From the IMG/VR virus record IMGVR_UViG_2703718827_000002, positions 1 through 50,082 of that record: a stretch of DNA of 50,082 bases. One strand, written 5' to 3'. Shown here piece after piece: positions 1-50,082 of this stretch. This DNA is from a virus (Duplodnaviria > Heunggongvirae > Uroviricota > Caudoviricetes). How positions within the stretch are numbered: position 1 is the stretch's first letter; every line of letters begins with the position of its first letter. A program made the position numbers and the translations under genes. A model generated the notes under the pieces. It worked only from the letters and a program-made list of their open reading frames with translations. It did no database searches and was not told the origin of the DNA.

Positions 1-99
1 GAATTGCAGCTGCATCGACGACAACCGGAAGATAAGCACCCGGCGCTGCACCACAAAGCATTTCTCCCGCATCAGCGGGTAACGACAGAGGGTAAGTCA

Positions 100-768
100 A
101 TGATTCGTCTTAACAACGAAATTAAAAATCAGCTATGCCATAACCTGCTTCTCGCATCCCCATTGTTTGAGAAAGCGAAAGCTGCGGTTAATGAGAGGGC
201 GAAAATTGTTGAAGAAATTCGACAGGCATTGCTCAAGCAGGAAAACACTAGCGATGAGCAAATAACTAAGGCTCGGGAAGATTTCAAAGATAACTCCTTC
301 ATCAAGATGCAGGTCGGCGCTAAAACTGCAACTTTAAAGGTCATTATTAATGGTGAGTATCACGAATTAGCCAGGAACGGTTTGGATCATCGCTATCGCC
401 ACCGTGGAAAACATATTGGTAAGCACGATCTTGAAAGCGACCTGTTCTTCGGAGCTTCCTTCGCGCCTGTAATTGATTCGGGTTTCGTTCCTGAAAGTTA
501 CAGCACGCTGAAGAAAGTTGGAAAATTACACGACCGACTCACTGAATCGACGGTAACCATCAACGTTCTTTACGATGAAGTTGATGCCTTCCAATTGCAG
601 GTTAAAGGTGCTCTAACCAAAGTCTCAACTGTTAAAAAACTGGCTGAGATGTGGCCTGAGGCAGTGCCATATTTGCCTGAGGTGGAACGCCGTGAAGCGA
701 CCAGCACCGCACTTGCCATTCCCGTTGAAACGCTAAACGCCCTTTGCGGCATACCAAAGAATGAATGA
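100..768 (+). CDS. Hypothetical early-region protein (222 aa)
   Basis: ORF 4..768 begins at TTG; ATG at 100 is preceded by GAGGG RBS; followed by a hairpin terminator; no family recognised. Confidence 0.55.
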   Translation: MIRLNNEIKNQLCHNLLLASPLFEKAKAAVNERAKIVEEIRQALLKQENTSDEQITKAREDFKDNSFIKMQVGAKTATLKVIINGEYHELARNGLDHRYRHRGKHIGKHDLESDLFFGASFAPVIDSGFVPESYSTLKKVGKLHDRLTESTVTINVLYDEVDAFQLQVKGALTKVSTVKKLAEMWPEAVPYLPEVERREATSTALAIPVETLNALCGIPKNE

Positions 769-790
769 CCCGCTCCGGCGGGTTTTTTAT
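769..790 (+). terminator. Rho-independent terminator (CCCGC-TCCG-GCGGG + T6)
   Basis: Perfect 5-bp GC stem, 4-nt loop, followed by TTTTTT immediately after the stop codon at 766-768. Confidence 0.7.
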
Positions 791-929
791 CGGCCATACA
801 TAGGCAGATTTTCGAGTCTGCCCATTTATGACAACCGGCGGCCATCCACCGCCCATTGAAACACTGAATAAATGCGTTGAAGTCTTGTATTAACCGTTCC
901 GTTCGCCGCGATAAGGCCAAGAGGAAATC

Positions 930-1058
930 ATGGTAAACCAGCAGCAGATCAGAGAGGCCCAACGGCTCGCGTCGTTCGCGGTGCTCCATCGCAATGCTCC
1001 GGCGTGGGAAGAAGCAAAACGCCTTTACGCCGTCGCCATCGGGAGGACTCTTCACTGA
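930..1058 (+). CDS. Small hypothetical protein (42 aa)
   Basis: ATG with GAGGAAA RBS; stop TGA overlaps the next ATG (TGATG); below the ORF-track size cutoff. Confidence 0.4.
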   Translation: MVNQQQIREAQRLASFAVLHRNAPAWEEAKRLYAVAIGRTLH

Positions 1059-1255
1059 TGGAAACTTTATTCGCACTCGTCCTGACCGTGGCAATGACCA
1101 ACGGTGATTATCAGGATGTCATTCTCGGCGTTTACGACAGCCAGCAGGAATGCAGCCTGGCAGCTACAGAGCAGAAAGTGTCAGCTGAGTGCTGGCCGGT
1201 AGAAAGCATCATCCGCAACGGCGAGTTCCCGGCGAAATCCATCGCGCAGCAGTAA
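1058..1255 (+). CDS. Small hypothetical protein with hydrophobic N-terminus (65 aa)
   Basis: ATG at 1058 inside track ORF 1004..1255 (GTG start); GGGAGG RBS; translationally coupled to the upstream small ORF. Confidence 0.45.
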   Translation: METLFALVLTVAMTNGDYQDVILGVYDSQQECSLAATEQKVSAECWPVESIIRNGEFPAKSIAQQ

Positions 1256-1325
1256 CCACCCTATTCAACCGATCGGCCTGGCATTACGCGGGCGGGATCT
1301 GCACATCCAAATTTCAGGAGAAACC

Positions 1326-2297
1326 ATGAGCGAAGTAACGGATTTAGTCGTCATTGAGAAACAGAACGCAATGGCGGTATTCACCACCAAAGAGCAGCTC
1401 GACCCTATTATTGAGGCGATCGAGAAAGAAGCTCGCAGCCTGGTACCGGATGTGTCGACCCGCAAAGGCCGCGACGCGATCGCATCCATGGCGCATAAGG
1501 TTGCCCGCTCCAAAACCTATATCGACAACGCCGGCAAGGATCTGGTTGCCGAGCTTAAAGCCCTGCCGAAGCAGATCGACGAAAGCCGCCGCATTGTGCG
1601 TGAGAGGCTGGACGCGCTGAAGGATGAAGTACGGCGCCCACTTACCGAATGGGAAGCCGAGCAGGAACGTATTAAGGCTGAAGAAGCCATGAACGCGATG
1701 CACGCCGAAGCACTGGTGATGAACGAGAGCATCGATTTGCAGCGGGCTATTCAGTTCGAAGCGGACCACGAAATGGCTCTGCTGATGAATAAGGATTTTG
1801 ACCGGGACCGCGAAGAGCAGCGCCGCCTGGCGGAACAGGCTCAACGTGAGCATGAAGAGCGCATTAAGAGTGAAGCGGCAGAGCAAGCCCGACGCGATGC
1901 CGAAGCGAAGCACAAAGCAGAAATTGAAGCCGCAGCGCGCCGTGAAGCTGAAGAGAAAGCGCGTGCAGAGCTGGCGGAACGCCAGCGCATTGAAGCGGAA
2001 CAGCGTGCGACACGCGAGAAGAAGGAAGCAGAAGCCCGGGCGGAAAGAGAAAAAGCTGCGGCAGTGGAAGCTGAGCGCCACAAGGCAAAACAGGCCGAAG
2101 ATGCTCGCCTGGCCGAAGAGAAGCGCCTCGCCGATGAACAGGCAAAGCGCGAAGCTGACGTGAAGCACCGCAAGACGGTCGGCACCAACATCGTTAACGC
2201 GCTCACCAGCCACACCAGCTTAACCCGCGAACAGGCTATCGAAGTGCTCACCGCACTTAAAGACGACCTAATCCCCTGCGCAAAAATTCATTACTGA
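1326..2297 (+). CDS. Coiled-coil phage protein with long Glu/Arg/Ala/Lys-rich region
   Basis: AGGAGA RBS; 323 aa; central charged low-complexity segment; sits upstream of the gam/bet/exo cluster. Confidence 0.6.
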   Translation: MSEVTDLVVIEKQNAMAVFTTKEQLDPIIEAIEKEARSLVPDVSTRKGRDAIASMAHKVARSKTYIDNAGKDLVAELKALPKQIDESRRIVRERLDALKDEVRRPLTEWEAEQERIKAEEAMNAMHAEALVMNESIDLQRAIQFEADHEMALLMNKDFDRDREEQRRLAEQAQREHEERIKSEAAEQARRDAEAKHKAEIEAAARREAEEKARAELAERQRIEAEQRATREKKEAEARAEREKAAAVEAERHKAKQAEDARLAEEKRLADEQAKREADVKHRKTVGTNIVNALTSHTSLTREQAIEVLTALKDDLIPCAKIHY

Positions 2298-2304
2298 GGC
2301 AACC

Positions 2305-2589
2305 ATGAACGCATACCTCACTTACGACCGCATCGAAGATCGGCGCTGGGTTGAGCAGCAGCTCACCGACGAGAAGGAGAAGTGGATCGACGACCGGGCT
2401 CAGAAAATCATCGACATGATGCCAAAAGAGCCGTCCGGCCTCTTCCACTTCACGGTCCCGATTGACTCCAGCCCATACGAAGGACTTCGCAGCGATAAAG
2501 CTGGCGAGGCTTACAACGATTTCATTTCGGCAGTTGCTTACGCCCAAGCGGAATACGACTGGGAACACCGTACCGGCTGCCCGTTTTAA
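2305..2589 (+). CDS. Gam-like protein (possible RecBCD inhibitor), short form
   Basis: N-terminus MNAYLTYDRIEDRRW resembles lambda GamS MNAYYIQDRLEAQSW; lies immediately upstream of bet/exo; C-terminus diverges. Confidence 0.45.
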   Translation: MNAYLTYDRIEDRRWVEQQLTDEKEKWIDDRAQKIIDMMPKEPSGLFHFTVPIDSSPYEGLRSDKAGEAYNDFISAVAYAQAEYDWEHRTGCPF

Positions 2590-2607
2590 TTTTTGAGGGG
2601 ATTAACG

Positions 2608-3453
2608 ATGGCAAACGAATTAACAATCACAGCGACGTCGCTTCAGGAGATAGGCGTCGACGTCTCCACCTGGAGCGCGCTGAAGAACAGCATCTACCCT
2701 GGCGCCAAAGACGAATCGGTAATGATGGCGCTTGATTACTGCCGCGCCCGCCAGTTGGATCCGTTGCTCAAACCTGTCCACCTCGTTCCGATGTACGTCA
2801 AAGACTCGAAAACAGGTAAAGGTGACTGGCGCGACGTGGTCATGCCTGGCATCGGGCTTTACCGCATTCAGGCAGACCGTTCCGGCGATTATGCCGGGGC
2901 TCGCGAGCCTGAGTTCGGGCCAGACACGACGCAGACACTTTCTGGTGTCGAGGTGACCTTCCCTCAGTGGTGCAAATACACCGTCTACAAGCGCATGCCC
3001 AGCGGCGAGATCGTCGAGTTCAGCGCCAAAGAATACTGGATTGAAAACTATGCCACCGCCGGCCGCGACACCACGGCGCCGAATGCAATGTGGAAAAAGC
3101 GCCCATACGGCCAGCTGGCGAAATGCGCAGAAGCCCAGGCGTTGCGTAAGGCATGGCCTGAGATTGGACAGCAGCCTACCGCCGAAGAAATGGAAGGCAA
3201 ATCACTGGACGTTGATATCCGTGACGTCACGCCGCGCAACACCACTGAAGCACTTCCACCAGCAGCAAGCGAAGAAACGCTGCAGGCGATAACCGATCTC
3301 TTAACGACACTGGATAAAGACTGGGAGAAAGACTTCCTCCCTGTGTGCAGAGACATCTTCAAACGGCCAATTCTTGAGGCGTCAGACCTCACTGAAGAAG
3401 AGGCACAGAAAGGGTTCAACTTCCTTCAGAAAAAAGCTAAGGCGGCAGCATGA
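2608..3453 (+). CDS. bet: RecT/Red-beta family single-strand annealing protein (Bet-like)
   Basis: C-terminal region closely matches lambda Bet (recalled); ATG at 2608 with GAGGGG RBS (track start 2593 is TTG); stop overlaps exo. Confidence 0.8.
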
Positions 3454-4130
3454 CACCCGAAATTATCCTGTCCCGGACTGGCATTGACGTAACCACGATC
3501 CAACAGGGCGACGAGGCATGGCACCGGCTGCGTCTCGGCGTCATTACTGCCTCTGAAGTGCATAACGTCATTTCCAAGCCGCGCTCCGGCACCAAATGGA
3601 CGGGCATGAAGATGTCCTACTTCCACACCCTACTCGCCGAGGTATGCACCGGCGTAGCACCAGAGGTTAATGCCAAGGCGTTGGCCTGGGGCAAGCAGTA
3701 CGAGGAAGACGCCCGCACCCTCTTCGAGTTCACCACTGACGTGAAAGTCACGGAGTCTCCGATCCTGTTCCGTGACGAGAGCATGCGCACCGCGTGCTCC
3801 CCTGACGGCCTTTGCAGTAACAATTTCGGCCTTGAGCTGAAATGCCCGTTCACCTCCCGCGACTTTATGAAATTCCGCCTCGGCGGTTTCGAAGCCATTA
3901 AGTCCGAGTACATGGCCCAGGTGCAGTACAGCATGTGGGTGACCGGAAAAGACGCCTGGTTCTTTGCCAACTACGACCCGCGCATGAAGCGCGAAGGTAT
4001 TCACCACGTCGTCGTTGAGCGGGACCCGCAGTACATGACCGATTTCAACGAAATGGTGCCGGAGTTCATTGAGAAGATGGACGAGGCGCTGGCAGAGATC
4101 GGCTTCACGTTCGGGGAACAGTGGAAATGA
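3450..4130 (+). CDS. exo: Lambda-type 5'-3' exonuclease (Red-alpha / YqaJ family)
   Basis: Sequence is near-collinear with recalled lambda Exo (MTPDIILQRTGIDV..., [24 protein letters not shown]). Confidence 0.9.
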
Positions 4131-4555
4131 AACGCACACCCTTTTACCGCCGGCCAGGGCGAACCGGGAAATTCTCCGGCCTCCGTGAGCGTGTTATCTG
4201 GATGATTCAGACGCGCGGCCGCCCGGTAACCGGCAGCGAAATCGCCGAGAAGTTTGGCGTAACGCTCATCGAGTTTAACCGGGTCGCCAACGGCATTACC
4301 CGCGGCACCGGGCAGATAGCGCAGGTCGTTGAGTCGAAAAAGTGGATCAACGAGGACGGCATTTGCGACCGGACATTCGACCTCGTCACGAAGCCTAAGG
4401 TCGTAACACCACAGGGCAAATCACGGCTATTCACCCGGCGCGCCATTGAGCAATCGCAGGAAGGCCGACGGCAGGAGTGCATTGAACGTGCCGCCCGCCG
4501 TAGTCGCCTGATTGCTCAGGGCCTCTACATCGACGAAATGGAGTCAGTGCTATGA
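4127..4555 (+). CDS. Hypothetical phage protein (142 aa)
   Basis: ATG at 4127 overlaps exo stop (ATGA); track ORF 4121..4555 starts at GTG. Confidence 0.5.
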
Positions 4556-4719
4556 AAGCGTGGTCTCTCGAAGAGCTGGCGCTGCTGTGGCGACACACAA
4601 ACGCTGAAGTCGCCGAGATTACTGTCCGCTGCATTGAAGAGGTAGGAGATAAGCGGCTGCAAACCAATATTGAGCGTAATGGCTGGGATGTAAACGATCC
4701 GGAGCGGGAGGCTGCATGA
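4552..4719 (+). CDS. Small hypothetical protein (55 aa)
   Basis: ATGA overlap with upstream stop; uninterrupted ORF; below track cutoff. Confidence 0.35.
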   Translation: MKAWSLEELALLWRHTNAEVAEITVRCIEEVGDKRLQTNIERNGWDVNDPEREAA

Positions 4720-4853
4720 CCGAAGGTATTGATCAGCTTATTTATAACGACGAGTTTCCCGGGATTGCGTACAACAAATTTACCGCCAGTTCTTTGGAAG
4801 GAAAAGTGGAAACCCGATCGGCAGGATGCACAGCAAGGGTTACTGGCGAATAG
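4716..4853 (+). CDS. Small ORF (45 aa), possibly the displaced 5' portion of the HNH gene
   Basis: ATG overlaps upstream stop; ends 28 nt inside the HNH ORF in another frame. Confidence 0.25.
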   Translation: MTEGIDQLIYNDEFPGIAYNKFTASSLEGKVETRSAGCTARVTGE

Positions 4854-5209
4854 CTTGCGGCAAGAAGTGCTATCTCGCCCATCGGCTGGCTTGGTTCTTC
4901 TGTTATGGGGTTTGGCCCAAAGAGATTGACCATATCGACAATAACAAGCTCAACAACTCCATCGGCAACCTACGTGAAGTCACCCACCAACTTAATCAAT
5001 TAAATATGCCACTGCGCAGTAATAACACGAGCGGTGTGAAAGGGGTTAATTGGGATAAGCATCGTAAGCGGTGGCGCGCCAGGGTGATTATTAACGGCAA
5101 GTATTTCACTGCCGGACACTTCAAGGAAATTGCAGATGCCGAGGTGGCAATCAGGGCACTCCGCGAGCAAGTCCATGGAGAATTTGCAAATCATGGGGGC
5201 AAGTCATGA
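4826..5209 (+). CDS. HNH homing endonuclease with AP2-like DNA-binding domain
   Basis: AHRLAW and IDHIDNNKLNNSIGNLR HNH motifs followed by SGVKGVNWDKHRKRWRARVIINGKYF AP2-like segment; upstream in-frame sequence also looks HNH-like. Confidence 0.7.
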   Translation: MHSKGYWRIACGKKCYLAHRLAWFFCYGVWPKEIDHIDNNKLNNSIGNLREVTHQLNQLNMPLRSNNTSGVKGVNWDKHRKRWRARVIINGKYFTAGHFKEIADAEVAIRALREQVHGEFANHGGKS

Positions 5210-5424
5210 CATCTGAAACAGACAACGCCGTACGCGCCGCCTGCCGCCGCTGCACCGAGGAAATCCAGCAGGCCATGCGCAAGAAGCCAAAGCCAAACTG
5301 GAACGAAACGGTGCCTCCAATCATCAACAAGCATCACAAGAAAATTGAATCTCTGGGAGTTAGCCTCCTGGAGTTTGTCGTCAAAACTGGCCGCCTTAAC
5401 GGGCGGTTTGGAGCCGAACAATGA
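5206..5424 (+). CDS. Hypothetical phage protein (72 aa)
   Basis: ATG overlaps HNH stop; GGGGG RBS. Confidence 0.45.
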   Translation: MTSETDNAVRAACRRCTEEIQQAMRKKPKPNWNETVPPIINKHHKKIESLGVSLLEFVVKTGRLNGRFGAEQ

Positions 5425-5515
5425 CAACAAAATTCCCCGGGTCGCTAAGTCGGCCCTTTTTATTGCTGGCGTTCACCTTCAACCGAATTAACCGACAGTT
5501 CCGGGAGCATTGACC

Positions 5516-5734
5516 ATGGACATCATCGACACAGCAGCAGAGATTGAAGAGCTTCAGCGTAACGCTGCCCTTTCCGCTCACCGCCTCAACCGTAACGCCG
5601 TATCAGCTGAGCGTTGTGAAGAATGCGACGAACCAATTTCCGAGCCGCGGCGCTCTGCCGTTCCCGGTTGCCAGACGTGCGCGGATTGCCAATCCGTCAT
5701 CGAGCTGAAGAATAAGCAGAGGGGAATCCAGTGA
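5516..5734 (+). CDS. TraR/DksA-family C4 zinc-finger protein
   Basis: CEECDEPI...CQTCADCQ four-cysteine motif near C-terminus; ATG at 5516 with GGGAG RBS (track start 5510 is TTG). Confidence 0.7.
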   Translation: MDIIDTAAEIEELQRNAALSAHRLNRNAVSAERCEECDEPISEPRRSAVPGCQTCADCQSVIELKNKQRGIQ

Positions 5735-6402
5735 AAGAGCGCGGAATGATTTTTAACGGCGAGATGGTGCGCGCCATCCTCGACGGCCGGAAGACGCAGA
5801 CGCGGCGCATCATGAAAATTCAGCCGTCTGATGGCTTCCACCCAACGCATAACGGTTACGATCTGGATTTAAACGCACACTGGTACACGCCTGGCGTGGT
5901 CGATAAAAACGGATACCTGCAGCCTGCAAAGAAAGATGTGTTTGGCGTTGCAGATGAGAATGAAGGCTACACCTGCCCGTTCGGTGCCGTCGGCGATCGC
6001 ATCTGGGTGCGCGAAACGTGGGCTGAAGCTGGTGCTGGCGCGCCGGACCTGAAACTTTATCGCGCGGATTATCCTGAGCACCTTCCAACTCATTACGAGA
6101 ATGTGCCGCCGGCTGATGAAATACGCTGGACGCCTTCGATTCACATGCCGCGCTGGGCCAGTCGTCTAACTCTGGAGATTACCGGCGTGCGTGTTGAGCG
6201 ACTTAGAGATCTGAGTGAGGACGATGCAAAGTCAGAAGGCATTACGCCGCCTTCCGGCGGGGTTCTTCCCGGATGGGAATATCGCATTAACTTCCGTGAC
6301 CTTTGGATGAGCATCTACGGTGCCGACAACTGGGAAGCTAACCCATGGGTTTGGGTTATCGAATTTAAGGTGGTGCCCAATGTTCAGGATAATCCAGCCT
6401 AA
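5731..6402 (+). CDS. ASCH-domain (PUA-like) protein
   Basis: N-terminal MIFNGEMVRAILDGRKTQTRR and C-terminal PWVWVIEFK resemble the ASCH signature (as in E. coli YqfB); GTG at 5731 overlaps upstream stop with AGAGGGG RBS; ATG at 5746 is an alternative start. Confidence 0.5.
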   Translation: MKERGMIFNGEMVRAILDGRKTQTRRIMKIQPSDGFHPTHNGYDLDLNAHWYTPGVVDKNGYLQPAKKDVFGVADENEGYTCPFGAVGDRIWVRETWAEAGAGAPDLKLYRADYPEHLPTHYENVPPADEIRWTPSIHMPRWASRLTLEITGVRVERLRDLSEDDAKSEGITPPSGGVLPGWEYRINFRDLWMSIYGADNWEANPWVWVIEFKVVPNVQDNPA

Positions 6403-6619
6403 TACCTGGTACGCCGATGATTTCGGCGCGCCATGCAAAATCCTCCGCGCTACCCACGAAGTAATCCACTACATCCGCAACGGCCGCACCTGCATTGCCA
6501 GCATGGGCCGCTTTAATCAGGATTTCGAGCCGCTGACCAAAGCAGAGGCCGAGCGGATCGCTGAAGAAATCGAAACAGCAGAACACCTGAAGAAGCTGCG
6601 TGCCCATCGCGCGGCGTAA
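6380..6619 (+). CDS. Hypothetical phage protein (79 aa)
   Basis: ATG at 6380 with AAGGTGG RBS inside track ORF 6320..6619. Confidence 0.45.
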   Translation: MFRIIQPNTWYADDFGAPCKILRATHEVIHYIRNGRTCIASMGRFNQDFEPLTKAEAERIAEEIETAEHLKKLRAHRAA

Positions 6620-6627
6620 GGAGAACT

Positions 6628-6858
6628 ATGAGCACCATTCAGGACATCCTAAACCAGCTATCAACCCTGGTCACCGAGGCGCACAAAGTGGCGTGCTCAC
6701 TCGATATTGGTGATGAGCGAACCGAGGCTTTCGAGCTATACGAAGCGCTTCGTCGACTTCAGCGGCAGGGCGCCGCCGGAGAGATTCTCTCAGCAACCAA
6801 CCCTCTTCTCGCCTCGCCATATTACGACGAGGACTGGGACGAAGATGGAGACGACTGA
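6628..6858 (+). CDS. Hypothetical acidic protein (76 aa)
   Basis: AAGGAG RBS; Asp/Glu-rich C-terminus. Confidence 0.45.
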   Translation: MSTIQDILNQLSTLVTEAHKVACSLDIGDERTEAFELYEALRRLQRQGAAGEILSATNPLLASPYYDEDWDEDGDD

Positions 6859-6923
6859 CGCAACTGATAGCCAGTTATGAGCTGGCTATTGGGTGCGAAT
6901 GCACTGCCACGTTATCCCCCTTT

Positions 6924-6950
6924 CAGCCCTCCATTGCGAGGGCTTCTTTT
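6924..6950 (+). terminator. Rho-independent terminator
   Basis: AGCCCTC-cattgc-GAGGGCT hairpin followed by TCTTTTT. Confidence 0.6.
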
Positions 6951-6965
6951 TGCCTGGAGACAGCT

Positions 6966-7181
6966 ATGAATGACAGTATCCTGCTTACCAGTGACGTACT
7001 GGCTCGCTATAAGATTTCCCGGAGCACTCTGTATTTCTGGAGCACCCCGGAGCGAATGCCTGCTGGCTTCACCTGCCCTTTCCCCAAACCAACAATCCCC
7101 GGCAACCCAAAACGCTGGAGAGAGTCGGAGATCGTTTCGTGGGAAATGCAGGTCAACGCCTCTAAAGCTGATACCCAATAA
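6966..7181 (+). CDS. AlpA-family excisionase / phage regulatory protein
   Basis: 71 aa; LARYKISRSTLYFW helix-turn-helix typical of AlpA/Xis-like proteins; convergent with and overlapping the 3' end of the integrase. Confidence 0.6.
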   Translation: MNDSILLTSDVLARYKISRSTLYFWSTPERMPAGFTCPFPKPTIPGNPKRWRESEIVSWEMQVNASKADTQ

Positions 7182-8343
7182 TGCTCTGCAGGTGATTCTG
7201 CCAAATACCCAACCACTCGCGCTGGTCATCCATATAGTCGTGCAGGTTGTATCTGGCCATCACCCCACCCATCTGATGACCAAGCAGCTTTTCAATAACA
7301 TGCGGTGGCGCGCCAAGTTCTGACAACCTGGTTGCAACGGTGCGCCTCAGGTCATGCAGAGACCACTGTTTCATGTCTGTCTTTCTGATCACCTGCATGG
7401 AATAGGTCGAGACTAGGGCCTGAGTAGGTGGAATGTCTTCTTTATCTCGGAACTGAGCCGGTGTTAAAACGTGCTTAGTGACCGAACCTCTTTTATGCTC
7501 CTGAAGCAGCCTGATCGCCACTTCAGGCAATGCCCTCCTGATCGTCTTCCCTGTTTTGTAATCCTCAGCCGGTACCGTCCAGGTCTTTTCATTAAAGTTG
7601 TACCAGTCCCAGCGCGATTTCCTTATTTCTGCAGCCCTGCACCCAGTCAGGAGCATGAACCGTATAACAAGTTGCTGTGATGGAGGGAGCGCGAAAAGTG
7701 TATCCCAAACCACTTTGATCTCTTCGTCGGAGAGTCGCCTCTCCTTCATCTTCGCTGCAATACCAACGTCTGATCTGCGCAAGGATTCAAGCGGGTTGTT
7801 TTTAATTACCCCTCGGTTATGGCAGAACCGGAACGCGCGCTTCATTAATGACAGCATCTCACCAGTAATAACCGAACGCCCCATCTCGTCGAACACATCA
7901 AGCCAGTTAGCCTTGAACGTCTGATCAACCATCGCCCTGCCAATGCGCGGGCTAATGTGCTTCTGAAAGCTCCTGGTATTGGCATCGATTTTGATCAGAC
8001 CCTCGGGAATGCAGTAATGCTTTACCCAGTACTCATACGCCTGGTCAACCGTTAGCGCCTCTATCCTTTCTGCTTTCTCAACCAGAACCTTCTGGCGTGG
8101 ATCGTAACCCTCACTCAGCCAGGCGCGAAACTGCTGCCTGCGGTCTCTTGCCTGCGCTAATGAATAGGCTGGGTATTCACCTATACTGAGTTGCACCGGC
8201 TTACCCTGCCAGCGATAACGGTAGAAGAAAGTTACGCCACCAGTTATGCTTAACCTGACATTAAGCCCGTTTGAATCTGAGAGAACTTCCACACTCTCTC
8301 TGCGCTTACCAAGCGCCTTACGAAGTTTTGTATCTGTGAGCAT
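7162..8343 (-). CDS. int: Tyrosine integrase (P4-type)
   Basis: C-terminal catalytic region with HDLRRT...LLGH...Y; N-terminal MLTDTKLRKA typical of P4-like integrases; ATG at 8343 with AGGGG RBS (track start 8352 is GTG). Confidence 0.85.
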   Translation of the reverse strand: MLTDTKLRKALGKRRESVEVLSDSNGLNVRLSITGGVTFFYRYRWQGKPVQLSIGEYPAYSLAQARDRRQQFRAWLSEGYDPRQKVLVEKAERIEALTVDQAYEYWVKHYCIPEGLIKIDANTRSFQKHISPRIGRAMVDQTFKANWLDVFDEMGRSVITGEMLSLMKRAFRFCHNRGVIKNNPLESLRRSDVGIAAKMKERRLSDEEIKVVWDTLFALPPSQQLVIRFMLLTGCRAAEIRKSRWDWYNFNEKTWTVPAEDYKTGKTIRRALPEVAIRLLQEHKRGSVTKHVLTPAQFRDKEDIPPTQALVSTYSMQVIRKTDMKQWSLHDLRRTVATRLSELGAPPHVIEKLLGHQMGGVMARYNLHDYMDDQREWLGIWQNHLQSIIGYQL

Positions 8344-8645
8344 CGTGTACACCCCTGAGCCATGTACTCAGCAGTGTACACAAAACACGTAAATTGCAAC
8401 CATACAAAATAAAACACGTTAAAGAGTTATAAACAATGAAGTGAGTAACGGCGCGGTTTTGGCGGGAATAATTTTAAACGCAATAAAACACGATAAAGCA
8501 GAACTCGTTGAAGTATTATGCCTCAGGAAGATAAATCCTAACCAGACTGCCAGTCCTTCGGGGCTGGCGCTGTATCTCCTCTGTTCTCCTCAGGAAAATC
8601 ATAGTAGCATCGCGCCTGTGATTTTCCTTTTAAGTCGGTTTTACC

Positions 8646-9044
8646 ATGTCTACAACACATAACGTCCCTCAGGGCGATCTTGTTTTACGTACTTTAGCCA
8701 TGCCCGCCGATACCAATGCCAATGGTGACATCTTTGGTGGTTGGTTAATGTCACAAATGGATATTGGCGGCGCTATTCTGGCAAAAGAAATTGCCCACGG
8801 TCGCGTAGTGACTGTGCGGGTTGAAGGAATGACTTTCTTACGGCCGGTTGCGGTCGGCGATGTGGTGTGCTGCTATGCACGCTGTGTCCAGAAAGGGACG
8901 ACATCGGTCAGCATTAATATTGAAGTGTGGGTGAAAAAAGTAGCGTCTGAACCAATTGGGCAACGCTATAAAGCGACAGAAGCATTATTTAAGTATGTCG
9001 CGGTTGATCCTGAAGGAAAACCTCGCGCCTTACCTGTTGAGTAA
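8646..9044 (+). CDS. yciA: Acyl-CoA thioesterase YciA
   Basis: 132-aa product matches recalled E. coli YciA along its length. Confidence 0.85.
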   Translation: MSTTHNVPQGDLVLRTLAMPADTNANGDIFGGWLMSQMDIGGAILAKEIAHGRVVTVRVEGMTFLRPVAVGDVVCCYARCVQKGTTSVSINIEVWVKKVASEPIGQRYKATEALFKYVAVDPEGKPRALPVE

Positions 9045-9047
9045 TAG

Positions 9048-9080
9048 TCAAAAGCCTCCGGTCGGAGGCTTTTGACTTTC
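9048..9080. terminator. Bidirectional terminator between convergent yciA and tonB
   Basis: Long inverted repeat TCAAAAGCCTCCG / CGGAGGCTTTTGA with A/T runs on both sides. Confidence 0.7.
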
Positions 9081-9083
9081 TGC

Positions 9084-9803
9084 TTACTGAATTTCGGTGG
9101 TGCCGTTAATTTTAAACAGGATATTCACCACAATCCCACTGCCTGGCTTACCCGGCTCATAACGCCATCTGCGCATCGCATTTTTCACCTCACGCTCAAA
9201 CATGTTCGCAGGCTTGGCTGAGAGGATTTGTACGTTATCCACGCGACCATCCGGCGTAACGTCAAATTTAACTTTAACCTGCCCTTCAATGCGCAATGCC
9301 TGTGCTCGTGCCGGATACTGCGGCTGATTACGGCTTAATGCGCGTGGTCCTGAAGCCACACTGGTAACCGGCTTGCTGGTTGCAGCCGTTGCTGTACTTG
9401 ATGTCAGGCGTGCCGGTGCCGTATTTTCAAACGGTGATGCCGGACGCGACTCTACGGGTTTGACATCGCGTTTTGGCTGCTCCTGTACCTTTTTCACCGG
9501 CTTCGGTTTTGGCTTAGGTTTCGGCTTCGGCTTTTCAATGACCACCGGTGCTTCTTTTGGCGGTTCGGGGATCGGCTCAGGTTCCGGTTCTGGCTCTACC
9601 ACCGGCTCCGGTGGCGGCTGAACGGCTTGTGGCGGTTCGAGATCAGCAGGCGTAACCATCGTGACAGAAATCGGCTGCGCAGGCGCAGGTAGTTCAATAA
9701 CCTGATGTACCGAGGTATAGAGCAGACCCGCCACAACAGCACCATGAATGCAGACCGAAAGTAACGTCGGCCAGGGGAAGCGGCGAGGTAAATCAAGGGT
9801 CAT
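9084..9803 (-). CDS. tonB: TonB energy-transducing protein
   Basis: MTLDLPRRFPWPTLLSV..., (EP)n and (KP)n repeats, C-terminal domain; 239 aa from ATG at 9803 (track ORF extends upstream to 9854). Confidence 0.9.
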   Translation of the reverse strand: MTLDLPRRFPWPTLLSVCIHGAVVAGLLYTSVHQVIELPAPAQPISVTMVTPADLEPPQAVQPPPEPVVEPEPEPEPIPEPPKEAPVVIEKPKPKPKPKPKPVKKVQEQPKRDVKPVESRPASPFENTAPARLTSSTATAATSKPVTSVASGPRALSRNQPQYPARAQALRIEGQVKVKFDVTPDGRVDNVQILSAKPANMFEREVKNAMRRWRYEPGKPGSGIVVNILFKINGTTEIQ

Positions 9804-10026
9804 TGAAGTCATAATCATTTCAGTAGAAAAACCAGGTCTCGATTTTAAATGCAAATAGCAATCATATTCAATAAGGCAAGACGATCAGGATCAGTGAAAA
9901 TGTCATTTTTGGCGTAATTACCCTTACTTTATGCATGGCCTTAACAAAGACATCATCTTTCCGTTGCAGATCTTCGCCCTTTCAAATAACGTACTTTACA
10001 ACTTTCCCGAACAAGGAGTTGTGCCC

Positions 10027-10323
10027 GTGTTGTATGTTATTTACGCTCAAGACAAAGCTGATAGCCTCGAAAAACGCCTTTCCGTTCGTCCGGCACATTT
10101 AGCACGTTTACAGTTACTGCATGATGAAGGTCGTTTGTTGACAGCTGGTCCAATGCCAGCGGTAGACAGTAACGATCCAGGGGCTGCGGGATTTACTGGC
10201 TCAACCGTTATTGCTGAATTTGAATCGCTGGAAGCAGCTCAGGCCTGGGCCGATGCTGACCCGTACGTAGCGGCAGGAGTCTATGAACACGTTTCAGTGA
10301 AACCATTTAAGAAAGTGTTCTAA
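10027..10323 (+). CDS. yciI: YciI-like protein
   Basis: 98-aa product from GTG start matching the recalled yciI neighbour of tonB; track ORF 9931..10323 extends upstream. Confidence 0.7.
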
Positions 10324-10387
10324 TTTATTAGAAATTTGCACTTAAATCAAAAAGTTACGGACAATTCAACCACCAATCAATAAATTA

Positions 10388-10430
10388 AAGGGCACATTAA
10401 AGTACACAATATTTGTGCCCTTCTCTGTTT
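10388..10430. terminator. Hairpin between yciI and the invertase gene (possible bidirectional terminator)
   Basis: AAGGGCACA ... TGTGCCCTT inverted repeat with T-rich flanks; loop is long, so weaker. Confidence 0.35.
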
Positions 10431-10441
10431 CTTTCCCGTTA

Positions 10442-10990
10442 TCAGCTAGCTGGAAACTTTTTATACAGAGTTGAGAGCCCTACTCCATACGTTTTTGATA
10501 CGCTTTGTCGTGATTCACCGGTTGCCATCCGCTCCCCCATTTCCCGCCATTGCTCATCCGTGAACTTAGGCCTGCGACCACCAACTCGCCCTTTTGCCCT
10601 GGCTACGGCCAGCCCTGCTAAGGTACGTTCGCTATTAAGATCAGATTCATATTGTGCTGCGGAAAGGATGTTACGAAAGTTATAGCGGCCGCTGGCTGTT
10701 TTGAGATCCACGCCATCGGTAATACTGCGGAAGTTGATACCCTTTTCCTGTAACTGCTGGAACATCAACAGCGCATGCAGAACGTTGCGGCCTATCCTGT
10801 CCAGCTTCCAGACCACCAGTTCATCCCCCGGCTGCATAGTGGCGATCAGCCGTTTTAGAACCGGCCGATTCGATTTCCTCCCGCTGGCATGCTCTTCAAA
10901 AATTTTCTCACAACCCGCTGACTTGAGCGCCGTTAGTTGCAATTCAGTGTCCTGGTGGTTTGTTGATACTCGGGCATAACCGTAAATCAT
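10442..10990 (-). CDS. Serine recombinase, Hin/Gin/Pin-type DNA invertase
   Basis: MIYGYARVSTNHQD...VVWKLDRIGR...C-terminal HTH GLSTLYKK; 182 aa; typical resolvase/invertase catalytic domain. Confidence 0.85.
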   Translation of the reverse strand: MIYGYARVSTNHQDTELQLTALKSAGCEKIFEEHASGRKSNRPVLKRLIATMQPGDELVVWKLDRIGRNVLHALLMFQQLQEKGINFRSITDGVDLKTASGRYNFRNILSAAQYESDLNSERTLAGLAVARAKGRVGGRRPKFTDEQWREMGERMATGESRQSVSKTYGVGLSTLYKKFPAS

Positions 10991-11194
10991 GAGTGCTTCT
11001 CCTGTTGTAAAAACAGGAGAAGAGGCGAAATATCACCTGATTCAGAAAAATATTTGAAAGGTTGGTTTGGGAGAAGCGGCAAAACGGGATGTGGGAACAG
11101 GGGAAAATCAGATACCGGATATGGCTTTTTTTGCCAGTGGTGATGGATGGATGAAATTACCCAACGGTAAAATCCTGCAATATGGTCGAGGTGC

Positions 11195-11418
11195 GGTTAC
11201 GCCGCCGAGGTATCGATACAATTGTGTTATGTGGGATCTCGACCAATATCGGTGTTGAATCCACCGCCCGCAATGCCTGGGAACTTGGCTTTAATCTGGT
11301 GATTGCCGAAGACGCCTGTAGTGCCGCCAGCGCCGAGCAACACAATAACAGCATTAATCATATCTACCCGCGCATCGCCCGTGTGCGTAGCGTGGAAGAG
11401 ATCCTTCACGCGTTATGA
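11195..11418 (+). pseudogene. yecD: 3' fragment of isochorismatase-family gene yecD
   Basis: Only the C-terminal ~75 codons ([18 protein letters not shown]...RVRSVEEIL) are present; the upstream in-frame sequence is unrelated; stop overlaps the yecE start. Confidence 0.6.
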
Positions 11419-11520
11419 TTTACATCGGTCTGCCGCAATGGTCGCATCCTAAATGGGTGCGGTTGGGGATCACCAGCCTTGAAGAGTATGCCCGTCACTT
11501 TAACTGCGTGACGCGGGCAT
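11415..11520 (+). pseudogene. yecE: 5' fragment of yecE, truncated at a prophage junction
   Basis: [32 protein letters not shown] matches the recalled YecE N-terminus for about 35 codons, then diverges into AT-rich phage-end sequence. Confidence 0.6.
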
Positions 11521-11638
11521 TTTAAAAATCACTAAAGAACGCCCAAGAGCATGTGTTTTCTTTAGTTTATTCAATGCATTAAAAAATAGTTTCGCATGAA
11601 ATTCGGTAAACTTCATGTGTGCAATAATGTCCCATTCA

Positions 11639-11690
11639 TGCCCCAAAATGCCCCAAAGCAGACATTTTTGCCCCAAGTATGCCCCACAAG
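11639..11690. repeat. Four direct TGCCCCA(A/C)A repeats with helical phasing
   Basis: Copies start at 11639, 11649, 11669 and 11680 (spacings 10, 20, 11 bp), about 120 bp inside the yecE junction. Confidence 0.6.
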
Positions 11691-12012
11691 TCACGTCTTC
11701 AAGTCGTCTATATCCATAGCACACCGAGTTACATTCTTGCATCCGGGGTGTCGACAATACCTACTTTATTGAGTGTGCGAGAATTACCAGGAACCTTTCC
11801 ACAATGTAGTAGTCTAATAGTCGAATCCATCTAACATTAAGAAGCGTTATGATCACTATCCTCTCATTGATATCTTCTGTAATAGTCACTCTATGTATCA
11901 TGGTGTTCGCTACAGTAAAGGTAGGGATTGGTTTGTCTAACAATCCAGACAGAAATGATAATTAACCTCAACCACGTAACCCCACTTCATACTTCACTTA
12001 ACAGTGATGTGC

Positions 12013-12402
12013 TCACATCACCGGGCAATCATCAAACTCTGCATTCCTGGCGTCATTGATGATGTAAGTAAGCACCCCAAATACAGCGGGTGCAGAACTG
12101 TAACCGCCATCATCTACTGGCAGCGCCTCCTTTCTCCCGTTCTCCAGATTAACGAGGTGGGGTTGAGGATGTGTCCGATATCGCTTGATCCTAAATTCTC
12201 CGTCTATCGCGCAGATCAGCAGCGAGCCATCACAGGCTGAAAGTGAGGCATCAACAACAAGCAGCGCCCCCTGAATTATCCCTTCCCTGAAATGTGAACG
12301 CGATGCACGCATGAAATAAGTCGCTGCGGGCTGGCTGATTAACTGCTGATCGAGGGAGATTCGTGTTTCAACATAATCTGCAGCAGGTGAAGGAAAGCCC
12401 AT
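12013..12402 (-). CDS. UmuD'-like protein (HumD-like, lacks the UmuD N-terminal autocleavage segment)
   Basis: Begins MGFPSPAADYVE, matching the UmuD' N-terminus after the Cys24-Gly25 cleavage site; AAGGAG RBS before ATG 12402; no umuC partner in window. Confidence 0.65.
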   Translation of the reverse strand: MGFPSPAADYVETRISLDQQLISQPAATYFMRASRSHFREGIIQGALLVVDASLSACDGSLLICAIDGEFRIKRYRTHPQPHLVNLENGRKEALPVDDGGYSSAPAVFGVLTYIINDARNAEFDDCPVM

Positions 12403-12490
12403 GATCTGCACTCCTTTCACTGTTTTTATATACAGTAGTTTTAATGTGAGTGCAGATCAATGTGGAGACACCTATCAATACCGCCAGGAG

Positions 12491-12784
12491 TTAAAGGGCG
12501 GCGACAAAATACACGGCGGTGCAGGCCAGAACCGGAACGAGCCAGTCCAGCAGGCTGGGCAGATTCCATACGCGCAAGGAGAACCCGCCCCACCACGGCA
12601 TATTGGCCCGTTTTCCGCCGCCGAACTGTGCGATCCAGCGATACTCTGCCTGGGTGTGCTCGCGGGCTATAAACCACATGCAGCCTATCGCGCCGCCAGC
12701 ACCCCACATCCCAGAAACCAGTCCGACAGCGCATTGAAGGGTTACGGCTATGGCAGCGTGTACAAACGGAGAAAAATCAGCCAT
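12491..12784 (-). CDS. Small membrane protein (97 aa)
   Basis: ATG at 12784 overlaps the tailspike stop; hydrophobic segments with Gly/Trp-rich motif. Confidence 0.45.
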   Translation of the reverse strand: MADFSPFVHAAIAVTLQCAVGLVSGMWGAGGAIGCMWFIAREHTQAEYRWIAQFGGGKRANMPWWGGFSLRVWNLPSLLDWLVPVLACTAVYFVAAL

Positions 12785-15113
12785 GGATTGCTCCCTCCAG
12801 CGCCTCAACACGCTTTAACAACCGCGCATAATTGCGGCGCTGAAGCTCCGCCTCAAGCGCGAAGGCTTCTTCATAACGAATACCATATTTAGAACCAGCC
12901 TTCCTCGCGGGTGTGATAACTTCTGAATAAGCAGCACTTCCTGGCTGAACCAGATTCCCGTTAGCATCATAAAGATCTGGCGTTGCTTCATAATGCTGAA
13001 CTACTTCCCCCTGATCTCCCCATTCGTCATAGCAGGCGAATCCGAACTCGAAGGCATCAAGACCATAACGCGCAAATGCCTCAACAGCACGCTGGGCAAC
13101 AATGCCAAAATGCCACCTCGCGTCTTCACCTTTCTCTTCCACCCTGTCCAGAAATTTATATTGGCACCATTTTACTTCCGACCACGCATCCAGCATTGCG
13201 TCAGAAATCTCTAATGGGGAAGTTTTGGAACGTTCATCAGAAGTTACTGTGAAAGCGGTCTGGGTAAATCCACCGGACCATGCAGCGCCCGATACTCCGC
13301 AACTATAGGCGTTCGTTGTGGATGGCCGGATTGTTTTGGTGACCACCTCCCTGAATGTTGACTCCATGATCGCGTCATTTGCCACCCCGTCAGCACCACC
13401 GATAAAACGCAGAACTCCGCTGGCTGTCGTGGTATCCAGACCAGTATGCACACGCAACTGCCTGACCCCAGCCATGCCGGGTCTTGCGAGTTTAATATCT
13501 CCAGTAAGGAATGCGTTATTGTCAGAATCCAGCAACCAGTATTTGGTATTAGTGCCGTTATCAACGATGTCATTAGCCAGGGTCATGCCAATGCGCTGAT
13601 TACCAAATACCTGGTTGTTAACTGCACCGGTCGCTATCACTACACCGCGAGTTAATCCACTTGAAATAGGGTTAGAAATTGTATTATTGGATGCAGATCG
13701 TGTAGCTGACGTATTCCGTCTCAGTCGGGTATGAGTTGCATCTTTTGTGAACCCGGTGAGCAGGACATCATTCGATGAAAGGACGTTTTCATTCGAGCAA
13801 ATATCGAACGCAACGTACGGTTTGCTTTCATCCCCTGGCTTGTTATAGACGATACAGAAGTTATTGGCGATCTTGCAGTGGTTGCTTCCTAATCCTGTTC
13901 CCTCGCCAAGTTCAACCGCTGAAATTGAAGTGTTGAAGTGGTTACCGAGGACGAAAATCATATTCCCGCCGGTATCATGGGAAACGATACCTCGCTGTCC
14001 GGCAATGATATGGTTAAACGCCACCGTGACACCTTCGGCTCCACTTGTAAAATCGAGGAAGTCCAGGAAATCACTTGCGCAGCCGTTCGTGAAATTAATA
14101 TCCCTCGATTGGTTCGTTAATCGTATACAGCAATTGGTTGGTACAGCATCAAGGCCACTCATGGAGCAGTGATCCATAAACACCTGGCTTGCTTTATCCA
14201 GGTGCACACAGCAGTCCCAACCAAAGGCTCCAGTTTCGTCAGTAGCAAAAAGAACGTCCGTAAGTTTCAGCTGTTCGCCGTATTTAGCCGTGTGTGTCCC
14301 GGTAAATTTCAGCGCGGTAGCATTCCGGTTTCCCCTGGTGCGTAAAGACGTATTAACAATCCGCATCGCTTTGCGGGTGCCGGATATCGAGGAGTTATCG
14401 ACAACGATACCGAGCCCTGCTTCGAATATAATCCCTGTCTGGCCCTGCCCTAAGCCAAAGACATCTGAAATAAACGCAGTAAGGGTTATGTTGCTCGCAC
14501 AGGTATACAGACGCGATAATTTTACGCCGACCCCCATGGCTTTTGCTGCACTAAATGCGTCGATGAGAGCCTGGGTATCAGCAGCCGAAATGGTATCCAG
14601 AGCGCCGTACATTTCAGGCGATACGAACGGAGTTTCTTTGTAAACGTTTGACTGCCTGATCCCAACAAGCCCCGCACCACTGGACGCGGCCAGTTCCTGG
14701 CGCAAAGCTGCATCTCCAACGCTGACAAAATGAACAGCATCATTTGCCCAGGATGCTGCGTCATTACCAGTAGTGGTGTACGGGATGCTGGTTGCTGCAG
14801 TTAGTTTCCAGAGCTCATCCTGATAACGAATGAGCTCGTTATAGTCAGTGATTGTCAAAGGTCCATCGGTGTATTCACCAATAACCTTGTACCCCGAACT
14901 TTGAATAAAATTATTAAACCGCTGCTGCTGGTTGAGCAACTGAGCTGAAAACTCTTGCTCCATGCCCCAGAATGTTTTTCGACTTTTACCAAAACGATCC
15001 AACCAAATTAGCTGCGTAATATCGTTTACAGCAAAGTCCATGTTCTGGGCATTATCGAAAAGGTCCTTCGGATCCATGGACCCTATCGGGTTATTCGTGG
15101 CGTATGTGGTCAT
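12777..15113 (-). CDS. Tailspike / side tail fibre with C-terminal intramolecular chaperone (peptidase S74-like) domain
   Basis: C-terminal SDERSKTSPLEISDAMLDAW...HFGIVAQRAVEAF matches the S74 chaperone signature; central region has beta-helix-like repeats; ATG 15113 with GGAG RBS (track start 15128 sits in the terminator). Confidence 0.7.
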   Translation of the reverse strand: MTTYATNNPIGSMDPKDLFDNAQNMDFAVNDITQLIWLDRFGKSRKTFWGMEQEFSAQLLNQQQRFNNFIQSSGYKVIGEYTDGPLTITDYNELIRYQDELWKLTAATSIPYTTTGNDAASWANDAVHFVSVGDAALRQELAASSGAGLVGIRQSNVYKETPFVSPEMYGALDTISAADTQALIDAFSAAKAMGVGVKLSRLYTCASNITLTAFISDVFGLGQGQTGIIFEAGLGIVVDNSSISGTRKAMRIVNTSLRTRGNRNATALKFTGTHTAKYGEQLKLTDVLFATDETGAFGWDCCVHLDKASQVFMDHCSMSGLDAVPTNCCIRLTNQSRDINFTNGCASDFLDFLDFTSGAEGVTVAFNHIIAGQRGIVSHDTGGNMIFVLGNHFNTSISAVELGEGTGLGSNHCKIANNFCIVYNKPGDESKPYVAFDICSNENVLSSNDVLLTGFTKDATHTRLRRNTSATRSASNNTISNPISSGLTRGVVIATGAVNNQVFGNQRIGMTLANDIVDNGTNTKYWLLDSDNNAFLTGDIKLARPGMAGVRQLRVHTGLDTTTASGVLRFIGGADGVANDAIMESTFREVVTKTIRPSTTNAYSCGVSGAAWSGGFTQTAFTVTSDERSKTSPLEISDAMLDAWSEVKWCQYKFLDRVEEKGEDARWHFGIVAQRAVEAFARYGLDAFEFGFACYDEWGDQGEVVQHYEATPDLYDANGNLVQPGSAAYSEVITPARKAGSKYGIRYEEAFALEAELQRRNYARLLKRVEALEGAIHG

Positions 15114-15127
15114 GCTCGCTCCGGGCA

Positions 15128-15150
15128 TAAAAAAACCCGCCGAAGCGGGT
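15128..15150 (-). terminator. Rho-independent terminator between the J-like gene and the tailspike
   Basis: On - strand: CCCGC-TTCG-GCGGG followed by TTTTTTT. Confidence 0.65.
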
Positions 15151-15170
15151 AAGATAATTTTGATTTGCAG

Positions 15171-18100
15171 TTAAGCGACGTTGCCGGGATAGGTAGCGTC
15201 GTCGTAGGCGTACTTTCCTGGGTGGTACTGGATGGCCGTCACCTGGCTGATACCGTCATTGCCCGGAGATATTTCCCCTATCAGTGCGTCGTACGGCACA
15301 CGCACAGACGAGCAGAACAGCAGGCGTGGCGGTTCAATGTACGCGTCATTCATCGCCCACAATTCCGGCTCCAGCGTGGAGCTGTACGGCACCGAGATAG
15401 TGAAGTCGTCAATGCGTGTCGGCACCAGCATGGCTGATGCCCTGCCGTCCTGGTGGCGAATAATCACGCGCGGGCTTTGGAACGACCAGTCCGGTGACTC
15501 GCTGAGCGTCAGCGTGATTTTGCTGCTGTCATACTTCATATCCGTAATCAGGCAGCTCAGCTGCTGACCGCCGGGGATATCGTCGGCCAGCACAATGCGA
15601 TCCATGAACTCATAACAAAGCGCATCCATCTCGGTTGAGGTGGTGTGCTGCAGGCGCTGCAGCTGGTAGCCCAGCAACCGGCGCATGCCGATGCGGTAGG
15701 CGCGGTCTTCATCCAGAACGCCATCCAGCGTGTAGCTCTCAATTTTCAGCGGTGTTGGATTGCCTGGCTGCCGGCACTGCACGGTTTCCTCTGCCCAGGT
15801 GGTGCCGTTGATATAGGTCACGTCCACGCCGTCGTAGTCGTCCTGCGACGGGGCTTTGAAAGCGGTCTGCAGCTCCTCGGTGGTTTCCTGCGGGGTGATC
15901 ATGCCGACCCAGGGTTTAATGCCTTCCCTGCCGGCAGAAGCCAGGCCGTCAGACAGCAGGAAATACCCCATCCCGGCGTTAGTGATTTGCTGCAGTACCT
16001 CGAGTGCTGATTTGCTCTCACCGCTCGCCCAGTCGAACTTCTCACCGCGTGGCGTCCAGTAGGTTTGCTCCAGCGCGTCAATCGCCGCCGTGTCAATCTG
16101 GCTGGTCGTGAACCCCAGTGACTCCAAGACGTGGTAAAGCGCACCACTGATGCTCCGCGCCGTTCTGCCGCCGCTGTAAATCCGGGTTGGCGTGACGCTA
16201 ATCCGGCGATCGGACATGGCCGCCAGGCGGTTCCCTGTCCGCACGGTCAGCGCCATGGTGGTGACGCCATCGTACTTTGTTGGGCGTTTGCTCAGCCTGG
16301 AGCGCAGCGCCTGCCAGAATACCTGGTCGCGAGTGCTGCCCCCTTTAACCGGTTCGGTGCGACGCATCCGGATCTCATACTGCCCGGGTGACACGTTGTA
16401 GCGATGTGTAAACCCAATCTGGTTCTCGGTGCTACGGGAATAGAACGGAGACTGTTGCTGCCAGGTGGTGGTGCCAACCTTGCGATACTGGATCACCAGG
16501 CGTACCGGCATGGAACGCTTATTCCCCTGGTCGGTATAACGCACCAGGCCGCTCTGGAAGTTGATGTTCACCTCGAATGCGTCCAGCGTTTCGCCGTCCG
16601 GGCAGGCCAGGAACGGACCAACCCATTCGTAATCGTCGCTGACACCAGTCACGGTCGCATCCAGCAGCGTACGCTCAGTGAAGCCAGGCCACGATGGATC
16701 TGGAGTCGTGATGGTCTCACCGCCCGGGCCGATGGTGACCGTAAGCCGCTCAACCGTGACCGTCTGGCTGTCCACATCGGTGATACGGAACTGATTGCCA
16801 GACAATCCCAGAGAAAACCGCTGAATGCCCTCCGGCAGTCCGGTGAATGGGGTGCCAGTGGCGCTGTTGTAGGCCAGGGTAATGTGCGCCCTTACCTCCG
16901 CCGTGCCGCCCGTTGATTTCACGCCAGCCGTATTGACCGGCGCGTCGCCGAACACAGCAACGGGTAACGGGCTGTTAGTGATGGAACCGCCAGCGTACGG
17001 GCTGCTGGATTCGACGATTTCCAGCCGCCCGCTGTTATCGCGCGCGACCAGGCCTGAGCCGGAGAGCTGCGAGGTGATCGAGGAAACCAGTCCCGACATG
17101 GTGACGTAATTGGTAACCAGCGATACCGGGTAGGTCGTGCCCTGCCAGCTGATGCTGAACGTCACAGGCGTGCTGCTGAAATCGTAGGTCGTCGGTGCGG
17201 CACTCGCGGTGATGCTGGCGGCGCTACCGCCCACACCCGGCACCGGCGGAACTCCCGGGGCGTAGCTGGCGATCACCAGATCGTAGTCGTTGCCGTTATA
17301 GCTCAGGGACACCGGCATTCCGACCACTGGCGCCAGTTCCTCTACCCCGCCATAAATCACGCTGTAACCGCCGGACGACACGACCGTATAAGAGTTCGGC
17401 GCCAGCACGGTGATCACCGTTCCAACGGTCCACGACGGCGGGATCTCCTCATCGCCAGAAGACGATACGTCAACCAGCGTGATGGAGTTCCCGGACACTA
17501 CCAGCGCATCAGCGATAATACTGACCGTCTCCGGGCCGCTTGAGCCCAGATCCAGCCCGGCGGTACCGGAGCCGGTATTCCCGACCTCTGGTGAGTTGAA
17601 CCAGTTTTCAGTGCGCGTGTCGCCGGAGACCGTGGCGCCTGGTGGGTAGATGGTGTAACGCACGTCGGTGCCGAAGGCGGAGATCGGCGTATTGCCGATC
17701 CGGATATCGGACTGGTTAATCACCATGTCGCCGACACCCACACACAGGAACATGCTGGTTTCCATGCTGGTCTCGTTGACGAACCGGCTCACCGGCTGCA
17801 CCACGTAATCAGGCCAGACGCGATATTTGCCGAAGATTTCCCGAATGGGGTCTCCCAGTTTCGCAGCGTTCGCTTTTGCCGGGTTGAGGTCAATCTGGTC
17901 ACCGCTGGCCGCCTGGGAACCGCCGCCGCCTGCCTGCGACATGGTACTCATCATGTAGATGCTGTATGCAGCAGAGGCGACGGCTACGCTGACGGCAACC
18001 CAGATAGCGATTTCTGCACCGGTACCGTAGGGCACCGGATACATCCTGACGTCGGTTTCTCGTTTGATGACGCACAGTGGCCACTCTGACGCCGGGACGG

Positions 18101-18188
18101 GAAGTCCATTGATTTCAACCGCGACCGGGTGCTGCTGATCCGGTGTCCAGCCCTTCACGTTCTGCGTAAACCAAGCGCTGATGGTCAT
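15171..18188 (-). CDS. Host-specificity protein J-like central tail fibre
   Basis: About 1000 aa, position downstream of K-like gene; Gly/Ser/Thr-rich central region; ATG 18188 avoids overlap with the upstream gene (track start 18332 is GTG). Confidence 0.7.
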   Translation of the reverse strand: MTISAWFTQNVKGWTPDQQHPVAVEINGLPVPASEWPLCVIKRETDVRMYPVPYGTGAEIAIWVAVSVAVASAAYSIYMMSTMSQAGGGGSQAASGDQIDLNPAKANAAKLGDPIREIFGKYRVWPDYVVQPVSRFVNETSMETSMFLCVGVGDMVINQSDIRIGNTPISAFGTDVRYTIYPPGATVSGDTRTENWFNSPEVGNTGSGTAGLDLGSSGPETVSIIADALVVSGNSITLVDVSSSGDEEIPPSWTVGTVITVLAPNSYTVVSSGGYSVIYGGVEELAPVVGMPVSLSYNGNDYDLVIASYAPGVPPVPGVGGSAASITASAAPTTYDFSSTPVTFSISWQGTTYPVSLVTNYVTMSGLVSSITSQLSGSGLVARDNSGRLEIVESSSPYAGGSITNSPLPVAVFGDAPVNTAGVKSTGGTAEVRAHITLAYNSATGTPFTGLPEGIQRFSLGLSGNQFRITDVDSQTVTVERLTVTIGPGGETITTPDPSWPGFTERTLLDATVTGVSDDYEWVGPFLACPDGETLDAFEVNINFQSGLVRYTDQGNKRSMPVRLVIQYRKVGTTTWQQQSPFYSRSTENQIGFTHRYNVSPGQYEIRMRRTEPVKGGSTRDQVFWQALRSRLSKRPTKYDGVTTMALTVRTGNRLAAMSDRRISVTPTRIYSGGRTARSISGALYHVLESLGFTTSQIDTAAIDALEQTYWTPRGEKFDWASGESKSALEVLQQITNAGMGYFLLSDGLASAGREGIKPWVGMITPQETTEELQTAFKAPSQDDYDGVDVTYINGTTWAEETVQCRQPGNPTPLKIESYTLDGVLDEDRAYRIGMRRLLGYQLQRLQHTTSTEMDALCYEFMDRIVLADDIPGGQQLSCLITDMKYDSSKITLTLSESPDWSFQSPRVIIRHQDGRASAMLVPTRIDDFTISVPYSSTLEPELWAMNDAYIEPPRLLFCSSVRVPYDALIGEISPGNDGISQVTAIQYHPGKYAYDDATYPGNVA

Positions 18189-18250
18189 CTTTTCATGTTG
18201 ATGCGTTTCCAGCGGTTCGCCCGGCAACCGGGATGGATAGATTCGGATCG

Positions 18251-18637
18251 TCACTGGTAATACTCCACACGGACAAAGCGGCGCGCAAACCGCGCCAGCG
18301 GCAGAAAAGTTACGTTGGTGCGGGGATTGCACTCTGCGGCACGCAGCTGGCCGTCAATCTCGACCACGATGGCAACGTGTGTCACCACTGAACCGGAATA
18401 ACAGGCGATACCCGCGCCCGGGACCGGTTCACATCGAGCCAGGCCAGCCATCAACCCCCGCGCCTCGCGGTCAAGTCCGTTATCATCCTTCGTGACTCCG
18501 GCGAAATCCGGCCACGGCACCAGGCCAAGATCGCGCCTGATTTCGTTAACGATGCCAAAGCAGTCCAGCGCGGGGTAAGCGCGTCCGCCCTTCTGCCACT
18601 CGACAGAACGGTATTTATCAGGATTGAACATGGTCAT
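18251..18637 (-). CDS. NlpC/P60-family tail assembly protein (gpK-like)
   Basis: DCFGIV catalytic-Cys motif and THVAIVV His motif; position between minor tail genes and J. Confidence 0.6.
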   Translation of the reverse strand: MTMFNPDKYRSVEWQKGGRAYPALDCFGIVNEIRRDLGLVPWPDFAGVTKDDNGLDREARGLMAGLARCEPVPGAGIACYSGSVVTHVAIVVEIDGQLRAAECNPRTNVTFLPLARFARRFVRVEYYQ

Positions 18638-18640
18638 TTC

Positions 18641-19129
18641 CTACTGGAGGTAGCGGAGTCCCGGGAATACAGGCAGCGTGTAGCGATAGCGCGGCCACGC
18701 GGTTTTCAGGATATTCAGGAATCCGGCAGTAATTTGCACCTCGGTCGCCTTCCAGTACCCGTCCTTAATCTGCAGAACGATCGGTGGTGCCGCCGGGTAG
18801 CTAAGGTCGGTCGATATGTACTGCCGCATTACCAGCGTGCCGTTGTTCAGGTTAGCCAGGGCGTTGCGTATCGCAGTGGAAACAATGCCGTCAATGTTGC
18901 TGATGGCGAACTGCAGATCCTGCGTGCCGTCTTTGTTCCTGGCTGGCAGCGCGACGGCCATGGCAGCCGCCTGGAATGTCACTGTCGCCCCCGCCTCTGT
19001 AGCAGCGGTGATATCTTCGAAGTTCTCGACCAGCCAGTAATCCTGCCCACCGACGGTAATCTGCAGCGTATTCAGTAGCGCCTCGCTGCCGCCACTGGCG
19101 TAAAGCCTGTTCAGGGTTGGACTGGTCAT
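18641..19129 (-). CDS. Minor tail protein (gpL-position)
   Basis: Position in tail-tip module; no motif recognised. Confidence 0.5.
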   Translation of the reverse strand: MTSPTLNRLYASGGSEALLNTLQITVGGQDYWLVENFEDITAATEAGATVTFQAAAMAVALPARNKDGTQDLQFAISNIDGIVSTAIRNALANLNNGTLVMRQYISTDLSYPAAPPIVLQIKDGYWKATEVQITAGFLNILKTAWPRYRYTLPVFPGLRYLQ

Positions 19130-19596
19130 GCTTCAGGCCACTCCTTGTTGAGCGCGTAATCGATAATGCTCTGCCCCACGATGAACTCAGGGAAATTACC
19201 CCAGCCAGCTGGCAGGATTGGACGATCCCAAAGCTCCAGTGTTGCCGTGAATTTCCAGAACCCCAACCCGAACAGCACCGGCCCGTCGTAGATATCCTTG
19301 AACCGGCAGACGTAGTCACCAACGCCCATTGGCGTGCGCATGCGCATGTTGAACCATGCTGCGCCGTCCGTAATAACATCCCGATACCACACCTCAAACA
19401 GCTGCGCCTGGGCATCAGTGAACACCCATGAAACACCCGCCTCAGTTGGAACCGAGGTGTATTTGCGGCGCTGCCGCGTGCGGCCGGATGTCATAGTGGA
19501 ACGCTGGAGGGGGCTTACCGGAGTGAATCCATGTCCGGAACGCTGAGGCATTGGCAGGTACTGGTGCGGGAAATCAATGGTGCTGCTGATCCCCAT
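19126..19596 (-). CDS. Minor tail protein (gpM-position)
   Basis: Immediately downstream of the tape measure gene; stop overlaps the next start. Confidence 0.5.
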   Translation of the reverse strand: MGISSTIDFPHQYLPMPQRSGHGFTPVSPLQRSTMTSGRTRQRRKYTSVPTEAGVSWVFTDAQAQLFEVWYRDVITDGAAWFNMRMRTPMGVGDYVCRFKDIYDGPVLFGLGFWKFTATLELWDRPILPAGWGNFPEFIVGQSIIDYALNKEWPEA

Positions 19597-19605
19597 GAGA
19601 ACTCC

Positions 19606-22600
19606 TTATGTGAGGCGTTGACTGGTGTTGAAGTTGTTGGTCAGTGCGTTGGAGAGTTTTCCTTTGCCGCTGGCGACGTCACTGACAGCCATGGCATAGC
19701 CCTGCTGCGCCCCGCGCTTGACTGCGGCCTCGAGCATGGCCAACTGCTGCTCAGTCGGATCCCCGTTAACCTGAATGACCGGGCTGTAACTGAACGCCCC
19801 GCCACCACCGCCCATATCGCGGTTACTGATGACGCGACCGTTATCGCCGGGGATCATGTACTGCTTGCCGGTGCTGGCCTGGTAAATCTCTGGCTTACCT
19901 TTCTCGCCGACCTGATACAGGCCACCGGCTGATACCGGTCCGCCATTGTACCGCGCTCCCGCTATTGAAAGGGCCTGCGCCATGCCAACTGTTGAAGCTA
20001 TTCCCGCCTGTGCCGGCACTGCATTCGCGCCAGCAGTTGCAAGAGATGTCATTGCGGCTGCAGGGGCCATGGAAGCGGCGATTAGCTGCCCTTGCGCAAT
20101 AGCCATTCCAGAAGCGGCGGTCATGCCAGCCTGACCCATAATTACAGACTTCAACCACTCAACCCCCATCTGAACAAAGGAGTTGATGACGCTGTTAAGT
20201 ACCGTCGAGCCTAGCGACCGCATAGCTTCGCTGACAGACATGCTGCCAGTGATTATGCCAGTGAGGGCGTTGGAGGCGTTTCCAGCAAATGAATCAAACG
20301 CCGCGGCAGCTACTTCATATCCTGCATTTTGTTGTCGCCATATCTCCCACTGCGCCGCTATGCGCTGTTGCTCGTACTGAGTGTTAGCGGCATTCATCAG
20401 CTCAAGTCCGCGCTGAGTAATCTGCCCCTTCTGCGATTCAAACTGCTGGATTAGAGCCAACTCCTGCGCGTGCTGGTTAGCCAGCTGTTGGACAGGGTCA
20501 ATCTGCCCCCGAGCTTCCTGCATGGGGCTTACAGTTTGCTGAGCGCGTATCTTAGCCAGATTAACCTGGTGCTGAGCCTCCAGTTGCTCACTGGTCTGAT
20601 TGTACTGCTGCTGAGTGATTTTTTTGGCGGCCAGTGCAGTTTGCAGATCTTTAACATCCTGCTGGTAAGACGCATTCTCTCTGGCTTCAGGGAGCAGTTT
20701 TTCTGCCGCAGCCTGGGCTTTGAGGGCATTAGCCGTATCCCATATTTCTCCACGGTATTTACCGGCAAGAGCAATTTGCTCTTGGGTGGCTCCCTTACCT
20801 AGTGATTGCTGAGCCTGTAATACTGCCTGCTCCCGGCTTAACTCCTGCGTTGAGCCAGCAGCGAGCTCTGATTGCTGGCGCAGATTTTCAAGTTTTTGGT
20901 TTACCGATTCCTGCTGGTTAGCAAGTTTCTTAGCCTCAGATTCCGCTTCCTTGGTGGCCTTTTTGTTATTTTGCTGCGCTTGTTGAGCATCGAATTCAGC
21001 TGCTGCTCTGTCACGAGCAAGGTTAACATCCGCCTCTGATCCACCGAGTTTCCTAATGTCCTGCTCAGCCCTTAATTGCGCTCGCTTCCTGTCATTAAGC
21101 TCGCTCTGAAGTGTTACCTGATCCTGTAGCTTATCCAGATACTCCTGAACATCTTTCGGGCGTTCAATCATGAGGCTGCTGGAGTTGAATTTGTCTTTTG
21201 CCTTGGCCGCAAAATTAATCATATCTCCCAACTTGCTCATCATGCCGGCAGCAATTCCCGCTTCCTGCCCATCCCTGCGCAGCAAATCGATACCTTGCTT
21301 CATCGTTCCGTTTAGCGTAGCGCGGCCAATGTTAATGGCGTTTTGGGTCTGACTCAGTCTGTTCTGGGCCTTCTCCAGCTCAAGGGTAGCTATAGCTAGG
21401 TTATCCTGTGCGCCGCTAAGCGCCTCGGCAGCCTGCCGCCCTCTCGTTGTATTCGTACCCCAGTTTGCAATTTCTCGCTGCTGTCGCTGGACAGCCGATG
21501 TCGCGTCATTGAATTCCTTTTGTGCGTCTGATACCGCGTCACTTAATTCAGGCAGGCTTTGGCTTAGCTTTCCTATCGTTGCCGCCAGCTCTGTATGCGA
21601 CATCGTCTGGAATTTTGAGCTCAGATCGTTAACGCTATCTGCAAGGGCATTAGCGTCATTCCTGGCCTCTTTTGCGCGCTGTGAAAAGTAAAGGATTGCA
21701 CTAGCAGCAAGCATTGCCGCTCCGGCAGGCCCACCAATTAACCCGAGAGCCCTGCTAGCCAGGCTGGCACCAGATGAGAGAGCCATTTGAGCAGCCCTGT
21801 TTGCCGCCAGTGCTCGATTATAATTATCAACCGCACCGGCAGCCGCAACCCTGGCAACGGACAAGCGCTGTTCAGCTGCCGCAGCGTTGGTTTCGCTGAT
21901 AGCAGTAAGGCGCATCATTTCTGCGAGCCTTATCTCATCTAAGGCCCGTTGTTTTGCGACCGCTGCAGCCCTGAGGTCTGCCGCTGCTTTATTCGCGGAA
22001 GCCTGAGCTGCTAATGATTCTTCTGCTGAAAGCATGCGTGATGCGGCAGCTGCTTTGATTTTAGCCGCAGTAGCCATAGTTAAGGCGCCGACATACCGAC
22101 TCCCAAGAATAGCCGCGGCACCAGTCAGCAACGCGCTCAGTCCGCCAATATTCTCACTGATGGTGACCACTGCATCACTAAAAATTGCCGCGCCTGTTTT
22201 AACCGTAGAATTTTCACCGAAGAACTTAGTGATGTTATTGCCAGCAACCTGAAGAGCCTGGCTGATAGTCGTAGTGGTGTTGGCAAATTCAGCACCGATT
22301 AAACTCCCCTGGGAAAGCAGACCGTTAACCACAACATCTGTCGTTAGCTTGCCCTGTGCCGCCATGTTGCGCATCTGGCCGATGCTGACCCCCATAGAGT
22401 CAGCAAGGGCTACGATAAGGCGGTTACCCTGCTCGTTTACAGAGTTGAATTCCTCGCCGCGTAAAGCTCCAGAAGCAAGGCCCTGAGATAGCTGAATAAT
22501 CGCGTTCTCGGCCTCTTGCGCCGTGGCACCTGATACAACGAACCCTTGGTTTATAATTGTGGTTAACTTCGCCAGATCATCTGCGCTGGTCCCGTACTGC

Positions 22601-22980
22601 CTGGTTGCCCTTTCTAGTCTTGCGTAGAGGGATGCCGTTGCATCTAAACTACTGCGAGTTTGCTGAGTAATGTTGAAAACCCGCTCGGTTACATCGGCAA
22701 GTTGTTCTGATGGGCGAATAGAGTTTGATAATTTATTGTTAACAGTAGCCCACGCATCAGCGTATTCAGCCACCTGCTGAACTGACAATGCCGCGGTGAG
22801 CGCAACCGCTACACGTGACAGACTCGACATTGAACGCTCAGTAGTATCAATTGAGCGCGTTGTTTTATCAAAGCCGCGCTCCATCAGATCAAGGCGCTGA
22901 TTAACGCGCTGCTGAGCAGTAAGTAGCCCGCGCACATCCATTTCAATGTCGTAATAAATACCGCCAGCGTTCTCAGCCAT
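19606..22980 (-). CDS. Tail tape measure protein
   Basis: 1124 aa, Ala/Gln-rich coiled-coil-like composition, Gly-rich C-terminal region, position between chaperone and tail tip genes. Confidence 0.85.
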   Translation of the reverse strand: MAENAGGIYYDIEMDVRGLLTAQQRVNQRLDLMERGFDKTTRSIDTTERSMSSLSRVAVALTAALSVQQVAEYADAWATVNNKLSNSIRPSEQLADVTERVFNITQQTRSSLDATASLYARLERATRQYGTSADDLAKLTTIINQGFVVSGATAQEAENAIIQLSQGLASGALRGEEFNSVNEQGNRLIVALADSMGVSIGQMRNMAAQGKLTTDVVVNGLLSQGSLIGAEFANTTTTISQALQVAGNNITKFFGENSTVKTGAAIFSDAVVTISENIGGLSALLTGAAAILGSRYVGALTMATAAKIKAAAASRMLSAEESLAAQASANKAAADLRAAAVAKQRALDEIRLAEMMRLTAISETNAAAAEQRLSVARVAAAGAVDNYNRALAANRAAQMALSSGASLASRALGLIGGPAGAAMLAASAILYFSQRAKEARNDANALADSVNDLSSKFQTMSHTELAATIGKLSQSLPELSDAVSDAQKEFNDATSAVQRQQREIANWGTNTTRGRQAAEALSGAQDNLAIATLELEKAQNRLSQTQNAINIGRATLNGTMKQGIDLLRRDGQEAGIAAGMMSKLGDMINFAAKAKDKFNSSSLMIERPKDVQEYLDKLQDQVTLQSELNDRKRAQLRAEQDIRKLGGSEADVNLARDRAAAEFDAQQAQQNNKKATKEAESEAKKLANQQESVNQKLENLRQQSELAAGSTQELSREQAVLQAQQSLGKGATQEQIALAGKYRGEIWDTANALKAQAAAEKLLPEARENASYQQDVKDLQTALAAKKITQQQYNQTSEQLEAQHQVNLAKIRAQQTVSPMQEARGQIDPVQQLANQHAQELALIQQFESQKGQITQRGLELMNAANTQYEQQRIAAQWEIWRQQNAGYEVAAAAFDSFAGNASNALTGIITGSMSVSEAMRSLGSTVLNSVINSFVQMGVEWLKSVIMGQAGMTAASGMAIAQGQLIAASMAPAAAMTSLATAGANAVPAQAGIASTVGMAQALSIAGARYNGGPVSAGGLYQVGEKGKPEIYQASTGKQYMIPGDNGRVISNRDMGGGGGAFSYSPVIQVNGDPTEQQLAMLEAAVKRGAQQGYAMAVSDVASGKGKLSNALTNNFNTSQRLT

Positions 22981-22995
22981 TTGCTATCTCCGGGC

Positions 22996-23020
22996 AATAA
23001 AAAACCCCGCCGGAGCGAGG
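22996..23020 (-). terminator. Terminator-like hairpin plus T-run immediately upstream of the tape measure start
   Basis: On - strand: CCTCGC-TCCG-GCGGGG (one G-U pair) followed by TTTTTT; same family as the 15128 and 32005 elements. Confidence 0.5.
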
Positions 23021-23039
23021 TCTATAACATGGAACTTGG

Positions 23040-23420
23040 TTAGTTTAGGAGGCCTGATTTAACTTCTGTATTTGAATTATTAAATAAGTAATTATCTACA
23101 ATATCGCCCTTAAACACGATTATAAGCTGCTTCATGTTGGTAGTAGCGCCGTTATCAAATAGTCCATAGATGGGAATAAATGCTTTCCCGCTGACCTGTG
23201 TGTTTGTGAAAACATAGTGCCACTGTTCTTTCCCATCACTGGAGATTGATACCCCAGTTGGATCTCCATATGCAGCCTTAACCTCTTGCTTCGTCGTCTT
23301 TCCTTTGATTATTTTACTCTGAATGCCAATCTGCGTTTCTTGCTCAATCGACTTATTGCCGCCAGAAGCACAACCGGCAAGTACAACCGCTATTGCTGCA
23401 ACCAATAGAACCTTTTTCAT
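23040..23420 (-). CDS. Lipoprotein with BamE (SmpA/OmlA)-like fold signature
   Basis: MKKVLLVAAIAVVLAGC lipobox; KQEVKAAYGDP...EQWHYVF resembles the BamE motif; ATG 23420 with GGGGA RBS (track start 23480). Confidence 0.6.
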   Translation of the reverse strand: MKKVLLVAAIAVVLAGCASGGNKSIEQETQIGIQSKIIKGKTTKQEVKAAYGDPTGVSISSDGKEQWHYVFTNTQVSGKAFIPIYGLFDNGATTNMKQLIIVFKGDIVDNYLFNNSNTEVKSGLLN

Positions 23421-23560
23421 ATCCCTATCCCCATCAGTAAATGATGCGGCAATCGTAGCAGAGGGGAAGCGATACGACAAAGCAACCTGTTCGCTTATCA
23501 GGATGTTCAGCGGTACGATAGCAAGGTAGCCTTGAAGCAGGCATCAACCAAGGAATCATC

Positions 23561-24034
23561 ATGGATAAGTTTGACCGTAAACTTCAGCGAGAAATACTAC
23601 AGGCTTGCGTAGATAGCTATCCAGCCGCACCTCTTCTCGAACAATTTAACCTTACGGAAGTAGCAGAATGTGCAGAAAGCAACATTCAGAAGCTATTAGC
23701 TAACATAAATTACCTGTGCGAACACGGACTAATTAAAAATAACAGCTCCATTATTCTTAAGGACCGCTCCATCCTCACCCGGATCACCGCAACAGCAAAA
23801 GGCATCGACTTCATGCTCAATGATGGTGGTCTATCAGCGATCCTGAACGTCCAGACTATAAAGCTTCATCGTGACTCAGTGGTCGTACTCGAAGACCTGA
23901 TCGCCATTTCAAACATGAACGACGAGCAGAAGGAAAAAGCCAAGTCGACTCTCGGCGAAATGTCGACGGAAGCCATTAAAACCGTGGTGCAAGCCGTGAC
24001 GACTGCAGGGTTATCAAAGCTGCTCGGGCAATGA
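23561..24034 (+). CDS. Hypothetical protein (157 aa), opposite strand to the late operon
   Basis: AAGGAA RBS; divergent from the lipoprotein gene, convergent with the Panacea operon; no family recognised. Confidence 0.5.
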   Translation: MDKFDRKLQREILQACVDSYPAAPLLEQFNLTEVAECAESNIQKLLANINYLCEHGLIKNNSSIILKDRSILTRITATAKGIDFMLNDGGLSAILNVQTIKLHRDSVVVLEDLIAISNMNDEQKEKAKSTLGEMSTEAIKTVVQAVTTAGLSKLLGQ

Positions 24035-24050
24035 AGCAACCCTTCAAAGC

Positions 24051-24078
24051 AAAAAAACCACCAACGGTGGGTTTTTGC
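24051..24078. terminator. Bidirectional rho-independent terminator
   Basis: AAAAAAACCACC-AACG-GTGGGTTTTT between convergent genes. Confidence 0.7.
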
Positions 24079-24531
24079 TTAGGTTCCTGTCAATCCATCA
24101 TCTGGCTCAGGCTGATCAATTAACTGAGCATTGGTGCAGTATCTTTCTTTGAACCTTATCATCTTCGGTTTTGCTTGTTCCGAAATGTCAAAACCAGACA
24201 GAATTCTGTCAAAAACAGCTTCAGCCATATCGTCATGAGTCGTAACTTCGCCAGCTGCGTGTTTTCTTTCTAAATTATCAATGCGCCAAATTACAGCTTC
24301 AGCATAAACGATATAGCTTGGATGTTGGATAAACCTGTGATCACCAGGTTGGAGAACACATGCGTCATCATGCGGCACGCCAGGCTTAATGCTTGACACA
24401 TTAACAACCAATATACAGTAACAGTCGTTAACTGGATAATAAACAGGATCGTTGCATATCACATGAAGATGATTGCATGGCCCACTTGGAGCCAAAACCG
24501 TTCCTTTTCGATAAGGTTGAAATGTGCTCAT
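24079..24531 (-). CDS. Hypothetical protein (150 aa), candidate effector/toxin partner of the Panacea gene
   Basis: ATG overlaps the Panacea stop (ATGA coupling); no family recognised; several Cys/His residues. Confidence 0.5.
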   Translation of the reverse strand: MSTFQPYRKGTVLAPSGPCNHLHVICNDPVYYPVNDCYCILVVNVSSIKPGVPHDDACVLQPGDHRFIQHPSYIVYAEAVIWRIDNLERKHAAGEVTTHDDMAEAVFDRILSGFDISEQAKPKMIRFKERYCTNAQLIDQPEPDDGLTGT

Positions 24532-25100
24532 GACAATTGAGAAGAAAACTCCTTAAGTTCTTGTGACTCACGCATACTCCTAAGTATATTCTCTACTTCT
24601 TCAGGAGTTTTCCCAGCATCGATAAATATTTCACGTACATCTATAAGAGTTCGTGAGCCATGCGGGTCATGCCACTCAGGGCAAACGTTTCTAAGATGAG
24701 TCATATCGCGCAATTCATATCTGTTCATATGCCCATATTGTGCATATATTTCATCCAAAATGCGGATATCTGCCCTGCTCAATTCATCGAAGACTTCATC
24801 AGCGTCCATCTCACGAGGGTCGGTTCGTAAGCAGACGTCATGATGATCGGTTTTTATCAAACGATACCAGTAGTCACCATCAATGTCAGCGCGACCACGA
24901 ATCAGATCCAGTGTAGTTGACATAACCGGACCGTGGGGCATTGAGTAAAGCTTGTCTTCACCCATCATGCGACCATGGCGAATCATTGACTGCCGGTTTG
25001 CCAAGTATAGCAGCTTCATAAGCTTCAGATATGCCATGCGCCCGCCGCGTTTAAGTAGCAGGTAAGCAGCCATCTGAGCCACTTTTTCTTCGCTAAACAT
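24528..25100 (-). CDS. Panacea-domain (DUF4065) protein, PanA/SocA-like antitoxin candidate
   Basis: N-terminal VAQMAAYLLLKRGGRMAYLKLMKLLYLANR...MPHGPV matches the DUF4065 signature; ATG 25100 with GAGG RBS (track start 25112 is TTG); AT-rich upstream region. Confidence 0.6.
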   Translation of the reverse strand: MFSEEKVAQMAAYLLLKRGGRMAYLKLMKLLYLANRQSMIRHGRMMGEDKLYSMPHGPVMSTTLDLIRGRADIDGDYWYRLIKTDHHDVCLRTDPREMDADEVFDELSRADIRILDEIYAQYGHMNRYELRDMTHLRNVCPEWHDPHGSRTLIDVREIFIDAGKTPEEVENILRSMRESQELKEFSSQLS

Positions 25101-25169
25101 ATTGAACCTCAATCACTTACAAAATACAGAACGGAAAATTGATGTATACATATCGTTTTATTGATTCTG

Positions 25170-25198
25170 AGTTTATTACCTCAAGGTCAATCCTTCAA
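25170..25198 (-). promoter_or_regulatory. Candidate sigma70 promoter for the Panacea operon
   Basis: On - strand: TTGAAG, 17-bp spacer, TAAACT, about 70 nt upstream of the ATG, within an AT-rich intergenic region. Confidence 0.3.
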
Positions 25199-25410
25199 CC
25201 TTTGGTTGAATCTAGCGCGTTCAAAATAGCCTTAAATGTCACTCAAAAAAGCACAAAATAGACGTGTACCAGGACACACCTCAAATCATCGCCTCTTGTA
25301 GCGCTTCTGGCTTCGTTTTAGAGGGGGTTAAATCGATCTCACATTTTGTGCGGTATGTGCCATCGATCACGCACAGTATCATTCTGACAATAAAATCACC
25401 CTTGAGTACT

Positions 25411-26109
25411 CTATCTCTCCTGCTCCATCATCGCCTGTCTGCGCTTACGGCGCGTAAAGTAGTCATCAGCTGCGTGATCGTACTCTTCGCGGGTGTACCC
25501 TTTCTGCTCAGGGTACTTAGCGATGAGCATTAGCTGAAACTCGGTCATCGTCAGTTGTCCGGCCTCTTCCTTGCTGATACCGAAGTGGTTCCGCGCTGCG
25601 ATGATGTAATCTGATGCCCGGAATTCAGATGTTGTATCACTGGATTCGTGCCGCTGGAGCTTTCTAATTTTCGCTTTACCGATGATGCCGTGCATCATCA
25701 GACTTTTGGCGACGATCACCATGCTTTCTGGCGGCATGGTGCCCGGGCGCCAGACGAAGCTACGCTTGCGTGATTTCCCGGGCTTCATCCAGCCAACCAG
25801 ATCGCCGATATCATCGTTACAGCACGCCGTAAGCACCGTATGCGCTGCCATGATGGCCTTGCGTGACAGGAGCCCGCTTTGCATAAACCTCAGGACACAA
25901 TCTGGAAAGCGGCTGTACTCATCGCGTATATAGGCCTCAGCTGCACGCTGTGCGAATGGTGTCGTCTCGTCATTGCACAGGTCATAGAACGCCTGAACGA
26001 TTTCAGCCGGATCGCCAATTCGCGACATGGCAAGCAGTGACGGGCGGAAGAAATAATCCCTGTCTCCGGCAGTAATGACGCATTCGCCAAACTCTTTAAC
26101 TGGTGTCAT
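25411..26109 (-). CDS. Putative tail assembly chaperone (G/GT position)
   Basis: Position between major tail and tape measure; N-terminal GDRDYFFRP resembles chaperone motif; single 232-aa ORF with no visible frameshift partner. Confidence 0.45.
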   Translation of the reverse strand: MTPVKEFGECVITAGDRDYFFRPSLLAMSRIGDPAEIVQAFYDLCNDETTPFAQRAAEAYIRDEYSRFPDCVLRFMQSGLLSRKAIMAAHTVLTACCNDDIGDLVGWMKPGKSRKRSFVWRPGTMPPESMVIVAKSLMMHGIIGKAKIRKLQRHESSDTTSEFRASDYIIAARNHFGISKEEAGQLTMTEFQLMLIAKYPEQKGYTREEYDHAADDYFTRRKRRQAMMEQER

Positions 26110-26159
26110 CTTTCCCCCATAAACAAAATCAAGGGCAGAAATCCTGCCCTTTGTTTTGC

Positions 26160-26912
26160 TTATGCTGTAACCGTTACCGTGTGAGTTGCGGTAAATGCGC
26201 CGTCGTCAGTAGTTACAGTGATCACCGCGGTGCCTGCAGTAGCGCCAGAAGGGGCGGATACTGTTACCGTATTACCTGAGAAGGCCACCGTAGCGCGCGC
26301 AGGCACGGAAGACGAAACAGTAAATACCTTGTCGTCCGCATCTGCTGGCGCAATGTTCACAGTGAAGGTTGTGCTTGAACCTGCCGCAATCGTGCTGGTT
26401 GTTGGCGTTACGGTCACGCCTGTAACGGGAATGCCATCATCAGCTTCAGTAATCTGGAAGGTGTTACCGTCAGCCAGTTTGAACTCAAAGCTGTATGTCA
26501 CGATCTCCTTCACACCACCGCCATCACTGGCGCCGGTCGGGACCATGTAGCCAATGTGGTAAAAGTCACCCCAATGGAAGCGCATCCAGACAGCAGGTTG
26601 ACGGCGGGCGCGAACTTCATCAGCGATATATTTCACGAATTGCTGAATGCCGAATTCATCAGTTCGGTCTTTAACTCGCACCTCTCCCTCAATGGAATAG
26701 GTGGGATCAAGACTGGCAATCAGGTTAGAACTGAATCCGCCGTTATCCGCATCTGATGTCAGCGCTTCGGGGCTCATATCCCAGGTTGCCGAAGTCGGCA
26801 GCCCCATAAGCTTCCAGTCCCCTTCTGCCGGAACCTGGTCAGCACATCCATACGCTAGCTCAAGCGTCTTAGCGCGACCGATAAGTTGTTCGTTATTGGA
26901 GCAGCCTTGCAT
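26160..26912 (-). CDS. Major tail protein with C-terminal Ig-like (Big_2-type) domain
   Basis: C-terminal Thr/Val/Ala-rich beta-sandwich-like segment typical of Ig-like decoration on major tail proteins; position. Confidence 0.7.
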   Translation of the reverse strand: MQGCSNNEQLIGRAKTLELAYGCADQVPAEGDWKLMGLPTSATWDMSPEALTSDADNGGFSSNLIASLDPTYSIEGEVRVKDRTDEFGIQQFVKYIADEVRARRQPAVWMRFHWGDFYHIGYMVPTGASDGGGVKEIVTYSFEFKLADGNTFQITEADDGIPVTGVTVTPTTSTIAAGSSTTFTVNIAPADADDKVFTVSSSVPARATVAFSGNTVTVSAPSGATAGTAVITVTTDDGAFTATHTVTVTA

Positions 26913-27325
26913 TGTTGCTTACCTCGCTTCAGATAATAAAAAAGGCCGCTCCAGGCGAACTGCAAACGCCACACCATGCGCCCTTCTGCAGTCATTACCG
27001 GTGATGGGGTTCCGCCAAGGTTGGAGATCTGCCCGATGCAGGTATTCGTCATAGGATTCTGCTTGACGTAGTCGATGATGGCCTGCACATCGGTCTCTGA
27101 TTTCGCGTAGTCGCCAGCAGACTTACCAGTTATGACATCCACCAGGACGTAATAATCAGCGGCCATATCACGATCTACTGCTGTACCGCCGTTGGGCCGG
27201 AATACTATGAATCTCTCCGCCAATTTCCCGGTATCGGTCCATGTCAGCGACTGAACGGTATATCCGGCAGTTAAACCGGCATCAACGAAGATGTTACGAA
27301 CACGCTTATGCATCGGAGGGTTCAC
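26855..27325 (-). CDS. Putative tail completion / terminator protein
   Basis: Position immediately upstream of the major tail gene; GTG start with AGGAG RBS overlapping the upstream stop. Confidence 0.45.
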   Translation of the reverse strand: MNPPMHKRVRNIFVDAGLTAGYTVQSLTWTDTGKLAERFIVFRPNGGTAVDRDMAADYYVLVDVITGKSAGDYAKSETDVQAIIDYVKQNPMTNTCIGQISNLGGTPSPVMTAEGRMVWRLQFAWSGLFYYLKRGKQQCKAAPITNNLSVALRRLS

Positions 27326-27762
27326 AGCGATAGCTCCTTTTTGATTACCGCAGTAATCGCATCACGTTCTTCATCGAATCCCTTCTTAAGGAATTGAGGC
27401 TCGCCATGGGGGTCCCAGTAGTTACCTTTGCCTGTCCCTCCTCCAAATTCGGTGCCTTCTCTGGTTTTACCAAAGTGAGAACGTGGCTGGCCTTTTAACT
27501 TGCCAGGCATATCGTGCACATAAGCAGCGTAATTGGCAGAGTATCCAACCCTTCCTGTAACCCTTGTGCCGTTAACGTTAATTTCCCGGAACTGACTATT
27601 CAGAAGAGTGGATGAGTCGATCGGCGTGTAATACGCTGCTCTGCTGCTGCCTAGTATCAGCGCCGACTGTATAGCACGGACAACCTTGCGCCCCTGAATA
27701 TTGTCTATAATGCGGTTAAGATTGGCTTTTGCCTCTCGCACGCCGCGAACTTTTACGCCCAT
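27322..27762 (-). CDS. HK97 gp10-family head-tail joining protein
   Basis: N-terminal GVKVRGVREAKANLNRI...VVRAIQSALILG pattern resembles the HK97 gp10 family; ATG 27762 with GGGAG RBS. Confidence 0.5.
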   Translation of the reverse strand: MGVKVRGVREAKANLNRIIDNIQGRKVVRAIQSALILGSSRAAYYTPIDSSTLLNSQFREINVNGTRVTGRVGYSANYAAYVHDMPGKLKGQPRSHFGKTREGTEFGGGTGKGNYWDPHGEPQFLKKGFDEERDAITAVIKKELSL

Positions 27763-27764
27763 AC

Positions 27765-28112
27765 TCAAACTCCCGTCAGAATTGCGTAATCATCCGCCAG
27801 GCGCTCGAACGTGTCGGCGTAGCGGATAACCTGCCGCACCTCGTCTGCTCCGGCGACAACCGGATCGGATTCGGTTGACTGGCCAATCAGCAGGTAATCA
27901 CCCGCCGCTGCCAGTGCATACTCAGTCCAAACGGTATTCTTCACGACGATTTCAGATCCGATATTGCCGATGCGCTTTGACAGGCCACCTTCGTAATCAC
28001 AGAGAATCGACTCAGGGGCAGAGAAGCCGAGCGAGTCACCGTATTCATCGTTACCGAGATTGCGCCAGATTGTCGCCGTCGCGGTGTATGACCAATTAGC
28101 GGTTGACGACAT
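27765..28112 (-). CDS. Head-tail joining protein (115 aa)
   Basis: Position; start overlaps upstream stop (TGATG). Confidence 0.45.
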   Translation of the reverse strand: MSSTANWSYTATATIWRNLGNDEYGDSLGFSAPESILCDYEGGLSKRIGNIGSEIVVKNTVWTEYALAAAGDYLLIGQSTESDPVVAGADEVRQVIRYADTFERLADDYAILTGV

Positions 28113-28285
28113 CAGTCATCCCTCCATCGCAGCACAGCGGCGCCAGTCGCCCGGATGCGCGGGCAGTTGATGAACCACTCGCCGTCCGACTTAACGTAAC
28201 CGGTTGTCTCCCGCCCTGTGTCGGTCATCACCCAGACGCGGGTGAATGAGCGCGGCAGGCCGTGCTTAACTGATTTGTACGTCAT
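28112..28285 (-). CDS. Small head-tail module protein (57 aa)
   Basis: Uninterrupted ORF filling the gap, coupled at both ends by TGATG overlaps; below track cutoff. Confidence 0.4.
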   Translation of the reverse strand: MTYKSVKHGLPRSFTRVWVMTDTGRETTGYVKSDGEWFINCPRIRATGAAVLRWRDD

Positions 28286-28665
28286 CAGCAGCCCCCGACC
28301 ACCATGAACAGGCCGACACTATTACCAGCGCTGATCGGTAACTCACCGGTGCATCCGCTGGTATCGAGACGAGCCAACGAGTCGCGCAGCCAGGTAATGC
28401 TGTCGTCACCATATTCAAACGAGCGGGACGCGCCAGACGGCGCACCCTGTGATTTGATGCGGCGCGCACCAGACGACGTAGCCATAAGCGCGGCGGCGTA
28501 CATCAGAATCAGCTTTGCAGTGCACTCGTCATACCCCGCACCATCGAGGCACGGGATAATTTTGTTGACCGCGCAGAGAATTGGATCCAGCAACGCCATG
28601 GGAATGGTGTAACCCAATTCACCGAGGTACGCCTGCACGTCTGCCGCTGTGATTGGGTCAGCCAT
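28285..28665 (-). CDS. Head-tail connector / head completion protein (126 aa)
   Basis: Position downstream of the capsid genes. Confidence 0.45.
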   Translation of the reverse strand: MADPITAADVQAYLGELGYTIPMALLDPILCAVNKIIPCLDGAGYDECTAKLILMYAAALMATSSGARRIKSQGAPSGASRSFEYGDDSITWLRDSLARLDTSGCTGELPISAGNSVGLFMVVGGC

Positions 28666-28667
28666 GG

Positions 28668-29033
28668 TTATTTCGCCTTCTTGGTTGCTTCCGCCAATGC
28701 CGCTTCGGCTTCGTCAGCGCGTTTTGTTTCTGCTGCCAGTGCGTCGGCGTGAGCCTTGTCTTTTGCTTCACCATCGGCGATTAGCTTTTGGTTCTGCTCC
28801 AGCGCGTCGGCGAGTTGCTTTTGCAGGCCAGAAAGGTCTGCCGCCTGCGCGGACGGAGTTGCCACTTCGAAGGTAAGCTTCTCGCCTTTCTTCTTGTCGG
28901 TTTGCTTCGCCTTGCCAGCGCTGATCCAGCGCTCAGCCGTTGCGTCGTCAACATCCACCACCGAACCAACCTCCAGTTTGCGGAGATTGGCACCGGCGTG
29001 CAGGTTACTTGCCACGATTTCTACCAGTGCCAT
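28668..29033 (-). CDS. Head-associated protein with Ala/Lys/Glu-rich C-terminus (121 aa)
   Basis: Position immediately after the major capsid gene. Confidence 0.4.
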   Translation of the reverse strand: MALVEIVASNLHAGANLRKLEVGSVVDVDDATAERWISAGKAKQTDKKKGEKLTFEVATPSAQAADLSGLQKQLADALEQNQKLIADGEAKDKAHADALAAETKRADEAEAALAEATKKAK

Positions 29034-29042
29034 GATTTATCC

Positions 29043-30140
29043 TTAGCTTGATGCGTGAATTACGGAGTATTTGTTGTTGATGTCCTGCTTGACCATCAAC
29101 CCCATTGCACCCCAGGTGCGCCAGATGTAGTCGCTGTTGTACTCAGGACGCGGAGATGCAACGGTACCGATAGCCTGGCCGACGATTGGAGCAATGACAC
29201 CTGCACTCAGTGGAACGATGACGATTTCGTTACCTGACAGTTGGCTGTCTTCTTTAATCGCCGCTACACCGGTCAGCTTCAGGATTTCATCCATGATCGT
29301 TCCGGACTGGAAGTTGTCGGAGAAGTAGCGTTCCAGGTTGGAGATGATTTCGCCGGATACATACCAGGTCTGCTCTGCATACTGGTTGTTTACGCGACGC
29401 ATCTGATCACGAAGCACGATTGCCCCGGCGCGGATGTCCTGAGACGTTGCTGTGCCAGAGGTAAAATCGATGTTCAGGCCTGAAGCGCCAAGGTCGATCT
29501 GCGCTACGCGCTCATCGTCACGCAACCCTTTCCAGGTCAGACCGTCAAACACTGCGAAGTTGCCAGCTTTGTCGCGGAAGCCGTTGAAGATGTAGTCAAC
29601 GTAACGACGCTGAACGTCTTCAACCGAACCACGCTGCGCATCAGCCTGCGACTGCAATGCCTGTGGGCTGTTGAAGATTGGATCACGCCATTCGAACTTA
29701 AAGCCCGAGTCGTGAATAGGTACCATGGTGCCATCGAAGGAATAGCTGCGAGCATCCAGCGCCGCACCAACCTGACCGGACATGGAAGTATGAGCCCAGC
29801 CGCGGCCGCCGGTACGAGCGTAATCGTAACGAGACTGCTCAATTCGCACGGAGCGAGAGAGCGGCATCAGATCGTTCAGCAGGGTGAATTCGGTATTTGG
29901 CTCGAACTGCTGAAGCACAGTTGTGTCGAAAGCGCGATACAGGCGGCGGATATCGTCAACTGCGTTCACCGCGTCGAGATAAGGGGCGTTTTCTGCATCA
30001 CCACGGAACTGAGTGCGCGCCAGAAAATCAGCTGCTGCCTGAGCACTGGCGTTTCGCTCAAGTTCGAGAGCGCGCCATTGCGCCTGGTTTACCGCGAGGT
30101 TACCGGTCTTCTCGCCGATAGACTTGGAGAATACAAACAT
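29043..30140 (-). CDS. Major capsid protein (positional call)
   Basis: 365 aa, strong AGGAG RBS, downstream of protease/scaffold and decoration-like genes. Confidence 0.55.
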   Translation of the reverse strand: MFVFSKSIGEKTGNLAVNQAQWRALELERNASAQAAADFLARTQFRGDAENAPYLDAVNAVDDIRRLYRAFDTTVLQQFEPNTEFTLLNDLMPLSRSVRIEQSRYDYARTGGRGWAHTSMSGQVGAALDARSYSFDGTMVPIHDSGFKFEWRDPIFNSPQALQSQADAQRGSVEDVQRRYVDYIFNGFRDKAGNFAVFDGLTWKGLRDDERVAQIDLGASGLNIDFTSGTATSQDIRAGAIVLRDQMRRVNNQYAEQTWYVSGEIISNLERYFSDNFQSGTIMDEILKLTGVAAIKEDSQLSGNEIVIVPLSAGVIAPIVGQAIGTVASPRPEYNSDYIWRTWGAMGLMVKQDINNKYSVIHASS

Positions 30141-30150
30141 TCAGTGCTCC

Positions 30151-30585
30151 TTATTTGAACACAACGCGAATCAGATCGCCCGCCACCGCAGTGACTGCTT
30201 TATCTTCTTCGACATAAGCGAATACGGCGACATCATCTACAACCGCAGTGATCTGACCGTTGGCTACTGCAACCGGCTGGCCTTTGGTGTAAGTGCCCGC
30301 TGCTGCTCGCACATTTAGGAACATGCCAGGCAGCGGATGAATACCAACAACCAATTCATTGGCTGGGATTGCGTCATCAACACTCAGGCAGCGCAGGTAG
30401 TCTTTGTTTGCCACATACTTGATGGCGGATTCTGCCCCGACCACAGAGGCCGTGAACTTGTCAGCAGTACTGAAGAAGCCAACAGTACCAGGCAGAGTCG
30501 ATGCAGCCGCCCCGCCTTCGCGGTTAAGCAGCGGATTAGGGAACACGCCGCCGGCGTGGATAATATGCTTTCCGTCTTTAGCCAT
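30151..30585 (-). CDS. Head decoration-like protein (144 aa)
   Basis: Size and position between scaffold/protease and capsid gene; GGAG RBS. Confidence 0.45.
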   Translation of the reverse strand: MAKDGKHIIHAGGVFPNPLLNREGGAAASTLPGTVGFFSTADKFTASVVGAESAIKYVANKDYLRCLSVDDAIPANELVVGIHPLPGMFLNVRAAAGTYTKGQPVAVANGQITAVVDDVAVFAYVEEDKAVTAVAGDLIRVVFK

Positions 30586-30588
30586 TTT

Positions 30589-31977
30589 TTACTCCGGCAT
30601 TTCGCTGACTGATTGGGTGTTGGTTGCCTGATGGCGGAATGCACCGTTCAGGCCGAAAGATGTCTGGCACTTGGCGTACATGGCGTCGAGCGCCTTACCG
30701 TCCAGATCCGCGACTTCGTCGTCGCTCATGTTCATCGCCAGCTTCACAGCCGCGCGCTTTTCGCCTTTCTCTTTATCGGCGTTAGCGCTCAGGCTGTTGA
30801 AAACGACGTCCACGCGATCGGCGAGTTTCTGCGCCCACGCTGGCATCTCTTCGTTATTGGCGGCCTGCTCTTTTTTCTTGGGCTTGCCGGTTTCCGGGTC
30901 GATTTCTTCATCGCCTTTTTTCTTGGCGGTGGCTTCTTCGGCCTTCATCTGGTTGTATGCGTCCATCAGCTCGGCGTCGGACTTGCCTTCAGTCGGCTTA
31001 CCAGCGGCTTGCAGCGCATTGATAATCAGTTCTTTCATCGGATCGTTCTCTCCGTTGGTTTTAATCTCGTACTCAGTGGGTTTGCGCACGACTTCTACAG
31101 GTTCGCCGACGAACACGGCCTTGCCGTCATCATCGATGAGGTACTTCTGTTTCAGGTATTTGGTGTCATTGCGGTAGATGAAGCTGTCCGGCCACACCGT
31201 TTCAGGCCAAAGCCACTTATCTTCGGTGTCACCCTCGCGCAGCTTGTCGCTGATAGCGCGGGAGATATCGTCGAAAGAGAAATTAGAGGCATTGGTGAAG
31301 AAGAATTTGGTCTTGTTGAGCAGGCCGTCTCGGGTACAGTCGATGCCATCAGCCAGACGGGCAACTTCAATCTGCTGCTCATCACCTTCAGAGTTAACGA
31401 AGATGCCCACGCCATCCTCCGGCGTACCCGCGCCAGGCTCATCGAGCAGCACCGCCACATGGTCAAACATCATGTTGGTGGCGATCTCGTTGTACTTCTT
31501 GCCCTTCGACTCACCATTGGCGGCGATGCCGGAATACAGCAGACCGGTTGAGATGTGGATCGGGTCGGAGTTGGTACCAGCCAACATCTCATCCAGACGG
31601 TTAATCAGGCGCTTGCCCTTGTCGCTGGATTCGGCGTACTGGCGGTTAACGTACATATCGCCCGTCACTTTCCCGTCTTTGTGGCTGACGTTCTGCAGCC
31701 ATGCCCCGACGTGATACTCATTCACCGCCCGGACATCGCGCGCCGAAACATGCTTGCCGTCCACTTTCGGATGGCCCAGCGGCATCGGGTTGCGCTCGAG
31801 TGTGTTGTAGGCCTTTTCGATTTCGGCTGCCGGGTACAACTTCCGGTTCATCACAATATCGTCCACGACAGGCGTGATGCCGCGAACCACGATATGTGGC
31901 TTGCCGTCGATGGTTTCAGTGGTGATGTTTGAAGCGGAGTTGACGACGGTCAGCACGTTAACGCGGTTGCGTTTCAT
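30589..31977 (-). CDS. Prohead protease / scaffolding protein
   Basis: 462 aa; charged Lys/Glu-rich C-terminal half typical of scaffold domains; position after MuF-like gene. Confidence 0.45.
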   Translation of the reverse strand: MKRNRVNVLTVVNSASNITTETIDGKPHIVVRGITPVVDDIVMNRKLYPAAEIEKAYNTLERNPMPLGHPKVDGKHVSARDVRAVNEYHVGAWLQNVSHKDGKVTGDMYVNRQYAESSDKGKRLINRLDEMLAGTNSDPIHISTGLLYSGIAANGESKGKKYNEIATNMMFDHVAVLLDEPGAGTPEDGVGIFVNSEGDEQQIEVARLADGIDCTRDGLLNKTKFFFTNASNFSFDDISRAISDKLREGDTEDKWLWPETVWPDSFIYRNDTKYLKQKYLIDDDGKAVFVGEPVEVVRKPTEYEIKTNGENDPMKELIINALQAAGKPTEGKSDAELMDAYNQMKAEEATAKKKGDEEIDPETGKPKKKEQAANNEEMPAWAQKLADRVDVVFNSLSANADKEKGEKRAAVKLAMNMSDDEVADLDGKALDAMYAKCQTSFGLNGAFRHQATNTQSVSEMPE

Positions 31978-32004
31978 GCTGGGTCCTCGTTATTGGATAT
32001 CTGG

Positions 32005-32030
32005 CAATAAAAAAGGCCGCCGTAGCGACC
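32005..32030 (-). terminator. Terminator-like hairpin plus T-run after the inserted membrane-protein gene
   Basis: On - strand: GGTCGC-TACG-GCGGCC followed by TTTTTTATTGCC; same family as the 15128 and 22996 elements. Confidence 0.5.
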
Positions 32031-32046
32031 TTCAGGAGCTCTGAGG

Positions 32047-32562
32047 TTATTTAAATTTAAGTTCTTTTTCAGCGTCCAAGACAATGGCATCAATAAGTTG
32101 CTGGGTCGCAATCGTCATATCATTGTATGCCACAAAATCTGGGTAACCCTCTTCGTAAACACTATGATCGGAATCAGCGTCCTGCTTGAAGAAATTATTG
32201 AGCAAATCCCTTGTATTATTGCTTAGAGAGATTGGTGCGAGCACATAAAACCGATGGAGTTGCGCTTTTATTTGATGGAATGTATTCCAATCAACAGACC
32301 CTTTCGGCGGCGGCCTACCATACATACCAGCATTGTATTCAGCCTCGTAAAAATCTGAGGCGTGGGAATAAATTGCTTTGATTTCAAATAATTTATCAAT
32401 TAATTGATTGTACGCAGCATGTTTCTTCTCCCACCATTTTTCTTTGTAAAATCGATTCAGAGCGAAAAATGCAGTAAATCCTGCTGCCACAACCCCAGTG
32501 GTGATTGGAACAACTAGAGATAAAAAGAATGAACCGACTTCTGCCGGAGTTACACTGCTCAT
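32047..32562 (-). CDS. Membrane-anchored hypothetical protein (171 aa), insertion in the head module
   Basis: N-terminal transmembrane helix (FFLSLVVPITTGVVAAGFTAFFAL); visibly AT-rich; AAGGGTGA RBS; own downstream terminator. Confidence 0.55.
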   Translation of the reverse strand: MSSVTPAEVGSFFLSLVVPITTGVVAAGFTAFFALNRFYKEKWWEKKHAAYNQLIDKLFEIKAIYSHASDFYEAEYNAGMYGRPPPKGSVDWNTFHQIKAQLHRFYVLAPISLSNNTRDLLNNFFKQDADSDHSVYEEGYPDFVAYNDMTIATQQLIDAIVLDAEKELKFK

Positions 32563-32601
32563 TGCTCACCCTTAAGCAACTTTATCATTTACATGATGAT
32601 A

Positions 32602-33606
32602 TCACTCCGACTCGGATTTCCAAGCTTTCCTCTCTTTCGCCAGTTTCTCAGCCAGCCCCTCATTGAAGATGCTGCCGTCGTCGTTGAGCAGCACTGGGAT
32701 CTGGCTGCAGTAGCAGTTGTACCGGTTGCCGTTCTCGGCGTAGAAGTCCCGAATCTCTTCGGTGGTGTAGACCTTGCCGTGGCGGCTGGCATGCCAGGTT
32801 CGCGTCGTTGGTTTTAGCGCTGACAACCACAGTAGGCCGGTATTCAGCCCCAGCCGGTCAGCAGCCCAGTCGGTTTCGTTCCATTGTGCCTGCCGCAGTG
32901 CGCCGACCTGCTCAGTCTGAGCGATGGTCTTTGCCTTCGACATCGACACATCGAGGCGCTTGCTGATTACGCTGGCCGTCTCGCGAGGGTTCACCCCGCG
33001 CGCGACCGCATCGGTGATGATGTTGGTCAGGTCGCCGCGGGCTGTATCGCTGATGACCTTCCAGTCACTGAACGTTGTCAGCCTTGCCGCTGCCACCTGA
33101 TTAAGATGACCGGGACTGCTTAAAAGCTGCTGCAGCGTCGTCTGACTGGCATACACCTGCGACTGTTGCGAGAGGTTATTGAATGCCTCAAGCGTGCCGC
33201 GCTGCGCTTCTGCGACGACGTAATCCATCGCCCAGAGATTTTGCTCGCCACCATCCAGTAGGTAATCGTCGAGAATGGCCTGCACCGCTTCCAGCAGGTC
33301 CGCCAGTTCCTGCGCCGACATGTCGTAGATGAACTTGCCGGCGTTTACCTGGTAGAGGCGCATATCCGCGCCGTGGTCATGACAAAGGAAGTGCCAGTTA
33401 TGGCTGTTAACCTCGCGCTCACGCCCGGTAAGGCGCTGGTCGAACAGAGATTTCAGCGCTCGCTTGATGCCGATATATCGCTTCTCGATATCCCGGAACA
33501 TCGCGGTTACCTGCTTTGCCGATAGGGTTGGGTCAACCTTGCTGCGCGGAACTACCGGTGTCCCGACTTTCGTCTTTTGCTCCGGCGTCATCGGAAAGAG
33601 GATCAT
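32602..33606 (-). CDS. Phage head morphogenesis protein (Mu gpF / SPP1 gp7 family)
   Basis: C-terminal LLWLSALKPTTRTWHASRHGKVY signature of the MuF-like domain; position after portal. Confidence 0.7.
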   Translation of the reverse strand: MILFPMTPEQKTKVGTPVVPRSKVDPTLSAKQVTAMFRDIEKRYIGIKRALKSLFDQRLTGREREVNSHNWHFLCHDHGADMRLYQVNAGKFIYDMSAQELADLLEAVQAILDDYLLDGGEQNLWAMDYVVAEAQRGTLEAFNNLSQQSQVYASQTTLQQLLSSPGHLNQVAAARLTTFSDWKVISDTARGDLTNIITDAVARGVNPRETASVISKRLDVSMSKAKTIAQTEQVGALRQAQWNETDWAADRLGLNTGLLWLSALKPTTRTWHASRHGKVYTTEEIRDFYAENGNRYNCYCSQIPVLLNDDGSIFNEGLAEKLAKERKAWKSESE

Positions 33607-35080
33607 CGGTCGTTACCTTTTTATTTGGATCAGGCGGCTTAACATCTTCACGCGGCTCAAGTTCTCCCGCTTCCCTGACCTCGTTCTCATCAACAGCAGG
33701 TGTGCCGTAGGCTTGCTGGGTATCCTTCGCCACCGCAGCCATTTCCTTCATGTTGGCAATCTTCTCTTTCTCGCTTGGAGCGAGTAGATCAGACCAGGTT
33801 AACGTGATTTCGCCAGATTTAGGTGGTTCGATAACCTCCACAGTCCAAAGCCGTTCTATAACTGCACTTGCCCGGTCAGTCTGGAACCCGTTGCGGCGAC
33901 CATTACAGCGCTTGGCAAAGTCGTTTTTGTCCTGATCTGAAGCAAGCCTTCCTGTCTGCTGACCAAACAAGATGGTGAATGGCATCTGGACTGAAGATGA
34001 AAACTGGTTAGCTGACACTGTCCACGTTGGACTCGGATCGGCAGCGGCAACAGAAAGCACTTTAGCCTCTCCGTCCTGCGTCACCAGGGCCGAATCTGTA
34101 CCAGAGTTAAGCTTCTGGATAGCAGCGTTAAGCGCCTCAGCCAGCCCCGAGTAACCAGCCTTCTTGGCATCCTCCATGATTTTGTCAATCTTGGTGTCTT
34201 TCGACATGTTAATGCCGAGCTGCCTGCTGGCGTTTTTCAGGAACCCCTCAGCGCTGCCGCCGGAGGTTTTAGCCATATCCAGCAGGTCGTTATAGCCTGC
34301 ACGCAAGAACGGGATGCCAGCCAGTGAGGATTCATCTTCTGAACCCTCGCAAAAAATAATGATGCGCTCAGGATGAATTTTGATTGAGCGCATAGGACCA
34401 ACAATACTGCCGTTGTCCCCTACAGGTTGCTCCTGAAAATAATAAAACTTCGGCATGGCGTAATCAGGGGACTTCTGATCCTGCTCTAATTCGCCAGGCT
34501 TTACCTGCGATTCCCATGCAGGAATCATCTTCACCAGGCCACGCTCGCGCGAATTACGCATTACGTCACGATTAACTGGCTCAGACCATTCACGACTATC
34601 GGCAAACTGAAGAATTAGGGCTGAGTAGTGACCGACAAGGTTACGTCTATCAGCGTCCTTCACCTTGGCCCAGTATTTCTTCATGAGCTTGGTGACTTTC
34701 TTTTCCCATGGCGTCGACTTTTTAGACTTCTTCGTCTCATCGCCGTCGACGATCACCGGGGTATCAGTCCAGCATGCATCGAGCAACTTATGAACAGCAC
34801 CGAACGCGGCACCGTTGCGCTCATACATGTTGTAGAAGTGGTCAAAGTCGAGGCGCTCAGGATAGCCAAATTCACACCACAGATGATGTCGCTTGGTGTT
34901 GCCTGATTTATTGAAGCCAGCCGCATAAAGCTGTCGAGATCGCGATACCTCGTTGAGGCTATTCACAATCAGCCCAGCGAGGACTTGCATTTCTGTATCG
35001 TTACTCACTGAGTTGTCCTTATGTGAAGAATATCGCCCCTGAACGGCGAGGTGAGTGCAGCACGCGGTAACGGGTAGCAT
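33533..35080 (-). CDS. Portal protein (positional call; start uncertain)
   Basis: About 500 aa between terminase large subunit and MuF-like gene; track start overlaps the terminase 3' end, ATG at 34990 is an alternative. Confidence 0.6.
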   Translation of the reverse strand: MLPVTACCTHLAVQGRYSSHKDNSVSNDTEMQVLAGLIVNSLNEVSRSRQLYAAGFNKSGNTKRHHLWCEFGYPERLDFDHFYNMYERNGAAFGAVHKLLDACWTDTPVIVDGDETKKSKKSTPWEKKVTKLMKKYWAKVKDADRRNLVGHYSALILQFADSREWSEPVNRDVMRNSRERGLVKMIPAWESQVKPGELEQDQKSPDYAMPKFYYFQEQPVGDNGSIVGPMRSIKIHPERIIIFCEGSEDESSLAGIPFLRAGYNDLLDMAKTSGGSAEGFLKNASRQLGINMSKDTKIDKIMEDAKKAGYSGLAEALNAAIQKLNSGTDSALVTQDGEAKVLSVAAADPSPTWTVSANQFSSSVQMPFTILFGQQTGRLASDQDKNDFAKRCNGRRNGFQTDRASAVIERLWTVEVIEPPKSGEITLTWSDLLAPSEKEKIANMKEMAAVAKDTQQAYGTPAVDENEVREAGELEPREDVKPPDPNKKVTTDDPLSDDAGAKDESRDTGSSAQQG

Positions 35081-36581
35081 CCCAGTCGTGGTCTTCCTGC
35101 TGGGTATCTACGTCATCCGGGTTTTTGCTGTCGCGAACCAGCACGGGTATGCGGCTAATCCAGCCACGGCAATGCTCCAACACGTAAAAAGCAGGCTTCT
35201 CAGGAATTCCAGATTCCAGCTTCTTACCCTCAACCACCGCCTCAAGCATGTCGGCGAATACCGAAGCCCCGTTGACTCGAGAGCCTGGCTTCTTATTGGC
35301 CTCAAGCCATTCAACACCCTGATTTTCCATTTTCTGACCGATCGATAACTCATCGTCGCCAGTGTTGAAAATGGCGCTATCAGCTGGGCCAGGAATAACC
35401 TCCGAGCAAATTCCCGGCACAATGTTGAGTTGGCCCTGCGTGACCCCGTCGATTTGAATCTCTTCCGGCTCGTCGACGTCTTCGCCCACAAGCCGCTTGT
35501 CAATCCACGCCACGCCTTTCGCGACGTTGGTGGATGACATGTTCAGGCCTTTGTTCAGCTCGTCAGGCGGGCAGCCGTACCATTCTCCGATCAGGATTAT
35601 CGAACCAGCCGGCGGGCAGAACTGTCGACCATCTGGCAGCTCGGCGGCAGTGCCGTCAGCTTGGGCCCACCAGAGGTTAGAGAACGGCTTCGACTCACCC
35701 CAGTCATGGGAGCGGTCGACGGTCCAACTATCCGGTATGCGGAACGGCTTAATGACGTGCAGCGCTTCATTCCACAGGTGGTCAAATCGTCCGCCACTGG
35801 TCACATCCCAGGAGCCCTCTACCCAGGCCTTGCGTCGGTTAGGGTCTTTGATGGCCATCAGGGTCGCGATGTACTGCGGGTCGAGGTACGGGTTTTCTTT
35901 AAACGAGCCGTGGATTGCCACGCGGGTCAGCGTGATTTCCTCTTCTCGCTCAGTCTGAGGGTTGAATACCATTTGCCGGTCGCGCTGTACGGTTCCGCGC
36001 GGCGCTGGCTCAATGAAGCGCTTCTTCACCCAGGTATGCCCGATGCCAAACGGGTTGGTCGTGCTGAATGTCTCTAGCGGGATTGGCCTCAGTAACTTGC
36101 CATTCTCCAGCGGGTAGTTTTCCGGCCTGAACGATGAACGTCGGCACGAGAACATCATTTCGTAGAATTCCGGGGACTGCTGTTTAGTCAGCTCGTTAAA
36201 GCCGATAAACGGGAATTCCTGCCCGTGGAAATCCCAGTAGTCGTCTGCCTCTTTGCCGAAGCGGAAGAGAAGTTCCTCGCCTGTGGGCCATACCCATCGC
36301 AATTCGCTCGCAGATGACAGATAGCGCGCACCGTCGTTGAATAGGCGAAACATACGCTTCGACTGAGTGATGATGTCGGCAAGGTTCTTATATTCGGTGT
36401 CGAAAATGACGCCGCGCCAGAACGAGCCATAACCCACGCCGACATTACGCCTGAACCTGGCTAACTGCGCAGCTGTCTTGCCCGGTCCGCGAGAGCCCTC
36501 GAACAGGATTTCGTTACACGGGCAGCTCAGCGCCAGGGACTGAGATCCAGGCAGTGGCTTCCATACAGCTTTGTAATTCAT
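35019..36581 (-). CDS. Terminase large subunit
   Basis: N-terminal Walker A (GSRGPGKT), 520 aa, ATGA coupling to the small subunit. Confidence 0.85.
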   Translation of the reverse strand: MNYKAVWKPLPGSQSLALSCPCNEILFEGSRGPGKTAAQLARFRRNVGVGYGSFWRGVIFDTEYKNLADIITQSKRMFRLFNDGARYLSSASELRWVWPTGEELLFRFGKEADDYWDFHGQEFPFIGFNELTKQQSPEFYEMMFSCRRSSFRPENYPLENGKLLRPIPLETFSTTNPFGIGHTWVKKRFIEPAPRGTVQRDRQMVFNPQTEREEEITLTRVAIHGSFKENPYLDPQYIATLMAIKDPNRRKAWVEGSWDVTSGGRFDHLWNEALHVIKPFRIPDSWTVDRSHDWGESKPFSNLWWAQADGTAAELPDGRQFCPPAGSIILIGEWYGCPPDELNKGLNMSSTNVAKGVAWIDKRLVGEDVDEPEEIQIDGVTQGQLNIVPGICSEVIPGPADSAIFNTGDDELSIGQKMENQGVEWLEANKKPGSRVNGASVFADMLEAVVEGKKLESGIPEKPAFYVLEHCRGWISRIPVLVRDSKNPDDVDTQQEDHDWDATRYRVLHSPRRSGAIFFT

Positions 36582-37228
36582 CCACCGAGCACCCCGTCCT
36601 GATGTTTCTGCGCTGCCGCCTCCCAGTCATCCACGTTGTCACTGGTTGGCACCAGCATGACGTTATGGGTGACCTCTTTCGTTTCAGCCTTATTCTCGAT
36701 GCTGTATGCCTCACGCTCGAGGCCGATCAGCGTCTTTAGGCTGTCGCTCAGGTCTTTCATGGATTTAACGCGGGAAGGCAGGCTGATCACTTTCTGATAA
36801 ATTTCATTGAGCCGGTCCCGCCCTTTATCGTCGGGGTCAAACATGATGTCGCCCAACTGCTCGAGCGCGCTTACATCTGCGCACTGCGCACCAAGTTCAT
36901 CGAATAGCGTGTTGGTCAGTTCACGAGCCCGGCGGATGTCTCCCCGGTGCTCCATGCGTACCGTGGCAATTACCTCGGCAGTCGCCTCTATCAGTACGCG
37001 CTCGGTCAAAGTGCTTTCGTTGCGTACCTGTTTGCGTACCTCCTGTTTGCGTACCAGATCATCAGCCTTTTGCTGAATCTTCGCATTGAGGTCACGCGAC
37101 CAGTCGTCACGCTTGGCACGCTTACGGATAGCGCCTTCGCTAATACCGTGCTGTGAAGCAATTTCTCGGAGGGACATCACTCCGGCCCGGTACGCCGTCT
37201 CGATGGCCTCCCAGTCCGGTTTGCTCAT
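36578..37228 (-). CDS. Terminase small subunit
   Basis: N-terminal helix-turn-helix (MSLREIASQHGISEGAIRKRAKRDDW), position upstream of the large subunit. Confidence 0.75.
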   Translation of the reverse strand: MSKPDWEAIETAYRAGVMSLREIASQHGISEGAIRKRAKRDDWSRDLNAKIQQKADDLVRKQEVRKQVRNESTLTERVLIEATAEVIATVRMEHRGDIRRARELTNTLFDELGAQCADVSALEQLGDIMFDPDDKGRDRLNEIYQKVISLPSRVKSMKDLSDSLKTLIGLEREAYSIENKAETKEVTHNVMLVPTSDNVDDWEAAAQKHQDGVLGG

Positions 37229-37231
37229 TCG

Positions 37232-37450
37232 TTACTCCGTTGTTTGTCCTGCTGGCTGTTCGGTCTGCTCTGCCGGTACTGGCGTAAACTGCACGCGCTT
37301 CACATCGGCCGGAGCGAAATAAAGCCACTCGCCCGTCTCTGTCGCCAGCGGCACAAAGCCATTAACCAACTCAGGCTGACGTCGTGACATCTTGCCCGTG
37401 AAGGTTTCGCCTGTTTGAGTGGTTAGCGTGATTTGGTAGATGTCGGACAT
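37232..37450 (-). CDS. Small hypothetical protein (72 aa)
   Basis: ATG 37450 with GAGGG RBS (track start 37462 is GTG). Confidence 0.4.
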   Translation of the reverse strand: MSDIYQITLTTQTGETFTGKMSRRQPELVNGFVPLATETGEWLYFAPADVKRVQFTPVPAEQTEQPAGQTTE

Positions 37451-37527
37451 GAAGACCCTCACAAGCCACTGTTGAAGAAAATGCCATCAGCATGGTGATG
37501 GCATTACAATTCAATAATATGGCTGTA

Positions 37528-38109
37528 TTATTTTGCAGTTTTGTATTCAATAAACCCGTCAAAAATCAGACTATCGATGGTCATCATTTTCGTAAGTTTT
37601 TCCATAACCTCAGGATTTTCTTGCATATCAACAAGCCATCTCCTCACGCCATTAGCTATATCATTACATAACTCAATAACATCTAATTGCAGAACACCAT
37701 TAAAAGCATTCATATGTGCATGAAGGTTTTCTCGCGCAGGGGTCGTTATCTTAAACTTCCTTAGCTTCGTTTCATCAACGCCTTCATGCAAACATGCATT
37801 CCTTAAACTCCAACAGTCTTCTGCAGTGAATGAGACTACGGGTTTTTGCGCCCTTAAGCTTTGCTTTATTCCTTCAGGCATGCTCTGAACCATTGCAGGG
37901 CTGGTGAGACTTAAATAGTCATACATGTTATCAGCGTTATATCTTGGCTTAAGATAGCGATTAAACCAGTCCTTGTACCTCGCGCCATTTCCTTTGATTT
38001 TATCCTCTGTCGCGCCACAGATGTCAGGAAGTGATATTGCTATGAATAAAGCACCAAACCAATTCTTTTTAGACAAGCAATCATCTATTCCACTCAGCAA
38101 CTGTTGCAT
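37528..38109 (-). CDS. Hypothetical protein (193 aa) with R-x4-H motif, insertion between lysis cassette and terminase
   Basis: ATG 38109 with AAGGTG RBS (track start 38190 is GTG overlapping Rz); visibly AT-rich; SLRNACLHEG contains R-x4-H; hairpin terminator downstream. Confidence 0.55.
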   Translation of the reverse strand: MQQLLSGIDDCLSKKNWFGALFIAISLPDICGATEDKIKGNGARYKDWFNRYLKPRYNADNMYDYLSLTSPAMVQSMPEGIKQSLRAQKPVVSFTAEDCWSLRNACLHEGVDETKLRKFKITTPARENLHAHMNAFNGVLQLDVIELCNDIANGVRRWLVDMQENPEVMEKLTKMMTIDSLIFDGFIEYKTAK

Positions 38110-38177
38110 ATATGAGCACCTTATTTTGTTGTAGACAGAGCCTACAATACAACCAGATGCAACTATTAAGAAAACCT

Positions 38178-38639
38178 TTACTTCAAGCACTGAGTGCTTA
38201 GATATTCCTGAAGATAGCCAACCTGCTTCATCACTGTGGCGATTCTTTCTCTGAGGGTGAAATAATCCCGTTCAGCGGAGTCAGTAAGTCGGGGGCCGGA
38301 AGCATCGCCCATGCCGCTGGAGCCGGTCGTTCCGTTCGCGGGACAGTTTGCGTTGAGCTGCAGCCGCTTACGGCCAGCAATGACATCGCTATGCAGACGC
38401 TCAATGGTTTCTTTCGCATCAGCTAGTTCTCCGGTGTATTTGGCATCCAGTGCAGCGACATCACGCTGGCGGGCCTGCATGTCTTTTATGGTGGTGTTAG
38501 CCAGGCTGAGTTTCTCAGTGGCTTTATCGCGCTGGTCTTTATAAGCGATGGCGTTGTCGCGGTAGTGGTTAATCGCCCAGGCCATGGAAACGAGCAGGCA
38601 GATAACGACAGCACAGATGATTGCTGTTAATCGGCTCAT
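38178..38639 (-). CDS. Rz-like inner-membrane spanin
   Basis: N-terminal TM helix, coiled-coil periplasmic domain, ATGA overlap with endolysin stop, embedded Rz1 ORF. Confidence 0.75.
38231..38419 (-). CDS. Rz1-like outer-membrane lipoprotein spanin (embedded in Rz, +1 frame)
   Basis: [20 protein letters not shown] lipoprotein signal, Pro-rich mature peptide, fully nested in Rz. Confidence 0.7.
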
Positions 38640-39130
38640 TTCTGGCCCCACTCGCAAACTTCGCGCTCAATCTCGCGCCGGGTTATCAGTCCCTTCCACT
38701 GCTTGCCACCGGCATACGTCCAGCGTTGCAGTTCTTTGCATGCCCCCGGCACGTCTCCGGCGTTCAGCTTCTTCAGCAGCGTCGAGCTGGCAAAAGCACC
38801 AGAGCCAACGTTATAGGTGAAGGAGTAAAGCGCGGCGCGGGTTGGCTCAGGAATGCGAACCTTGATCAGCGGGTCGATAGCATTTGCCACCTTTCGCAGA
38901 TCGGCCTTCAGCATGTTGTCGCACTCTTTGTCGGTGTATCGGTGACCGCGGCGAATGTCCGCTCCGGTGTGCCCATCGCAAACAGTCCAGACGCCGACCA
39001 CATCCTGATAGGCGTAATAGCGCCGTCCTTCCAGCCCATCGGCATTGCCCAGCATTACTGCAGCAATGGTGATGGCTCCGGATCCGCCAACAATGGCACC
39101 CACCAGCTTATTCCTCAACGTTGGGTTCAT
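38636..39130 (-). CDS. SAR endolysin (GH24 lysozyme)
   Basis: N-terminal Gly/Ala-rich signal-anchor-release helix followed by T4-lysozyme-like core ([16 protein letters not shown]). Confidence 0.8.
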
Positions 39131-39332
39131 CTCGGCTCCTGCTGCGGCGGTTGTCTTCGCGGATCTTGAAATAGAGATTCGTCAGATACGTCAGTACGGC
39201 AATGATGATACCCACCAGCACGCCGATAGCGTTCCACTGCTCGGGGCTGTAGGCATTAAGCATGCCGTTTAGGATGCTCCCGGCTGAAGCGCCATAGGCA
39301 GCACCAGTGGTTATTTTTTCCATGCGATACAT
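39108..39332 (-). CDS. Pinholin (S21-like) with dual start
   Basis: Resembles phage 21 S ([11 protein letters not shown]...[25 protein letters not shown]); Met1 and Met4 give a holin/antiholin dual-start motif. Confidence 0.8.
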
Positions 39333-39433
39333 GCTCTCACCTCGCGTAGTTAGCGGGTGCTGTTCGTGTAGTGGGAAAGGCCGTCAAACACGATAGCTAC
39401 GGGGCATCTGAAAGTGATTGTCTGCGGCCTGAA

Positions 39434-39457
39434 TAAAAAACCCGGCGACAGGCCGGG
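39434..39457 (-). terminator. Rho-independent terminator downstream of the tRNA (tR'-like position)
   Basis: On - strand: CCCGGCC-tgtc-GCCGGG followed by TTTTTT. Confidence 0.6.
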
Positions 39458-39511
39458 AAGATGAGGGTAAGGCAATGTCGGCTCTACGGCCTATCCCAGC
39501 TGGCGGGATTC

Positions 39512-39587
39512 TGGTGCTGATTGACGGAGTTGAACCGCCGACATCCTGCTTACAAGGCAGGCGCTCTACCTACTGAGCTAAATCAGC
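39512..39587 (-). tRNA. tRNA-Thr (anticodon TGT), phage-encoded
   Basis: Hand-folded cloverleaf: 7-bp acceptor stem GCTGATT/AATCAGC, D-arm GCTC/GAGC, anticodon arm CCTGC-CTTGTAA-GCAGG, T-arm GGCGG-TTCAACT-CCGTC, 3' ACCA; differs from recalled host tRNA-Thr. Confidence 0.8.
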
Positions 39588-39679
39588 CAATAAAAAAGCC
39601 CCGCACGATGGCGAGGCTGGTTATTCATTCATGTCACACACAACAATGGCAACATATACGAATTATTCTGCTCATTTGT

Positions 39680-40180
39680 TCATTGAAAAGCAAGCACGTT
39701 GTGAACATTTTTTGCAACTTTGTTCACATTATCGCGGCTGATAAAGGCATTTTGCAGCGGTTGATACAGGCAGAACAGTGCCGCGTTAAGTGTTTCCTTC
39801 ACCTCCCGGCGTATGGTGGATATGCTCGGGTGCTTATACTGATTCCCGCCACGCGTCTTCATCACTCGAGGTTTGCTCACAGCGTGCTGCCAGCTGGCGA
39901 TGCGGATCTCACTGGAGTTGCAGACGTAATAGGCGAAGACAACACGCCAGGCGTTCTCGTCGATATTTTTCAGGTAATGGCGCAGCACTGCGTCAATCAG
40001 CATACCGTCGTCGTCGCTACATACCGGGCGAGATGCCTGCTGCGGTTCGACGGTCGCCATAAACTTGGCAATCATGTTGATCATCGCCTTGTCTATCTTC
40101 CCGGTCTGCGACCATGCACCCCACAACTGGAGCCACTGATCAATCCACTGATGCTGCTCGTTGGTTAATTCCAGTTTCAT
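39680..40180 (-). CDS. Late-gene antiterminator Q
   Basis: LWGAW...SRPVCSDDDGMLID...AYYV motifs typical of Q-family antiterminators; position upstream of the lysis cassette. Confidence 0.7.
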   Translation of the reverse strand: MKLELTNEQHQWIDQWLQLWGAWSQTGKIDKAMINMIAKFMATVEPQQASRPVCSDDDGMLIDAVLRHYLKNIDENAWRVVFAYYVCNSSEIRIASWQHAVSKPRVMKTRGGNQYKHPSISTIRREVKETLNAALFCLYQPLQNAFISRDNVNKVAKNVHNVLAFQ

Positions 40181-40293
40181 GCGGCCTCCTTCTTTGGCTG
40201 GTTGGTTTTGGTCTGGCTGTGCTTTGCTATTGGCGGCAGACTGGCGCGCTTAACGCTTTCGGCCTGGTATCTGGCTATCTGGTCACTGGTCAT
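40177..40293 (-). CDS. Small ORF (38 aa) coupled to Q
   Basis: ATGA/TGATG overlaps with both neighbours; low-information sequence. Confidence 0.25.
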   Translation of the reverse strand: MTSDQIARYQAESVKRASLPPIAKHSQTKTNQPKKEAA

Positions 40294-40505
40294 CAAATCG
40301 CCCTCGGCCTAGTTACGCACACAGAAATTCGGTAATGCTCACCTGCATCAAATACGAATCCTTTTGCGTAAGTGGATAGCCCATCAGATACCGTCTTCCT
40401 TGCTAGCCTGTCAGCCGCGTGTTGTGCCTGCCTCTTGCTCATCCTGATAGCGTTAAAATCGGCGTCCGTCAGCGGGCCACCTATGCCGAAAACTGGCTTT
40501 ATCAT
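40293..40505 (-). CDS. Hypothetical nin-region protein (70 aa)
   Basis: ATG overlaps NinG stop (ATGA). Confidence 0.4.
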   Translation of the reverse strand: MIKPVFGIGGPLTDADFNAIRMSKRQAQHAADRLARKTVSDGLSTYAKGFVFDAGEHYRISVCVTRPRAI

Positions 40506-41134
40506 GCTGCCTCCTGTTGACGGGCGCGGCGCTTCTCCAGCGCGCGGGCTTTACGGGTGAAAATGGATTTGATGCGTTGCAGGTATTGGATGTCGAACCG
40601 GCGGACGGAGTTATCGTTGTTTATCGCCTCAACTTTTTCGGCACCGATGCGCTCGATAAGGCCCTGTTCAAATGCCTTTTGCGCGCCGTCCCGATCCCGG
40701 TTGCAATAGACACACTGGGCAGCGGTATTGTGAAGGTTGAAAGCCAGATGCGCGGCAGCGCCACGGGTGCGATAGTGTCCGCAGTCCATGGTTCCGCCAA
40801 ACTTCTGCTCTGGCAGCCTGCCGCAGCTGATGCACGGCTTACCTGCATCCCTCAGACGGACGTACCGGTTGAATGCCGCCTGCGCTTCCGATCTCCACTG
40901 CGGTTTCGTTTTTAGCGCCACCTTTCTCGCTTTCAGATCCCGGCGTTCCGCGCGCTCTTTCTCTTTGCGCTCCTTGATGCGCTTAGCCGCGGCTTTAACC
41001 TTCTCCTTTTCGCGCTCCTCCATCGCGAGGATTGCGCCGTGCTCCGGACAGCACCAGCGGATCCGGATGTCGTGGAATTTCGGCACGAAGTATTCACCGC
41101 ATACTTTGCACTTACGGCGGGATGGTTTACGCAT
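40502..41134 (-). CDS. ninG: NinG / Rap recombination-associated protein
   Basis: [11 protein letters not shown]...PCISCG...CNRDR zinc-binding motifs and C-terminal similarity to lambda NinG; ATG 41134 with AAGGTGG RBS. Confidence 0.8.
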
Positions 41135-41795
41135 GGGCACCACCTTGAACCTGTACCAGCGTGAGGTTTCCGCAGAACACGGCACCGGTATCGATGTACA
41201 TCTGGTTGGCATACTTCAGGGGCTGGCGCGCTGGGGTGTGTCCGAAGATAAACAGATCAGCACCGGATATCGGCGAGACAATGCCGTCCTGAGCGTCGCT
41301 AACCCGCTCACGATTCCAGATGACCATTTCTTTCGGCACTGGCTTATCAAATTCATATTCGTTGTGCGGGTAGTCAGCGTGACAGATGACTATTTTTCGA
41401 TCGGAGGTAACCAACTCGATGATGAGTGGTAACTCAGCCGCTTTGTGAACCAGAGCCTTAGCCAGCACTTCTTTGTCATAGTCGAGATTGAAGAACCAAC
41501 CGCCACCATTTACCAGCCAGTGATTGACGTTTCCATACTCCGACAGCCCATCAATCATCATCTGCTCATGGTTTCCTCGCACAGCCCGGAGCCAAGGCAT
41601 AGTAATCAACTCCAGGCACTCGACGTTTTCCGCGCCGCGGTCAACAAGGTCTCCAACCGAAATCAGCAAATCACACGCAGGGTCGAACGAAACTTTTTCG
41701 AGCTCATTCATCAGCAGCGTGTAGCACCCATGCAGATCGCCGACGACGAAAATATTGCGCCATTCAGCGCCATTAATGCGTTGATACATGCTCAT
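41127..41795 (-). CDS. Ser/Thr protein phosphatase (lambda PPase / NinI-like)
   Basis: GDLHGC, GDLVDRG, GNHE metallophosphatase motifs; collinear with recalled lambda phosphatase from MSMYQRI. Confidence 0.85.
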
Positions 41796-41962
41796 GCAGA
41801 TTTTCTCCTCGCCGCGAGACGCAGCCATTTCTGATCCACCAGACGGGCGGTGTAGCCCTTCAGTGTCGGGATGTCGGACGGCTTAACCGCAGGCTTACGC
41901 TGGCGGCGCGCAGGAACGCGGAATATTTCGTTTGTGATGATGCGGGAAAGTGGAGTAGACAT
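41792..41962 (-). CDS. Small nin-region protein (56 aa)
   Basis: Uninterrupted ORF coupled to NinB stop and phosphatase start; below track cutoff. Confidence 0.35.
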
Positions 41963-42417
41963 CAGGCCTCCTGCTTATCGCGCAGCTGCTGGTATTCACA
42001 GCTCTGCGGAATGGTCAGGTGGCAGCCGATATTCATCGCCCAGGCTTCGACCTTGCACAGGAAGATGTACATTTCGCCAGTTTCCAGATCAGACGTATGG
42101 CGGAGGGATTGGACGGTGGTGACCTCGCCGGACACGACGTCTACACGGTCTTTGCTTTCGTAGCCGAGATAGGTGTGCTTCATCGCGTCTTTGACCCACT
42201 CAGGCGTAGCGAAGGTCTTGCCGCGGGCGATGAGGTACTCGCTGATTTCCGTGTACCACATGTGGCTGAGCGCGTTCTGTGACAGGCTGCGCTTCTCTCG
42301 CCACGGCTTAACCTGCAGGCGGAAGCACTGCCCGGCATCCAGCAATGGCTGAATCTGCTGGCCGATGGCCGCGAAGTTGCCACGATGGAGTTTGATACCG
42401 TCTACTGGCAGAGTCAT
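41962..42417 (-). CDS. ninB: NinB (Orf) recombination mediator
   Basis: REKRSLSQNALSHMWYTEISE resembles the NinB RSLDQN...W motif; position at start of nin region. Confidence 0.7.
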   Translation of the reverse strand: MTLPVDGIKLHRGNFAAIGQQIQPLLDAGQCFRLQVKPWREKRSLSQNALSHMWYTEISEYLIARGKTFATPEWVKDAMKHTYLGYESKDRVDVVSGEVTTVQSLRHTSDLETGEMYIFLCKVEAWAMNIGCHLTIPQSCEYQQLRDKQEA

Positions 42418-42597
42418 ACGGCCTCCTTAACGGAAACCGCAGAATGCAGAAAATCGCAGGTGCATTTCTGCATCTGTGACAATGTGAGGAGTTCAGATTG
42501 TGGTCGCATTTAAGTCCCCTTAAATGCGCAGAAGTCACCAATGGGTGTTCAGACCATCAGCAAAGAAAGTATGGACGGTTGATTCAACAAAATCAAC

Positions 42598-42623
42598 TGA
42601 AGAGAAAGGCCTCCGGAGAGGCC
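42598..42623 (-). terminator. Rho-independent terminator (tR2-like position upstream of nin region)
   Basis: On - strand: GGCCTC-TCCG-GAGGCC followed by TTTCTCTTC. Confidence 0.55.
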
Positions 42624-42629
42624 AATGAG

Positions 42630-42911
42630 TTAGTCGTCCACGCGTTTAAAGCACTGCGGGCAAACATCATTTCCACCGTGTTCTTCGTATGCGCTTTTAA
42701 CAGCATCAGTCATCTCTTTAAAGCTTTCGAATAGATGACTACCGTTGCTTTTTTTATAAGCTCCGGCTGCGTATTTGTAGATGTCGGACTCTTCTATGCC
42801 CTCATCAACATAAGTGCCCTCATGATGAGGGCACTGCGTTAAAGCGCCAACCCTACCAAGCATCTCCAATGCCCAACACTCTTGTTTCATGCAAAGTTGA
42901 TCGATACTCAT
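42630..42911 (-). CDS. Cys-rich hypothetical protein (93 aa)
   Basis: ATG 42911 with AGGAGG RBS (track start 43004); paired CxxC motifs. Confidence 0.5.
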   Translation of the reverse strand: MSIDQLCMKQECWALEMLGRVGALTQCPHHEGTYVDEGIEESDIYKYAAGAYKKSNGSHLFESFKEMTDAVKSAYEEHGGNDVCPQCFKRVDD

Positions 42912-43177
42912 AACGCCTCCTGTTGGTTTTACATCGCCAAATGAATGTACCACCATGCAAGAGGAAATGAAGCAGTTAAATTGTAAAACATGTGTATATA
43001 TCAATGAGTTAAAATAGTTTGCTATTTTTCTTACAGCCTTGCTGCGTCGAATGGGTTAGGCATGGCGACCTCTACACGAGCTGAAAATATAAGCCGCTAC
43101 AGCCAAATCCTGAATTGCTGTTATTGCCAGCATCCAACCATAAATGCTGTCATTGAAATGCCACGCCAGCGCTGTAA

Positions 43178-43393
43178 TCACGGCTTCACCTCCTTAGCCG
43201 TTTTGACGATTGCAGCGAGGCACTTCTTGCATGGAACCTGCAATGAACCCTGCTCAATGCTCAACAGTGCATGCTGAGCGTCCTGAAACAACCAGTCAGA
43301 AAATTGAGGCTTATGTCCGCACCATGTTTCTGTTTCATGCTTCGCAAGTTTTACGCCGTCACGATAGTCATATTTGATGATGTGATTACTCAC
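43178..43393 (-). CDS. Hypothetical protein (71 aa)
   Basis: ORF with coupled start. Confidence 0.4.
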   Translation of the reverse strand: MSNHIIKYDYRDGVKLAKHETETWCGHKPQFSDWLFQDAQHALLSIEQGSLQVPCKKCLAAIVKTAKEVKP

Positions 43394-43689
43394 GGCTGTA
43401 CCTCCTGCTGCGGTGCTGCAATTAGTTCTAGCGTGAAGCCGTCTTGCTTAAGACTATCAATGTAAGCCGCAGTTCTCCTGCGCTCGCCAGCACATGCCAG
43501 CGTTTCTGGGTCGTAAAACCACACCTTCATTCGGCTATTCCATGCAGAAATTGCTTCAGCCTTATTGCGCTTTAATGGCCCATGAGCACCACATTTGCAG
43601 TGGACGTAGCGCTTCTTTCCCATAATACTGAATGAGTAGCCAATACCAAGCGCTGTCGATTCGCAAAATGGGCAGAGTAGTGGAGTCAT
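43390..43689 (-). CDS. Lar-family restriction alleviation protein
   Basis: LCPFCES...HCKCGAHGP...AISAWNSR zinc-ribbon pattern characteristic of the Lar family. Confidence 0.6.
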   Translation of the reverse strand: MTPLLCPFCESTALGIGYSFSIMGKKRYVHCKCGAHGPLKRNKAEAISAWNSRMKVWFYDPETLACAGERRRTAAYIDSLKQDGFTLELIAAPQQEVQP

Positions 43690-44390
43690 TTATCCTCCTG
43701 CTGAGGTGCTGCTGAAGATGCAAAAATATCAATCAGCGTATCTTCTCCCATGCTATTGCAATGAGCCTGAAGCCTATTGATGATTGCCTGAAGAGCAAAC
43801 TTCGGAACCATATTTTCCTTACCTATCTGCGGGCAGTTTTCGGTACCGAACCAAAATTGCTCGATCTGCAGCAGCAGACCATTTTTGCCTTCAGTTGCAC
43901 TGAATACGCCGAACGCTTCAATGTCGTATGCTTTCGCAATCACAGGAGAGTTGCCATCGGCACCCTGAAGCATGGCGGCGCGGCGCTCCCAGTCAGCTAT
44001 TGCGGCTGAATGTTCCATCGAGTCGTCGCCAAACTCAGCATGTGCGCACTCGTCTGCCGCATTGGCGGCAGTTTTCGCAATCGTCAAGAGATCTGACAGG
44101 AGCGAATCAGATATCGGTGCTGGCGGGGCGGTGTAAAGCGGCTCACATTCCCAGCCTTGCTTTTGCCAGGATGCCAGGACATTTTTTGAATCTGTCAGAA
44201 GGCCGTGATTCTCGTAATAAAGCGATCGCCACGCCACAGGATCCGCTTCGAGAGATGCCAGCGCGATACGAAACACCTCTGCAGTCATGCTGCGAGGCGA
44301 CTGATTGTCATGCGCTGGGTCGGTAAGGAAGCCAGTAATAAACGCCTTCAATTGCTGATTGTGAATATCGCGTTTGTCGATGTTGCTCAT
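43686..44390 (-). CDS. Hypothetical phage protein (234 aa)
   Basis: ATG 44390 with GGAGGA RBS (track start 44405 is TTG). Confidence 0.5.
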   Translation of the reverse strand: MSNIDKRDIHNQQLKAFITGFLTDPAHDNQSPRSMTAEVFRIALASLEADPVAWRSLYYENHGLLTDSKNVLASWQKQGWECEPLYTAPPAPISDSLLSDLLTIAKTAANAADECAHAEFGDDSMEHSAAIADWERRAAMLQGADGNSPVIAKAYDIEAFGVFSATEGKNGLLLQIEQFWFGTENCPQIGKENMVPKFALQAIINRLQAHCNSMGEDTLIDIFASSAAPQQEDK

Positions 44391-45034
44391 TGGGCGGTCC
44401 TCCAACCTTCACATTCAATGTCACTGCAGCCATCGAAATCGTATGGATTTAGCTGCCAGCTAATCTTTCCGCAGCAAGGGCAATTCCAGCGAACCTTACC
44501 GCTGCGTGATTTTTTTCGGTTGTGCTTTTTCAGCCACTCAGGCATGACAAGCCCTGCCGCCTGAACCATGGTGCGTCGGTTAAACTCATTGATGCTGAAC
44601 GTGCGGCGCTTAGCCTTGTCAGCTAAAGCAAAAGGAATCCAGACAATGCCAGGCTCTGCCGTGTTGGCGGATACAAAAACGAATGCCTTACTGAAGTCGT
44701 CAGTTGGAAGGCCTCCATGTTGCAACCAGTACACATCGTTACCGTTCCAACTGCCTTTTTTGTAGGCCACATAGGACTCACAGCCAGGCTCAATAACACT
44801 TTCGGTAGGTATGTACTGACAATCGACATGCCAGACAGCCATGGAATCAACACTGTCAGCGCAAACCGGCTGATCAATCTCTCTACCCAATTCCCAGCTT
44901 CTTTGAGCTTCTTCACGGGTGTACACGTGGGCGCGGTCTATATTGGAGCTATATCCGTTGCCGTTGTGGCAGTGGGATGACGCGTTACTGCCAACCGTTT
45001 CGCGAGTACAAAGCATGTAAAATCTATCGCTCAT
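44387..45034 (-). CDS. Hypothetical protein with C-terminal zinc ribbon (215 aa)
   Basis: WNCPCCGKISW...CSDIECEGW near C-terminus; coupled starts. Confidence 0.5.
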   Translation of the reverse strand: MSDRFYMLCTRETVGSNASSHCHNGNGYSSNIDRAHVYTREEAQRSWELGREIDQPVCADSVDSMAVWHVDCQYIPTESVIEPGCESYVAYKKGSWNGNDVYWLQHGGLPTDDFSKAFVFVSANTAEPGIVWIPFALADKAKRRTFSINEFNRRTMVQAAGLVMPEWLKKHNRKKSRSGKVRWNCPCCGKISWQLNPYDFDGCSDIECEGWRTAQ

Positions 45035-45465
45035 GACTGCACTCCTTTGCGAAGCTCGTCGGCGAAGTTCTCAGCATCTGCGGCCATGCCAGCAGCCTCT
45101 TCAGACATCCTCATGCTTCGGCTACGCAGAGCCTGCTGTCGTTCTCGCTTATGTGCGGCAAACATCTCCACACCCTGCGCCCGCACTTCAGCCAGGAAAG
45201 CGTCGGTGGCTGGGGTTTTGACCTTATTCGCAGCGAACTCAATTTTTTCTTTCGTGTCTCTGCCGATTTCGCTTGAGCCCAACTTTCCGATGAAGCTAAC
45301 GATTTGGTCAGGGAACTGCTTCAGCCCCGCATTCTCCGCAGCCAGCGCAGCGAATGTGGTTTCAAACACGTTAAGCAGAGTCGTAACTTCTGCCGGTGAC
45401 ATGTGCTCACCACATTCTGCATTCACCCTGGCGTTTTTAATCAGATCTTCGTATTTGTTGCTCAT
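45031..45465 (-). CDS. Hypothetical protein (144 aa)
   Basis: ATG 45465 overlapping upstream stop (track ORF extends to 45687). Confidence 0.45.
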   Translation of the reverse strand: MSNKYEDLIKNARVNAECGEHMSPAEVTTLLNVFETTFAALAAENAGLKQFPDQIVSFIGKLGSSEIGRDTKEKIEFAANKVKTPATDAFLAEVRAQGVEMFAAHKRERQQALRSRSMRMSEEAAGMAADAENFADELRKGVQS

Positions 45466-45761
45466 ACCCCTACCCTCCCCCAAACCATCAATACTCGCTT
45501 CATCGCCGCGCTGTTGCGGCACTCCTGAAATATTCCGTTGGTGCAGCTGCGCGCGGTACCATCTTGCTCTTCCGGCGTCGCCAGGCGGTAAGTCACCGTT
45601 CGCCAGACCTTGCTCACGCGCACAATCTTCCTGGCCCGCTCCAGATCGATAGCGTTCTTGGTGATGCAGTTGATGGTCATGACGCACTCTGTGGCCACAT
45701 CCTTCGCAGTGAAGGTCCGGTGCGTTTCGAGATAACGCAGAATTGCCTGTTTGCCTTTCAT
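45462..45761 (-). CDS. Small DNA-binding-like protein (99 aa)
   Basis: Start overlaps helicase stop (TGATG). Confidence 0.45.
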   Translation of the reverse strand: MKGKQAILRYLETHRTFTAKDVATECVMTINCITKNAIDLERARKIVRVSKVWRTVTYRLATPEEQDGTARSCTNGIFQECRNSAAMKRVLMVWGRVGV

Positions 45762-47197
45762 CAGAAGCCCCCTTTCTTTTTCGGCTGCTGCTCGCGCCCG
45801 CGACGTTCTGCGGCGGCGGCCTGCTGGTCTGTGTCGTAAATTGCCCCGTTAATCTGATTGCAATAAACCGTTCCGGTACTGCCGTGGCGGTTGAGTCGCA
45901 GGATTAACTCGGTTTCGCCCGGCGGCACGCTGTCATCGAAAGCACCTTCCCGGTGGATACCAACCCAGTAGTCGCAGTCCTGCTCAATCTGTCCTGTGTC
46001 GCGGGAATCACTCGGCAACGGGCGTTTATTCACTCGCTTCTCCAGTTCGCGGTTGAGCTGAGTCAGCAGCACGACGACGCAGCCAAGCTCTTTGGCCAGG
46101 TTCTTCAACCCTTTGGTGATCATCCCGTAGGCCAGGTCATTACGGTCTGCTTTTTCGGCGGTCATCAGCGTCAGGTAGTCAACCAGAATCATGCCTACGC
46201 AGCCTTTCTCGCGCTTAATTCGACGGCATTCGGTAACGATATGCGCCAGTGACAGGCCAGGAGTGTCGTCGATGTACAGCATGTCGATTTCACTCAGCCG
46301 CCCGGCTGTTGCGATCGCCTTCTTAAAGTCGCCGTCGTAGTCGCCCTGATACTGGTCATCGGCATCATCCGTGGCGGGCATGTAAAAAATGCTCGGGTTA
46401 ATGCCCGACTTCTGACCAACCAGTTTTTCGAGGATCTGGTCGCCTGGCATTTCCAGGCTGAACATCAGCGCCGGCTTTTTCTCACGAACCGCGCAGTTGA
46501 TCGCCATCTGCCCGTACAGGGTTGTTTTGCCCATTTTTGGCCTTGCGCCAATTACGAACAGAGAGCCTTTAACCAGACCTTTCGGCGCCAGCAGCCGGTC
46601 GAGTGACGGGATACCGGTACTCATGCCGCGCTGTTCGCCTGAGGGGTCAAATCGTTTTTCCAGATCTGCTACCCAGTCATCCATAACCTCGCCGAACGAC
46701 CGCAACCCACGACGATTTCCGGTTTTTGAATGATCTGCGAGCTGGGTGAAGATACCCTGAATGGCCTCATACTTCTGCGTAGCGCTCATACCGTTGCGGG
46801 AATACAGCAGCTCAGTAGCTTCGGTCAGACGGTTGATACCGTAGCGCTCCATTGCGGCTTCCCGGACTGATTCTGCGTATGCCACGATGTTTGCTGCGCT
46901 TGGAGTGTTCTTGGCTATCTCCGCCAGGTAAGCAAAGCCACCTACCTGCTCCGCGAGCCCTTTTCCTTCAAGCGCGTCGAACAATGTCAGACCATCGACT
47001 GGCTTGTTGTCGCGGAACATCTGGCGCATCTCGGCAAAGATCAGCTGGTGAGGTCGGCTGTAGAACGACTCAGGCTTGAGCATCGCCAGAACCTTCTGGA
47101 CTCGCTCGCTGTTGTCATCATCCAGCAGCAGGCCACCGATAACGCTCTGCTCCGCTTCGAGGTTTTGTGGCACAGCCATGAATTCAGCGGTCATCAC
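45761..47197 (-). CDS. Replicative DNA helicase (DnaB family)
   Basis: N-terminal DnaB domain (NLEAEQSVIGGLLLD), Walker A GARPKMGKTT, 478 aa. Confidence 0.9.
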   Translation of the reverse strand: MMTAEFMAVPQNLEAEQSVIGGLLLDDDNSERVQKVLAMLKPESFYSRPHQLIFAEMRQMFRDNKPVDGLTLFDALEGKGLAEQVGGFAYLAEIAKNTPSAANIVAYAESVREAAMERYGINRLTEATELLYSRNGMSATQKYEAIQGIFTQLADHSKTGNRRGLRSFGEVMDDWVADLEKRFDPSGEQRGMSTGIPSLDRLLAPKGLVKGSLFVIGARPKMGKTTLYGQMAINCAVREKKPALMFSLEMPGDQILEKLVGQKSGINPSIFYMPATDDADDQYQGDYDGDFKKAIATAGRLSEIDMLYIDDTPGLSLAHIVTECRRIKREKGCVGMILVDYLTLMTAEKADRNDLAYGMITKGLKNLAKELGCVVVLLTQLNRELEKRVNKRPLPSDSRDTGQIEQDCDYWVGIHREGAFDDSVPPGETELILRLNRHGSTGTVYCNQINGAIYDTDQQAAAAERRGREQQPKKKGGF

Positions 47198-48083
47198 GAT
47201 CCCCCTCGCGCACTTCGATGTAGAGCTTTTCGGTCAGGAACTTATCGAATTTCATGCGGCGCCAGGTTTTCCCGGATTTCTGGTCTGGTCGGTCTTCAAG
47301 CATCCAGCGGCAGTTTTGAGCGATATATCGCAGATAGCTTCTGAAACCGTCCATATCCATCGGCTTGCCGTCCAGGTTGCGGGCAATCTTGTTAGCCTTA
47401 CCCCAGAAGGTGCGGATCAGATTGCGTCGCTCATCAGTGAGGCATCTCCATCCCCGGGCTTCAGGCAGTTCGTCTTTCAGGCATTGCCATACTTCATCGC
47501 ATGACAAACGGGACTTTTTCTCTTCAGCGGGGTTCTGGTCATTTGCGACATACTTACTACCTTTAGGTAGTAAGTTATTTAATATATTGTTATCTGTGGA
47601 CACCGGCTGGACATCGGCTGGACACACATCCTCCACAGGCATTGTTATTACTGCGTTTGCGCTGGACACTGGCTGGACATCGGCTGGACAAAAATTTGAC
47701 TGATATTCGTCATATTTGACCACTTTTAGAACAGTAAAACGGTTGTTCGATTTGGTGGTGATCATGCCCAGATTCTGGAATTTACGGAGCAGTGATTTAA
47801 CGCGATCAGCGGTCAAACCCGTTTCCATTGCCAGCGTGTTACGCCCGGTGATGAACTCGCCGCGCTCGCAGATCACATCGCCAACATCAGTCGATACCAG
47901 TGTCTGTTCGTGATTAGCGCGCAGGAGCAGGTGAACCCATAAATGAGCCGCCTCAGCGTCCTTGTAGAACGGCACATCCATAATTTTACGGTGCAGCAAG
48001 GCAAACCCCTTACCGTCATTCGTGCGCGGTTTCTGGAGCCTTCTGGCCTCTCTGGCTTCGGCTAAATTGGATACGTTACCCAC
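47184..48083 (-). CDS. Replication initiator (lambda O-like) with internal origin iterons
   Basis: N-terminal helix-turn-helix region, repeated CPADVQPVS peptide encoded by the iterons; GTG start with AAGGAG RBS. Confidence 0.7.
   Translation of the reverse strand: MGNVSNLAEAREARRLQKPRTNDGKGFALLHRKIMDVPFYKDAEAAHLWVHLLLRANHEQTLVSTDVGDVICERGEFITGRNTLAMETGLTADRVKSLLRKFQNLGMITTKSNNRFTVLKVVKYDEYQSNFCPADVQPVSSANAVITMPVEDVCPADVQPVSTDNNILNNLLPKGSKYVANDQNPAEEKKSRLSCDEVWQCLKDELPEARGWRCLTDERRNLIRTFWGKANKIARNLDGKPMDMDGFRSYLRYIAQNCRWMLEDRPDQKSGKTWRRMKFDKFLTEKLYIEVREGDRDDR
47551..47689. repeat. Origin of replication: TGGACA iterons at 11-bp phasing plus palindrome and AT-rich segment
   Basis: Six TGGACA cores in two clusters (47597-47623 and 47662-47689), perfect palindrome ACTTACTACC-TTT-GGTAGTAAGT at 47551-47574, AT-rich stretch 47575-47593. 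Confidence 0.7.
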
Positions 48084-48315
48084 GGCCACTCTCCTTACGT
48101 TTCAATTCTTCCAGGATGGCGCGCATCTTCTCTGCCACAATCGGGTTAACCGAGCGGATGAAGCGGTCGCGGGCTATGTTTTTATGTACAGCGGTATGGT
48201 AATAGCGTGGATTTTTTGCCATTATTCCTCCTGCAATGAGTGCACACGATTTGCATCTGAAGGCCAGTTCTGTTCGCGCAGACTGGCTTTCGCCATTTTT
48301 GATACTTCCCATCAC
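48076..48315 (-). CDS. Hypothetical protein (79 aa)
   Basis: ORF between the YdaT-like gene and the O-like gene. Confidence 0.45.
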   Translation of the reverse strand: MMGSIKNGESQSARTELAFRCKSCALIAGGIMAKNPRYYHTAVHKNIARDRFIRSVNPIVAEKMRAILEELKRKESGRG

Positions 48316-48854
48316 ATAACCCCCAGCATCGACGTGACCATCGTCATCAGTGGGCCTACCTGCTCCGGCATGAGGCGGAACAGCGAAGCTATACCCTCGC
48401 TTACCTCTTTCAGCTTCTGATGCTCTGGGGCGTCCAAAAGCACGGCCTGTTTAGCTTCAGCACACTCTTTCATCGCAGAAGCGATCAGCGACATCGTGTC
48501 GTTCTGCGGCGCCAGGCGGTTGCGGTACTCCAGCGGCAATACGGACATGATTGCGGGTGTCAGCTGGCGCACGTTCTCGCGGTACTGTTCGGAGTCGAAA
48601 CGGTTATCCAGGAAGCGGAACAGCTTCTGGCGCGCACGGCTGATGTCGTCAGGAAAGCTGATGGCGGTCCCGCCCTGCTCCCGGTATTCGTTGATGATCA
48701 GTGCCGAAACGACGTCCTGATTGTCCAGCGCCGAAGACCATGCCCGGACCGCATCGCGGATCTTTTCGTGGTCAGGCGCCGCCTTAGGTTGAGCGCGGTT
48801 TATCATCGCTCCCGGGTGTATTCCGGTATTGTGTTGATACGCAAGTGAATGCAT
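48312..48854 (-). CDS. YdaT-family protein (CII-position regulator)
   Basis: INEYREQGG and LTPAIMSVLPLEYRNRL resemble the recalled Rac YdaT; position downstream of the cro-like gene. Confidence 0.55.
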   Translation of the reverse strand: MHSLAYQHNTGIHPGAMINRAQPKAAPDHEKIRDAVRAWSSALDNQDVVSALIINEYREQGGTAISFPDDISRARQKLFRFLDNRFDSEQYRENVRQLTPAIMSVLPLEYRNRLAPQNDTMSLIASAMKECAEAKQAVLLDAPEHQKLKEVSEGIASLFRLMPEQVGPLMTMVTSMLGVM

Positions 48855-48871
48855 TGCTTTCCCTTTCGTGG

Positions 48872-49105
48872 TTAGGCCGCAGTATCACGCGGCGATGCGA
48901 ATACCAGGCTTTCTTTTAGGACCGGAGCCTGGCGGTGAAAATTCTTCGTGCCTTTCTCGATAGCAGATGCCATTTCTGGAGATGCCCGGCGATTTCCGTA
49001 GGCGATCTGGTCCAGGTAACCTGGCGTCGTGTTAGCCAACTTTGCGAGCTGCGCCCATTCGTCGGTAGTGGCGGCCTTGCGCCAGCGGTGTAGTTCAGTG
49101 CTCAT
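48872..49105 (-). CDS. Cro-like helix-turn-helix regulator (YdaS family)
   Basis: 77 aa, divergent from cI across the operator region. Confidence 0.65.
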   Translation of the reverse strand: MSTELHRWRKAATTDEWAQLAKLANTTPGYLDQIAYGNRRASPEMASAIEKGTKNFHRQAPVLKESLVFASPRDTAA

Positions 49106-49137
49106 TGGTGTCTCCGGGTGAGTCGTTTGATTTGGAG

Positions 49138-49204
49138 TTTAGCGTTATGCTAAATACTACGCAAGCATCATTTAGCAATTTGCACATTTATCATTTTGCT
49201 AAAA
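49138..49204. promoter_or_regulatory. OR-like operator region in the cI/cro divergent promoter
   Basis: Perfect 17-bp palindrome TTTAGCGTTATGCTAAA (49138-49154) plus two related imperfect sites (49171-49187, 49188-49204). Confidence 0.65.
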
Positions 49205-49221
49205 GCAGTAACAATGCAGGT

Positions 49222-49899
49222 ATGGAAAATAAAGAAATCAGAAAAGCCAACCTGGAAGCGCTGTACGAGAAGCGTCAGCACGAGTCTGGAATGACCAAAG
49301 CGCAGTTTGCCGAGCTCATCGAGACAAGTCCGGCTGCGCTTAGCCAGCTACTGGGACCAAACCCTCATCGCAATATCGGCGATAAGATGGCTCGCAAAAT
49401 TGAAACTGCGCTTGATCTGCCTTTTGGCTGGATGGATGTTTTACACGCCAGTGAAGAACCTTCGAACGTTGCATTTCGAGGACTGAACGAGACAAAAGGA
49501 AGTTATCCTGTAATCAGCTGGGTAAGCGCGGGGCAATGGATGGAAGCTGTAGAACCTTATCACCGAAGAGCGATAGATCGCTGGTATGACACGACTGTTG
49601 ACTGCTCAGAAGATTCATTCTGGCTGGACGTTAAAGGGGATTCTATGACCTCCCCGGCTGGACTGAGCATACCCGAGGGAGCAGCGATACTTGTTGATCC
49701 TGAAGTCGAGCCGCGCAACGGAAAGCTGGTTGTCGCGAAGCTAGAAGGCGATAACGAAGCGACCTTTAAGAAGCTTGTAATCGATGCCGGCAGACGCTTC
49801 CTAAAGCCCCTTAACCCCGCATATCCAATGCTAGAAATTAATGGAAACTGCAAAATCATCGGCGTTGTGGTTGATGCCAAAATACTAAACATCCCATAA
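49222..49899 (+). CDS. CI-type repressor with LexA-like S24 peptidase domain
   Basis: N-terminal HTH, C-terminal GDSM...KLV autocleavage signature; ATG at 49222 downstream of the operators (track start 49105). Confidence 0.85.
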   Translation: MENKEIRKANLEALYEKRQHESGMTKAQFAELIETSPAALSQLLGPNPHRNIGDKMARKIETALDLPFGWMDVLHASEEPSNVAFRGLNETKGSYPVISWVSAGQWMEAVEPYHRRAIDRWYDTTVDCSEDSFWLDVKGDSMTSPAGLSIPEGAAILVDPEVEPRNGKLVVAKLEGDNEATFKKLVIDAGRRFLKPLNPAYPMLEINGNCKIIGVVVDAKILNIP

Positions 49900-49919
49900 C
49901 CTCACGCAAAACCCCTCAA

Positions 49920-49946
49920 GCCCGCCATCGCGCGGGCTTTTTTACG
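49920..49946 (+). terminator. Rho-independent terminator after cI
   Basis: GCCCGC-catc-GCGGGC followed by TTTTTT. Confidence 0.7.
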
Positions 49947-49991
49947 TCCCGAATTCCTTCGCTGTAAATTTTTAATCGCTTATTAATCAAT

Positions 49992-50057
49992 ACGCTAAAT
50001 AAAACCATTCAACAATTTAGCATTTTGCTATTGCGCATAATTTAGCATCACGCTAAA
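49992..50057. promoter_or_regulatory. OL-like operator region
   Basis: Perfect palindrome TTTAGCATCACGCTAAA (50041-50057), related site at 50016-50032, half-site ACGCTAAA at 49992-49999. Confidence 0.6.
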
Positions 50058-50082
50058 TTCACCCCATCGAAACGAAACATCG

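Follow-up and report, generated by a model that had tools for sequence, protein, structure and literature searches.

In the 50,082-nucleotide stretch of prophage DNA analysed here (the window), four genes separate the DUF6246 gene from the tape measure gene; we interpret them, with a probability of about 0.8, as filling an occupied hypervariable 'moron' slot in the ES18-type siphovirus tail module of a lambdoid prophage, in the form of three independent cassettes (Table 1). This type of slot is already known and annotated in ES18-like temperate phages, and the window is another example. An earlier, sequence-only reading had described about 2.4 kb with four genes between 25411-26109 and 19606-22980, and this layout is confirmed: the region measures 2430 bp, with all ORFs where that reading had placed them. 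The gene calls on either side also hold, the first by its DUF6246 match and the second by TMP_3 and phrog_1107. The ORFs as called were 24528-25112 (-), 24079-24531 (-), 23561-24034 (+) and 23040-23480 (-); from the sequence we revised two start codons, those of panA and of the lipoprotein gene, and NCBI records give the same lengths of 190 aa and 126 aa for these two proteins.

Table 1. Coordinates of the slot, its borders and its contents in the window
Feature	Coordinates	Strand	Evidence
DUF6246 gene, homologue of ES18 gp17; upstream border of slot	25411..26109	-	PF19759, 264.7 bits
PanAT upstream region	25101..25410	-	G+C 0.39; weak hairpin; palindrome
panA, Panacea-domain antitoxin, 190 aa	24528..25100	-	PF13274
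panT, putative toxin, 150 aa	24079..24531	-	predicted MazF/Kid/CcdB-type fold with C-terminal helices
Bidirectional intrinsic terminator between convergent panT and 157-aa genes	24058..24070	both	scan and RNA fold
157-aa gene, opposite strand to late operon	23561..24034	+	N-terminal winged helix
Divergent intergenic part travelling with 157-aa gene	23482..23560		homology extents; promoter presumed
61-bp promoter/leader 'socket'	23421..23481	-	comparison of loci
Lipoprotein gene, 126 aa, BamE-like domain	23040..23420	-	LPAM_1; sub-threshold BamE
Conserved 35-bp intrinsic terminator closing slot	22987..23021	-	7 nt upstream of tape measure ATG
Tape measure protein gene; downstream border of slot	19606..22980	-	PF20155 TMP_3, 191.5 bits; phrog_1107, 1555 bits
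Q-type antiterminator gene, same prophage (context)	39680..40180	-	PF06530 Phage_antitermQ, 76.1 bits

Cargo between the DUF6246 and tape measure genes

The gap between the DUF6246 and tape measure genes could be measured in 74 related loci, where it ranges from 554 to 5840 bp with a median of 2460 bp. The cargo of these loci falls into 102 ORF clusters, among which KilA-N, Rha, Bro-N/P22 antirepressor and Arc-like genes are the most frequent, and it differs in RAH1, ST13-OXA48phi12.5, phage 2b, ES18 and one E. coli prophage. The shortest gap, of 554 bp, contains one ORF, and the smallest gaps each contain one unrelated ORF, either a 190-aa ORF or a 128-aa lipoprotein. The sequence-only reading had called for a comparison of whether the chaperone and tape measure genes adjoin elsewhere and whether the intervening DNA is variable: the variability is evident, but the two genes are adjacent in 0 of the 74 related loci. 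Its view that accessory genes are unusual at this position does not stand, given that cargo is present in 74 of 74 loci and that the GenBank record of ES18 (NC_006949) labels gp18, gp19 and gp20 'possible moron' at the same site, between gp17 (DUF6246) and gp21 (tape measure).

The same reading had taken the four genes to be accessory rather than tail components, and here we agree with it: they are missing from most relatives, which carry other genes instead, their composition is deviant and terminators lie on both sides. The opposite case, in which all relatives would carry the same genes as conserved tail components, fails, as no ORF family is common to all gaps. The G+C content of 22981-25410 is 0.436, against 0.532 for the tape measure gene, 0.538 for the DUF6246 gene, 0.53-0.57 for the flanks and 0.527 for the whole window. 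AT-rich intergenic regions had been noted as well; this description applies only to 25101-25410, the other spacers having values of 0.455-0.51. A search for direct or inverted repeats bracketing the region found none, and a transposon or integron-like insertion was accordingly rejected. Likewise, the spacers gave no credible family match in Rfam, by which a known RNA element was rejected, and the four slot proteins together with the DUF6246 protein gave no match to the PADLOC defence models at E <= 0.1.

The upstream border gene had been called a tail chaperone. Its location, with the major tail gene on one side and the tape measure gene on the other, would fit a role in tail assembly of this kind, but both Pfam and PHROGs (phrog_791) list the family as being of unknown function, and the homologous ES18 gp17 is annotated simply as a DUF6246 family protein. 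We also considered a gpGT-like frameshift extension of this gene into 25101-25410 and rejected it: neither the +1 nor the -1 frame past the DUF6246 stop is conserved among relatives, both varying with the cargo. For ES18 the annotation goes no further than a 'possible +1 frameshift'.

The Panacea-linked gene pair

The product of panA matches the SocA_Panacea domain (PF13274; E 3.6e-20, 73.4 bits against a cutoff of 25.7), and it therefore possesses the antitoxin domain that characterizes PanAT systems. Its start is most likely the ATG at 25100, with GAGG 6 nt upstream; a start at the TTG at 25112 instead would lengthen the protein to 194 aa. An identical protein of 190 aa is encoded on 709 contigs, and its database entries are named Panacea domain-containing or SocA family protein. 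The start of panT overlaps the panA stop by 4 nt (ATGA). Of 79 loci, 58 retain both genes, nearly all the others ending at a contig edge just before panT; over 69-100% identity and in three genomic settings the strict adjacency and 4-nt overlap persist. Represented in the cluster are Klebsiella, Enterobacter, Citrobacter, Cronobacter and E. coli, and in K. aerogenes the two genes have consecutive accessions.

The predicted structure of PanT displays a MazF/CcdB-type SH3-like barrel with extra C-terminal helices, and its top structural matches are the toxins MazF, Kid, CcdB, ToxN and CptN of toxin-antitoxin systems. The family is small, with 46 proteins, of which the named ones are from Enterobacterales, and its invariant residues are H21, H23, C26, D28, C58, H65 and H70. 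These histidines and cysteines differ from what we take to be the catalytic residues of MazF or Kid. At the sequence level 39 family members, when compared with Pfam, gave no match at E <= 1, PemK_toxin included; a PanT profile recovered no MazF from the PDB at E <= 10; and sequence comparison of PanT and of the 157-aa protein with solved structures found no link. Because of this lack of a sequence match we describe PanT as a protein that would work like MazF and do not file it as a member of the MazF/PemK family.

The region upstream of panA (25101-25410) is kept only in loci with PanAT in the slot (L083, L089, L090 and L021) and is not kept where PanAT sits elsewhere (L095 and L110). It includes a 10-bp perfect palindrome, ATGTATACAT, at 25142-25151, which could be an operator, and a weak terminator-like hairpin at 25260-25281. 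The terminator at 24058-24070 travels with PanAT, the homology with L095 covering 24046-25112.

The domain assignment and the predicted fold suggest that panA and panT constitute a type II toxin-antitoxin operon whose MazF-fold toxin is probably an RNase. In such an operon the Panacea antitoxin would be translationally coupled to the putative toxin and would neutralise its toxicity by direct binding, and the probable service of the system would be abortive-infection defence or retention of the prophage. In a survey by Kurata et al. 2022 (PMC8832971), which delineated 88 toxin clusters, some PanAT toxins were predicted to be MazF/PemK-like (P. moraviensis and B. ruminantium). The window pair resembles these in having a Panacea (DUF4065) antitoxin encoded first, tight coupling, a MazF-like predicted fold and a prophage location; it differs in that its toxin lacks PemK/MazF sequence similarity and has the extra C-terminal helices and the invariant His/Cys set. 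We judge it unlikely that panA and the 150-aa gene form no toxin-antitoxin pair at all, with the 150-aa protein being a non-toxic nucleic-acid- or metal-binding protein and PanA having some other role. Such an alternative would accommodate the absence of a sequence match to any toxin family and the invariant His/Cys set, which suggests metal binding, and some predicted PanAT partners were indeed spurious in the above survey (PMC8832971); yet it sits poorly with the strictly kept adjacency and overlap, with top structural matches that are all toxin-antitoxin toxins, and with an antitoxin-first order that is the commonest among PanAT pairs (943 vs 325; Kurata et al. 2022, PMC8832971).

Independent cassettes and the lipoprotein leader

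The four genes had been described as one inserted island, which is not what comparison of the loci indicates: breakpoints of homology at 23021, 23417-23420, 23481, 24036/24046, 25100-25112 and 25413-25417 resolve the region into at least three independently assorting modules. With relatives that bear other cargo the homology stops at the DUF6246 stop codon (25413-25417). Cargo is probably exchanged between phages through recombination at conserved borders, which are the stop codon of the DUF6246 gene, the leader, the ATG and the terminator.

A single insertion event bringing in four cooperating genes, for instance with the 157-aa protein joining PanAT as its regulator and third component, is in our estimate improbable, even though several loci are of the kind that it predicts. 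The L089 prophage has the same four-gene order with 100, 100, 99 and 98% protein identity in a single 3758-bp alignment at 91.8%, its major tail protein being only 42% identical; the 157-aa gene follows PanAT in most tail-slot copies; a diverged copy of PanAT and the 157-aa gene (44, 39 and 60% identity) occurs in ST13-OXA48phi12.5; and the same succession is also seen outside the DUF6246 context (L101). However, more than 49 loci have PanAT but no 157-aa gene, and PanAT also occurs elsewhere in genomes, while in all but 7 of 79 loci the 157-aa gene has no PanA or PanT match and other partner genes adjoin it. In L083 and L021 PanAT and the 157-aa gene are retained but different ORFs stand in place of the lipoprotein ORF, which in turn is the only one of the four genes present in RAH1, E. 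coli strain 53 and a contractile-tail prophage; the missing flanking repeats also speak against one insertion. A reading of the four genes as conserved parts of the virion or of tail assembly, for instance a minor tail protein or a partner of the chaperone, is scarcely credible: they do lie inside the tail cluster, no relative is without DNA at this position, and a chaperone function could hide in the gap given a DUF6246 protein without proven function or gpG/GT-like frameshift partner, but the gaps share no ORF family and shrink to single unrelated ORFs, antirepressors, Arc-like repressors and a toxin-antitoxin pair are found among the cargo, one of the four genes runs on the other strand, and the G+C content is 10 points below that of the flanks.

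The second of the independent cassettes is the 157-aa gene, whose product has a predicted N-terminal winged helix and a highly conserved C-terminal half, predicted to be helical with low model confidence. The window protein scores 13.5 bits against DUF2513, for which the threshold is 29.6, and is hence not assigned to that family; among 49 homologues, 20 match DUF2513 at E <= 1 (best E 1.6e-5) and 13 match YjcQ. In most loci the gene lies about one gene away from the tape measure gene and it is nearly always antisense. Transcribed against the late operon, it would probably provide a DNA-binding regulator made in the lysogen. The segment 23482..23560 travels with this gene, since L034 and L056 are homologous over 23417-24036 or 23417-23601 and homology with L001 and L006, which lack the gene, ends at 23481. 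CCTTG/CAAGG repeats are present within 23421-23560.

The internal terminators that had been proposed are borne out by a scan that found 11 terminator-like sites, as against 3.0 +/- 1.9 in shuffles; these include 26131-26151, 25260-25281, 24058-24070 and 23002-23023. The site at 24058-24070 was found on both strands (RNA fold -17.4 kcal/mol, z -2.8). Of the divergent promoter region that had been placed at 23421-23560, the part at 23421-23481 is supported by the comparison of loci, but a generic promoter scan gave no enrichment (6 vs 5.8) and no intergenic site on the required strands, and it identified no promoter for panAT or the 157-aa gene. Elsewhere in the prophage, genes for holin, lysozyme and Rz come after the Q gene on its strand, as do candidate terminase genes (weak, sub-threshold Pfam matches). 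In lytic growth a Q-modified polymerase would read past the internal terminators, such that the tail genes are still expressed; the cassettes would be expressed in lysogens.

The third cassette encodes the lipoprotein, whose ORF would sit behind a fixed leader with a sigma-70 promoter and a ribosome-binding site and be closed by a fixed terminator. Its start is the ATG at 23420 (MKKVLLVAAIAVVLAGC, lipobox LAGC), and the signal peptide with its lipobox cysteine, which can be written as MKKVLLVAAIAVVLAG|C, together with an LPAM_1 score of 20.5 bits (cutoff 20), identifies it as a bacterial lipoprotein. With Ala at +2 after the lipid-modified Cys, it is probably directed to the outer membrane. 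The Pfam BamE domain scores 22.6 bits, just under the cutoff of 23.2, the matching phrog_3135 is of unknown function, and orthology to BamE was rejected (16 bits on the NCBIfam BamE equivalog, which requires 93); databases that call the slot lipoprotein 'BamE' hence overstate what is a BamE-like domain, and this name is misleading. The same ORF and terminator, 99% identical, occur in a contractile-tail prophage of E. coli. We regard the protein as a candidate lysogenic-conversion or exclusion factor, which would probably alter the envelope of the lysogen, for example by excluding superinfecting phages.

Upstream of this ORF the leader contains a putative promoter, with a -35 element TTGTCG (23475-23480), a TG (23459-23460) and a -10 element TACGAT (23452-23457), as well as the ribosome-binding site GGGGATAGGGAT (23421-23432), and it ends exactly at the lipoprotein ATG. 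It is 95-100% identical in 39 loci, always abutting an ATG, and its exact 41-nt core is present on 57 IMG/VR contigs upstream of 13 unrelated ORF families, about 10 of which, by our reading of the N-termini, begin with a signal peptide or lipobox. Across 19 aligned variants of the leader, the -10 TAnnnT and most of the SD/ATG are invariant and the guanine of the TG is nearly so. The putative promoter agrees with the consensus at 8 of 12 positions, in addition to the TG, and is below the threshold of the generic scan. At the other end, the 35-bp closing terminator has matches in 71 loci; most of these have it, or a close variant, immediately before the tape measure gene, and in some it occurs only elsewhere or as a second copy. 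It is annotated as 'terminator' in ES18 (after gp20), mEp390 and HK225.

An anti-SD switch, by which read-through transcripts would be translationally silent and own-promoter transcripts active, was considered for the leader: the 61 nt fold at -20.1 kcal/mol (z -2.4), with a C-rich stretch of the promoter spacer pairing with the ribosome-binding site, as in most of the 19 variants. Shuffling of the upstream part led us to reject the idea, with a mean unpaired probability of the SD of 0.27 observed vs 0.32 shuffled and 0 of 19 families at p <= 0.05; composition alone accounts for the SD pairing, which removes the support. It is possible, though we hold it to be rather doubtful, that the last slot position is a standardised 'expression socket' of siphovirus-type and contractile-tail prophages of Enterobacterales, in which unrelated, mostly exported envelope ORFs are swapped at the start codon and the terminator. 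Such a socket would combine a conserved sigma-70 promoter with a very strong ribosome-binding site (GGGGATAGGGAT-ATG) and a terminator common to these prophages.

Relation to known morons and significance

The moron concept reportedly goes back to work by Juhala et al. in 2000 on HK97 and HK022. As expected of morons, factor-independent terminators lie downstream of the cargo (23002-23023 and 24058-70, with annotated counterparts in ES18 and HK225), and the composition is unlike that of the neighbours. Morons further have a promoter of their own and are expressed from the repressed prophage; in the window the -35, TG, -10 and SD of the lipoprotein leader are conserved in 19 variants, but the site is sub-threshold in the generic scan. 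Morons are also extra genes between genes adjacent in relatives; here the cargo differs from locus to locus, yet the bordering genes themselves are nowhere adjacent. Genes 18-20 of ES18 share with the window the position, the promoter-ORF-terminator architecture, the deviant composition and the Q-dependent late operon, with 86-91% identity in the closing terminator over about 55-66 nt and 83% in the SD/start region over 48 nt. In contrast to the three cassettes of the window, one of them antisense, the ES18 cargo comprises a DUF4041 protein and two small ORFs.

The immI region of P22 (mnt-arc-ant) is another case in which non-structural genes, an antisense one among them, are embedded in a late operon and have promoters of their own. 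The slot in relatives very often contains Arc-like, P22 antirepressor, Bro-N, KilA-N and Rha genes, although that of the window is without an antirepressor module. Cor (phi80, N15 and HK022) and Llp (T5) are small superinfection-excluding lipoproteins encoded by morons inside or beside tail genes. In HK225, cor is followed by a terminator identical in sequence to the one that closes the slot in the window; however, there is no real homology to either protein, the PHROG Cor match covering the signal peptide only (E 9.4e-5, no stretch passing alone), and the mature part of the window lipoprotein resembles the BamE/SmpA_OmlA domain. P-FimU of Pseudomonas F10-like phages, encoded between tube and chaperone genes (PMC12952977), is likewise a defence-type accessory gene in the tail cluster, differing in host, protein and exact position.

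A break at this point of the tail operon in ES18-like prophages of Klebsiella, E. coli and Salmonella can accordingly be read as a cargo slot and not as an anomaly. The slot represents a compact catalogue of prophage accessory genes in clinically important Enterobacterales, and the exact 41-nt string together with the terminator offers a handle for collecting candidate exclusion or conversion genes. The putative toxin of the window would be an additional sequence-orphan family of predicted MazF fold among the partners of Panacea antitoxins. If the last slot position is indeed an expression socket, the phage population would be maintaining a plug-in system for lysogenic-conversion or exclusion genes, of which the divergently encoded winged-helix 157-aa protein could be the local regulator.

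Cargo between the DUF6246 and tape measure genes

The late operon of the window lies on the minus strand, and 2430 bp (the slot, 22981-25410) separate its DUF6246 gene, which comes after the major tail gene, from the tape measure gene. The four ORFs that the sequence-only reading had placed here are present, but two starts had to be moved on the evidence of the sequence: panA to ATG 25100, with GAGG 6 nt upstream, and the lipoprotein gene to ATG 23420 (MKKVLLVAAIAVVLAGC). The same two proteins, at the resulting lengths of 190 and 126 aa, have been deposited hundreds of times. The G+C content of the slot is 0.436, against 0.532 and 0.538 in the bordering genes. Terminator-like hairpins, whose presence within the region had been proposed, are enriched (11 versus 3.0 +/- 1.9 in shuffles) and are located at module borders; a generic promoter scan returned no enrichment, and neither repeats flanking the slot region nor an Rfam match in it were found. 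A frameshift extension of DUF6246 was dropped, as no conserved extension was found.

Features of the slot and of the rest of the window
Feature	Position	Strand	Detail
Integrase	7162-8352
Tape measure gene	19606-22980	-	TMP_3, 191.5 bits; phrog_1107, 1555 bits
Socket terminator	22987-23021		35 bp
Terminator-like hairpin	23002-23023		terminator scan
Lipoprotein gene	23040-23420	-	126 aa
Leader	23421-23481		61 bp
157-aa gene	23561-24034	+	predicted winged helix
Terminator-like hairpin	24058-24070	both	z -2.8
panT	24079-24531	-	150 aa, putative toxin
panA	24528-25100	-	190 aa, Panacea domain
Terminator-like hairpin, weak	25260-25281		terminator scan
DUF6246 gene	25411-26109	-	PF19759, 264.7 bits
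Terminator-like hairpin	26131-26151		terminator scan
Major tail gene	26160-26912	-	phrog_853; Big_2 domain
Holin gene	39108-39332	-
tRNA-Thr gene	39512-39587	-	anticodon TGT
Q-type antiterminator	39680-40180	-	76.1 bits
cI-like repressor	49105-49899

The position had been judged unusual, which the relatives contradict, since the nearest deposited phages hold other genes between the same two borders. Klebsiella phage vB_Kpn_RAH1 shares the lipoprotein but combines it with an antirepressor and three hypothetical genes; ST13-OXA48phi12.5 has the 157-aa gene and two other genes alongside a diverged Panacea pair; and in phage 2b LV-2017 a KilA-N gene is accompanied by 1.6 kb that lack annotation. 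The lipoprotein is also shared by an E. coli prophage, whose cargo otherwise consists of KilA-N and three more genes. The GenBank record of ES18 already labels gp18, gp19 and gp20, situated between gp17 (DUF6246 family) and gp21 (tape measure), as 'possible moron' and marks putative terminators behind genes 19 and 20. Using 80 IMG/VR loci with a DUF6246 protein, we measured the gap up to the next long ORF; far from being adjacent elsewhere, the two genes are 554-5840 bp apart (median 2460) in all 74 of the 74 loci measured. Slot content varies, a point that comparison with related prophages had been proposed to check: the gap ORFs form 102 clusters, none of them universal, and the smallest gaps hold one unrelated ORF each. 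The commonest clusters are KilA-N, Rha/ORF11CD3, Bro-N/P22_AR_C, P22_AR_N, Arc-like, XhlA-like and a DUF2335 membrane protein; an immI-like antirepressor set is thus frequent in the slot. The site is a known, universally occupied cargo slot.

A second conserved leader, of ~100 nt and spotted as a conserved pseudo-translation (…PLRMPAGCRCPSVGRFPVRQGSSLKG…), lies just after a terminator following DUF6246 and before differing first-position cargo (KilA-N, Rha and another KilA-N-like family), for instance at roughly 9800-9930 in the related locus L044 and upstream of 9931 in L084.

Breakpoints and cassettes

The slot genes are accessory, as had been claimed, but the supposed single island is three cassettes. 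Judging from sharp breakpoints in pairwise alignments to the window, the region comprises at least three independently assorting modules. In relatives that have the lipoprotein alone in common with the window (RAH1 and E. coli strain 53) the alignment runs from the tape measure gene to 23481. Locus L083, with PanAT (panA plus panT), the 157-aa gene and a different last ORF, aligns upward of 23418 and again below 23021, and L034, with the 157-aa gene only, over 23417-24036. In the lambdoid phage L095, PanAT has the tape measure gene on one side and a gpM-like gene on the other, and the aligned stretch, 24046-25112, corresponds to both PanAT ORFs and the bidirectional terminator; in a third group (L110) PanAT sits at the very end of the prophage, beside early genes. 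On the upstream side, homology with relatives bearing other cargo restarts precisely at the stop codon of DUF6246 (25413-25417). The whole four-gene arrangement is also passed on as a block in close relatives, as in L089, where the four proteins are 100/100/99/98% identical and the adjoining major tail protein only 42%.

L095 has in addition a 131-aa ORF (4635-5030) with a hydrophobic, signal-peptide-like N-terminus between its tape measure gene and PanAT; here, too, several cassettes seem to share one cargo site.

The lipoprotein cassette and its socket

The leader is 95-100% identical in 39 loci and always ends exactly at an ATG. A 41-nt core of it is present without mismatch in 57 IMG/VR contigs and, in the loci examined, precedes 13 unrelated ORF families, ~10 of which begin with a signal peptide or lipobox (N-termini read by eye). 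The 35-bp terminator follows ~20-30 nt past the stop codon in many leader cassettes, and in most of 71 matching loci this sequence or a close variant of it immediately precedes the tape measure gene. ES18 (after gp20), HK225 (following cor) and mEp390 carry it with a terminator annotation. A 93% identical copy is found after the tape measure gene in many relatives (e.g. L001:176-204 and L007:16825-16853), the position of the ES18 'possible moron' gp22 and of L095 PanAT.

Among 19 leader variants gathered by searching the ribosome-binding site GGGGATAGGGAT-ATG, the first two bases and the final T of a -10 hexamer (TAnnnT) never change, nor does most of the SD/ATG; an upstream TG has an almost invariant G, and many variants have TTGTCG 17 nt upstream. 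An extended -10 sigma-70 promoter whose 5' UTR measures ~25 nt would be expected to look like this, although the generic scan missed the site, which is too weak for it. The leader fold pairs a C-rich stretch of the promoter spacer with the ribosome-binding site, but a translation switch dependent on transcript origin was dropped, because shuffled upstream sequences hide the site equally (mean unpaired probability 0.27 observed versus 0.32 shuffled; 0/19 variants significant).

The 126-aa protein has a lipobox, and its mature part scores 22.6 with the Pfam BamE domain, just below the threshold of 23.2; BamE itself is ruled out by an equivalog score of 16, far below the cutoff of 93. It is therefore a BamE-like lipoprotein. 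Its ORF and terminator recur without the leader, 99% identical and beside a KilA-N gene, in E. coli contractile-tail prophages (L087:4001-4440 and L088:4001-4440; NZ_CP149850 and NZ_CP151050), where the ORF is found between the tube gene and a 1959-bp lytic-transglycosylase/tape-measure-like gene, a putative tape measure. Another tail type thus has a cargo slot of this kind, and cargo moves between corresponding sites of different tail types.

The Panacea pair, the 157-aa gene and read-through

The 190-aa protein contains a Panacea domain (73.4 bits), and the 150-aa ORF downstream of panA overlaps it by ATGA. Among 79 further viral loci found with the toxin alignment, all those that include the DNA concerned have PanA directly upstream, with the same overlap. 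PanT has no match in Pfam, NCBIfam or PADLOC, and 46 homologues, most of them nameless, all source names shown being Enterobacterales. Its family is invariant at G10, H21, H23, C26, D28, P29, L41, C58, L60, G63, H65, F67, H70, G94, G113 and S117, positions that include an H-x-H-x-x-C-x-D-P motif (H21 to P29) together with C58, H65 and H70. These residues are not those known to be catalytic in MazF or Kid, and they may form a metal site or serve some other chemistry. By the computational criteria for PanAT, type II systems in which antitoxin-first order is commoner, the window pair fits the family, two of whose PanA-neutralised toxins have been validated, block translation and are predicted by HHpred to be MazF/PemK-like (Kurata et al. 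2022, PMC8832971). We infer that the window PanT would be toxic, neutralised by PanA and active as an RNase. A perfect 10-bp palindrome, ATGTATACAT (25142-25151), precedes the start of panA by 42 nt and could be an operator for autoregulation.

The 157-aa gene is transcribed opposite to the late operon, and its product (208 homologues; phrog_3983, function unknown) occurs without PanAT in most loci, as does PanAT without it; it is therefore not a PanAT component. Members found with the family alignment are antisense to long neighbours in 76/79 viral loci. In 55 of the 72 loci with enough sequence around the gene, the opposite strand has an ORF of 600 aa or more whose start is 0.5-2.2 kb away (median 716 bp), and this pattern extends to phages with tail genes that are no match for the window's. 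The predicted fold and the divergent arrangement suggest that the product is a local regulator that binds DNA and is made in the lysogen. Three CCTTG/CAAGG copies (…TTCCTTGG…TTCAAGGCTACCTTGC…) at 23482-23560, in the intergenic part linked to this gene, could be operator half-sites for the winged-helix protein.

The window is a lambdoid prophage, which also encodes DnaB and NinG; holin, lysozyme, Rz and candidate terminase genes (terminase Pfam matches weak and sub-threshold) follow the Q-type antiterminator gene on the same strand, with the tRNA-Thr gene between the Q and holin genes. RNA polymerase modified by Q passes intrinsic terminators unhindered in lambdoid phages, and such read-through is the accepted explanation for terminator-bounded morons in late operons, as Juhala et al. 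2000 reportedly set out. Q-modified polymerase would likewise read through the slot terminators, so that the late operon would tolerate cargo. The elements are all of known kinds, namely a moron slot, a PanAT system, a winged-helix protein and a small lipoprotein; what goes beyond existing annotation is the extent of slot diversity, an apparently fixed promoter/SD/terminator socket whose junctions fall on the start codon, a predicted MazF fold for the sequence-orphan PanT family and the positional habit of the 157-aa family.

Follow-up and report, generated by a model that had tools for sequence, protein, structure and literature searches.

Envelope proteins encoded by morons are a main route through which prophages alter how fit and how phage-sensitive their hosts are, and to our knowledge only a few of them have a known mechanism (Cor, Llp, gp15, SieA, Bor and Lom). 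The Cor proteins of phages phi80, N15, HK022 and HK225 and the Llp protein of T5 are lipoproteins that block FhuA from the periplasmic side, and in phage lambda the interval from cI to oL is the rexAB slot, the home of exclusion genes that are expressed in the lysogen. In HK97 the interval from the tail chaperone to the tape measure gene is occupied by the gp15 moron, which is expressed in the prophage state and whose product prevents genome injection (PMC3594210), while lipoproteins encoded in the structural cluster of the mEpimmI siphophages exclude OmpA- and LamB-dependent phages upon expression from a plasmid (PMC11893012).

The locus compared with these systems here lies in a window of 50,082 nucleotides, by which we mean the whole stretch of DNA analysed (IMG/VR record IMGVR_UViG_2703718827_000002). 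The prophage that carries the locus is a temperate siphophage of the ES18-like type, inserted at the phi80 att site, and the host is E. coli rather than Klebsiella. The ends of the window are near neighbours in other E. coli prophages, and a circular phage record carrying tonB was accordingly considered. This was rejected in favor of two prophages flanking yciA-tonB-yciI, because in E. coli strain E3 the int-side prophage stands alone beside yciA. The gene of interest and its surroundings comprise the following features.

19606..22980, minus strand: tape measure protein, 1124 aa, downstream border of the hotspot (Pfam TMP_3, E 1.7e-56)
22990..25400, no strand assigned: low-GC cargo island (43.7% GC) within the moron hotspot that the DUF6246 and tape measure genes enclose
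22996..23023, minus strand: intrinsic terminator AGACCTCGCTCCGGCGGGGTTT followed by a T-run, 16 nt ahead of the tape measure ATG
23040..23420, minus strand: prolipoprotein CDS, ATG at 23420, TAA at 23042..23040
23040..23339, minus strand: BamE/BLIP-fold domain, about residues 28-122, two helices and a long three-stranded sheet
23370..23420, minus strand: signal peptide with lipobox, residues 1-17, MKKVLLVAAIAVVLAGC, read from the sequence and matched by Pfam LPAM_1
23423..23432, minus strand: ribosome-binding region GGGGATAGGG, kept among relatives even at <50% protein identity
23452..23480, minus strand: candidate sigma-70 promoter, -35 TTGTCG (23480..23475), 17-nt spacer, extended -10 TGcTACGAT (23460..23452)
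25411..26109, minus strand: DUF6246 protein at the tail assembly chaperone position, upstream border of the hotspot (Pfam PF19759, E 5.5e-79)

The interval 23040..23420 flagged in an earlier, sequence-only reading of this DNA corresponds exactly to one minus-strand CDS, and the placement inside the tail module claimed there is borne out by its flanks, the DUF6246 and tape measure genes. The CDS encodes a prolipoprotein of 126 aa, with a mature form of 110 aa (~12 kDa, pI 8.0). Given a full-length match to phrog_3135 (E 5.6e-28; residues 1-122 against profile positions 1-112 of 114), the 1928 cluster representatives (50% identity) recovered by profile search at E<=1e-3, and a dN/dS of 0.04-0.10, indicative of strong purifying selection, this is a maintained gene and not a chance open reading frame. 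PHROG 3135 itself is labelled an uncharacterised phage protein family. A 146-aa frame from TTG 23480, called in some databases, is an over-extension that buries the signal peptide and contains the promoter, and the overlapping plus-strand frames 23286..23408 and 23323..23529 are unsupported. Rfam and tRNA scans gave no match within or close to the gene.

The insertion point is a site of variable cargo. The DUF6246 protein belongs to the same family as ES18 gp17, and the interval between the DUF6246 and tape measure genes holds differing cargo in RAH1, Serratia, Tatumella, E. coli strain 53 and ES18, the last of which was annotated as a "possible moron" by the ES18 authors. Among the IMG/VR loci the gene lies within an ES18-like tail module in 20 of 29 and is always co-oriented with the tail genes, while other cargo at this site occurs on either strand. 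Morons, as defined by Juhala and Hendrix, have their own promoter, their own terminator and a deviant base composition, are inserted between genes that in related phages adjoin or have a different spacing, and are transcribed from the repressed prophage. In silico, the gene has a candidate promoter and a terminator of its own, a GC content of 40.4% against 53-54% in the flanking tail genes, and a place at this variable-cargo site, and as read from these signals it is a classical autonomous moron of promoter, gene and terminator. We hold this anatomy of the cassette with high confidence.

The promoter is a candidate proposed on the grounds of consensus and conservation. Of 36 non-identical relatives, 24 have the extended -10 pattern TGnTAnnnT at 33-52 nt ahead of the start codon, as against 3.3 +/- 1.7 in shuffled sequences; some 65 nt upstream of the gene are conserved although the upstream neighbours differ, and at several loci the candidate adjoins the terminator of the upstream neighbour. 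A generic promoter scan did not report it, because only 8 of 12 hexamer positions match. Of 33 relatives, 25 likewise have a terminator behind the gene, and near-identical terminators stand after cor in HK225 and after the gp20 moron in ES18. No partner gene is conserved across the contexts examined, and the moron lipoprotein works alone.

The comparison with HK97 gp15 (Cumby et al. 2012; PMC3594210) is the closest in terms of anatomy. Both genes are independent promoter-gene-terminator units of deviant GC content in the same slot between chaperone and tape measure genes, and both encode a small envelope protein from a host gene family, YebO in the case of gp15 and a BamE-like one here. The two differ in that gp15 is an inner-membrane protein of unrelated sequence and fold, whereas the moron lipoprotein is predicted to reside in the outer membrane, and whereas gp15 is expressed from the prophage and demonstrably excludes phages, in our case prophage expression is predicted and exclusion proposed.

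With Cor and Llp, the moron lipoprotein has in common that it is a small phage lipoprotein, predicted to reach the outer membrane and to act there from the periplasmic side, whose gene lies among or beside tail genes, and with the HK225 cor cassette a near-identical terminator. Homology to Cor is confined to the signal peptide (a phrog_1119 match over residues 1-50, E 5.7e-5), and the 24% identity found by BLASTP against HK225 Cor is likewise driven by it. Cor is 77 aa in length with another fold, as opposed to a 110-aa mature protein of BamE fold. Furthermore, Cor and Llp are borne by FhuA-dependent phages, whereas the family described here is known from siphoviruses, a myovirus, the immunity regions of lambdoid phages, plasmids and an integrative element. 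The Lpp021 and Lpp010 lipoproteins of the mEpimmI group (PMC11893012) likewise come from temperate siphophages of E. coli whose tail genes are similarly arranged; in mEp021, however, gene J is gp79 and the lipoprotein gene gp81, a number that places the latter after J and not ahead of the tape measure gene. These proteins were considered as homologues and rejected, a tblastn search of the phage collection having returned 7 records and no mEp phage.

Enterobacteria, Burkholderia, Acetobacter and marine bacteria all host members of the family, on phages, plasmids or integrative elements. One siphovirus and one myovirus encode lipoproteins that are 98% identical; of the 126 plasmid records with a relative, 94 are conjugative; and 394 of 5426 genomes contain an E. 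coli integrative element (pilV/traD/mobQ) that carries one. On one Burkholderia plasmid the family's copy lies ~2 kb from a YadA-like gene. A scan of genome contigs, with the alignment of close relatives as query, returned only 2 species-representative genomes, and the close subgroup is therefore a rare accessory gene. The homologues of PhiR26_1, S107 and a Herbaspirillum phage are situated between cI and the repeats of the oL operator, and a fourth lambdoid case, L021, has the gene between cI and N. The first three fill the same cI-oL interval as lambda rexAB, with an unrelated sequence and mechanism, and the window's copy differs in lying in the tail module rather than the immunity region. 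Taken with the candidate promoter, this placement of the homologues suggests that the gene is expressed in the lysogen.

The sequence-only reading had also described the product as a lipoprotein with a LAGC signal and a mature domain resembling the BamE/SmpA-OmlA motif, and both parts of the description stand. The signal peptide consists of MKK, with two lysines, the 10-residue hydrophobic core VLLVAAIAVV, and the lipobox LAGC (L14-A15-G16-C17), in which Cys17 is the predicted site of lipidation; it is matched by Pfam LPAM_1 with 19.7 bits and conforms to the pattern [LVI][ASTVI][GAS]C within some 15-25 residues of the N-terminus. Each of the 40-odd relatives examined retains a lipobox. The residue at +2 is alanine, such that the Asp retention signal is absent, and Asp occupies +2 in none of the relatives; on the +2 rule, Lol-dependent sorting to the outer membrane is therefore predicted. 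The only lipoproteins of the prophage are Rz1 and the moron lipoprotein.

The resemblance of the mature domain to BamE is real. Two helices pack against a three-stranded antiparallel sheet in a BLIP-like fold, and the alpha-alpha-beta-beta-beta core is the same as that of BamE, itself an outer-membrane lipoprotein. The protein scores 23.1 bits against Pfam BamE PF04355 (just under the gathering score of 23.2, E 6e-5), the same model recognises 68 of the 83 members of the family (best E 1.8e-9), and hhalign aligns the family with E. coli BamE at a probability of 91% (E 1e-6), the motifs G-x-T-x-x-x-V, G-x-P and W-x-Y-x-F being common to both. Structural similarity is at the level of the fold only, with 12-15% identity, and BFVD yielded only weak matches to unnamed phage SmpA/OmlA lipoproteins, such as those of Pseudomonas phages B3 and PP9W2.

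By the same comparisons, the moron lipoprotein is, on sequence grounds, not a BamE orthologue. The NCBIfam BamE equivalog PRK11548 reaches 16 bits against a cut-off of 93 (E 0.009) and covers residues 35-74 only. The family lacks the N-terminal RPDINQGNY segment of BamE, has no counterpart in the hhalign alignment to BamE residues about 21-37, and differs in having longer strands and a conserved 14-residue insertion after beta2 (residues 77-90, SGKAFIPIYGLFDN) that is specific to it. While E. coli bamE lies in the locus recN-bamE-yfjF, the moron gene lies in a low-GC prophage island. The automatic name given to the family in RefSeq and IMG (by PGAP and the IMG pipeline), "outer membrane protein assembly factor BamE", is misleading. 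According to the account in PMC12523085, which cites Kumar and Konovalova 2023, BamE contacts BamA and BamD through its N-terminal region and strands beta1-beta2, and it is exactly in these regions, compared by region and not residue by residue, that the moron family diverges from BamE. The N-terminal BamE-like domain of Acinetobacter TpgA (PDB 9VNJ, PMC12523085) binds the periplasmic end of an outer-membrane barrel; there it is fused to an OmpA_C peptidoglycan-binding domain and co-transcribed with the partner adhesin, whereas the moron lipoprotein is a single domain without a conserved neighbour.

Taken together, the moron lipoprotein probably changes the cell envelope to the benefit of the lysogen, most plausibly by excluding other phages. 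Superinfection exclusion is the best hypothesis for its function, and a tentative one, drawn from position and analogy only. Most of the weight of the case is carried by the conserved promoter-gene-terminator unit and by the recurrence of the gene in the cI-to-oL (rexAB) slot, both of which the sequence-only reading had missed. The likeness to known exclusion morons that it did propose agrees with the architecture and position found here, namely the HK97 gp15 slot and the terminator near-identical to that of HK225 cor, and its remark that a BamE-like fold would be new to this role is consistent with the literature searched, in which we found no paper linking the two and no experiment on any member of the family.

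A mechanism consistent with the proposal can be outlined. The product would leave the cytoplasm through Sec, receive its lipid at Cys17 and be processed by signal peptidase II, and a short tether of ~10 residues would keep the compact domain of BamE fold close against the outer membrane on its periplasmic side. [quoted passage not shown] The lysogen would thereby be protected from the entry of other phages or mobile elements at an outer-membrane or periplasmic step, and through late read-through the infected cell might be protected too. A blocker of the phage's own receptor, in the style of Cor and Llp, is countered by the occurrence of a 98% identical protein in both a siphovirus and a myovirus, and by the existence of relatives on conjugative plasmids and on an integrative element, neither of which encodes a receptor-binding protein. 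The J-like tail-tip protein gave no clue to a receptor, its last 300 aa matching only uncharacterised Klebsiella and Pseudomonas prophage proteins, and PADLOC has no model for the lipoprotein gene or its three island neighbours. Strong purifying selection gives no sign of an arms race.

The spread over a siphovirus, a myovirus, plasmids and an integrative element suits a general envelope or fitness function at least as well as it does a blocker of one phage's own receptor, and it is a fitness factor of lysogenic conversion that fares best among the alternatives, unlikely as we consider it to be. Under such an explanation the lipoprotein would strengthen or modify the envelope (with respect to osmotic, serum, detergent or bile tolerance) and have no direct effect on incoming phages. 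Its models are lambda Bor, for which such a role has been proposed, and the BamE-fold stress lipoprotein OsmE. The moron anatomy and the lysogen-expression slots apply to it in the same way, carriage by phages, conjugative plasmids and an integrative element is what would be expected of receptor-independent cargo that benefits the host, and strong purifying selection is in keeping with it. Against this, no features of a stress-regulated promoter were seen, neither OsmE nor Bor is a sequence relative (NCBIfam OsmE gives 13 bits against a cut-off of 65), and the repeated use of exclusion-gene slots, those of rexAB and HK97 gp15, favors an anti-phage role.

The BLIP/BamE fold is also one that neutralises other proteins: BLIP inhibits beta-lactamase, and BtiO neutralises a Bacteroides T6SS effector. 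A periplasmic inhibitor or immunity protein directed at a T6SS effector, colicin, pesticin, or the muralytic or peptidase activity of a phage tail is therefore conceivable, and we think it improbable. The conserved FIPxYG insertion (residues 81-86) resembles a surface loop and could be an inhibitory one, and an orphan immunity gene on a mobile element would be plausible, but a cognate effector or toxin gene adjoins the lipoprotein gene in none of the contexts examined, and the likeness in question goes no further than the fold. An NCBIfam match to a "putative T6SS immunity periplasmic lipoprotein" is weak (E 0.03) and far under the cut-off.

BamA is a receptor for some Stx phages and for CDI toxins, and a more ambitious form of the exclusion proposal would bring this machine to the fore. 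Here a diverged BamE paralogue common to siphoviruses, myoviruses, lambdoid phages, conjugative plasmids and integrative elements would bind, from the periplasmic side, to an essential machine of the outer membrane, such as BamA/BAM or some other conserved barrel, and allosterically lock the entry port against rival phages, CDI toxins and conjugation systems. We regard this as a long shot; if true, both the fold and the target would be new to exclusion, and a mobile element would have co-opted a subunit of outer-membrane assembly.

Even less probable, in our estimation, is that the protein acts as a mimic of BamE, docking on BamA POTRA5 and BamD in place of or beside BamE and retuning outer-membrane protein assembly, with effects that could include the levels of receptor proteins, the display of RcsF, or the conformation of BamA. 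The receptor role of BamA and the hhalign probability speak for it, as does the predicted outer-membrane lipoprotein with a short tether, as in BamE. The regions of contact described in PMC12523085 (N-terminal, beta1-beta2) are nevertheless those in which the family differs, the BamE equivalog score falls far below its cut-off, and TpgA illustrates that a BamE-like fold need not bind BAM. Last, a plain BAM subunit, as the automatic names would have it, or a decaying captured copy without function, merits hardly any credence, given the wide margin by which the equivalog model failed, the position in a prophage cargo island rather than at recN-bamE, the bamE that E. coli already has of its own, and the family's own insertion, promoter, terminator and strong purifying selection.

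Returning to superinfection exclusion, the family in question is large and is found repeatedly in two classical exclusion slots. If the moron lipoprotein is an exclusion factor, its fold would be new to this class of proteins, as its target probably would be, and it would be relevant to phage therapy and to the prediction of host range in E. coli and Klebsiella.

The gene that the sequence-only reading had placed in the tail module at positions 23040-23420, as encoding a lipoprotein with an LAGC signal, is confirmed: these coordinates correspond exactly to one minus-strand gene (ATG at 23420, TAA at 23042..23040) of 126 residues, lying between the tape measure gene and the DUF6246 gene, which occupies the position of the tail assembly chaperone, and the product's N-terminus, read from the sequence as MKKVLLVAAIAVVLAGC, has a positive n-region, a 10-residue hydrophobic core, the lipobox LAGC, Cys17 and Ala at +2. 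The lipobox is kept in all relatives examined, and Asp at +2 is found in none. Some records, including Klebsiella phage RAH1 (ORF59) and cluster P0001, call a 146-aa ORF from TTG 23480, carried in one RefSeq genome as 'META domain-containing protein'; we consider the ATG start to be right, because the longer ORF would bury the signal peptide and overlaps a candidate promoter. It can be taken as established in silico that the product is predicted to be exported, lipidated and directed to the outer membrane, and that a short tether carries its BamE-type domain. The match to phrog_3135 spans the entire gene (E 5.6e-28); the family, already catalogued under this number and elsewhere automatically named BamE, has no assigned function. 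When 1.84 billion cluster representatives were searched with a profile, 1928 relatives passed E<=1e-3 and 516 passed E<=1e-10; almost all are 125-135 aa long. Versus relatives with unsaturated dS, dN/dS is 0.04-0.10, and the gene is maintained by selection.

RefSeq and IMG automatically name the gene 'outer membrane protein assembly factor BamE', which is misleading because the product fails the NCBIfam BamE equivalog (16 bits versus a cut-off of 93), differs in the interface regions, and is encoded in a host, E. coli, that already has a bamE at recN-bamE-yfjF. The lipoprotein lacks the part of BamE around residues 21-37, and a conserved 14-residue insertion, SGKAFIPIYGLFDN (residues 77-90, with Pro83 nearly invariant across the family), follows strand beta2. 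PMC12523085, citing Kumar and Konovalova 2023, assigns the BamE contacts with BamA and BamD to the N-terminal region and strands beta1-beta2. We rejected a role as a BAM subunit on the equivalog score, the missing segment, the insertion and the separate host bamE; both the extended TTG start and the BamE name look wrong. Phage SmpA/OmlA lipoproteins elsewhere, such as those of Pseudomonas phages B3 and PP9W2, have likewise received no name.

The window is E. coli chromosome: yciA-tonB-yciI at 8400..10300 is 99.9% identical to E. coli and occurs in 5423 of 5426 complete genomes. Phage DNA is seen on both flanks of these host genes (window 1-10440), with the following landmarks.

2593..4130: RecT and YqaJ exonuclease genes, on the integrase side
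7162..8352: integrase, on one side of yciA-tonB-yciI
10305..11648: phi80-type pinL invertase/attP end, on the other side; the prophage starts at ~10.3 kb
38178-38657 and 38231-38419, minus strand: Rz/Rz1 embedded spanin pair
39512-39587, minus strand: phage-borne tRNA-Thr, anticodon TGT

Two mosaic prophages flanking tonB are likely, since E. coli strain E3 carries the yciA-side prophage alone. In other E. coli prophages the sequences at the two ends of the window lie close together (cI, then an Nmad5-family gene). Up the window from pinL/attP come a tail fibre with S74 chaperone, a J-like tip protein, DUF1833, a CHAP-like tip protein and the tape measure, then the island with the lipoprotein gene, DUF6246, an Ig-like major tail protein, a DUF6260 capsid protein, portal and terminase, and farther on Rz/Rz1, the tRNA, NinG, DnaB helicase and a LexA-type cI at 49.1-49.9 kb. 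Rz1 (62 aa, lipobox VSGC) is the sole other lipoprotein within the window. At 47597-47706, the 301-aa gene upstream of that for the DnaB helicase contains iteron-like direct repeats TGGACAnCGGCTGGACA; the gene is probably an O-like initiator and the repeats the origin of prophage replication.

The lipoprotein gene is accompanied by its own signals.

23480..23452, minus strand: candidate promoter (-35 TTGTCG, 17-nt spacer, extended -10 TGcTACGAT)
downstream of the candidate promoter, minus strand: conserved ribosome-binding region GGGGATAGGG
23420..23040, minus strand: lipoprotein CDS
23023..22996, minus strand: terminator, hairpin CCTCGCTCCGGCGGGG and T-run TTTTTTATTGCCCG, ending 16 nt 5' of the tape measure ATG

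A generic promoter scan did not list 23480..23452, because only 8/12 hexamer positions match, and the case for the promoter rests on conservation. The upstream ~65 nt are conserved across loci with unrelated upstream neighbours, whose terminator in several instances abuts the conserved block. TGnTAnnnT lies 33-52 nt 5' of the start codon in 24 of 36 non-identical family upstream regions, many otherwise unalignable, as against 3.3 +/- 1.7 (maximum 11) in 2000 shuffles; this count is somewhat inflated by relatedness, yet the motif variants differ (TGTTAAGAT, TGATATCAT, TGCTACCAT, TGATAGGAT and others). The ribosome-binding region immediately 5' of the start codon, GGGGATAGGGAT (23421-23434), is nearly unchanged at 45-50% protein identity (e.g. 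loci L028, L031 and L034), a conservation that exceeds the need of a Shine-Dalgarno sequence alone.

A terminator lies 3' of the stop codon in 25/33 relatives, and that of the window is near-identical to those after cor (HK225, mEp390) and the ES18 gp20 moron, and resembles that after the homologue in Alteromonas phage P24 (positions compared: 22996-23023 of the window, 2509-2530 of locus L052 and 2533-2554 of L051); such a common 'moron terminator' may be a recombination joint for cassette swapping. The cassette fits the published definition of a moron (PMC3594210): it is a gene with a candidate promoter and a terminator of its own, its GC content deviates, and it sits between structural genes that are conserved. 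Its carriage as a predicted self-transcribing unit, given the candidate promoter, is established in silico.

Among phages, RAH1 has a 99% identical copy in the same position, and PDP110P1, a myovirus-type phage that is unrelated, carries genes for sheath and tube and is also on record as a 48-kb circular E. coli 'plasmid', has a 98% identical copy before its tape measure gene, where 98.9% DNA identity extends from 12 nt 5' of the ATG to the end of the terminator. Twenty of 29 IMG/VR loci fall in an ES18-like tail module (after DUF6246 in 18, before it in 2), one in a myovirus and one in a lambdoid phage, with seven unplaced; in the 20, the gene is always co-oriented with the tail genes, whereas other cargo of this DUF6246-to-tape-measure hotspot occurs on either strand. 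In ES18 itself, DUF6246 (gp17) is followed by three 'possible morons' (gp18-20), after which the same terminator precedes the tape measure (gp21). Hotspot copies also occur in Serratia and Tatumella prophages, a Klebsiella circular phage (36% identity only) and E. coli strain 53, accompanied by antirepressor, Arc, KilA-N and Bro cargo. A homologue follows cI in E. coli PhiR26_1, Salmonella S107/S135/S137 and a Herbaspirillum phage (recorded as a plasmid); because operator-like repeats matching the cI-cro interval lie downstream of it, we assign it to the cI-oL interval, which in lambda holds rexAB, and in another locus (L021) it lies between cI and N. Repeated placement of the family in slots of lysogen-expressed genes is established in silico. 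One IMG/VR contig (L032) holds two diverged paralogues ~4.5 kb apart (1451-1837 and 5983-6369).

The surrounding 2.4-kb island has 43.7% GC and the lipoprotein gene 40.4%, versus 53-54% in the bordering DUF6246 and tape measure genes. Its other genes are as follows.

23561-24034, plus strand: divergent 157-aa gene (phrog_3983, function unknown; weak DUF2513 similarity)
24079..24531, minus strand: 150-aa partner (phrog_19071, no Pfam hit), with a 4-nt overlap with the next gene
24528..25112, minus strand: SocA/Panacea-domain protein, antitoxin-like (Pfam E 3.6e-20)

The last two look like a PanA-type antitoxin-toxin pair, which adjoins the lipoprotein gene again in loci L014 (100% identity) and L026 (77-83%). 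The 157-aa gene shares a 140-bp intergenic region with the lipoprotein gene, and is beside it in four IMG/VR loci (L010, L011, L012, L014) and absent there in RAH1 and the myovirus.

Beyond phages, tblastn found family members in 126 plasmid records (109 Burkholderia, plus Acetobacter, Cupriavidus and others), 94 of them predicted conjugative, and a 38-40% identical member lies on an E. coli integrative element (pilV, traD, mobQ, repL) present in 394/5426 genomes, E2348/69 among them. The close subgroup is rare (6/5426 E. coli genomes, 2 species-representative genomes). That the family is common to several kinds of mobile element is established in silico. No neighbour gene was conserved across the phage, plasmid and integrative-element contexts, and the lipoprotein therefore appears to act alone. 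On a Burkholderia glumae plasmid (L040, 6941-14183) a member stands in one co-oriented cluster with the genes for a DsbD-N-domain protein and for a YadA-like trimeric autotransporter of 1571 aa. This recalls TpgA, in which a BamE-like domain binds the barrel of an adhesin of this type; all 109 Burkholderia records may be one plasmid lineage, so that the proximity could be coincidence.

As to function, we tentatively favour superinfection exclusion: the lipoprotein would block superinfection at an outer-membrane or periplasmic step, and its co-orientation with the late operon would have it expressed in lytic growth as well, shielding progeny from receptor-bearing debris, a protection proposed for Llp and Cor. 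T5 Llp acts on FhuA in the same geometry as BamE-fold adaptors on the periplasmic side of barrels. We favour this reading because the slots are those of rexAB and HK97 gp15, the latter being the first described moron, in the same chaperone-to-tape-measure slot, prophage-expressed and exerting a tail-dependent block of genome injection (PMC3594210); because phages that depend on OmpA or LamB have been shown to be excluded by unrelated lipoproteins, encoded in the structural cluster of E. coli siphophages of a similar kind (PMC11893012); because Cor cassettes have the same terminator; because BamE-fold domains bind barrels as periplasmic-side adaptors (BamE-BamA, TpgA-AtaA barrel; PMC12523085); and because of the late-operon co-orientation. 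Against exclusion, and chiefly against a blocker of the phage's own receptor, are the same protein in a siphovirus and a myovirus and the presence of the family on plasmids and an integrative element; the purely purifying selection also counts against it. A host-fitness conversion factor of the Bor/OsmE type is a rather unlikely alternative, and a periplasmic inhibitor or immunity protein comparable to BLIP or BtiO is improbable. A BamE mimic docking on BAM is very doubtful, because the parts that differ are the BamE interface regions.

The literature searched yielded no paper tying a BamE-like lipoprotein to phage exclusion. A moron-encoded envelope lipoprotein is of a known kind, and it is the fold, the two-slot distribution and the spread across types of mobile element that set this family apart. 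The lipoprotein is a well-defined and easily testable candidate that has a large family behind it.

Follow-up and report, generated by a model that had tools for sequence, protein, structure and literature searches.

Why do two small overlapping genes lie inside the tail gene cluster of a Klebsiella-type siphovirus prophage, and what do they encode? The question is raised by a stretch of 50,082 nucleotides from a tailed phage (IMG/VR record IMGVR_UViG_2703718827_000002), referred to here as the window. Two minus-strand open reading frames, panA and panT (together panAT), are present between the gene for a DUF6246 protein and the tape measure gene, in the same orientation as the tail genes (Table 1). 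They are not chance open reading frames, because identical proteins are found on 709 contigs for PanA and 668 contigs for PanT and the pair is conserved across bacterial orders.

An initial annotation, made from the sequence alone, had proposed a prophage-borne toxin–antitoxin pair. We hold with good confidence that panAT is a type II toxin–antitoxin module of the PanAT class with a toxin of cluster T6, and that it is carried as an autonomous moron in the tail region. The proposal of a toxin–antitoxin pair is upheld by the match of the first protein to the Panacea family, the homology of the second to T6 toxins, the strict linkage of the two genes, and their mobility between slots. Hundreds of contigs from Klebsiella and Enterobacteriaceae carry these two formerly hypothetical proteins, which can now be annotated as a toxin–antitoxin pair with a validated relative.

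Table 1. Features of the panAT cassette and its surroundings, in window positions
Feature	Position	Strand	Description
Lipoprotein gene	23040-23420		Between panT and the tape measure gene
Winged-helix gene	23561-24034	+	157 aa; convergent; between panT and the tape measure gene
Bidirectional intrinsic terminator	24058-24070		Stem CCACC-loop-GGTGG with T-runs on both strands; common to panAT and the convergent 157-aa gene
panT	24079-24531	-	150-aa toxin; MazF/PemK/CcdB fold, cluster T6 by homology; disordered C-terminal tail from about residue 134
ATGA overlap of panA stop and panT start	24528-24531	-	TGA 24530-24528 over ATG 24531-24529; read from the sequence
panA	24528-25100	-	190-aa antitoxin; standalone Panacea (DUF4065) domain at residues 27-136 and a C-terminal tail of about 50 aa
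Low-GC intergenic region 5' of panA	25101-25410	-	310 bp, GC 41%; Shine-Dalgarno sequence GAGG, candidate promoter, hairpin
Candidate sigma-70 promoter	25198-25193 and 25175-25170	-	TTGAAG, 17-nt spacer, TAAACT
Terminator-like hairpin	25281-25260	-	3' of the DUF6246 gene; from a scan

Organization of the cassette and its slot

The pair had been described as lying between the tail assembly chaperone and tape measure genes, in a slot that normally holds no cargo. It is not the direct neighbor of the tape measure gene; the winged-helix and lipoprotein genes intervene. The premise of an empty slot does not hold for this phage lineage. The gap between the DUF6246 and tape measure genes carries different cargo in each relative examined, and close relatives of the window phage have no panAT there; the slot is a variable cargo hotspot and not a cargo-free zone. 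Positions 23000-25400 form a low-GC island, with values of 40-47% vs 52-59% in the flanks.

The ATGA overlap, the bidirectional terminator, and the AT-rich upstream region that belongs to the pair alone are all present as first described. The overlap is predicted to couple translation of panT to that of panA. The same 4-base overlap is found in loci from Pantoea, Yersinia, Hafnia, Proteus, Betaproteobacteria, Magnetococcus, and Pseudomonas, with a 1-base overlap or a 2-base gap in a few. The most plausible start of panA is the ATG at 25100; the sequence GAGG (25110-25107) stands six bases 5' of it. A mechanical list of open reading frames opens the gene at a TTG at 25112, and the ATG is preferred because homologues begin with MFSEEKVAQ or IFSEQKVAQ.

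The claim of a candidate promoter stands in part. A consensus scan found no sigma-70 site upstream of panA that matches at least 9 of 12 positions; the best candidate, picked by eye below the threshold of the scan, matches at 8 of 12, and both of its hexamers are kept in Klebsiella phage ST13-OXA48phi12.5. The palindrome ATGTATACAT at 25151-25142 was considered as an operator and dropped because it is not conserved in that phage. Together, the low GC content, the terminator, and the long upstream spacer of panAT fit a moron-like element.

PanA is a standalone Panacea antitoxin

The DUF4065/Panacea call for the upstream gene, for which a profile search had been suggested, was confirmed with Pfam model PF13274 (73.5 bits against a cut-off of 25.7, E 3.4e-20). 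The translated protein carries the GPV signature as H56-G57-P58-V59, and the GPV motif of Panacea has been reported to be critical for neutralization. In NCBI records, the identical protein goes by the name "Panacea domain-containing protein / SocA family protein." The SocA equivalog model of NCBIfam (NF047745) gives 17 bits with panA, far below its cut-off of 190. Over the full length, PanA shares 45% identity with the PanA proteins of Pseudomonas atacamensis and Pseudomonas sp. NFIX28.

PanT has a MazF-like fold and belongs to a large family

The downstream protein had been described as matching no recognized family. This is accurate for the catalogs, where there is no match in Pfam, NCBIfam, or PADLOC and the sole match in PHROGs is phrog_19071, of unknown function; it is not accurate for the fold, which is that of MazF/PemK/CcdB, or for the homology to cluster T6. 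Structure prediction with a fold search places the protein on the CcdB/MazF SH3-like barrel, and this was the one route that succeeded in naming it. The sequence-profile routes failed. Searches of PDB sequences, run with one profile of 35 family members and another of 81, gave no identification, and PF02452 (PemK_toxin) did not match the panT protein at E values up to 0.1 and was found in one of 81 family members at E 0.11. Alignment of the family with MazF in hhalign gave a probability below 1%, the targets being E. coli MazF on its own and a profile built from five MazF/Kid/ChpBK sequences. Because the sequence-level link to MazF/PemK was not reproduced, the assignment of PanT as an RNase draws on the fold and on a published HHpred call. 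The T6 PanT family, a large MazF-fold family without a Pfam model, comprises 2,612 representatives at 50% identity.

Several Cys and His residues had been noted in this protein, and some of them are conserved. Across 81 diverse homologues, H21 is invariant, C58 and H65 are each found in 80, and all 81 have a Ser or Thr at position 47, where the long central strand ends. The conserved set consists of H21, S/T47, D55, C58, H65, and Y76. A zinc site or other structural Cys/His cluster was considered and is unlikely, because H23, C26, C37, H70, and C132 vary and the wider family keeps only H21, C58, and H65. The catalytic pair of MazF is an Arg with a Thr or Ser (R29 and T52 in E. coli MazF). In PanT, the invariant H21 lies at the start of strand 2, where the Arg would be expected, an equivalence that is a guess. 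The conserved residues of PanT do not obviously reproduce the MazF pair, and its chemistry or target may therefore differ. A disordered C-terminal tail of about 17 aa is an extra feature of PanT and its closest relatives only.

Relationship to the published T6 pair of Pseudomonas

By sequence, PanT is a member of toxin cluster T6 of Kurata et al. (2022). One link is to the toxin of Proteus vulgaris FDAARGOS_556 (P0236; assembly GCA_003812525.1), which is 57% identical and whose gene shares a 4-base overlap with the Panacea gene beside it. The P. vulgaris FDAARGOS_556 pair is listed in T6 with those of P. moraviensis and P. reinekei (Dataset S1, PMC8832971); the match of P0236 to the T6 row WP_072063026.1 is by assembly, position, overlap, and name. 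Enterobacterales listed in T6 include Proteus, Pantoea, Pluralibacter, and Photorhabdus (Dataset S1, PMC8832971).

Both genes are homologous over their full length to the Pseudomonas pairs, with 41-44% identity for the toxins. The identity of PanT is 41% with the P. reinekei strain MT1 toxin (E 1e-35), the T6 row being strain BS3776, and 43% with that of P. atacamensis. The P. atacamensis toxin starts with MPGNIL, as encoded by the published cloning primer for P. moraviensis PanT, and its PanA carries IFSEQKVAQ, the N-terminus that Kurata et al. restored for P. moraviensis PanA. Among the proteins fetched, neither the MPGNIL start nor the IRQNNF end of P. moraviensis PanT was found. A genome-wide DNA pattern of the P. 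moraviensis PanA N-terminus that included the ATG start gave no match; the same pattern without the start codon gave three Pseudomonas loci, with GTG or TTG at the start position of panA. The link to T6 was made through P. atacamensis, P. reinekei, and sp. NFIX28 because P. moraviensis is not among these pattern matches.

The P. moraviensis T6 toxin is toxic, is rescued by its PanA, and forms a complex with it in a pull-down (Kurata et al. 2022, PMC8832971). It causes a selective loss of 35S-Met incorporation, indicating an effect specific to protein synthesis, and was called an EndoA/PemK/MazF RNase by HHpred (PMC8832971). The suggestion of a possibly new effector has to be given up in view of this validated pair, since PanT is, judged by homology, an effector of a kind already known. 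In the same study, 8 of 25 PanTs tested were not toxic in E. coli (Kurata et al., PMC8832971), so toxicity of the allele in the window is not guaranteed.

A cassette that moves as a unit

A Panacea gene lies immediately 5' of the toxin homologue, in the order panA and then panT, in every intact locus inspected (about 40). These loci come from Klebsiella, Pantoea, Yersinia, Hafnia, Proteus, Pseudomonas, a betaproteobacterium, and Magnetococcus, and from E. coli phage Lys8385Vzw, Pseudomonas phage Sirocco, and a Vibrio Vinavirales element. The pair is found with unrelated flanks in more than 10 genera, and the settings include tail slots, positions downstream of cI or beside int, a P2-like hotspot, and chromosomes. 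For example, Pantoea prophages carry the cassette 3' of cI, Lys8385Vzw has it next to int, and a P2-like Hafnia element has it next to partition genes; in a Yersinia prophage it occupies a different tail slot. It is also carried by the Vinavirales element, which has no tail, and in non-phage chromosomal settings. Because the flanking genes differ from locus to locus, the pair moves as a unit and is not a tail component. Unrelated phages carry the same pair in slots that are rex-like, int-proximal, intra-tail, or P2 hotspots.

Proposed function

In a lysogen, a weak promoter of its own would drive the cassette, with transcription ending at the bidirectional terminator; in the lytic phase, transcription of the late genes would read through it. 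PanA would be translated first, with panT following through the overlap, and would bind PanT directly to keep it inactive. Free PanT, with its MazF/PemK fold, would shut down protein synthesis and so halt growth, most likely through endoribonuclease action on mRNA, tRNA, or rRNA. The benefit to the prophage is probably either abortive infection or exclusion, in which superinfecting phages would be stopped once PanA is gone or detects a cue, or addiction of the host to the prophage.

A role in phage defense by abortive infection can reasonably be inferred, and the possibility is suggested by the constant presence of the pair, across temperate phages of very different kinds, in cargo slots that are expressed in the lysogen. 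Ernits et al. [quoted passage not shown] A search of PADLOC-DB v2.0.0 gave no match at E values up to 0.1 for panA, panT, or two neighboring genes, which says nothing about a defense role that is not cataloged. A bolder reading, possible but rather doubtful, is that T6 PanTs are a distinct branch of the MazF fold with another chemistry or RNA target, and that PanA and PanT form an uncataloged abortive-infection system in which Panacea senses the phage cue. The cassette offers a natural test case for whether Panacea pairs are defense modules with a sensing antitoxin or mere addiction elements.

Alternative explanations

The winged-helix gene invites the idea of a three-gene system, in which its product would be a required regulator or trigger of PanAT. 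It stands tail to tail with panT in the window and in ST13-OXA48phi12.5 (60% identical proteins), in all eight Klebsiella-type loci, and in the Yersinia prophage despite the different slot (51% identical), and its N-terminal domain is a MarR/PadR-like winged helix. However, in like-for-like single-sequence searches, its family outnumbers the close Enterobacterales subgroup of the toxin (208 vs 46 clusters). Away from PanAT, the gene directly follows a repressor gene of the Arc/Mnt or HTH-S24 type and diverges from the gene of a P22-type antirepressor; PanAT in turn lacks this neighbor in Pantoea, Hafnia, Proteus, Pseudomonas, and other groups. The validated Pseudomonas pair also shows that two genes suffice (PMC8832971). 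The winged-helix gene is independent of panAT, and its part as a third component, which we judge very improbable, was rejected because the family occurs apart from the pair. It is scarcely credible that panAT is instead a virion or tail-assembly accessory, such as a pair of chaperones, made only when the late operon is transcribed. Its co-orientation with the tail genes between DUF6246 and tape measure genes, together with the weakness of the promoter candidate, would suit such a role. The cassette is also found near cI, int, and partition genes, in a tailless element, and in chromosomes, is missing at this slot from close phage relatives, and has low GC and a private terminator, all of which argue against it.

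The remaining alternatives keep PanA as an antitoxin. One would make PanT a CcdB-like gyrase poison or other non-RNase toxin, which the shared SH3-like barrel would accommodate; this is improbable. CcdB of the F plasmid poisons gyrase, whereas the T6 homologue inhibits translation, and the antitoxin of CcdAB is unrelated to PanA. The other is counter-defense, with phage PanA neutralizing a toxin encoded by the host and PanT secondary. Panacea can evolve to neutralize noncognate toxins according to the literature, and read-through from the late operon would raise PanA in lytic growth. Against this, PanA and PanT are strictly coinherited and diverge together (45% and 39% identity to the ST13-OXA48phi12.5 pair, 45% and 43% to that of Pseudomonas), and natural PanAs are reported to be specific for their cognate toxin. 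We consider this explanation a long shot, and a self-contained PanAT module is preferred.

Comparison with known systems

The P. moraviensis pair of T6 (PMC8832971) resembles that of the window in having the antitoxin gene first and the toxin gene second, with overlapping stop and start codons. Its PanA is likewise a standalone Panacea protein with an M/I-FSE-E/Q-KVAQ N-terminus and the GPV motif, and the toxins of the two pairs are about 133-150 aa long and share the motif set HLH...VVN-SS...D-xC-L-xG-H-F...S-xxY. The near-orthologous P. atacamensis pair stands at the identities given above. The window pair differs in being prophage borne inside a tail cluster, whereas the P. moraviensis entry is marked "NotPhage" (Dataset S1), and in the C-terminal tail of PanT, which is extra relative to the P. 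moraviensis toxin.

Other systems share one component or a general plan. In MazEF and Kis-Kid (PemIK), the antitoxin is a DNA-binding MazE or Kis protein of the AbrB or RHH type, unlike the Panacea protein of panAT; PanT has no detectable PF02452 similarity, and the putative active-site residues appear to differ from its conserved set. SocAB of Caulobacter crescentus, a type VI system with the founding Panacea/DUF4065 antitoxin, shares the antitoxin family with panA. SocB falls in toxin cluster T10 and not T6, and SocA acts as an adaptor for ClpXP, in contrast to the stable complex formed by T6 pairs.

Lambdoid morons and cassettes for exclusion expressed in the lysogen, such as rexAB of lambda downstream of cI, are further points of reference. 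Like panAT, lambdoid morons combine a promoter region, genes, and a terminator, have a deviant GC content, and are inserted between late genes. The rexAB proteins are unrelated to PanA and PanT, and panAT is a candidate for such an exclusion role; in the Pantoea prophages, the panAT cassette holds the very position 3' of cI that rexAB holds in lambda.

Organization of the locus

The Panacea-domain gene panA and the 150-aa gene panT form a two-gene, minus-strand operon, as the initial annotation had proposed. The ORFs, the sequence itself and a hairpin scan confirm this organization along with the ATGA overlap, in which the TGA stop of panA overlaps the panT ATG, and the bidirectional terminator. 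A mechanical call starts panA at a TTG, but two observations favor the ATG at 25100: homologous proteins start with MFSEEKVAQ or IFSEQKVAQ, and six bases 5' of this ATG there is a GAGG. The placement within the tail cluster holds, although the pair does not directly adjoin the tape measure gene, as two genes intervene. The GC content of the 23000–25400 region is 40–47% versus 52–59% in both flanks. In a consensus scan of the region 5' of panA, no sigma-70 site reached 9/12. The best candidate promoter, picked by eye, is TTGAAG (25198–25193), 17 nt and TAAACT (25175–25170), and both hexamers are kept in Klebsiella phage ST13-OXA48phi12.5.

Features of the PanAT locus, its flanks and the immunity region
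Feature	Position	Strand	Remarks
Tape measure gene	19606–22980	-	
Lipoprotein gene, 126 aa	23040–23420	-	directly upstream of tape measure gene
Convergent 157-aa gene	23561–24034	+	after panT
Bidirectional terminator	24058–24070	both	13-base hairpin, T-runs either side
panT, 150 aa	24079–24531	-	ORF
panA, preferred reading, 190 aa	24528–25100	-	ATG start
panA ORF, mechanical call	24528–25112	-	TTG start
Spacer, 310 bp			between DUF6246 gene and panA
DUF6246 protein	25411–26109	-	in chaperone slot; PF19759, E 5.5e-79
Major tail protein	26160–26912	-	
YdaT_toxin-family gene	48312–48854	-	
cI-like HTH-S24 repressor	49105–49899	+	

A new member of a validated toxin–antitoxin family

The DUF4065/Panacea identity proposed for the first product is borne out by the HMM check suggested with it: the protein scores 73.5 bits against Pfam SocA_Panacea (PF13274; cut-off 25.7) and carries the GPV signature. 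It stays below the SocA equivalog model (17 bits versus 190). The identical protein is found on 709 contigs under the NCBI name "Panacea domain-containing protein," and a sequence search found no solved structure among its relatives.

In their survey of DUF4065 neighborhoods, Kurata et al. 2022 (PMC8832971) gave the domain the name Panacea and divided its partner toxins among 88 clusters. [quoted passage not shown]" This toxin is toxic, is neutralized by its own PanA, with which it copurifies, and selectively inhibits 35S-methionine incorporation (PMC8832971). Another T6 row is Proteus vulgaris FDAARGOS_556 (GCF_003812525.1), with antitoxin then toxin and a 4-base overlap; further rows come from Pantoea septica, Pluralibacter, Photorhabdus, Yersiniaceae and P. 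reinekei (PMC8832971).

Two lines of homology tie the window pair to this cluster. P0236, a Proteus homologue 57% identical to the window PanT, is encoded in three prophages of GCA_003812525.1, each time with a four-base overlap between its gene and the Panacea gene, and the name it bears at its source, "MULTISPECIES: hypothetical protein [Proteus]," is consistent with the T6 Proteus row. The second line starts from IFSEQKVAQ, the N-terminal peptide that Kurata et al. restored for P. moraviensis PanA (PMC8832971). A genome-wide search for this peptide led to P. atacamensis, P. reinekei and Pseudomonas sp. NFIX28, and in all three an overlapping gene of 132–134 aa comes after the Panacea gene. 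These toxins are 41–44% identical to the window PanT (E 1e-34 to 1e-37), and their PanA proteins are 45% identical to the window PanA over the full length. At its N terminus the P. atacamensis toxin reads MPGNIL, identical to what the forward primer published for P. moraviensis PanT encodes. By the Proteus match and the full-length homology to both partners in Pseudomonas, the window pair is a full-length co-orthologue of the validated system. It adds a prophage-borne member to a PanAT family that has been described before and validated by experiment. The initial interpretation stands as far as a prophage-borne PanAT pair is concerned but not for a new kind of effector, since the T6 relatives in Proteus and Pseudomonas make this kind already known.

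Fold and conserved residues of PanT

The second product had been described as belonging to no recognized family, which is true of the sequence databases. It has no match in Pfam, NCBIfam or PADLOC and matches only phrog_19071, of unknown function, in PHROGs; a word-indexed search returned 46 clusters, every one from Enterobacterales and "hypothetical." Structure does point to a known fold. An AlphaFold2 model built on 35 homologues is confident (pLDDT 89, pTM 0.82), with five main strands and, after them, three helices. The first 50 Foldseek matches are all MazF/PemK-type toxins (probability 0.97–1.00), which gives PanT the CcdB/MazF toxin fold. The link to MazF/PemK was not reproduced at the sequence level.

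Conservation counted over 81 diverse members bears on the several Cys and His residues noted earlier. All members share H21 and have Ser or Thr at position 47; C58, H65, Y76 and G113 are each found in 80 members, and D55, F67 and L22 in 79. At position 72, 76 members have Ser and 5 have Thr, and S117 is Ser in 75. H21, C58 and H65 are therefore conserved family residues, but H23, C26, C37, H70 and C132 vary outside the Enterobacterales subgroup. Judged by secondary-structure order, H21 and S/T47 may occupy the places where the MazF Arg and Thr would be expected. A profile search of a library of representatives at 50% identity retrieved 2,612 relatives at E ≤1e-3, of which 863 reach E ≤1e-10. 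The remaining interest lies in the noncanonical conserved residues of this MazF-fold family, in its size, as it is large yet has no Pfam model, and in a possible role of its cassettes in phage defense.

A mobile cassette and its insertion slot

The Panacea gene lies directly 5' of the toxin homologue in every intact locus examined, and the flanks vary. The pair occupies the DUF6246-to-tape-measure gap in eight Klebsiella-type prophages and in ST13-OXA48phi12.5. In Pantoea lambdoid prophages it is directly downstream of a cI-type repressor, the position of rexAB, and in Yersinia lambda-like prophages it lies between tail genes K and I. Other settings are between ParM/StbB and ogr/portal in a P2-like Hafnia element, next to tail fibre genes at Proteus prophage ends, beside int in E. 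coli phage Lys8385Vzw, beside the portal gene in Pseudomonas phage Sirocco (OR683410.1) and beside a LexA-like repressor in a Vibrio Vinavirales element. A betaproteobacterial MAG and Magnetococcus provide nonphage contexts. This distribution shows that PanAT is a self-contained cassette landing where temperate phages keep lysogen-expressed cargo. A role in tail assembly is ruled out by the spread over unlike phage and nonphage contexts.

Several individual loci deserve mention. The P. vulgaris FDAARGOS_556 chromosome (CP033736.1) holds three identical PanAT copies in three prophage-like regions (L028, L029 and L030). In some other Proteus and Providencia loci the cassette is bordered by Abi_2, S8 peptidase and ABC-ATPase genes, an arrangement like that of a prophage-end defense island. 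In Sirocco (locus L049, 1501–1863), the toxin homologue downstream of a 558-bp gene in the Panacea position is unannotated, and the record instead gives a 135-nt opposite-strand ORF across it. In Serratia plymuthica (CP065747.1; locus L021, 4001–4438), a 72% identical homologue with a replaced N terminus overlaps part of an integrase gene, and a Panacea gene is lacking; this is probably what is left of a decayed copy.

The slot in the window had been thought normally free of cargo, and this does not hold for this lineage, in which relatives carry varied genes there. Phage vB_Kpn_RAH1 has an antirepressor and three small genes; others have VasI-like proteins, or else a P22-type antirepressor accompanied by a repressor of the HTH-S24 or Arc/Mnt type, Bro-N proteins and lipoproteins. 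Compared with relative loci L002, L007, L013 and L044, the gap (window 23000–25410) is a hypervariable cargo hotspot of this siphovirus lineage, its cargo including antirepressors, Bro-N, LexA-like or Arc/Mnt repressors, VasI-like proteins and lipoproteins. In L044, a 160-aa homologue of the convergent gene directly abuts the DUF6246 gene with no PanAT between, which places PanAT at a convergent-terminator junction.

The convergent 157-aa gene (phrog_3983, weak DUF2513, a MarR/PadR-like winged-helix N-terminal domain) suggests itself as a third component, as it recurs beside PanAT in Klebsiella and Yersinia. However, its family comprises at least 208 clusters and occurs without PanAT in antirepressor-control modules, downstream of the repressor, and PanAT lacks the gene in most other contexts. 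In related phages, the gene comes immediately after a repressor of the Arc/Mnt or HTH-S24 type and is divergent from a P22-type antirepressor. In the window the gene stands without such a module, as if left over from one.

The two-gene cassette also appears to exchange alleles. Window 25006–25443 is 80% identical in DNA to 6545–6974 of the ST13-OXA48phi12.5 locus, and the similarity is limited to this segment, which runs from the end of the DUF6246 gene across the spacer into the first ~95 bases of panA. Beyond it the proteins have diverged, with 45% identity for the remainder of panA and 39% for the whole of panT. This suggests that whole PanAT alleles may be replaced by recombination that uses the conserved 5' end as its anchor. 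The neighboring lipoprotein has a lipobox signal, a borderline BamE-domain match and a weak match to the Cor superinfection-exclusion PHROG. Its gene has 99% DNA identity in Klebsiella phage RAH1 and several E. coli chromosomes, indicating separate cargo that moves independently of PanAT.

Mechanism and role

For the window pair, the evidence consists of domain, fold, homology and linkage; toxicity, rescue, complex formation and translation specificity were established by others for the homologue (PMC8832971). In the best-supported model, PanA would be translated first, with the ATGA overlap coupling PanT synthesis to it, and PanA would bind PanT and keep it inactive. Free PanT would block translation, probably through RNA cleavage, and RNase chemistry is accordingly presumed for PanT. 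The cassette would be expressed in lysogens from its own promoter and may act in abortive infection or exclusion, or in prophage addiction. Panacea has been hypothesized to sense unknown activating cues (Ernits et al. 2023, PMC10440598). Kurata et al. 2022 (PMC8832971) and Ernits et al. 2023 (PMC10440598) contain no report of challenging a T6 pair with phage; that PanAT cassettes are phage-defense modules is a possibility.

Other features of the window

A tRNA-Thr (anticodon TGT) found by ARAGORN and Rfam lies inside the prophage at 39512–39587 (-). The first 11,000 nt carry, in order, RecT (2593–3453), a tyrosine integrase (7162–8352), a TonB gene (9084–9854) and a resolvase-type invertase (10442–10990) adjoining tail fibre genes; this region apparently covers one end of a prophage, a host gene and a portion of another mobile element. 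In the immunity region, a YdaT_toxin-family gene (PF06254, E 5e-28) is divergent from a cI-like HTH-S24 repressor.

Follow-up and report, generated by a model that had tools for sequence, protein, structure and literature searches.

A probable moron-type cassette encoding a predicted membrane-anchored protein in a variable slot of a prophage head operon

A moron, in the definition of Juhala and Hendrix, is a piece of extra DNA of deviant GC content that has its own promoter and terminator and is expressed from the repressed prophage (PMC3594210). [quoted passage not shown] 2012; review, PMC3594210). SieA has three predicted membrane helices (PMC10883804), and PdpSau of Staphylococcus aureus prophages and AbiP of Lactococcus are abortive infection (Abi) proteins in which an N-terminal membrane helix is joined to a cytoplasmic domain (PMC10127798).

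Here we analyse ORF171, a gene in a 50,082-nucleotide stretch of tailed-phage DNA (IMG/VR record IMGVR_UViG_2703718827_000002, below called the window), of which the host element is an ES18-like or Klebsiella/Enterobacter lambdoid prophage. Like HK97 gp15, which comes with terminator and promoter elements, ORF171 is a small gene of deviant GC content set between conserved late morphogenesis genes, with a predicted terminator and a candidate promoter, but the slot it occupies is a different one, at the MuF/scaffold junction rather than between the tail chaperone and tape measure genes.

The ORF171 cassette and its neighbours

That ORF171 (Table 1) is a real gene follows from the purifying selection acting on it (dN/dS about 0.1) and from its thousands of homologues. 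Its GC content is 39.9%, against 58.1% for the MuF-like gene upstream and 55.5% for the DUF2213 gene on the other side, and at third codon positions the figure is 36.6%, against 73.4% and 71.7%, respectively. A first-pass annotation had described an AT-rich ORF with its own ribosome-binding site, followed by a terminator-like hairpin, and all three elements are indeed present. In the terminator a GC-rich stem of 9 bp closes on a TACG loop, and a T-run comes after it; the 43-nt stretch 3' of the gene that includes it folds at -15.5 kcal/mol (z = -2.2), and a 49-bp stretch is 90% identical to the annotated terminator 3' of ES18 gp3. The opposite strand of the region holds ORFs of 42-56 aa only, and searches of the region for Rfam families and for transposon-like flanking repeats found none. 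Region-wise dN/dS gave no sign of diversifying selection, but here synonymous sites are saturated, so that this comparison is uninformative.

A promoter-like site overlaps the end of the MuF-like gene, its -35 lying inside the last MuF codons and the TGA of its extended -10 being the MuF stop. It has 9 of 12 consensus matches plus the TG, in a region where the count of such sites is not above that of shuffled sequence. An element of the form TGnTAT(A/C/G)A(T/A) is equally placed in five diverged cassettes, and the extended -10 at the MuF stop is retained across cassettes with proteins only 38-60% identical. Judged by its sequence, this extended -10 element is probably the gene's own promoter, for which it is the candidate.

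The MuF-like gene lies upstream of ORF171, 39 bp away. Its PF04233 match extends to residue 302 of 334, and it has neither a second domain nor a C-terminal toxin extension. The gene at the other boundary is followed on its 3' side by a gene for a 144-aa protein and then by that for a DUF6260 major capsid protein. When the locus was first annotated ORF171 was placed between a MuF-like gene and a protease/scaffold gene; the MuF side of this stands, but the second label fares less well, as the DUF2213 protein matches phrog_2229 'head maturation protease' weakly (E=0.033) and a search for a PDB relative found none. It is probably a scaffold- or protease-like head gene.

Table 1. Features of the ORF171 locus, with positions in the window.
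Feature	Position	Strand	Description and basis
DUF2213/phrog_760 gene, right slot boundary	30589..31977	minus	462 aa; PF09979 DUF2213 E=5e-5; phrog_760, function unknown
Predicted intrinsic terminator	32005..32033	minus	GAAGGUCGC-UACG-GCGGCCUUU then U-run; hairpin and folding
ORF171	32047..32562	minus	171-aa coding sequence; homologues, conservation, GC, AlphaFold2 model, dN/dS
Parts of the ORF171 protein (predicted)			N-tail 1-8; membrane helix ~9-35; neck R37-K47; cytoplasmic four-helix bundle to residue 168
Ribosome-binding site	32565..32574	minus	TAAGGGTGAG; read straight off the sequence; AAGGG core 6 nt 5' of ATG
Promoter-like site	32596..32623	minus	-35 TTGGAA, 16-nt spacer, extended -10 TGATATCAT; sigma-70-like
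MuF-like head morphogenesis gene, left slot boundary	32602..33606	minus	334 aa; PF04233 E=1.3e-11; phrog_758 'head morphogenesis' E=1e-141

A variable slot and the spread of homologues

The first-pass annotation took ORF171 for an insert in the head morphogenesis module and suggested a comparison with relatives that lack it. We surveyed 80 IMG/VR phage contigs whose MuF proteins are 91-100% identical, 79 of which contain both flanks. In these 79 the MuF stop and the DUF2213 start are separated by 15 to 1304 bp, and the slots between them hold 27 unrelated clusters of cargo. Nine of the slots are filled by the ORF171 family, which is absent from the other 70, three of the latter being truly empty. 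The cargo met most often (10 of the 79) is an opposite-strand signal-peptide protein named by NCBI 'Rap1a/Tai family immunity protein' (T6SS immunity), and the remaining cargos are HNH endonucleases or unannotated proteins, most of the 27 types being without annotation. Three Klebsiella phages whose flanks share ~86-89% DNA identity carry unrelated slot ORFs of 158, 74 and 104 aa, and in ES18 the MuF-like gp6 and gp7 are only 2 bp apart. The claim of an insertion is thus borne out, the gene being optional cargo acquired horizontally, in that near-identical head modules hold 27 other cargo types or nothing, and homologues elsewhere are non-structural.

The last MuF codons differ according to the cargo. 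Slot ORFs that are small and of normal GC content are translationally coupled to MuF through an ATGA overlap and have no terminator, and the AT-rich cassettes, ORF171 included, bring their own terminator into the slot. We considered whether the terminator might be a part of the phage backbone, since different cargos share it, and rejected this as the truly empty slots have no terminator; it therefore travels with the cargo.

Since the contents of the slot vary or are missing, ORF171 cannot have a conserved part in the virion or in its assembly in this lineage, and it is shown computationally to be dispensable for the virion. The gene also fits the published definition of a moron (PMC3594210): it is absent from close relatives, its GC content deviates and it has a predicted terminator of its own. 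ORF171 is very probably cargo of the moron type that occupies a recombination hotspot, and no head component.

The index of the collection lists the exact ORF171 protein in 712 blocks, and 365 contigs carry it, from Enterobacter, Klebsiella, E. coli and Cronobacter. Six of its locations were inspected, and in each the gene occupies this same slot although the surrounding lysis and terminase modules differ. Diverged homologues are found there too, with 52% identity in E. coli and 38% in K. aerogenes. Other homologues are placed quite differently. Two lie 24-30 bp 3' of the N antiterminator gene and in the same orientation as N, too close to it to have their own promoter; some adjoin xis/int, as in phages CobraSix and OS31, where they are part of the early-left operon, and in two prophages, and nin-region homologues lie between ybcO and the lysis genes. 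A Proteus prophage carries a 31%-identical homologue directly 3' of an unrelated MuF-like gene, with scaffold and capsid genes of another type. A Gibbsiella prophage remnant retains the homologue with its terminator and 100 codons from the start of the DUF2213 gene, directly beside PDC-M09A/B and an OLD-family nuclease, and in one Salmonella genome a homologue and a relic of the same terminator sit by themselves, flanked by ycgN and dsbB. In nearly every context the homologue has an intrinsic terminator on its 3' side. The first-pass annotation would have given up its reading had homologues been conserved virion or assembly components, and those we find are not.

The copies behind N, having no room for a promoter, imply that some members of the family must be expressed with the early lytic genes. 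For homologues after N or in an early-left operon, expression during lytic growth is equally possible. The family occurs in two of 50,697 deposited phage genomes, both temperate and none virulent, and in three of 5,426 complete E. coli genomes.

Topology, fold and family of the protein

The only hydrophobic segment in the hydropathy profile of ORF171 covers residues ~9-35 (Kyte-Doolittle mean 1.94), in keeping with the single N-terminal transmembrane helix of the first-pass annotation, which had also called for a prediction of topology. Across 252 members the N-tail of ~11 residues has a mean of 0.57 K+R and the 15 residues after the membrane helix a mean of 5.0, and from this difference the positive-inside rule predicts the N-terminus to be outside and the C-terminus inside. 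A cleavable signal peptide is argued against by the lack of positive charge in the N-region. The AlphaFold2 model (pLDDT 85.6, pTM 0.71) has one continuous helix over residues 6-81, which comprises the membrane helix, the neck and the first helix of the bundle, and then three further helices that complete a four-helix bundle. The same architecture is predicted for a homologue of 24% identity (pLDDT 95.2, pTM 0.83).

Conservation is concentrated next to the membrane and is poor in the distal half of the bundle. Immediately after the membrane helix comes an invariant neck, RFYxEKWWEKK (R37-F38-Y39-x-E41-K42-W43-W44-E45-K46-K47), and the conservation continues through A50, Y51, L54 and L58. The membrane helix has a conserved face of small residues (G/A23, A26, A27, T30, A31, A34), and a conserved stretch, A164-K-x-(D/E)-L168, lies at the C-terminus. 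W44, Y51, L54/55 and L58 are in heptad phase. This phasing accounts for a match to the HIV gp41 C-heptad repeat in a profile search of the PDB, which we regard as a chance heptad match and not as homology. Fold searches returned generic four-helix bundles only, with no specific fold link to defence or exclusion proteins. The predictions make it probable that ORF171 spans the inner membrane once and has its four-helix bundle in the cytoplasm; it may self-associate through the small-residue face and the aromatic neck.

A word-indexed search yields 64 clusters, all from Enterobacterales and all 'hypothetical'. A profile search of 1.84 billion representatives finds 1,265 proteins at E<=1e-3 (family clusters defined at 50% identity) and 234 at E<=1e-10, and among the top 150 matches listed most are full-length, at 150-200 aa. 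Scanning genomes with the motif [RK]F[YHR]xE[KR]WW[ED][KR] we find members in all classes of Proteobacteria and, beyond these, in Bacteroidota, Verrucomicrobiota, Acidobacteriota, Gemmatimonadota, Chloroflexota, Planctomycetota, Omnitrophota, a Microgenomates genome and Bacillota, so that the family ranges over more than ten phyla; nearly all of the ORFs found have the short tail, the one membrane helix and the motif. Most members are chromosomal, solitary and scattered across phyla.

The statement of the first-pass annotation that the soluble domain has no recognisable family agrees with our searches, in which ORF171 has no match in Pfam (E<=0.1), PADLOC, NCBIfam or PDB sequences, and its match to phrog_17948 (E=3e-30) is to a group of unknown function. 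No consistent match emerged when 34, 10 and 50 relatives were scanned against Pfam and PADLOC, and in PADLOC-DB v2 the matches of 60 relatives are scattered and weak (E>3e-4), none being common to more than two. One of these scans matched a single relative to a CBASS '1TM effector' (E=0.037); this we rejected, as it is one of 50 across the family, and put down to the membrane helix. A holin or antiholin was likewise set aside, as there is no Pfam holin match and the prophages with ORF171 have separate holin, endolysin and spanin genes upstream. A search of the literature for the PHROG id, for the motif and for DUF2213-associated morons found none. ORF171 belongs to a large, sharply defined and uncharacterised family of membrane-anchored proteins, the recognition of which is new.

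No conserved partner gene emerged from 78 loci, in which the genes that recur most as neighbours encode integrases, recombinases, transposases and generic ABC ATPases. The 149 immediate neighbours of distant homologues include a single BrxL, GajA with GajB, a type II restriction-modification pair, KwaB and two mad3 matches; in all ~8-10 proteins, from a handful of loci, match defence models, and the enrichment of defence genes among the 149 is roughly at background or chance level. In environmental bacteria many homologues lie among housekeeping genes.

Possible functions and relation to known systems

ORF171 is the gene of a horizontally acquired cassette, with a putative promoter and a predicted terminator, settled in a hypervariable slot. 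Transcribed from its own extended -10 in the lysogen, it might protect the host and the prophage against other phages at the cytoplasmic face of the inner membrane, a reading that we hold tentatively. Superinfection exclusion or abortive infection, as suggested in the first-pass annotation, is plausible, if short of likely, and an anti-phage function is favoured by the anatomy of a moron, by the restriction of the family to temperate elements and chromosomes, by its retention in prophage remnants and by the precedents of HK97 gp15, PdpSau and AbiP. Because the soluble domain is predicted to be cytoplasmic, a periplasmic blocker is argued against, and an intracellular, Abi-like mechanism or one at the membrane face fits better.

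A serious but less likely rival is that ORF171 is a factor in lysogenic conversion or host fitness unrelated to phage, either an orphan immunity protein against a membrane-acting toxin such as a colicin or a T6SS or CDI effector, or an envelope-stress protein. The slot itself lends this some weight, its commonest cargo being the Rap1a/Tai T6SS immunity protein, as does the predominance of solitary chromosomal members across phyla, and HK97 gp15 likewise comes from a host membrane protein family. However, no toxin gene is consistently adjacent, the neck motif is invariant over more than ten phyla, unlike fast-evolving immunity proteins, and a domain predicted to be cytoplasmic is unsuited to effectors that act in the periplasm.

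A second serious rival, somewhat less likely again, is that ORF171 is an accessory of the lytic cycle, expressed in antiterminated early or late operons rather than from the prophage and serving counter-defence, host takeover or the control of membrane events. ORF171 is on the strand of the late operon and follows MuF closely, and the homologues behind N and in the early-left operons of CobraSix and OS31 are placed as such a role would have them, but the family is nearly missing from the deposited phage genomes and wholly missing from the virulent ones, lone chromosomal copies and prophage remnants keep the gene, and it is widespread in bacteria without phage context. The terminator of the cassette, which empty slots lack, suits a transcript made without antitermination.

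That ORF171 belongs to the virion or serves in head assembly, for instance by tethering prohead initiation to the membrane, is largely refuted and now very improbable: the gene does lie within the head module, and the Proteus homologue directly follows a different MuF-like gene, but 70 of 79 phages with near-identical MuF lack it, three with an empty slot, ES18 has no gene at that place, homologues reside in early operons and chromosomes, and the composition of ORF171 is foreign. Some temperate phages have a MuF protein with a C-terminal toxin domain and the immunity gene immediately next to it, and the variation of the last MuF codons with the cargo would agree with such an arrangement, but an immunity protein for a MuF-fused polymorphic toxin is effectively excluded here, as the PF04233 match leaves no room for a toxin domain and the same MuF is paired with 27 cargos or none.

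Returning to the anti-phage reading, the way in which ORF171 might act can be sketched from the conserved residues, in a scheme that as a whole is improbable and is offered as speculation. The protein would self-associate through G23, A26, A27, T30, A31 and A34 together with W44, Y51, L54/I55 and L58, the far end of the bundle would recognise a phage product, and the membrane would then be perturbed or a membrane-associated step blocked. By analogy this would resemble the membrane-anchored Abi proteins AbiP and PdpSau, or the pore of Csx28. Csx28, an accessory of Cas13b, couples a membrane helix at its N-terminus to ~150 cytoplasmic residues that form a helical domain, and oligomerises into a pore; its likeness to ORF171 is a 'works like' analogy only.

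Should ORF171 exclude phages or abort their infection, it would add a compact membrane module without partners to the defence repertoire, and the family motif is sharply defined and readily mutated, with a wide taxonomic spread. It is doubtful, although conceivable, that ORF171 is the first recognised member of a widespread single-gene family of membrane-anchored exclusion or Abi proteins and that the MuF-scaffold junction is a hotspot that can be mined for conflict genes, as those of P2 and P4. Whatever the function, the slot is hypervariable, with 27 cargo types that include T6SS immunity proteins and homing endonucleases, and, being part of the head operon in prophages that Klebsiella, Enterobacter and E. 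coli commonly carry, it is a practical site to search for prophage-borne conflict genes in clinically important hosts.

Among the systems described, HK97 gp15 resembles ORF171 further in that the product is an inner-membrane protein (predicted for ORF171), the homologues are mostly bacterial and close relatives of the phage lack the gene. There is no sequence relationship, ORF171 matching no Pfam family, and unlike gp15 it has a predicted cytoplasmic four-helix bundle of ~130 residues; exclusion by gp15 is known, whereas that by ORF171 is putative. SieB of P22 and lambda and SieA of P22 are, as ORF171, accessory membrane proteins of prophages of similar size (162-192 aa). sieB lies near N, as some ORF171 homologues lie in the early-left region near N, but lambda sieB is on the strand opposite to N and the ORF171 homologues are co-oriented with it, and SieA differs in having three predicted membrane helices to the one of ORF171. 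We rejected a relationship to SieB, for which hhalign against the lambda protein gives a probability of 0.1%. More generally, for the known superinfection-exclusion families (SieB, SieA, Imm/Sp, gp15/YebO, Cor, Ltp) there was no Pfam-A match at E<=0.1 to ORF171 and nothing consistent in 34 and 10 relatives.

AbiP and PdpSau share with ORF171 the N-terminal membrane helix, the C-terminal cytoplasmic domain (predicted for ORF171) and the organisation as single-gene systems, and PdpSau is in addition an accessory cargo of prophages that replaces other cargo in a slot, as is ORF171 (PMC10127798). Their domains are positively charged, OB-fold-like and nucleic-acid-binding, whereas models of ORF171 give an all-helical bundle, and no sequence similarity between AbiP or PdpSau and ORF171 was detected.

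The slot itself is best compared with the defence hotspots of P2 and P4 (PMC9122126), which are likewise fixed sites between conserved genes at which unrelated cassettes are swapped among near-identical elements. Unlike these, the ORF171 slot is in the head-gene operon of lambdoid siphoviruses and most of its cargo is unannotated, the cargo that can be named being the T6SS immunity protein and HNH endonucleases only. Morons and cargo hotspots are already well known; the hotspot at the MuF-scaffold junction, with its 27 types of cargo, is newly delineated here.

Cargo and terminators at the MuF-to-DUF2213 junction

The junction between the MuF and DUF2213 genes, which corresponds to window 31978-32601 and here carries ORF171 (the AT-rich gene for a 171-residue membrane-anchored protein), holds 27 different cargo types among 79 near-identical phage head modules. 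A Rap1a/Tai-family T6SS immunity protein, whose gene runs on the opposite strand, is the most frequent and fills 10 of the 79 junctions; HNH endonucleases are also found, as are numerous unannotated proteins with lengths of 60-250 aa. The ORF171 terminator (window 31983-32031) is ~90% identical over 49 bp to an annotated terminator of the Salmonella phage ES18 (L028 4001-4049), where it lies 3' of the small gene 3, between the terminase and portal genes, and related terminators behind unrelated cargos are marked by the tail TTTTTTATTGCC. Cassette swapping may use a common terminator module as its recombination joint.

Features of the window and of comparison loci (L-numbers)
Feature	Location	Strand	Details
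AT-rich cluster, four ORFs	window 23040-25112		43-46% GC
Second AT-rich ORF	window 37528-38190	minus	220 aa, 39.1% GC
tRNA-Thr gene	window 39512-39587	minus	anticodon TGT; Rfam / ARAGORN
Lone ORF171-family copy, Salmonella enterica CP191473	L030 5971-6483		outside functional prophage
Lone ORF171-family copy, Gibbsiella quercinecans	L016 6001-6889		outside functional prophage
Degraded version of same prophage, E. coli A14 (NZ_CP028760)	L026 10562-11647

ORF171-family copies outside functional prophages, and a degraded relative

The lone Salmonella copy sits between ycgN and dsbB, and its phage terminator is present in decayed form. The Gibbsiella copy keeps the terminator along with a truncated DUF2213 gene, and adjoins PDC-M09A/B and an OLD-family nuclease. 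In the degraded E. coli prophage TnpB/InsQ and integrase genes replace the terminase genes and the remainder of the portal gene. The truncated portal homologue left there bears the RefSeq name 'anti-CBASS protein Acb1 family protein', which looks like a naming artefact; the protein matches Pfam Phage_portal_3.

Further low-GC regions of the window

The second AT-rich ORF looks like another moron. It matches phrog_18591 (E=5e-37), a family of unknown function; Pfam, PADLOC and NCBIfam yielded no hits. Lysis genes flank the ORF on one side and the small terminase gene on the other. Past this ORF and the terminase genes, still within the prophage, lies the tRNA-Thr gene, besides which Rfam and ARAGORN gave no match over the window. 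The composition profile of the window also shows low-GC patches at 11501-12000 (39.8%) and 42501-43000 (44.0%).

The AT-rich cluster before the tape-measure gene

On one side of the four-ORF cluster is a DUF6246 gene (25411-26109), which resembles those of tail assembly chaperones; on the other is the tape-measure gene (19606-22980). One of its ORFs (24528-25112) has 100% identity to a protein carrying the SocA_Panacea domain (PF13274), and a 150-aa ORF lies directly downstream; together they suggest a toxin-antitoxin or defence pair of the Panacea type. The cluster's position is that of the classical moron slot of HK97 gp15, which in sister prophages is occupied by NYN or KilA-N genes instead.

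Follow-up and report, generated by a model that had tools for sequence, protein, structure and literature searches.

The stretch of DNA analysed here (hereafter the window) spans 50,082 bases and contains an intact tRNA-Thr(UGU) gene, which opens the late operon of a phage-21-like lambdoid prophage of E. coli. A circularly permuted phage genome, with bet and exo at 1-4130, was considered for the whole window and was ruled out by host DNA at 8400-10321, which corresponds to E. coli yciA-tonB-yciI (99.9%). The presence of this host segment inside the window indicates that a short piece of host DNA separates two prophages, and the GamL gene at 2305-2589 is part of the neighbouring prophage rather than of the tRNA-bearing one.

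ARAGORN analysis of the whole window returned a single tRNA, a 76-nt tRNA-Thr with anticodon tgt and an encoded CCA (39512..39587, - strand). The Rfam family RF00005 matched 39515-39587 (-) with 75.1 bits (E = 9.6e-15; gathering score 29), the alignment spanning the complete model (1-71 of 71) with posterior probability '*' along the full length, and the minimum free energy (MFE) fold of the isolated 76-mer was the cloverleaf itself (-27.4 kcal/mol; z = -2.48 against shuffles). The canonical cloverleaf that had been folded by hand in the initial annotation, 76 nt on the - strand with anticodon TGT and an encoded CCA, was thus recovered by ARAGORN, Rfam and the MFE fold alike, and the verdict that had been left to a tRNA predictor is a called tRNA above the Rfam threshold and not a pseudogene. 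The acceptor stem comprises the pairs GC, CG, TA, GC, AT, TA and TA, followed by the discriminator A73 and CCA, and the 3' end reads ...AATCAGC-A-CCA, so that CCA is part of the gene. ThrRS identity is conferred by the anticodon UGU with G35 and U36 plus G1-C72 and C2-G71; since G1-C72, C2-G71, G35 and U36 are all present in this tRNA-Thr, charging by ThrRS is to be expected. The anticodon stem is formed by C28-U29-G30 / C40-A41-G42 with C27-G43 paired, all five pairs being Watson-Crick, and the anticodon region runs U36-A-A-G39, which gives UAAGCA here versus UAAUCA in the host gene thrU.

Upstream of the tRNA lies the gene of a 166-aa Q antiterminator of the Q21 family (39680..40180, -; PF06530, E = 2.7e-21; phrog_943, E = 3.3e-69), residues 2-155 of which matched the solved Q21 structures 6P18/6JNX in a phmmer comparison (E = 3.3e-45). 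A putative late promoter region pR' (39650..39693, -) overlaps the 3' end of Q and was recognized by homology to phage 21. On the - strand it includes a -35-like TTGCTT (39693-39688), a QBE-like AATGAACAAATGAGCA (39684-39669), a -10-like AGAATA (39669-39664), a predicted transcription start near 39657, and a sigma-dependent pause-like TATGTTG (39656-39650). The region was aligned with the annotated phage 21 elements, namely the -35 TTGACA, the QBE ATTGAGCA/AATGAGCA, the -10, the TSS, and the SDPE; the downstream half-site (QBEd) of the predicted QBE is identical to that of phage 21, and QBEu matches at 6 of 8 positions. The pR' region is nearly invariant in HK639 and the E. coli relatives, and a consensus scan placed a promoter-like site at 39689..39662.

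The tRNA is preceded by an intrinsic terminator, tR' (39589..39618, -), which was recognized by a terminator scan and from its sequence as an 8-bp stem with 6 G-C pairs followed by TTTTTTATT. Its hairpin (39618-39597) also appears when the leader is folded by MFE, and the T-tract ends about 4 nt (1-4) before tRNA position 1. tR' is homologous to the annotated HK639 terminator and occupies the position of the phage 21 terminator that abuts tRNA-Asn. This terminator directly upstream of the tRNA is the stronger placed of the two at the locus and had been overlooked initially. The terminator scan yielded a second intrinsic terminator at 39432..39457 (-), CCCGGCCTGTCGCCGGG then TTTTTTATT, the hairpin and TTTTTT of which lie at 39457-39435, 55 nt past the tRNA; the tRNA feature had initially been drawn from 39434 because of it. 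The second terminator occurs with the same flank in tRNA-less relatives (L006, L007, L101, and L171) and is also found in tRNA-Arg relatives (L111 and L169) and in the Asn-Thr relative L165. The earlier description of a terminator after the tRNA therefore holds for the hairpin itself, but, judging from the sequences of these relatives, the hairpin is a backbone element outside the tRNA cassette.

The first protein-coding gene of the late operon (39108..39332, -) encodes a class II (S21-type) holin (PF04971 'P21 holin S', E = 1.5e-25; phrog_20), and an identical gene has been named 'class II holin family protein' by PGAP. The genes of the endolysin (38636-39130, -; PF00959, E = 5e-44) and an Rz-like spanin (38178-38657, -; PF03245, E = 9.5e-43) together occupy 38178..39130, with phrog_7/phrog_13 matches across the lysis cassette, and terminase lies further on. 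No credible ORF was found in the Q-holin interval, and in E. coli 23CRST004, where the stretch is 100% identical, only 'tRNA-Thr' was annotated by PGAP, which agrees with the initial statement that the gap codes for the tRNA only. By itself, the tRNA-Thr gene is an ordinary feature that is already annotatable.

The anatomy of the locus suggests that the tRNA is very probably functional and co-expressed with the late genes. A search for a dedicated tRNA promoter between tR' and the tRNA found none; since the ~4 nt between the T-tract and tRNA position 1 leave no room for such a promoter, transcription would occur mainly by Q-dependent read-through, once Q carries RNA polymerase through tR' and the next terminator. 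As the gene order and the homology to phage 21 suggest, the tRNA-Thr would then lie on one transcript with the holin, endolysin, spanin, terminase, and virion genes, from which it would be freed by RNase P and 3' trimming. After charging by ThrRS, it would read ACA, a codon for which E. coli relies on the single-copy thrU tRNA.

The exact tRNA-Thr sequence was detected in one of 5426 complete E. coli genomes, where it lies within a prophage. The closest E. coli chromosomal tRNA was thrU with 77.6% identity, whereas the identities over the full 76 nt were 94.7% to Klebsiella phage 5 LV-2017, 90.8% to T4, and 89.5% to P1 trnT, that is, about 90% or more to the phage genes and clearly lower to thrU. 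This difference identifies the tRNA-Thr as phage cargo of the T4/P1/Klebsiella-prophage tRNA-Thr(UGU) lineage, and both earlier suggestions, that it differs from the host tRNA-Thr isoacceptors and that it is phage cargo, are borne out. The D arm of the window gene is identical to that of the T4 and Klebsiella phage 5 LV-2017 tRNA-Thr, with one D-loop position differing in P1 trnT; T4 also has the same acceptor stem, and those of P1 and the Klebsiella phage resemble it closely. The anticodon arm CCUGC/GCAGG of the window gene recurs unchanged in the tRNA-Thr of P1 and the Klebsiella phages, while the anticodon stem of T4 tRNA-Thr departs at 30-40 and 31-39 (CUC/GAG, U39). All four anticodon-stem differences between the window and T4 genes are compensatory, and they make up 4 of the 7 differences between the two (p = 0.0046); no such concentration in the anticodon stem was seen against thrU (p = 0.15) or P1 (0 of 8 differences), and no general claim on anticodon-stem divergence is drawn.

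[quoted passage not shown] The genomic contexts are also distinct. thrU belongs to the thrU-tyrU-glyT-thrT-tufB operon and the window gene to a prophage late operon; the T4 gene lies within a cluster of eight tRNAs (seven in the region examined), and P1 trnT is placed after tRNA-Asn in a context unlike that of the window. In the Klebsiella prophages, the tRNA-Thr is likewise located just downstream of the Q gene, but this Q is unrelated and has ~270 aa. Prophages often integrate into tRNA genes, and the window does contain host DNA (yciA-tonB-yciI), both of which would suit a host tRNA gene, an attachment-site duplicate, or a pseudogene mistaken for phage cargo. Such an origin is for practical purposes refuted by the position of the gene between Q and the holin, some 29 kb into the prophage, by the identity of only 77.6% to the nearest host tRNA, and by the Rfam score of 75.1 bits; relatives of several phage types moreover carry the tRNA at the same internal position.

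A late-operon tRNA arrangement of this kind is already known from phage 21 (GenBank OL657228), in which a Q21-family Q, pR'/QBE/pause, a terminator, a tRNA after the T-tract, and the S21-type holin, endolysin, and spanin genes follow one another in the same order. The corresponding parts are predicted in the window, where the Q21-family Q, the predicted pR'/QBE/pause with a terminator and an abutting same-strand tRNA, and the S21-type holin give the locus the features of a phage-21-type island. The phage 21 tRNA-Thr21 has UGU and G39, as has the window tRNA-Thr, and was shown to protect against P2-OLD (PMC12445682). However, it is only 73.7% identical to the window tRNA-Thr and represents a different lineage, and its U28-A42 and G27/A43 mismatch, which result in an altered CNG and a shorter stem, are both lacking in the window gene. 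Phage 21 also carries tRNA-Asn and tRNA-Thr where the window has Thr alone, and the two Q proteins are homologous but divergent. In the Stx phage 933W, ileZ-argN-argO are annotated in GenBank between Q and stx2; Q, pR', qut, and terminators precede them, and the lysis genes come after. The Q-to-S interval, to which the window tRNA had initially been assigned by comparison with Stx phages, is therefore indeed a tRNA site, with ileZ-argN-argO and stx in 933W and tRNA-Asn and tRNA-Thr in phage 21. The 933W tRNAs, in contrast, are Ile-AUA and two Arg behind another Q type, with a putative separate tRNA promoter pT annotated ~370 nt after pR', whereas the window tRNA is a Thr that abuts tR'; toxin genes follow the tRNAs in 933W, and no cargo gene does so in the window.

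The same junction was surveyed in relatives, mainly in IMG/VR contigs, with a Q search of genome contigs giving five loci. In 67 relatives the sequence extends 2.5 kb or more past Q; of these, 28 had no tRNA there and 39 had one to five. The tRNAs in this island were of the types Thr, Arg, Asn, Gly, Phe, and Met and formed fourteen allele combinations. All 79 lie on the Q strand, the first one abutting tR' or a further hairpin, and 40 of them are Thr or Asn; tRNA-Lys(UUU) was found neither in the window nor among the 79. The flanks of the island are common to different alleles. In L164 the tRNA-Thr is truncated, with an insertion within the tRNA-Thr copy; L163 holds a chimera of lineages B and A with a broken anticodon arm, and the empty alleles contain a possible 3' tRNA remnant. 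The window tRNA cassette is one allele of this polymorphic tRNA island after tR', and a lambdoid prophage has thus acquired a T4/P1-type tRNA-Thr(UGU) at its Q-tR' junction.

As to its purpose, the initial annotation regarded the tRNA as cargo for late-gene translation, which would mean that it enlarges the pool of a minor ACA decoder and speeds bulk late translation in a phage that uses ACA more. The late co-transcription included in this proposal follows from the anatomy, and the position within the late transcript fits; ACA is also served by a single host gene (PMC12445682), with a median of one matching site in each genome. ACA is slightly elevated in the late genes, at 10.5 per 1000 codons against 6.7 in the early genes (p = 0.03), and rises to 13.0 in the tail genes. 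Nevertheless, the comparison with the host that the initial annotation had called for did not reveal a significant enrichment (10.5 versus 8.2 per 1000; Fisher p = 0.085, OR 1.28, on a small host sample of 15.6k codons). The head and lysis genes (7.2 per 1000) lie below the host value, ACA accounts for 2 of the 18 Thr codons of the major capsid gene, and by enrichment it comes 20th among the 61 codons in the window and 29th, with a ratio of 1.04, in the pooled relatives. Across 61 IMG/VR relatives, compared over 10 kb after Q with statistics that ignore kinship, the median ACA use was 7.7 per 1000 in tRNA-Thr carriers and 8.7 in non-carriers (p = 0.34), and the same comparison for Arg/AGA likewise showed no higher codon use in carriers. 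Codon compensation for ACA, which predicts more ACA in the phage than in the host and in carriers than in non-carriers, therefore found no support in any of the three tests (late/early/host, 61-codon rank, and carriers/non-carriers), and is considered rather unlikely for this tRNA. The island Arg(UCU) and Gly(UCC) alleles do match enriched codons (AGG 4-6x and GGA 1.7x), which favours codon supply elsewhere in the island; if it were the driver here, tRNA-Arg(UCU) rather than Thr would be expected in this phage. Since Arg(UCU) and Gly(UCC) fit rare-codon supply, a single purpose for the island is not required.

The classical codon-usage explanation thus fails for this isoacceptor, while tRNA-ThrU is what P2-OLD mainly attacks and is a prime target of PARIS as well. 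P2-OLD was reported in 2025, in a study with a library of 245 tRNAs, to kill by cleaving host tRNA-ThrU, the sole UGU tRNA; phage tRNA-Thr(UGU) genes, including that of phage 21, were shown to rescue by replacing tRNA-ThrU and to help lambda survive, resistance requiring that the CNG motif be altered and the anticodon stem shortened as well (PMC12445682). tRNA-ThrU was likewise found in 2025 to be a prime target of PARIS AriB, which cleaves at 40|41 beside U36-A-A-U39, and the U39-to-A exchange abolished cleavage of tRNA-Lys (PMC12409363). For rescue from PARIS, T4 needs only T5 tRNA-Lys and T7 needs Lys and Thr, and the B185 PARIS system could be neutralised only with a resistant tRNA-Lys(UUU) (PMC12409363). 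The best-fitting purpose of the window tRNA-Thr, to which about an even chance is given, would be that of a back-up sustaining ACA decoding in lytic growth once competing P2-like prophages or P4-like satellites have destroyed host tRNA-ThrU with their tRNA-cleaving Toprim nucleases (P2-OLD, PARIS AriB, and relatives). Adjustment to phage codon usage is less likely than such a back-up.

With the P2-OLD-resistant class, the window tRNA shares the UGU anticodon. Its CNG motif is CUG/CAG as in the sensitive thrU (CUC/GAG in T4 and UCG/CGA in Thr21), and the 27-43 pair is retained as C27-G43. The allele therefore has neither of the published features of P2-OLD resistance, position 39 (U39-to-G) being the only change. 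Relative to thrU, this substitution stands beside the AriB cleavage site, as in AriB-resistant phage tRNAs, but the companion tRNA-Lys(UUU) is missing, the window having one tRNA. The allele thus retains the P2-OLD-sensitivity motifs of thrU and alters a position that matters for AriB; U39-to-G may act in tRNA-Thr as U39-to-A does in tRNA-Lys, from which its effect is extrapolated. T4, which is rescued by T5 tRNA-Lys alone, itself has a tRNA-Thr 90.8% identical to that of the window. The known counterparts, T5 tRNA-Lys/Thr/Asn against PARIS AriB and tRNA-Thr6 against P2-OLD, have in common with the window the Thr(UGU) isoacceptor that replaces tRNA-ThrU. The window allele differs from the tRNA-Thr6/P2-OLD class in having no CNG alteration or stem shortening, and nuclease-resistant sets comprise many tRNAs in a virulent phage, whereas the window holds a temperate lambdoid prophage.

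Several observations in the relatives argue for the counter-nuclease back-up, namely G39 in all three unrelated island tRNA-Thr lineages, C39 in both tRNA-Asn lineages, and the 40 of 79 island tRNAs that are Thr or Asn, together with the failing of ACA supply. Against it count the intact CNG, the full stem, the lack of tRNA-Lys, and the location of the Gam gene in the neighbouring prophage, as well as the Arg/Gly alleles that fit codon supply. G39 is also present in the island tRNA-Arg(UCU) alleles, and the host tRNA-Thr(GGU) (thrT) has the corresponding G, so that G39 is not diagnostic, and P1 tRNA-Asn keeps U-A-A-U. Ten moron-like ORFs were screened with PADLOC for a tRNA nuclease or another defence gene borne by the prophage, which gave only an HNH homing-endonuclease match. 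A wider proposal, that Q21-type lambdoid phages have a modular counter-defence island directly behind tR' and that the window allele is an escape variant tuned to a nuclease other than that of Thr21, is put forward tentatively and is more doubtful. If so, unrelated tRNA cassettes would be swapped by recombination, replacing tRNAs cut by rival P2/P4-type anticodon-arm nucleases; the window allele, with its intact CNG, full stem, and G39, would be tuned to an AriB-like or other nuclease, and the allele spectrum at one locus would record an arms race over tRNA-ThrU.

The variability of the island would also follow if the tRNA were a passenger that currently brings the phage little or nothing. In that case, cassettes would be exchanged through the shared flanks and conserved tRNA segments at a recombination hot spot behind tR', and an allele would merely persist. 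The 28 of 67 relatives without a tRNA are evidently viable lineages, and the fourteen allele combinations, the shared flanks, and the remnants and chimeras (L164, L163, and the empty alleles) are in line with such traffic. A passenger is nonetheless improbable, given that the gene is intact, retains every structural and identity feature, and has compensatory substitutions, that the lineage has been kept at 89.5-95% across T4-like, P1-like, and lambdoid phages, and that a phenotype has been demonstrated for relatives of this tRNA-Thr (PMC12445682, PMC12409363). The location of the tRNA at the 5' end of the late mRNA, with a terminator hairpin on either side, and the insertion within the L164 tRNA-Thr copy would further be compatible with a role in cis, either as an RNase P signal by which the late mRNA loses its tR' leader or as a site that mobile elements target or use for recombination. 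This is very improbable: no integrase or satellite was found nearby, and the same leader and second terminator are kept in tRNA-less relatives, indicating that the late mRNA does not need the tRNA. Conservation, moreover, spans the whole tRNA, anticodon included.

The window carries a phage-lineage tRNA-Thr(UGU) cassette within a late-operon tRNA island of the phage 21 type. ARAGORN called a single tRNA in the 50,082 bases, a 76-nt tRNA-Thr with anticodon tgt at 39512-39587 (-), and the Rfam tRNA model matched 39515-39587 at full length with 75.1 bits, above its gathering score of 29 (E = 9.6e-15), with no irregular pairs flagged. The isolated 76-mer folded into a cloverleaf at -27.4 kcal/mol, with the acceptor stem pairs G-C, C-G, U-A, G-C, A-U, U-A, and U-A followed by the discriminator A and an encoded CCA. 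A hairpin with a T-run lies 55 nt downstream (39457-39435), and the flanking genes encode the Q antiterminator (39680-40180, -) and a class II holin (39108-39332, -). The initial annotation, which described a CCA-bearing tRNA-Thr(TGT) cloverleaf followed by a terminator between Q and holin and proposed a check by tRNA predictors, was confirmed in all these particulars, and the gene was correctly identified.

All on the same strand, NinG, NinI, and NinB precede this segment, and endolysin, Rz, and terminase come after the holin. A prophage of E. coli 23CRST004 matches the 501 bases around the tRNA at 100% identity, and PGAP annotated there an antiterminator Q family protein, a tRNA-Thr, and a class II holin family protein in succession; the arrangement is already known from this annotation and from that of phage 21. 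The window as one phage genome was rejected, with host DNA lying between parts of two prophages. Positions 8400-10321 correspond to yciA-tonB-yciI of E. coli with 99.9% identity, and the host is therefore E. coli. Prophage A (1 to ~8400) contains GamL (2305-2589), RecT/Bet, Exo, and an integrase (7162-8352), which thus belong to the neighbour of the tRNA-bearing prophage. Prophage B, from ~10400 to past the window end (50082), contains the invertase, tail, head, terminase, and lysis genes, the tRNA, Q, the nin genes, and a cI-like repressor.

Q belongs to the Q21 family, whose solved structures 6P18/6JNX it matches at E = 3.3e-45. Phage 21 has been annotated in full (OL657228), and its record contains, in order, Q, the -35 of the late promoter pR', the Q binding element (QBE) ATTGAGCA/AATGAGCA, the -10, the start site, a sigma-dependent pause element, and a terminator, followed by tRNA-Asn beginning at the base right after the terminator, tRNA-Thr, the S21 holin, a SAR endolysin, and spanins. 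The Q-to-tRNA interval of the window aligns with it element by element on the minus strand: a -35-like TTGCTT (39693-39688), a QBE-like AATGAACAAATGAGCA (39684-39669) whose downstream half-site is identical to that of phage 21, a -10-like AGAATA (39669-39664), a predicted transcription start near 39657, a pause-like TATGTTG (39656-39650), and the hairpin of the intrinsic terminator tR' (39618-39597), with TTTTTTATT ending at 39589 and tRNA position 1 at 39587. Whereas the 933W record has an annotated putative tRNA promoter, the window has no room for one between tR' and the tRNA. Since this space is lacking, the tRNA would be transcribed from pR' once Q-modified polymerase reads through tR', and the late transcript would yield it first; tR' may leak to some extent in lysogens. 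The terminator 3' of the tRNA, which the initial annotation described, belongs to the backbone: the identical element and flank recur in relatives that lack a tRNA, that carry tRNA-Arg, or that carry Asn-Thr.

The island was surveyed by ARAGORN in 85 loci with Q proteins 82-100% identical to that of the window, with IMG/VR contigs refetched with 10-kb flanks. At least 2.5 kb of sequence followed Q in 67 IMG/VR loci, of which 28 had no tRNA there, 39 had at least one, and 14 had tRNA-Thr. All 79 island tRNAs lie on the Q strand, comprising Arg(UCU) (27), Asn(GUU) (21), Thr(UGU) (19), Gly(UCC) (6), Phe (4), and Met/Ile(CAU) (2). They form 14 combinations, the largest of five genes. The first abuts either the tR' T-tract or an extra hairpin element of ~80 nt; in one class of relatives (L128, L131, L146, and L155) a conserved long hairpin of this size (cagggctcttggg...caagagccctg) was seen ~90-175 nt after Q, between tR' and the first tRNA. 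The tRNA-Thr genes fall into three unrelated lineages: the window/T4/P1 type, a 75-nt type, and the phage 21 type. A tRNA-Asn(GUU) followed directly by tRNA-Thr(UGU) occurs in P1 (L011, 518-671), phage 21 (L179, 3592-3747), and several Q21-type relatives (L165, L166), assembled from differing tRNA lineages. ARAGORN also found tRNA-Asn(GUU) in HK639 (HM208537.1, 1696-1770), directly past the first annotated terminator downstream of Q, where the GenBank record has only terminators. Enterobacter phage CobraSix and E. coli GN25 carry tRNA-Arg at this position, and in Klebsiella prophages the window's tRNA lineage lies downstream of an unrelated Q.

Turnover at the island site is evident from remnants and one chimera. 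In locus L164, tRNA-Asn is followed ~97-200 nt after Q by the 5' part of a tRNA-Thr of the 75-nt lineage (gccggtctagttcagtggcaga), which then gives way to unrelated DNA. At L163:11255-11329, two tRNA-Thr lineages are joined in a chimera whose anticodon arm is disrupted (CTTGTGATTTGC). Recombination or insertion inside tRNA genes is indicated in both cases. In the empty alleles L006 (~1395-1415), L007, L101, and L171, the shared flank gaacccactacctggga is preceded, in the first ~20 nt past the tR' T-tract, by tgcggtacgccgcac(a/t)ca. This stretch resembles what a deleted tRNA would leave of its 3' end (T-stem strand, acceptor strand, and degenerate CCA), and the empty state would in that case be derived.

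The window tRNA matched something in 5421 of 5426 complete E. coli genomes, typically one chromosomal place per genome (median) at 77.6% identity, namely thrU, the first gene of the thrU-tyrU-glyT-thrT-tufB operon. The tRNA-Thr genes of Klebsiella phage 5 LV-2017 (94.7%), T4 (90.8%), and P1 (trnT, 89.5%) are far closer, and tRNA-Thr21 of phage 21 shares 73.7%. The proposal that the gene is phage cargo, unlike the host isoacceptors, accordingly holds. The window tRNA differs from that of T4 at seven positions; the four within the anticodon stem are compensatory throughout (30-40 G-C for C-G; 31-39 C-G for A-U), the mark of a tRNA that selection keeps functional.

The initial annotation assigned the tRNA to late-gene translation, which agrees with its predicted timing; codon bias did not support it. 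ACA reached 10.5 per 1000 (0.159 of Thr codons) in the window late genes (8,401 codons), 6.7 (0.131) in the early genes (5,049 codons), and 8.2 (0.138) in a small E. coli sample (15,574 codons), so that the proposed late-versus-host comparison gave OR 1.28, p = 0.085. Within the window, ACA stood at 7.2 per 1000 in head and lysis genes and 13.0 in tail genes, and made up 2 of the 18 Thr codons of the major capsid gene. Ranked by enrichment, it came 20th among the 61 codons, and 29th (ratio 1.04) when the late genes of relatives were pooled. Across relatives, with 10 kb of late genes each and kinship ignored, ACA was not higher in tRNA-Thr carriers than in non-carriers (7.7 vs 8.7 per 1000, p = 0.34), nor AGA in tRNA-Arg carriers (p = 0.59). 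AGG ranked first, enriched 6-fold in the window (7.3 vs 1.2 per 1000, late genes at 12000-39340, -, against the E. coli sample) and 3.8-fold in pooled relatives, and GGA ranked fourth in the window (1.7-fold). Codon supply thus reasonably accounts for the island alleles Arg(UCU) and Gly(UCC) but not for Thr(UGU). Both of the former are absent from the window phage despite its AGG and GGA enrichment.

The best-fitting purpose of the Thr allele, to which about an even chance is given by analogy and from one sequence position, would be a nuclease-proof back-up for tRNA-ThrU. Gam triggers P2-OLD, a tRNA-cleaving nuclease of a rival element, which kills the cell by cutting host tRNA-ThrU, the sole UGU tRNA, on the 3' side of the C in paired anticodon-stem CNG motifs; phage tRNA-Thr(UGU) genes, including that of phage 21, rescue by standing in for the host tRNA, and for resistance the CNG motif must be altered and the stem shortened as well (PMC12445682, NAR 2025). 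The window anticodon arm (CCUGC-CUUGUAA-GCAGG) resembles the sensitive thrU, with both motifs intact (C28-U29-G30 and C40-A41-G42) and all five stem pairs Watson-Crick, and therefore lacks the published features of P2-OLD resistance. [quoted passage not shown] Here the window tRNA differs from thrU, with G39 for U39 (UAAGCA vs UAAUCA); G39 occurs in all three island tRNA-Thr lineages and C39 in both tRNA-Asn lineages. PARIS is neutralised by T5 tRNA-Lys, Thr, and Asn together, and T4, with its own tRNA-Thr, needs tRNA-Lys only (PMC12409363); ARAGORN found no tRNA-Lys in the window or among the 79 island tRNAs. The allele is a convenient natural variant for telling OLD from AriB determinants.

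Elsewhere in prophage B, a 220-aa ORF (37528-38190, -) between the Rz spanin and the small terminase matches phrog_18591, with zero matches in Pfam and PADLOC searches; it is a moron-like late-operon gene with a homologue in the 23CRST004 prophage. At the prophage end, a resolvase/invertase (10442-10990, -; PF00239 and HTH_7) adjoins the tail-fibre genes, which suggests an invertible host-range segment.
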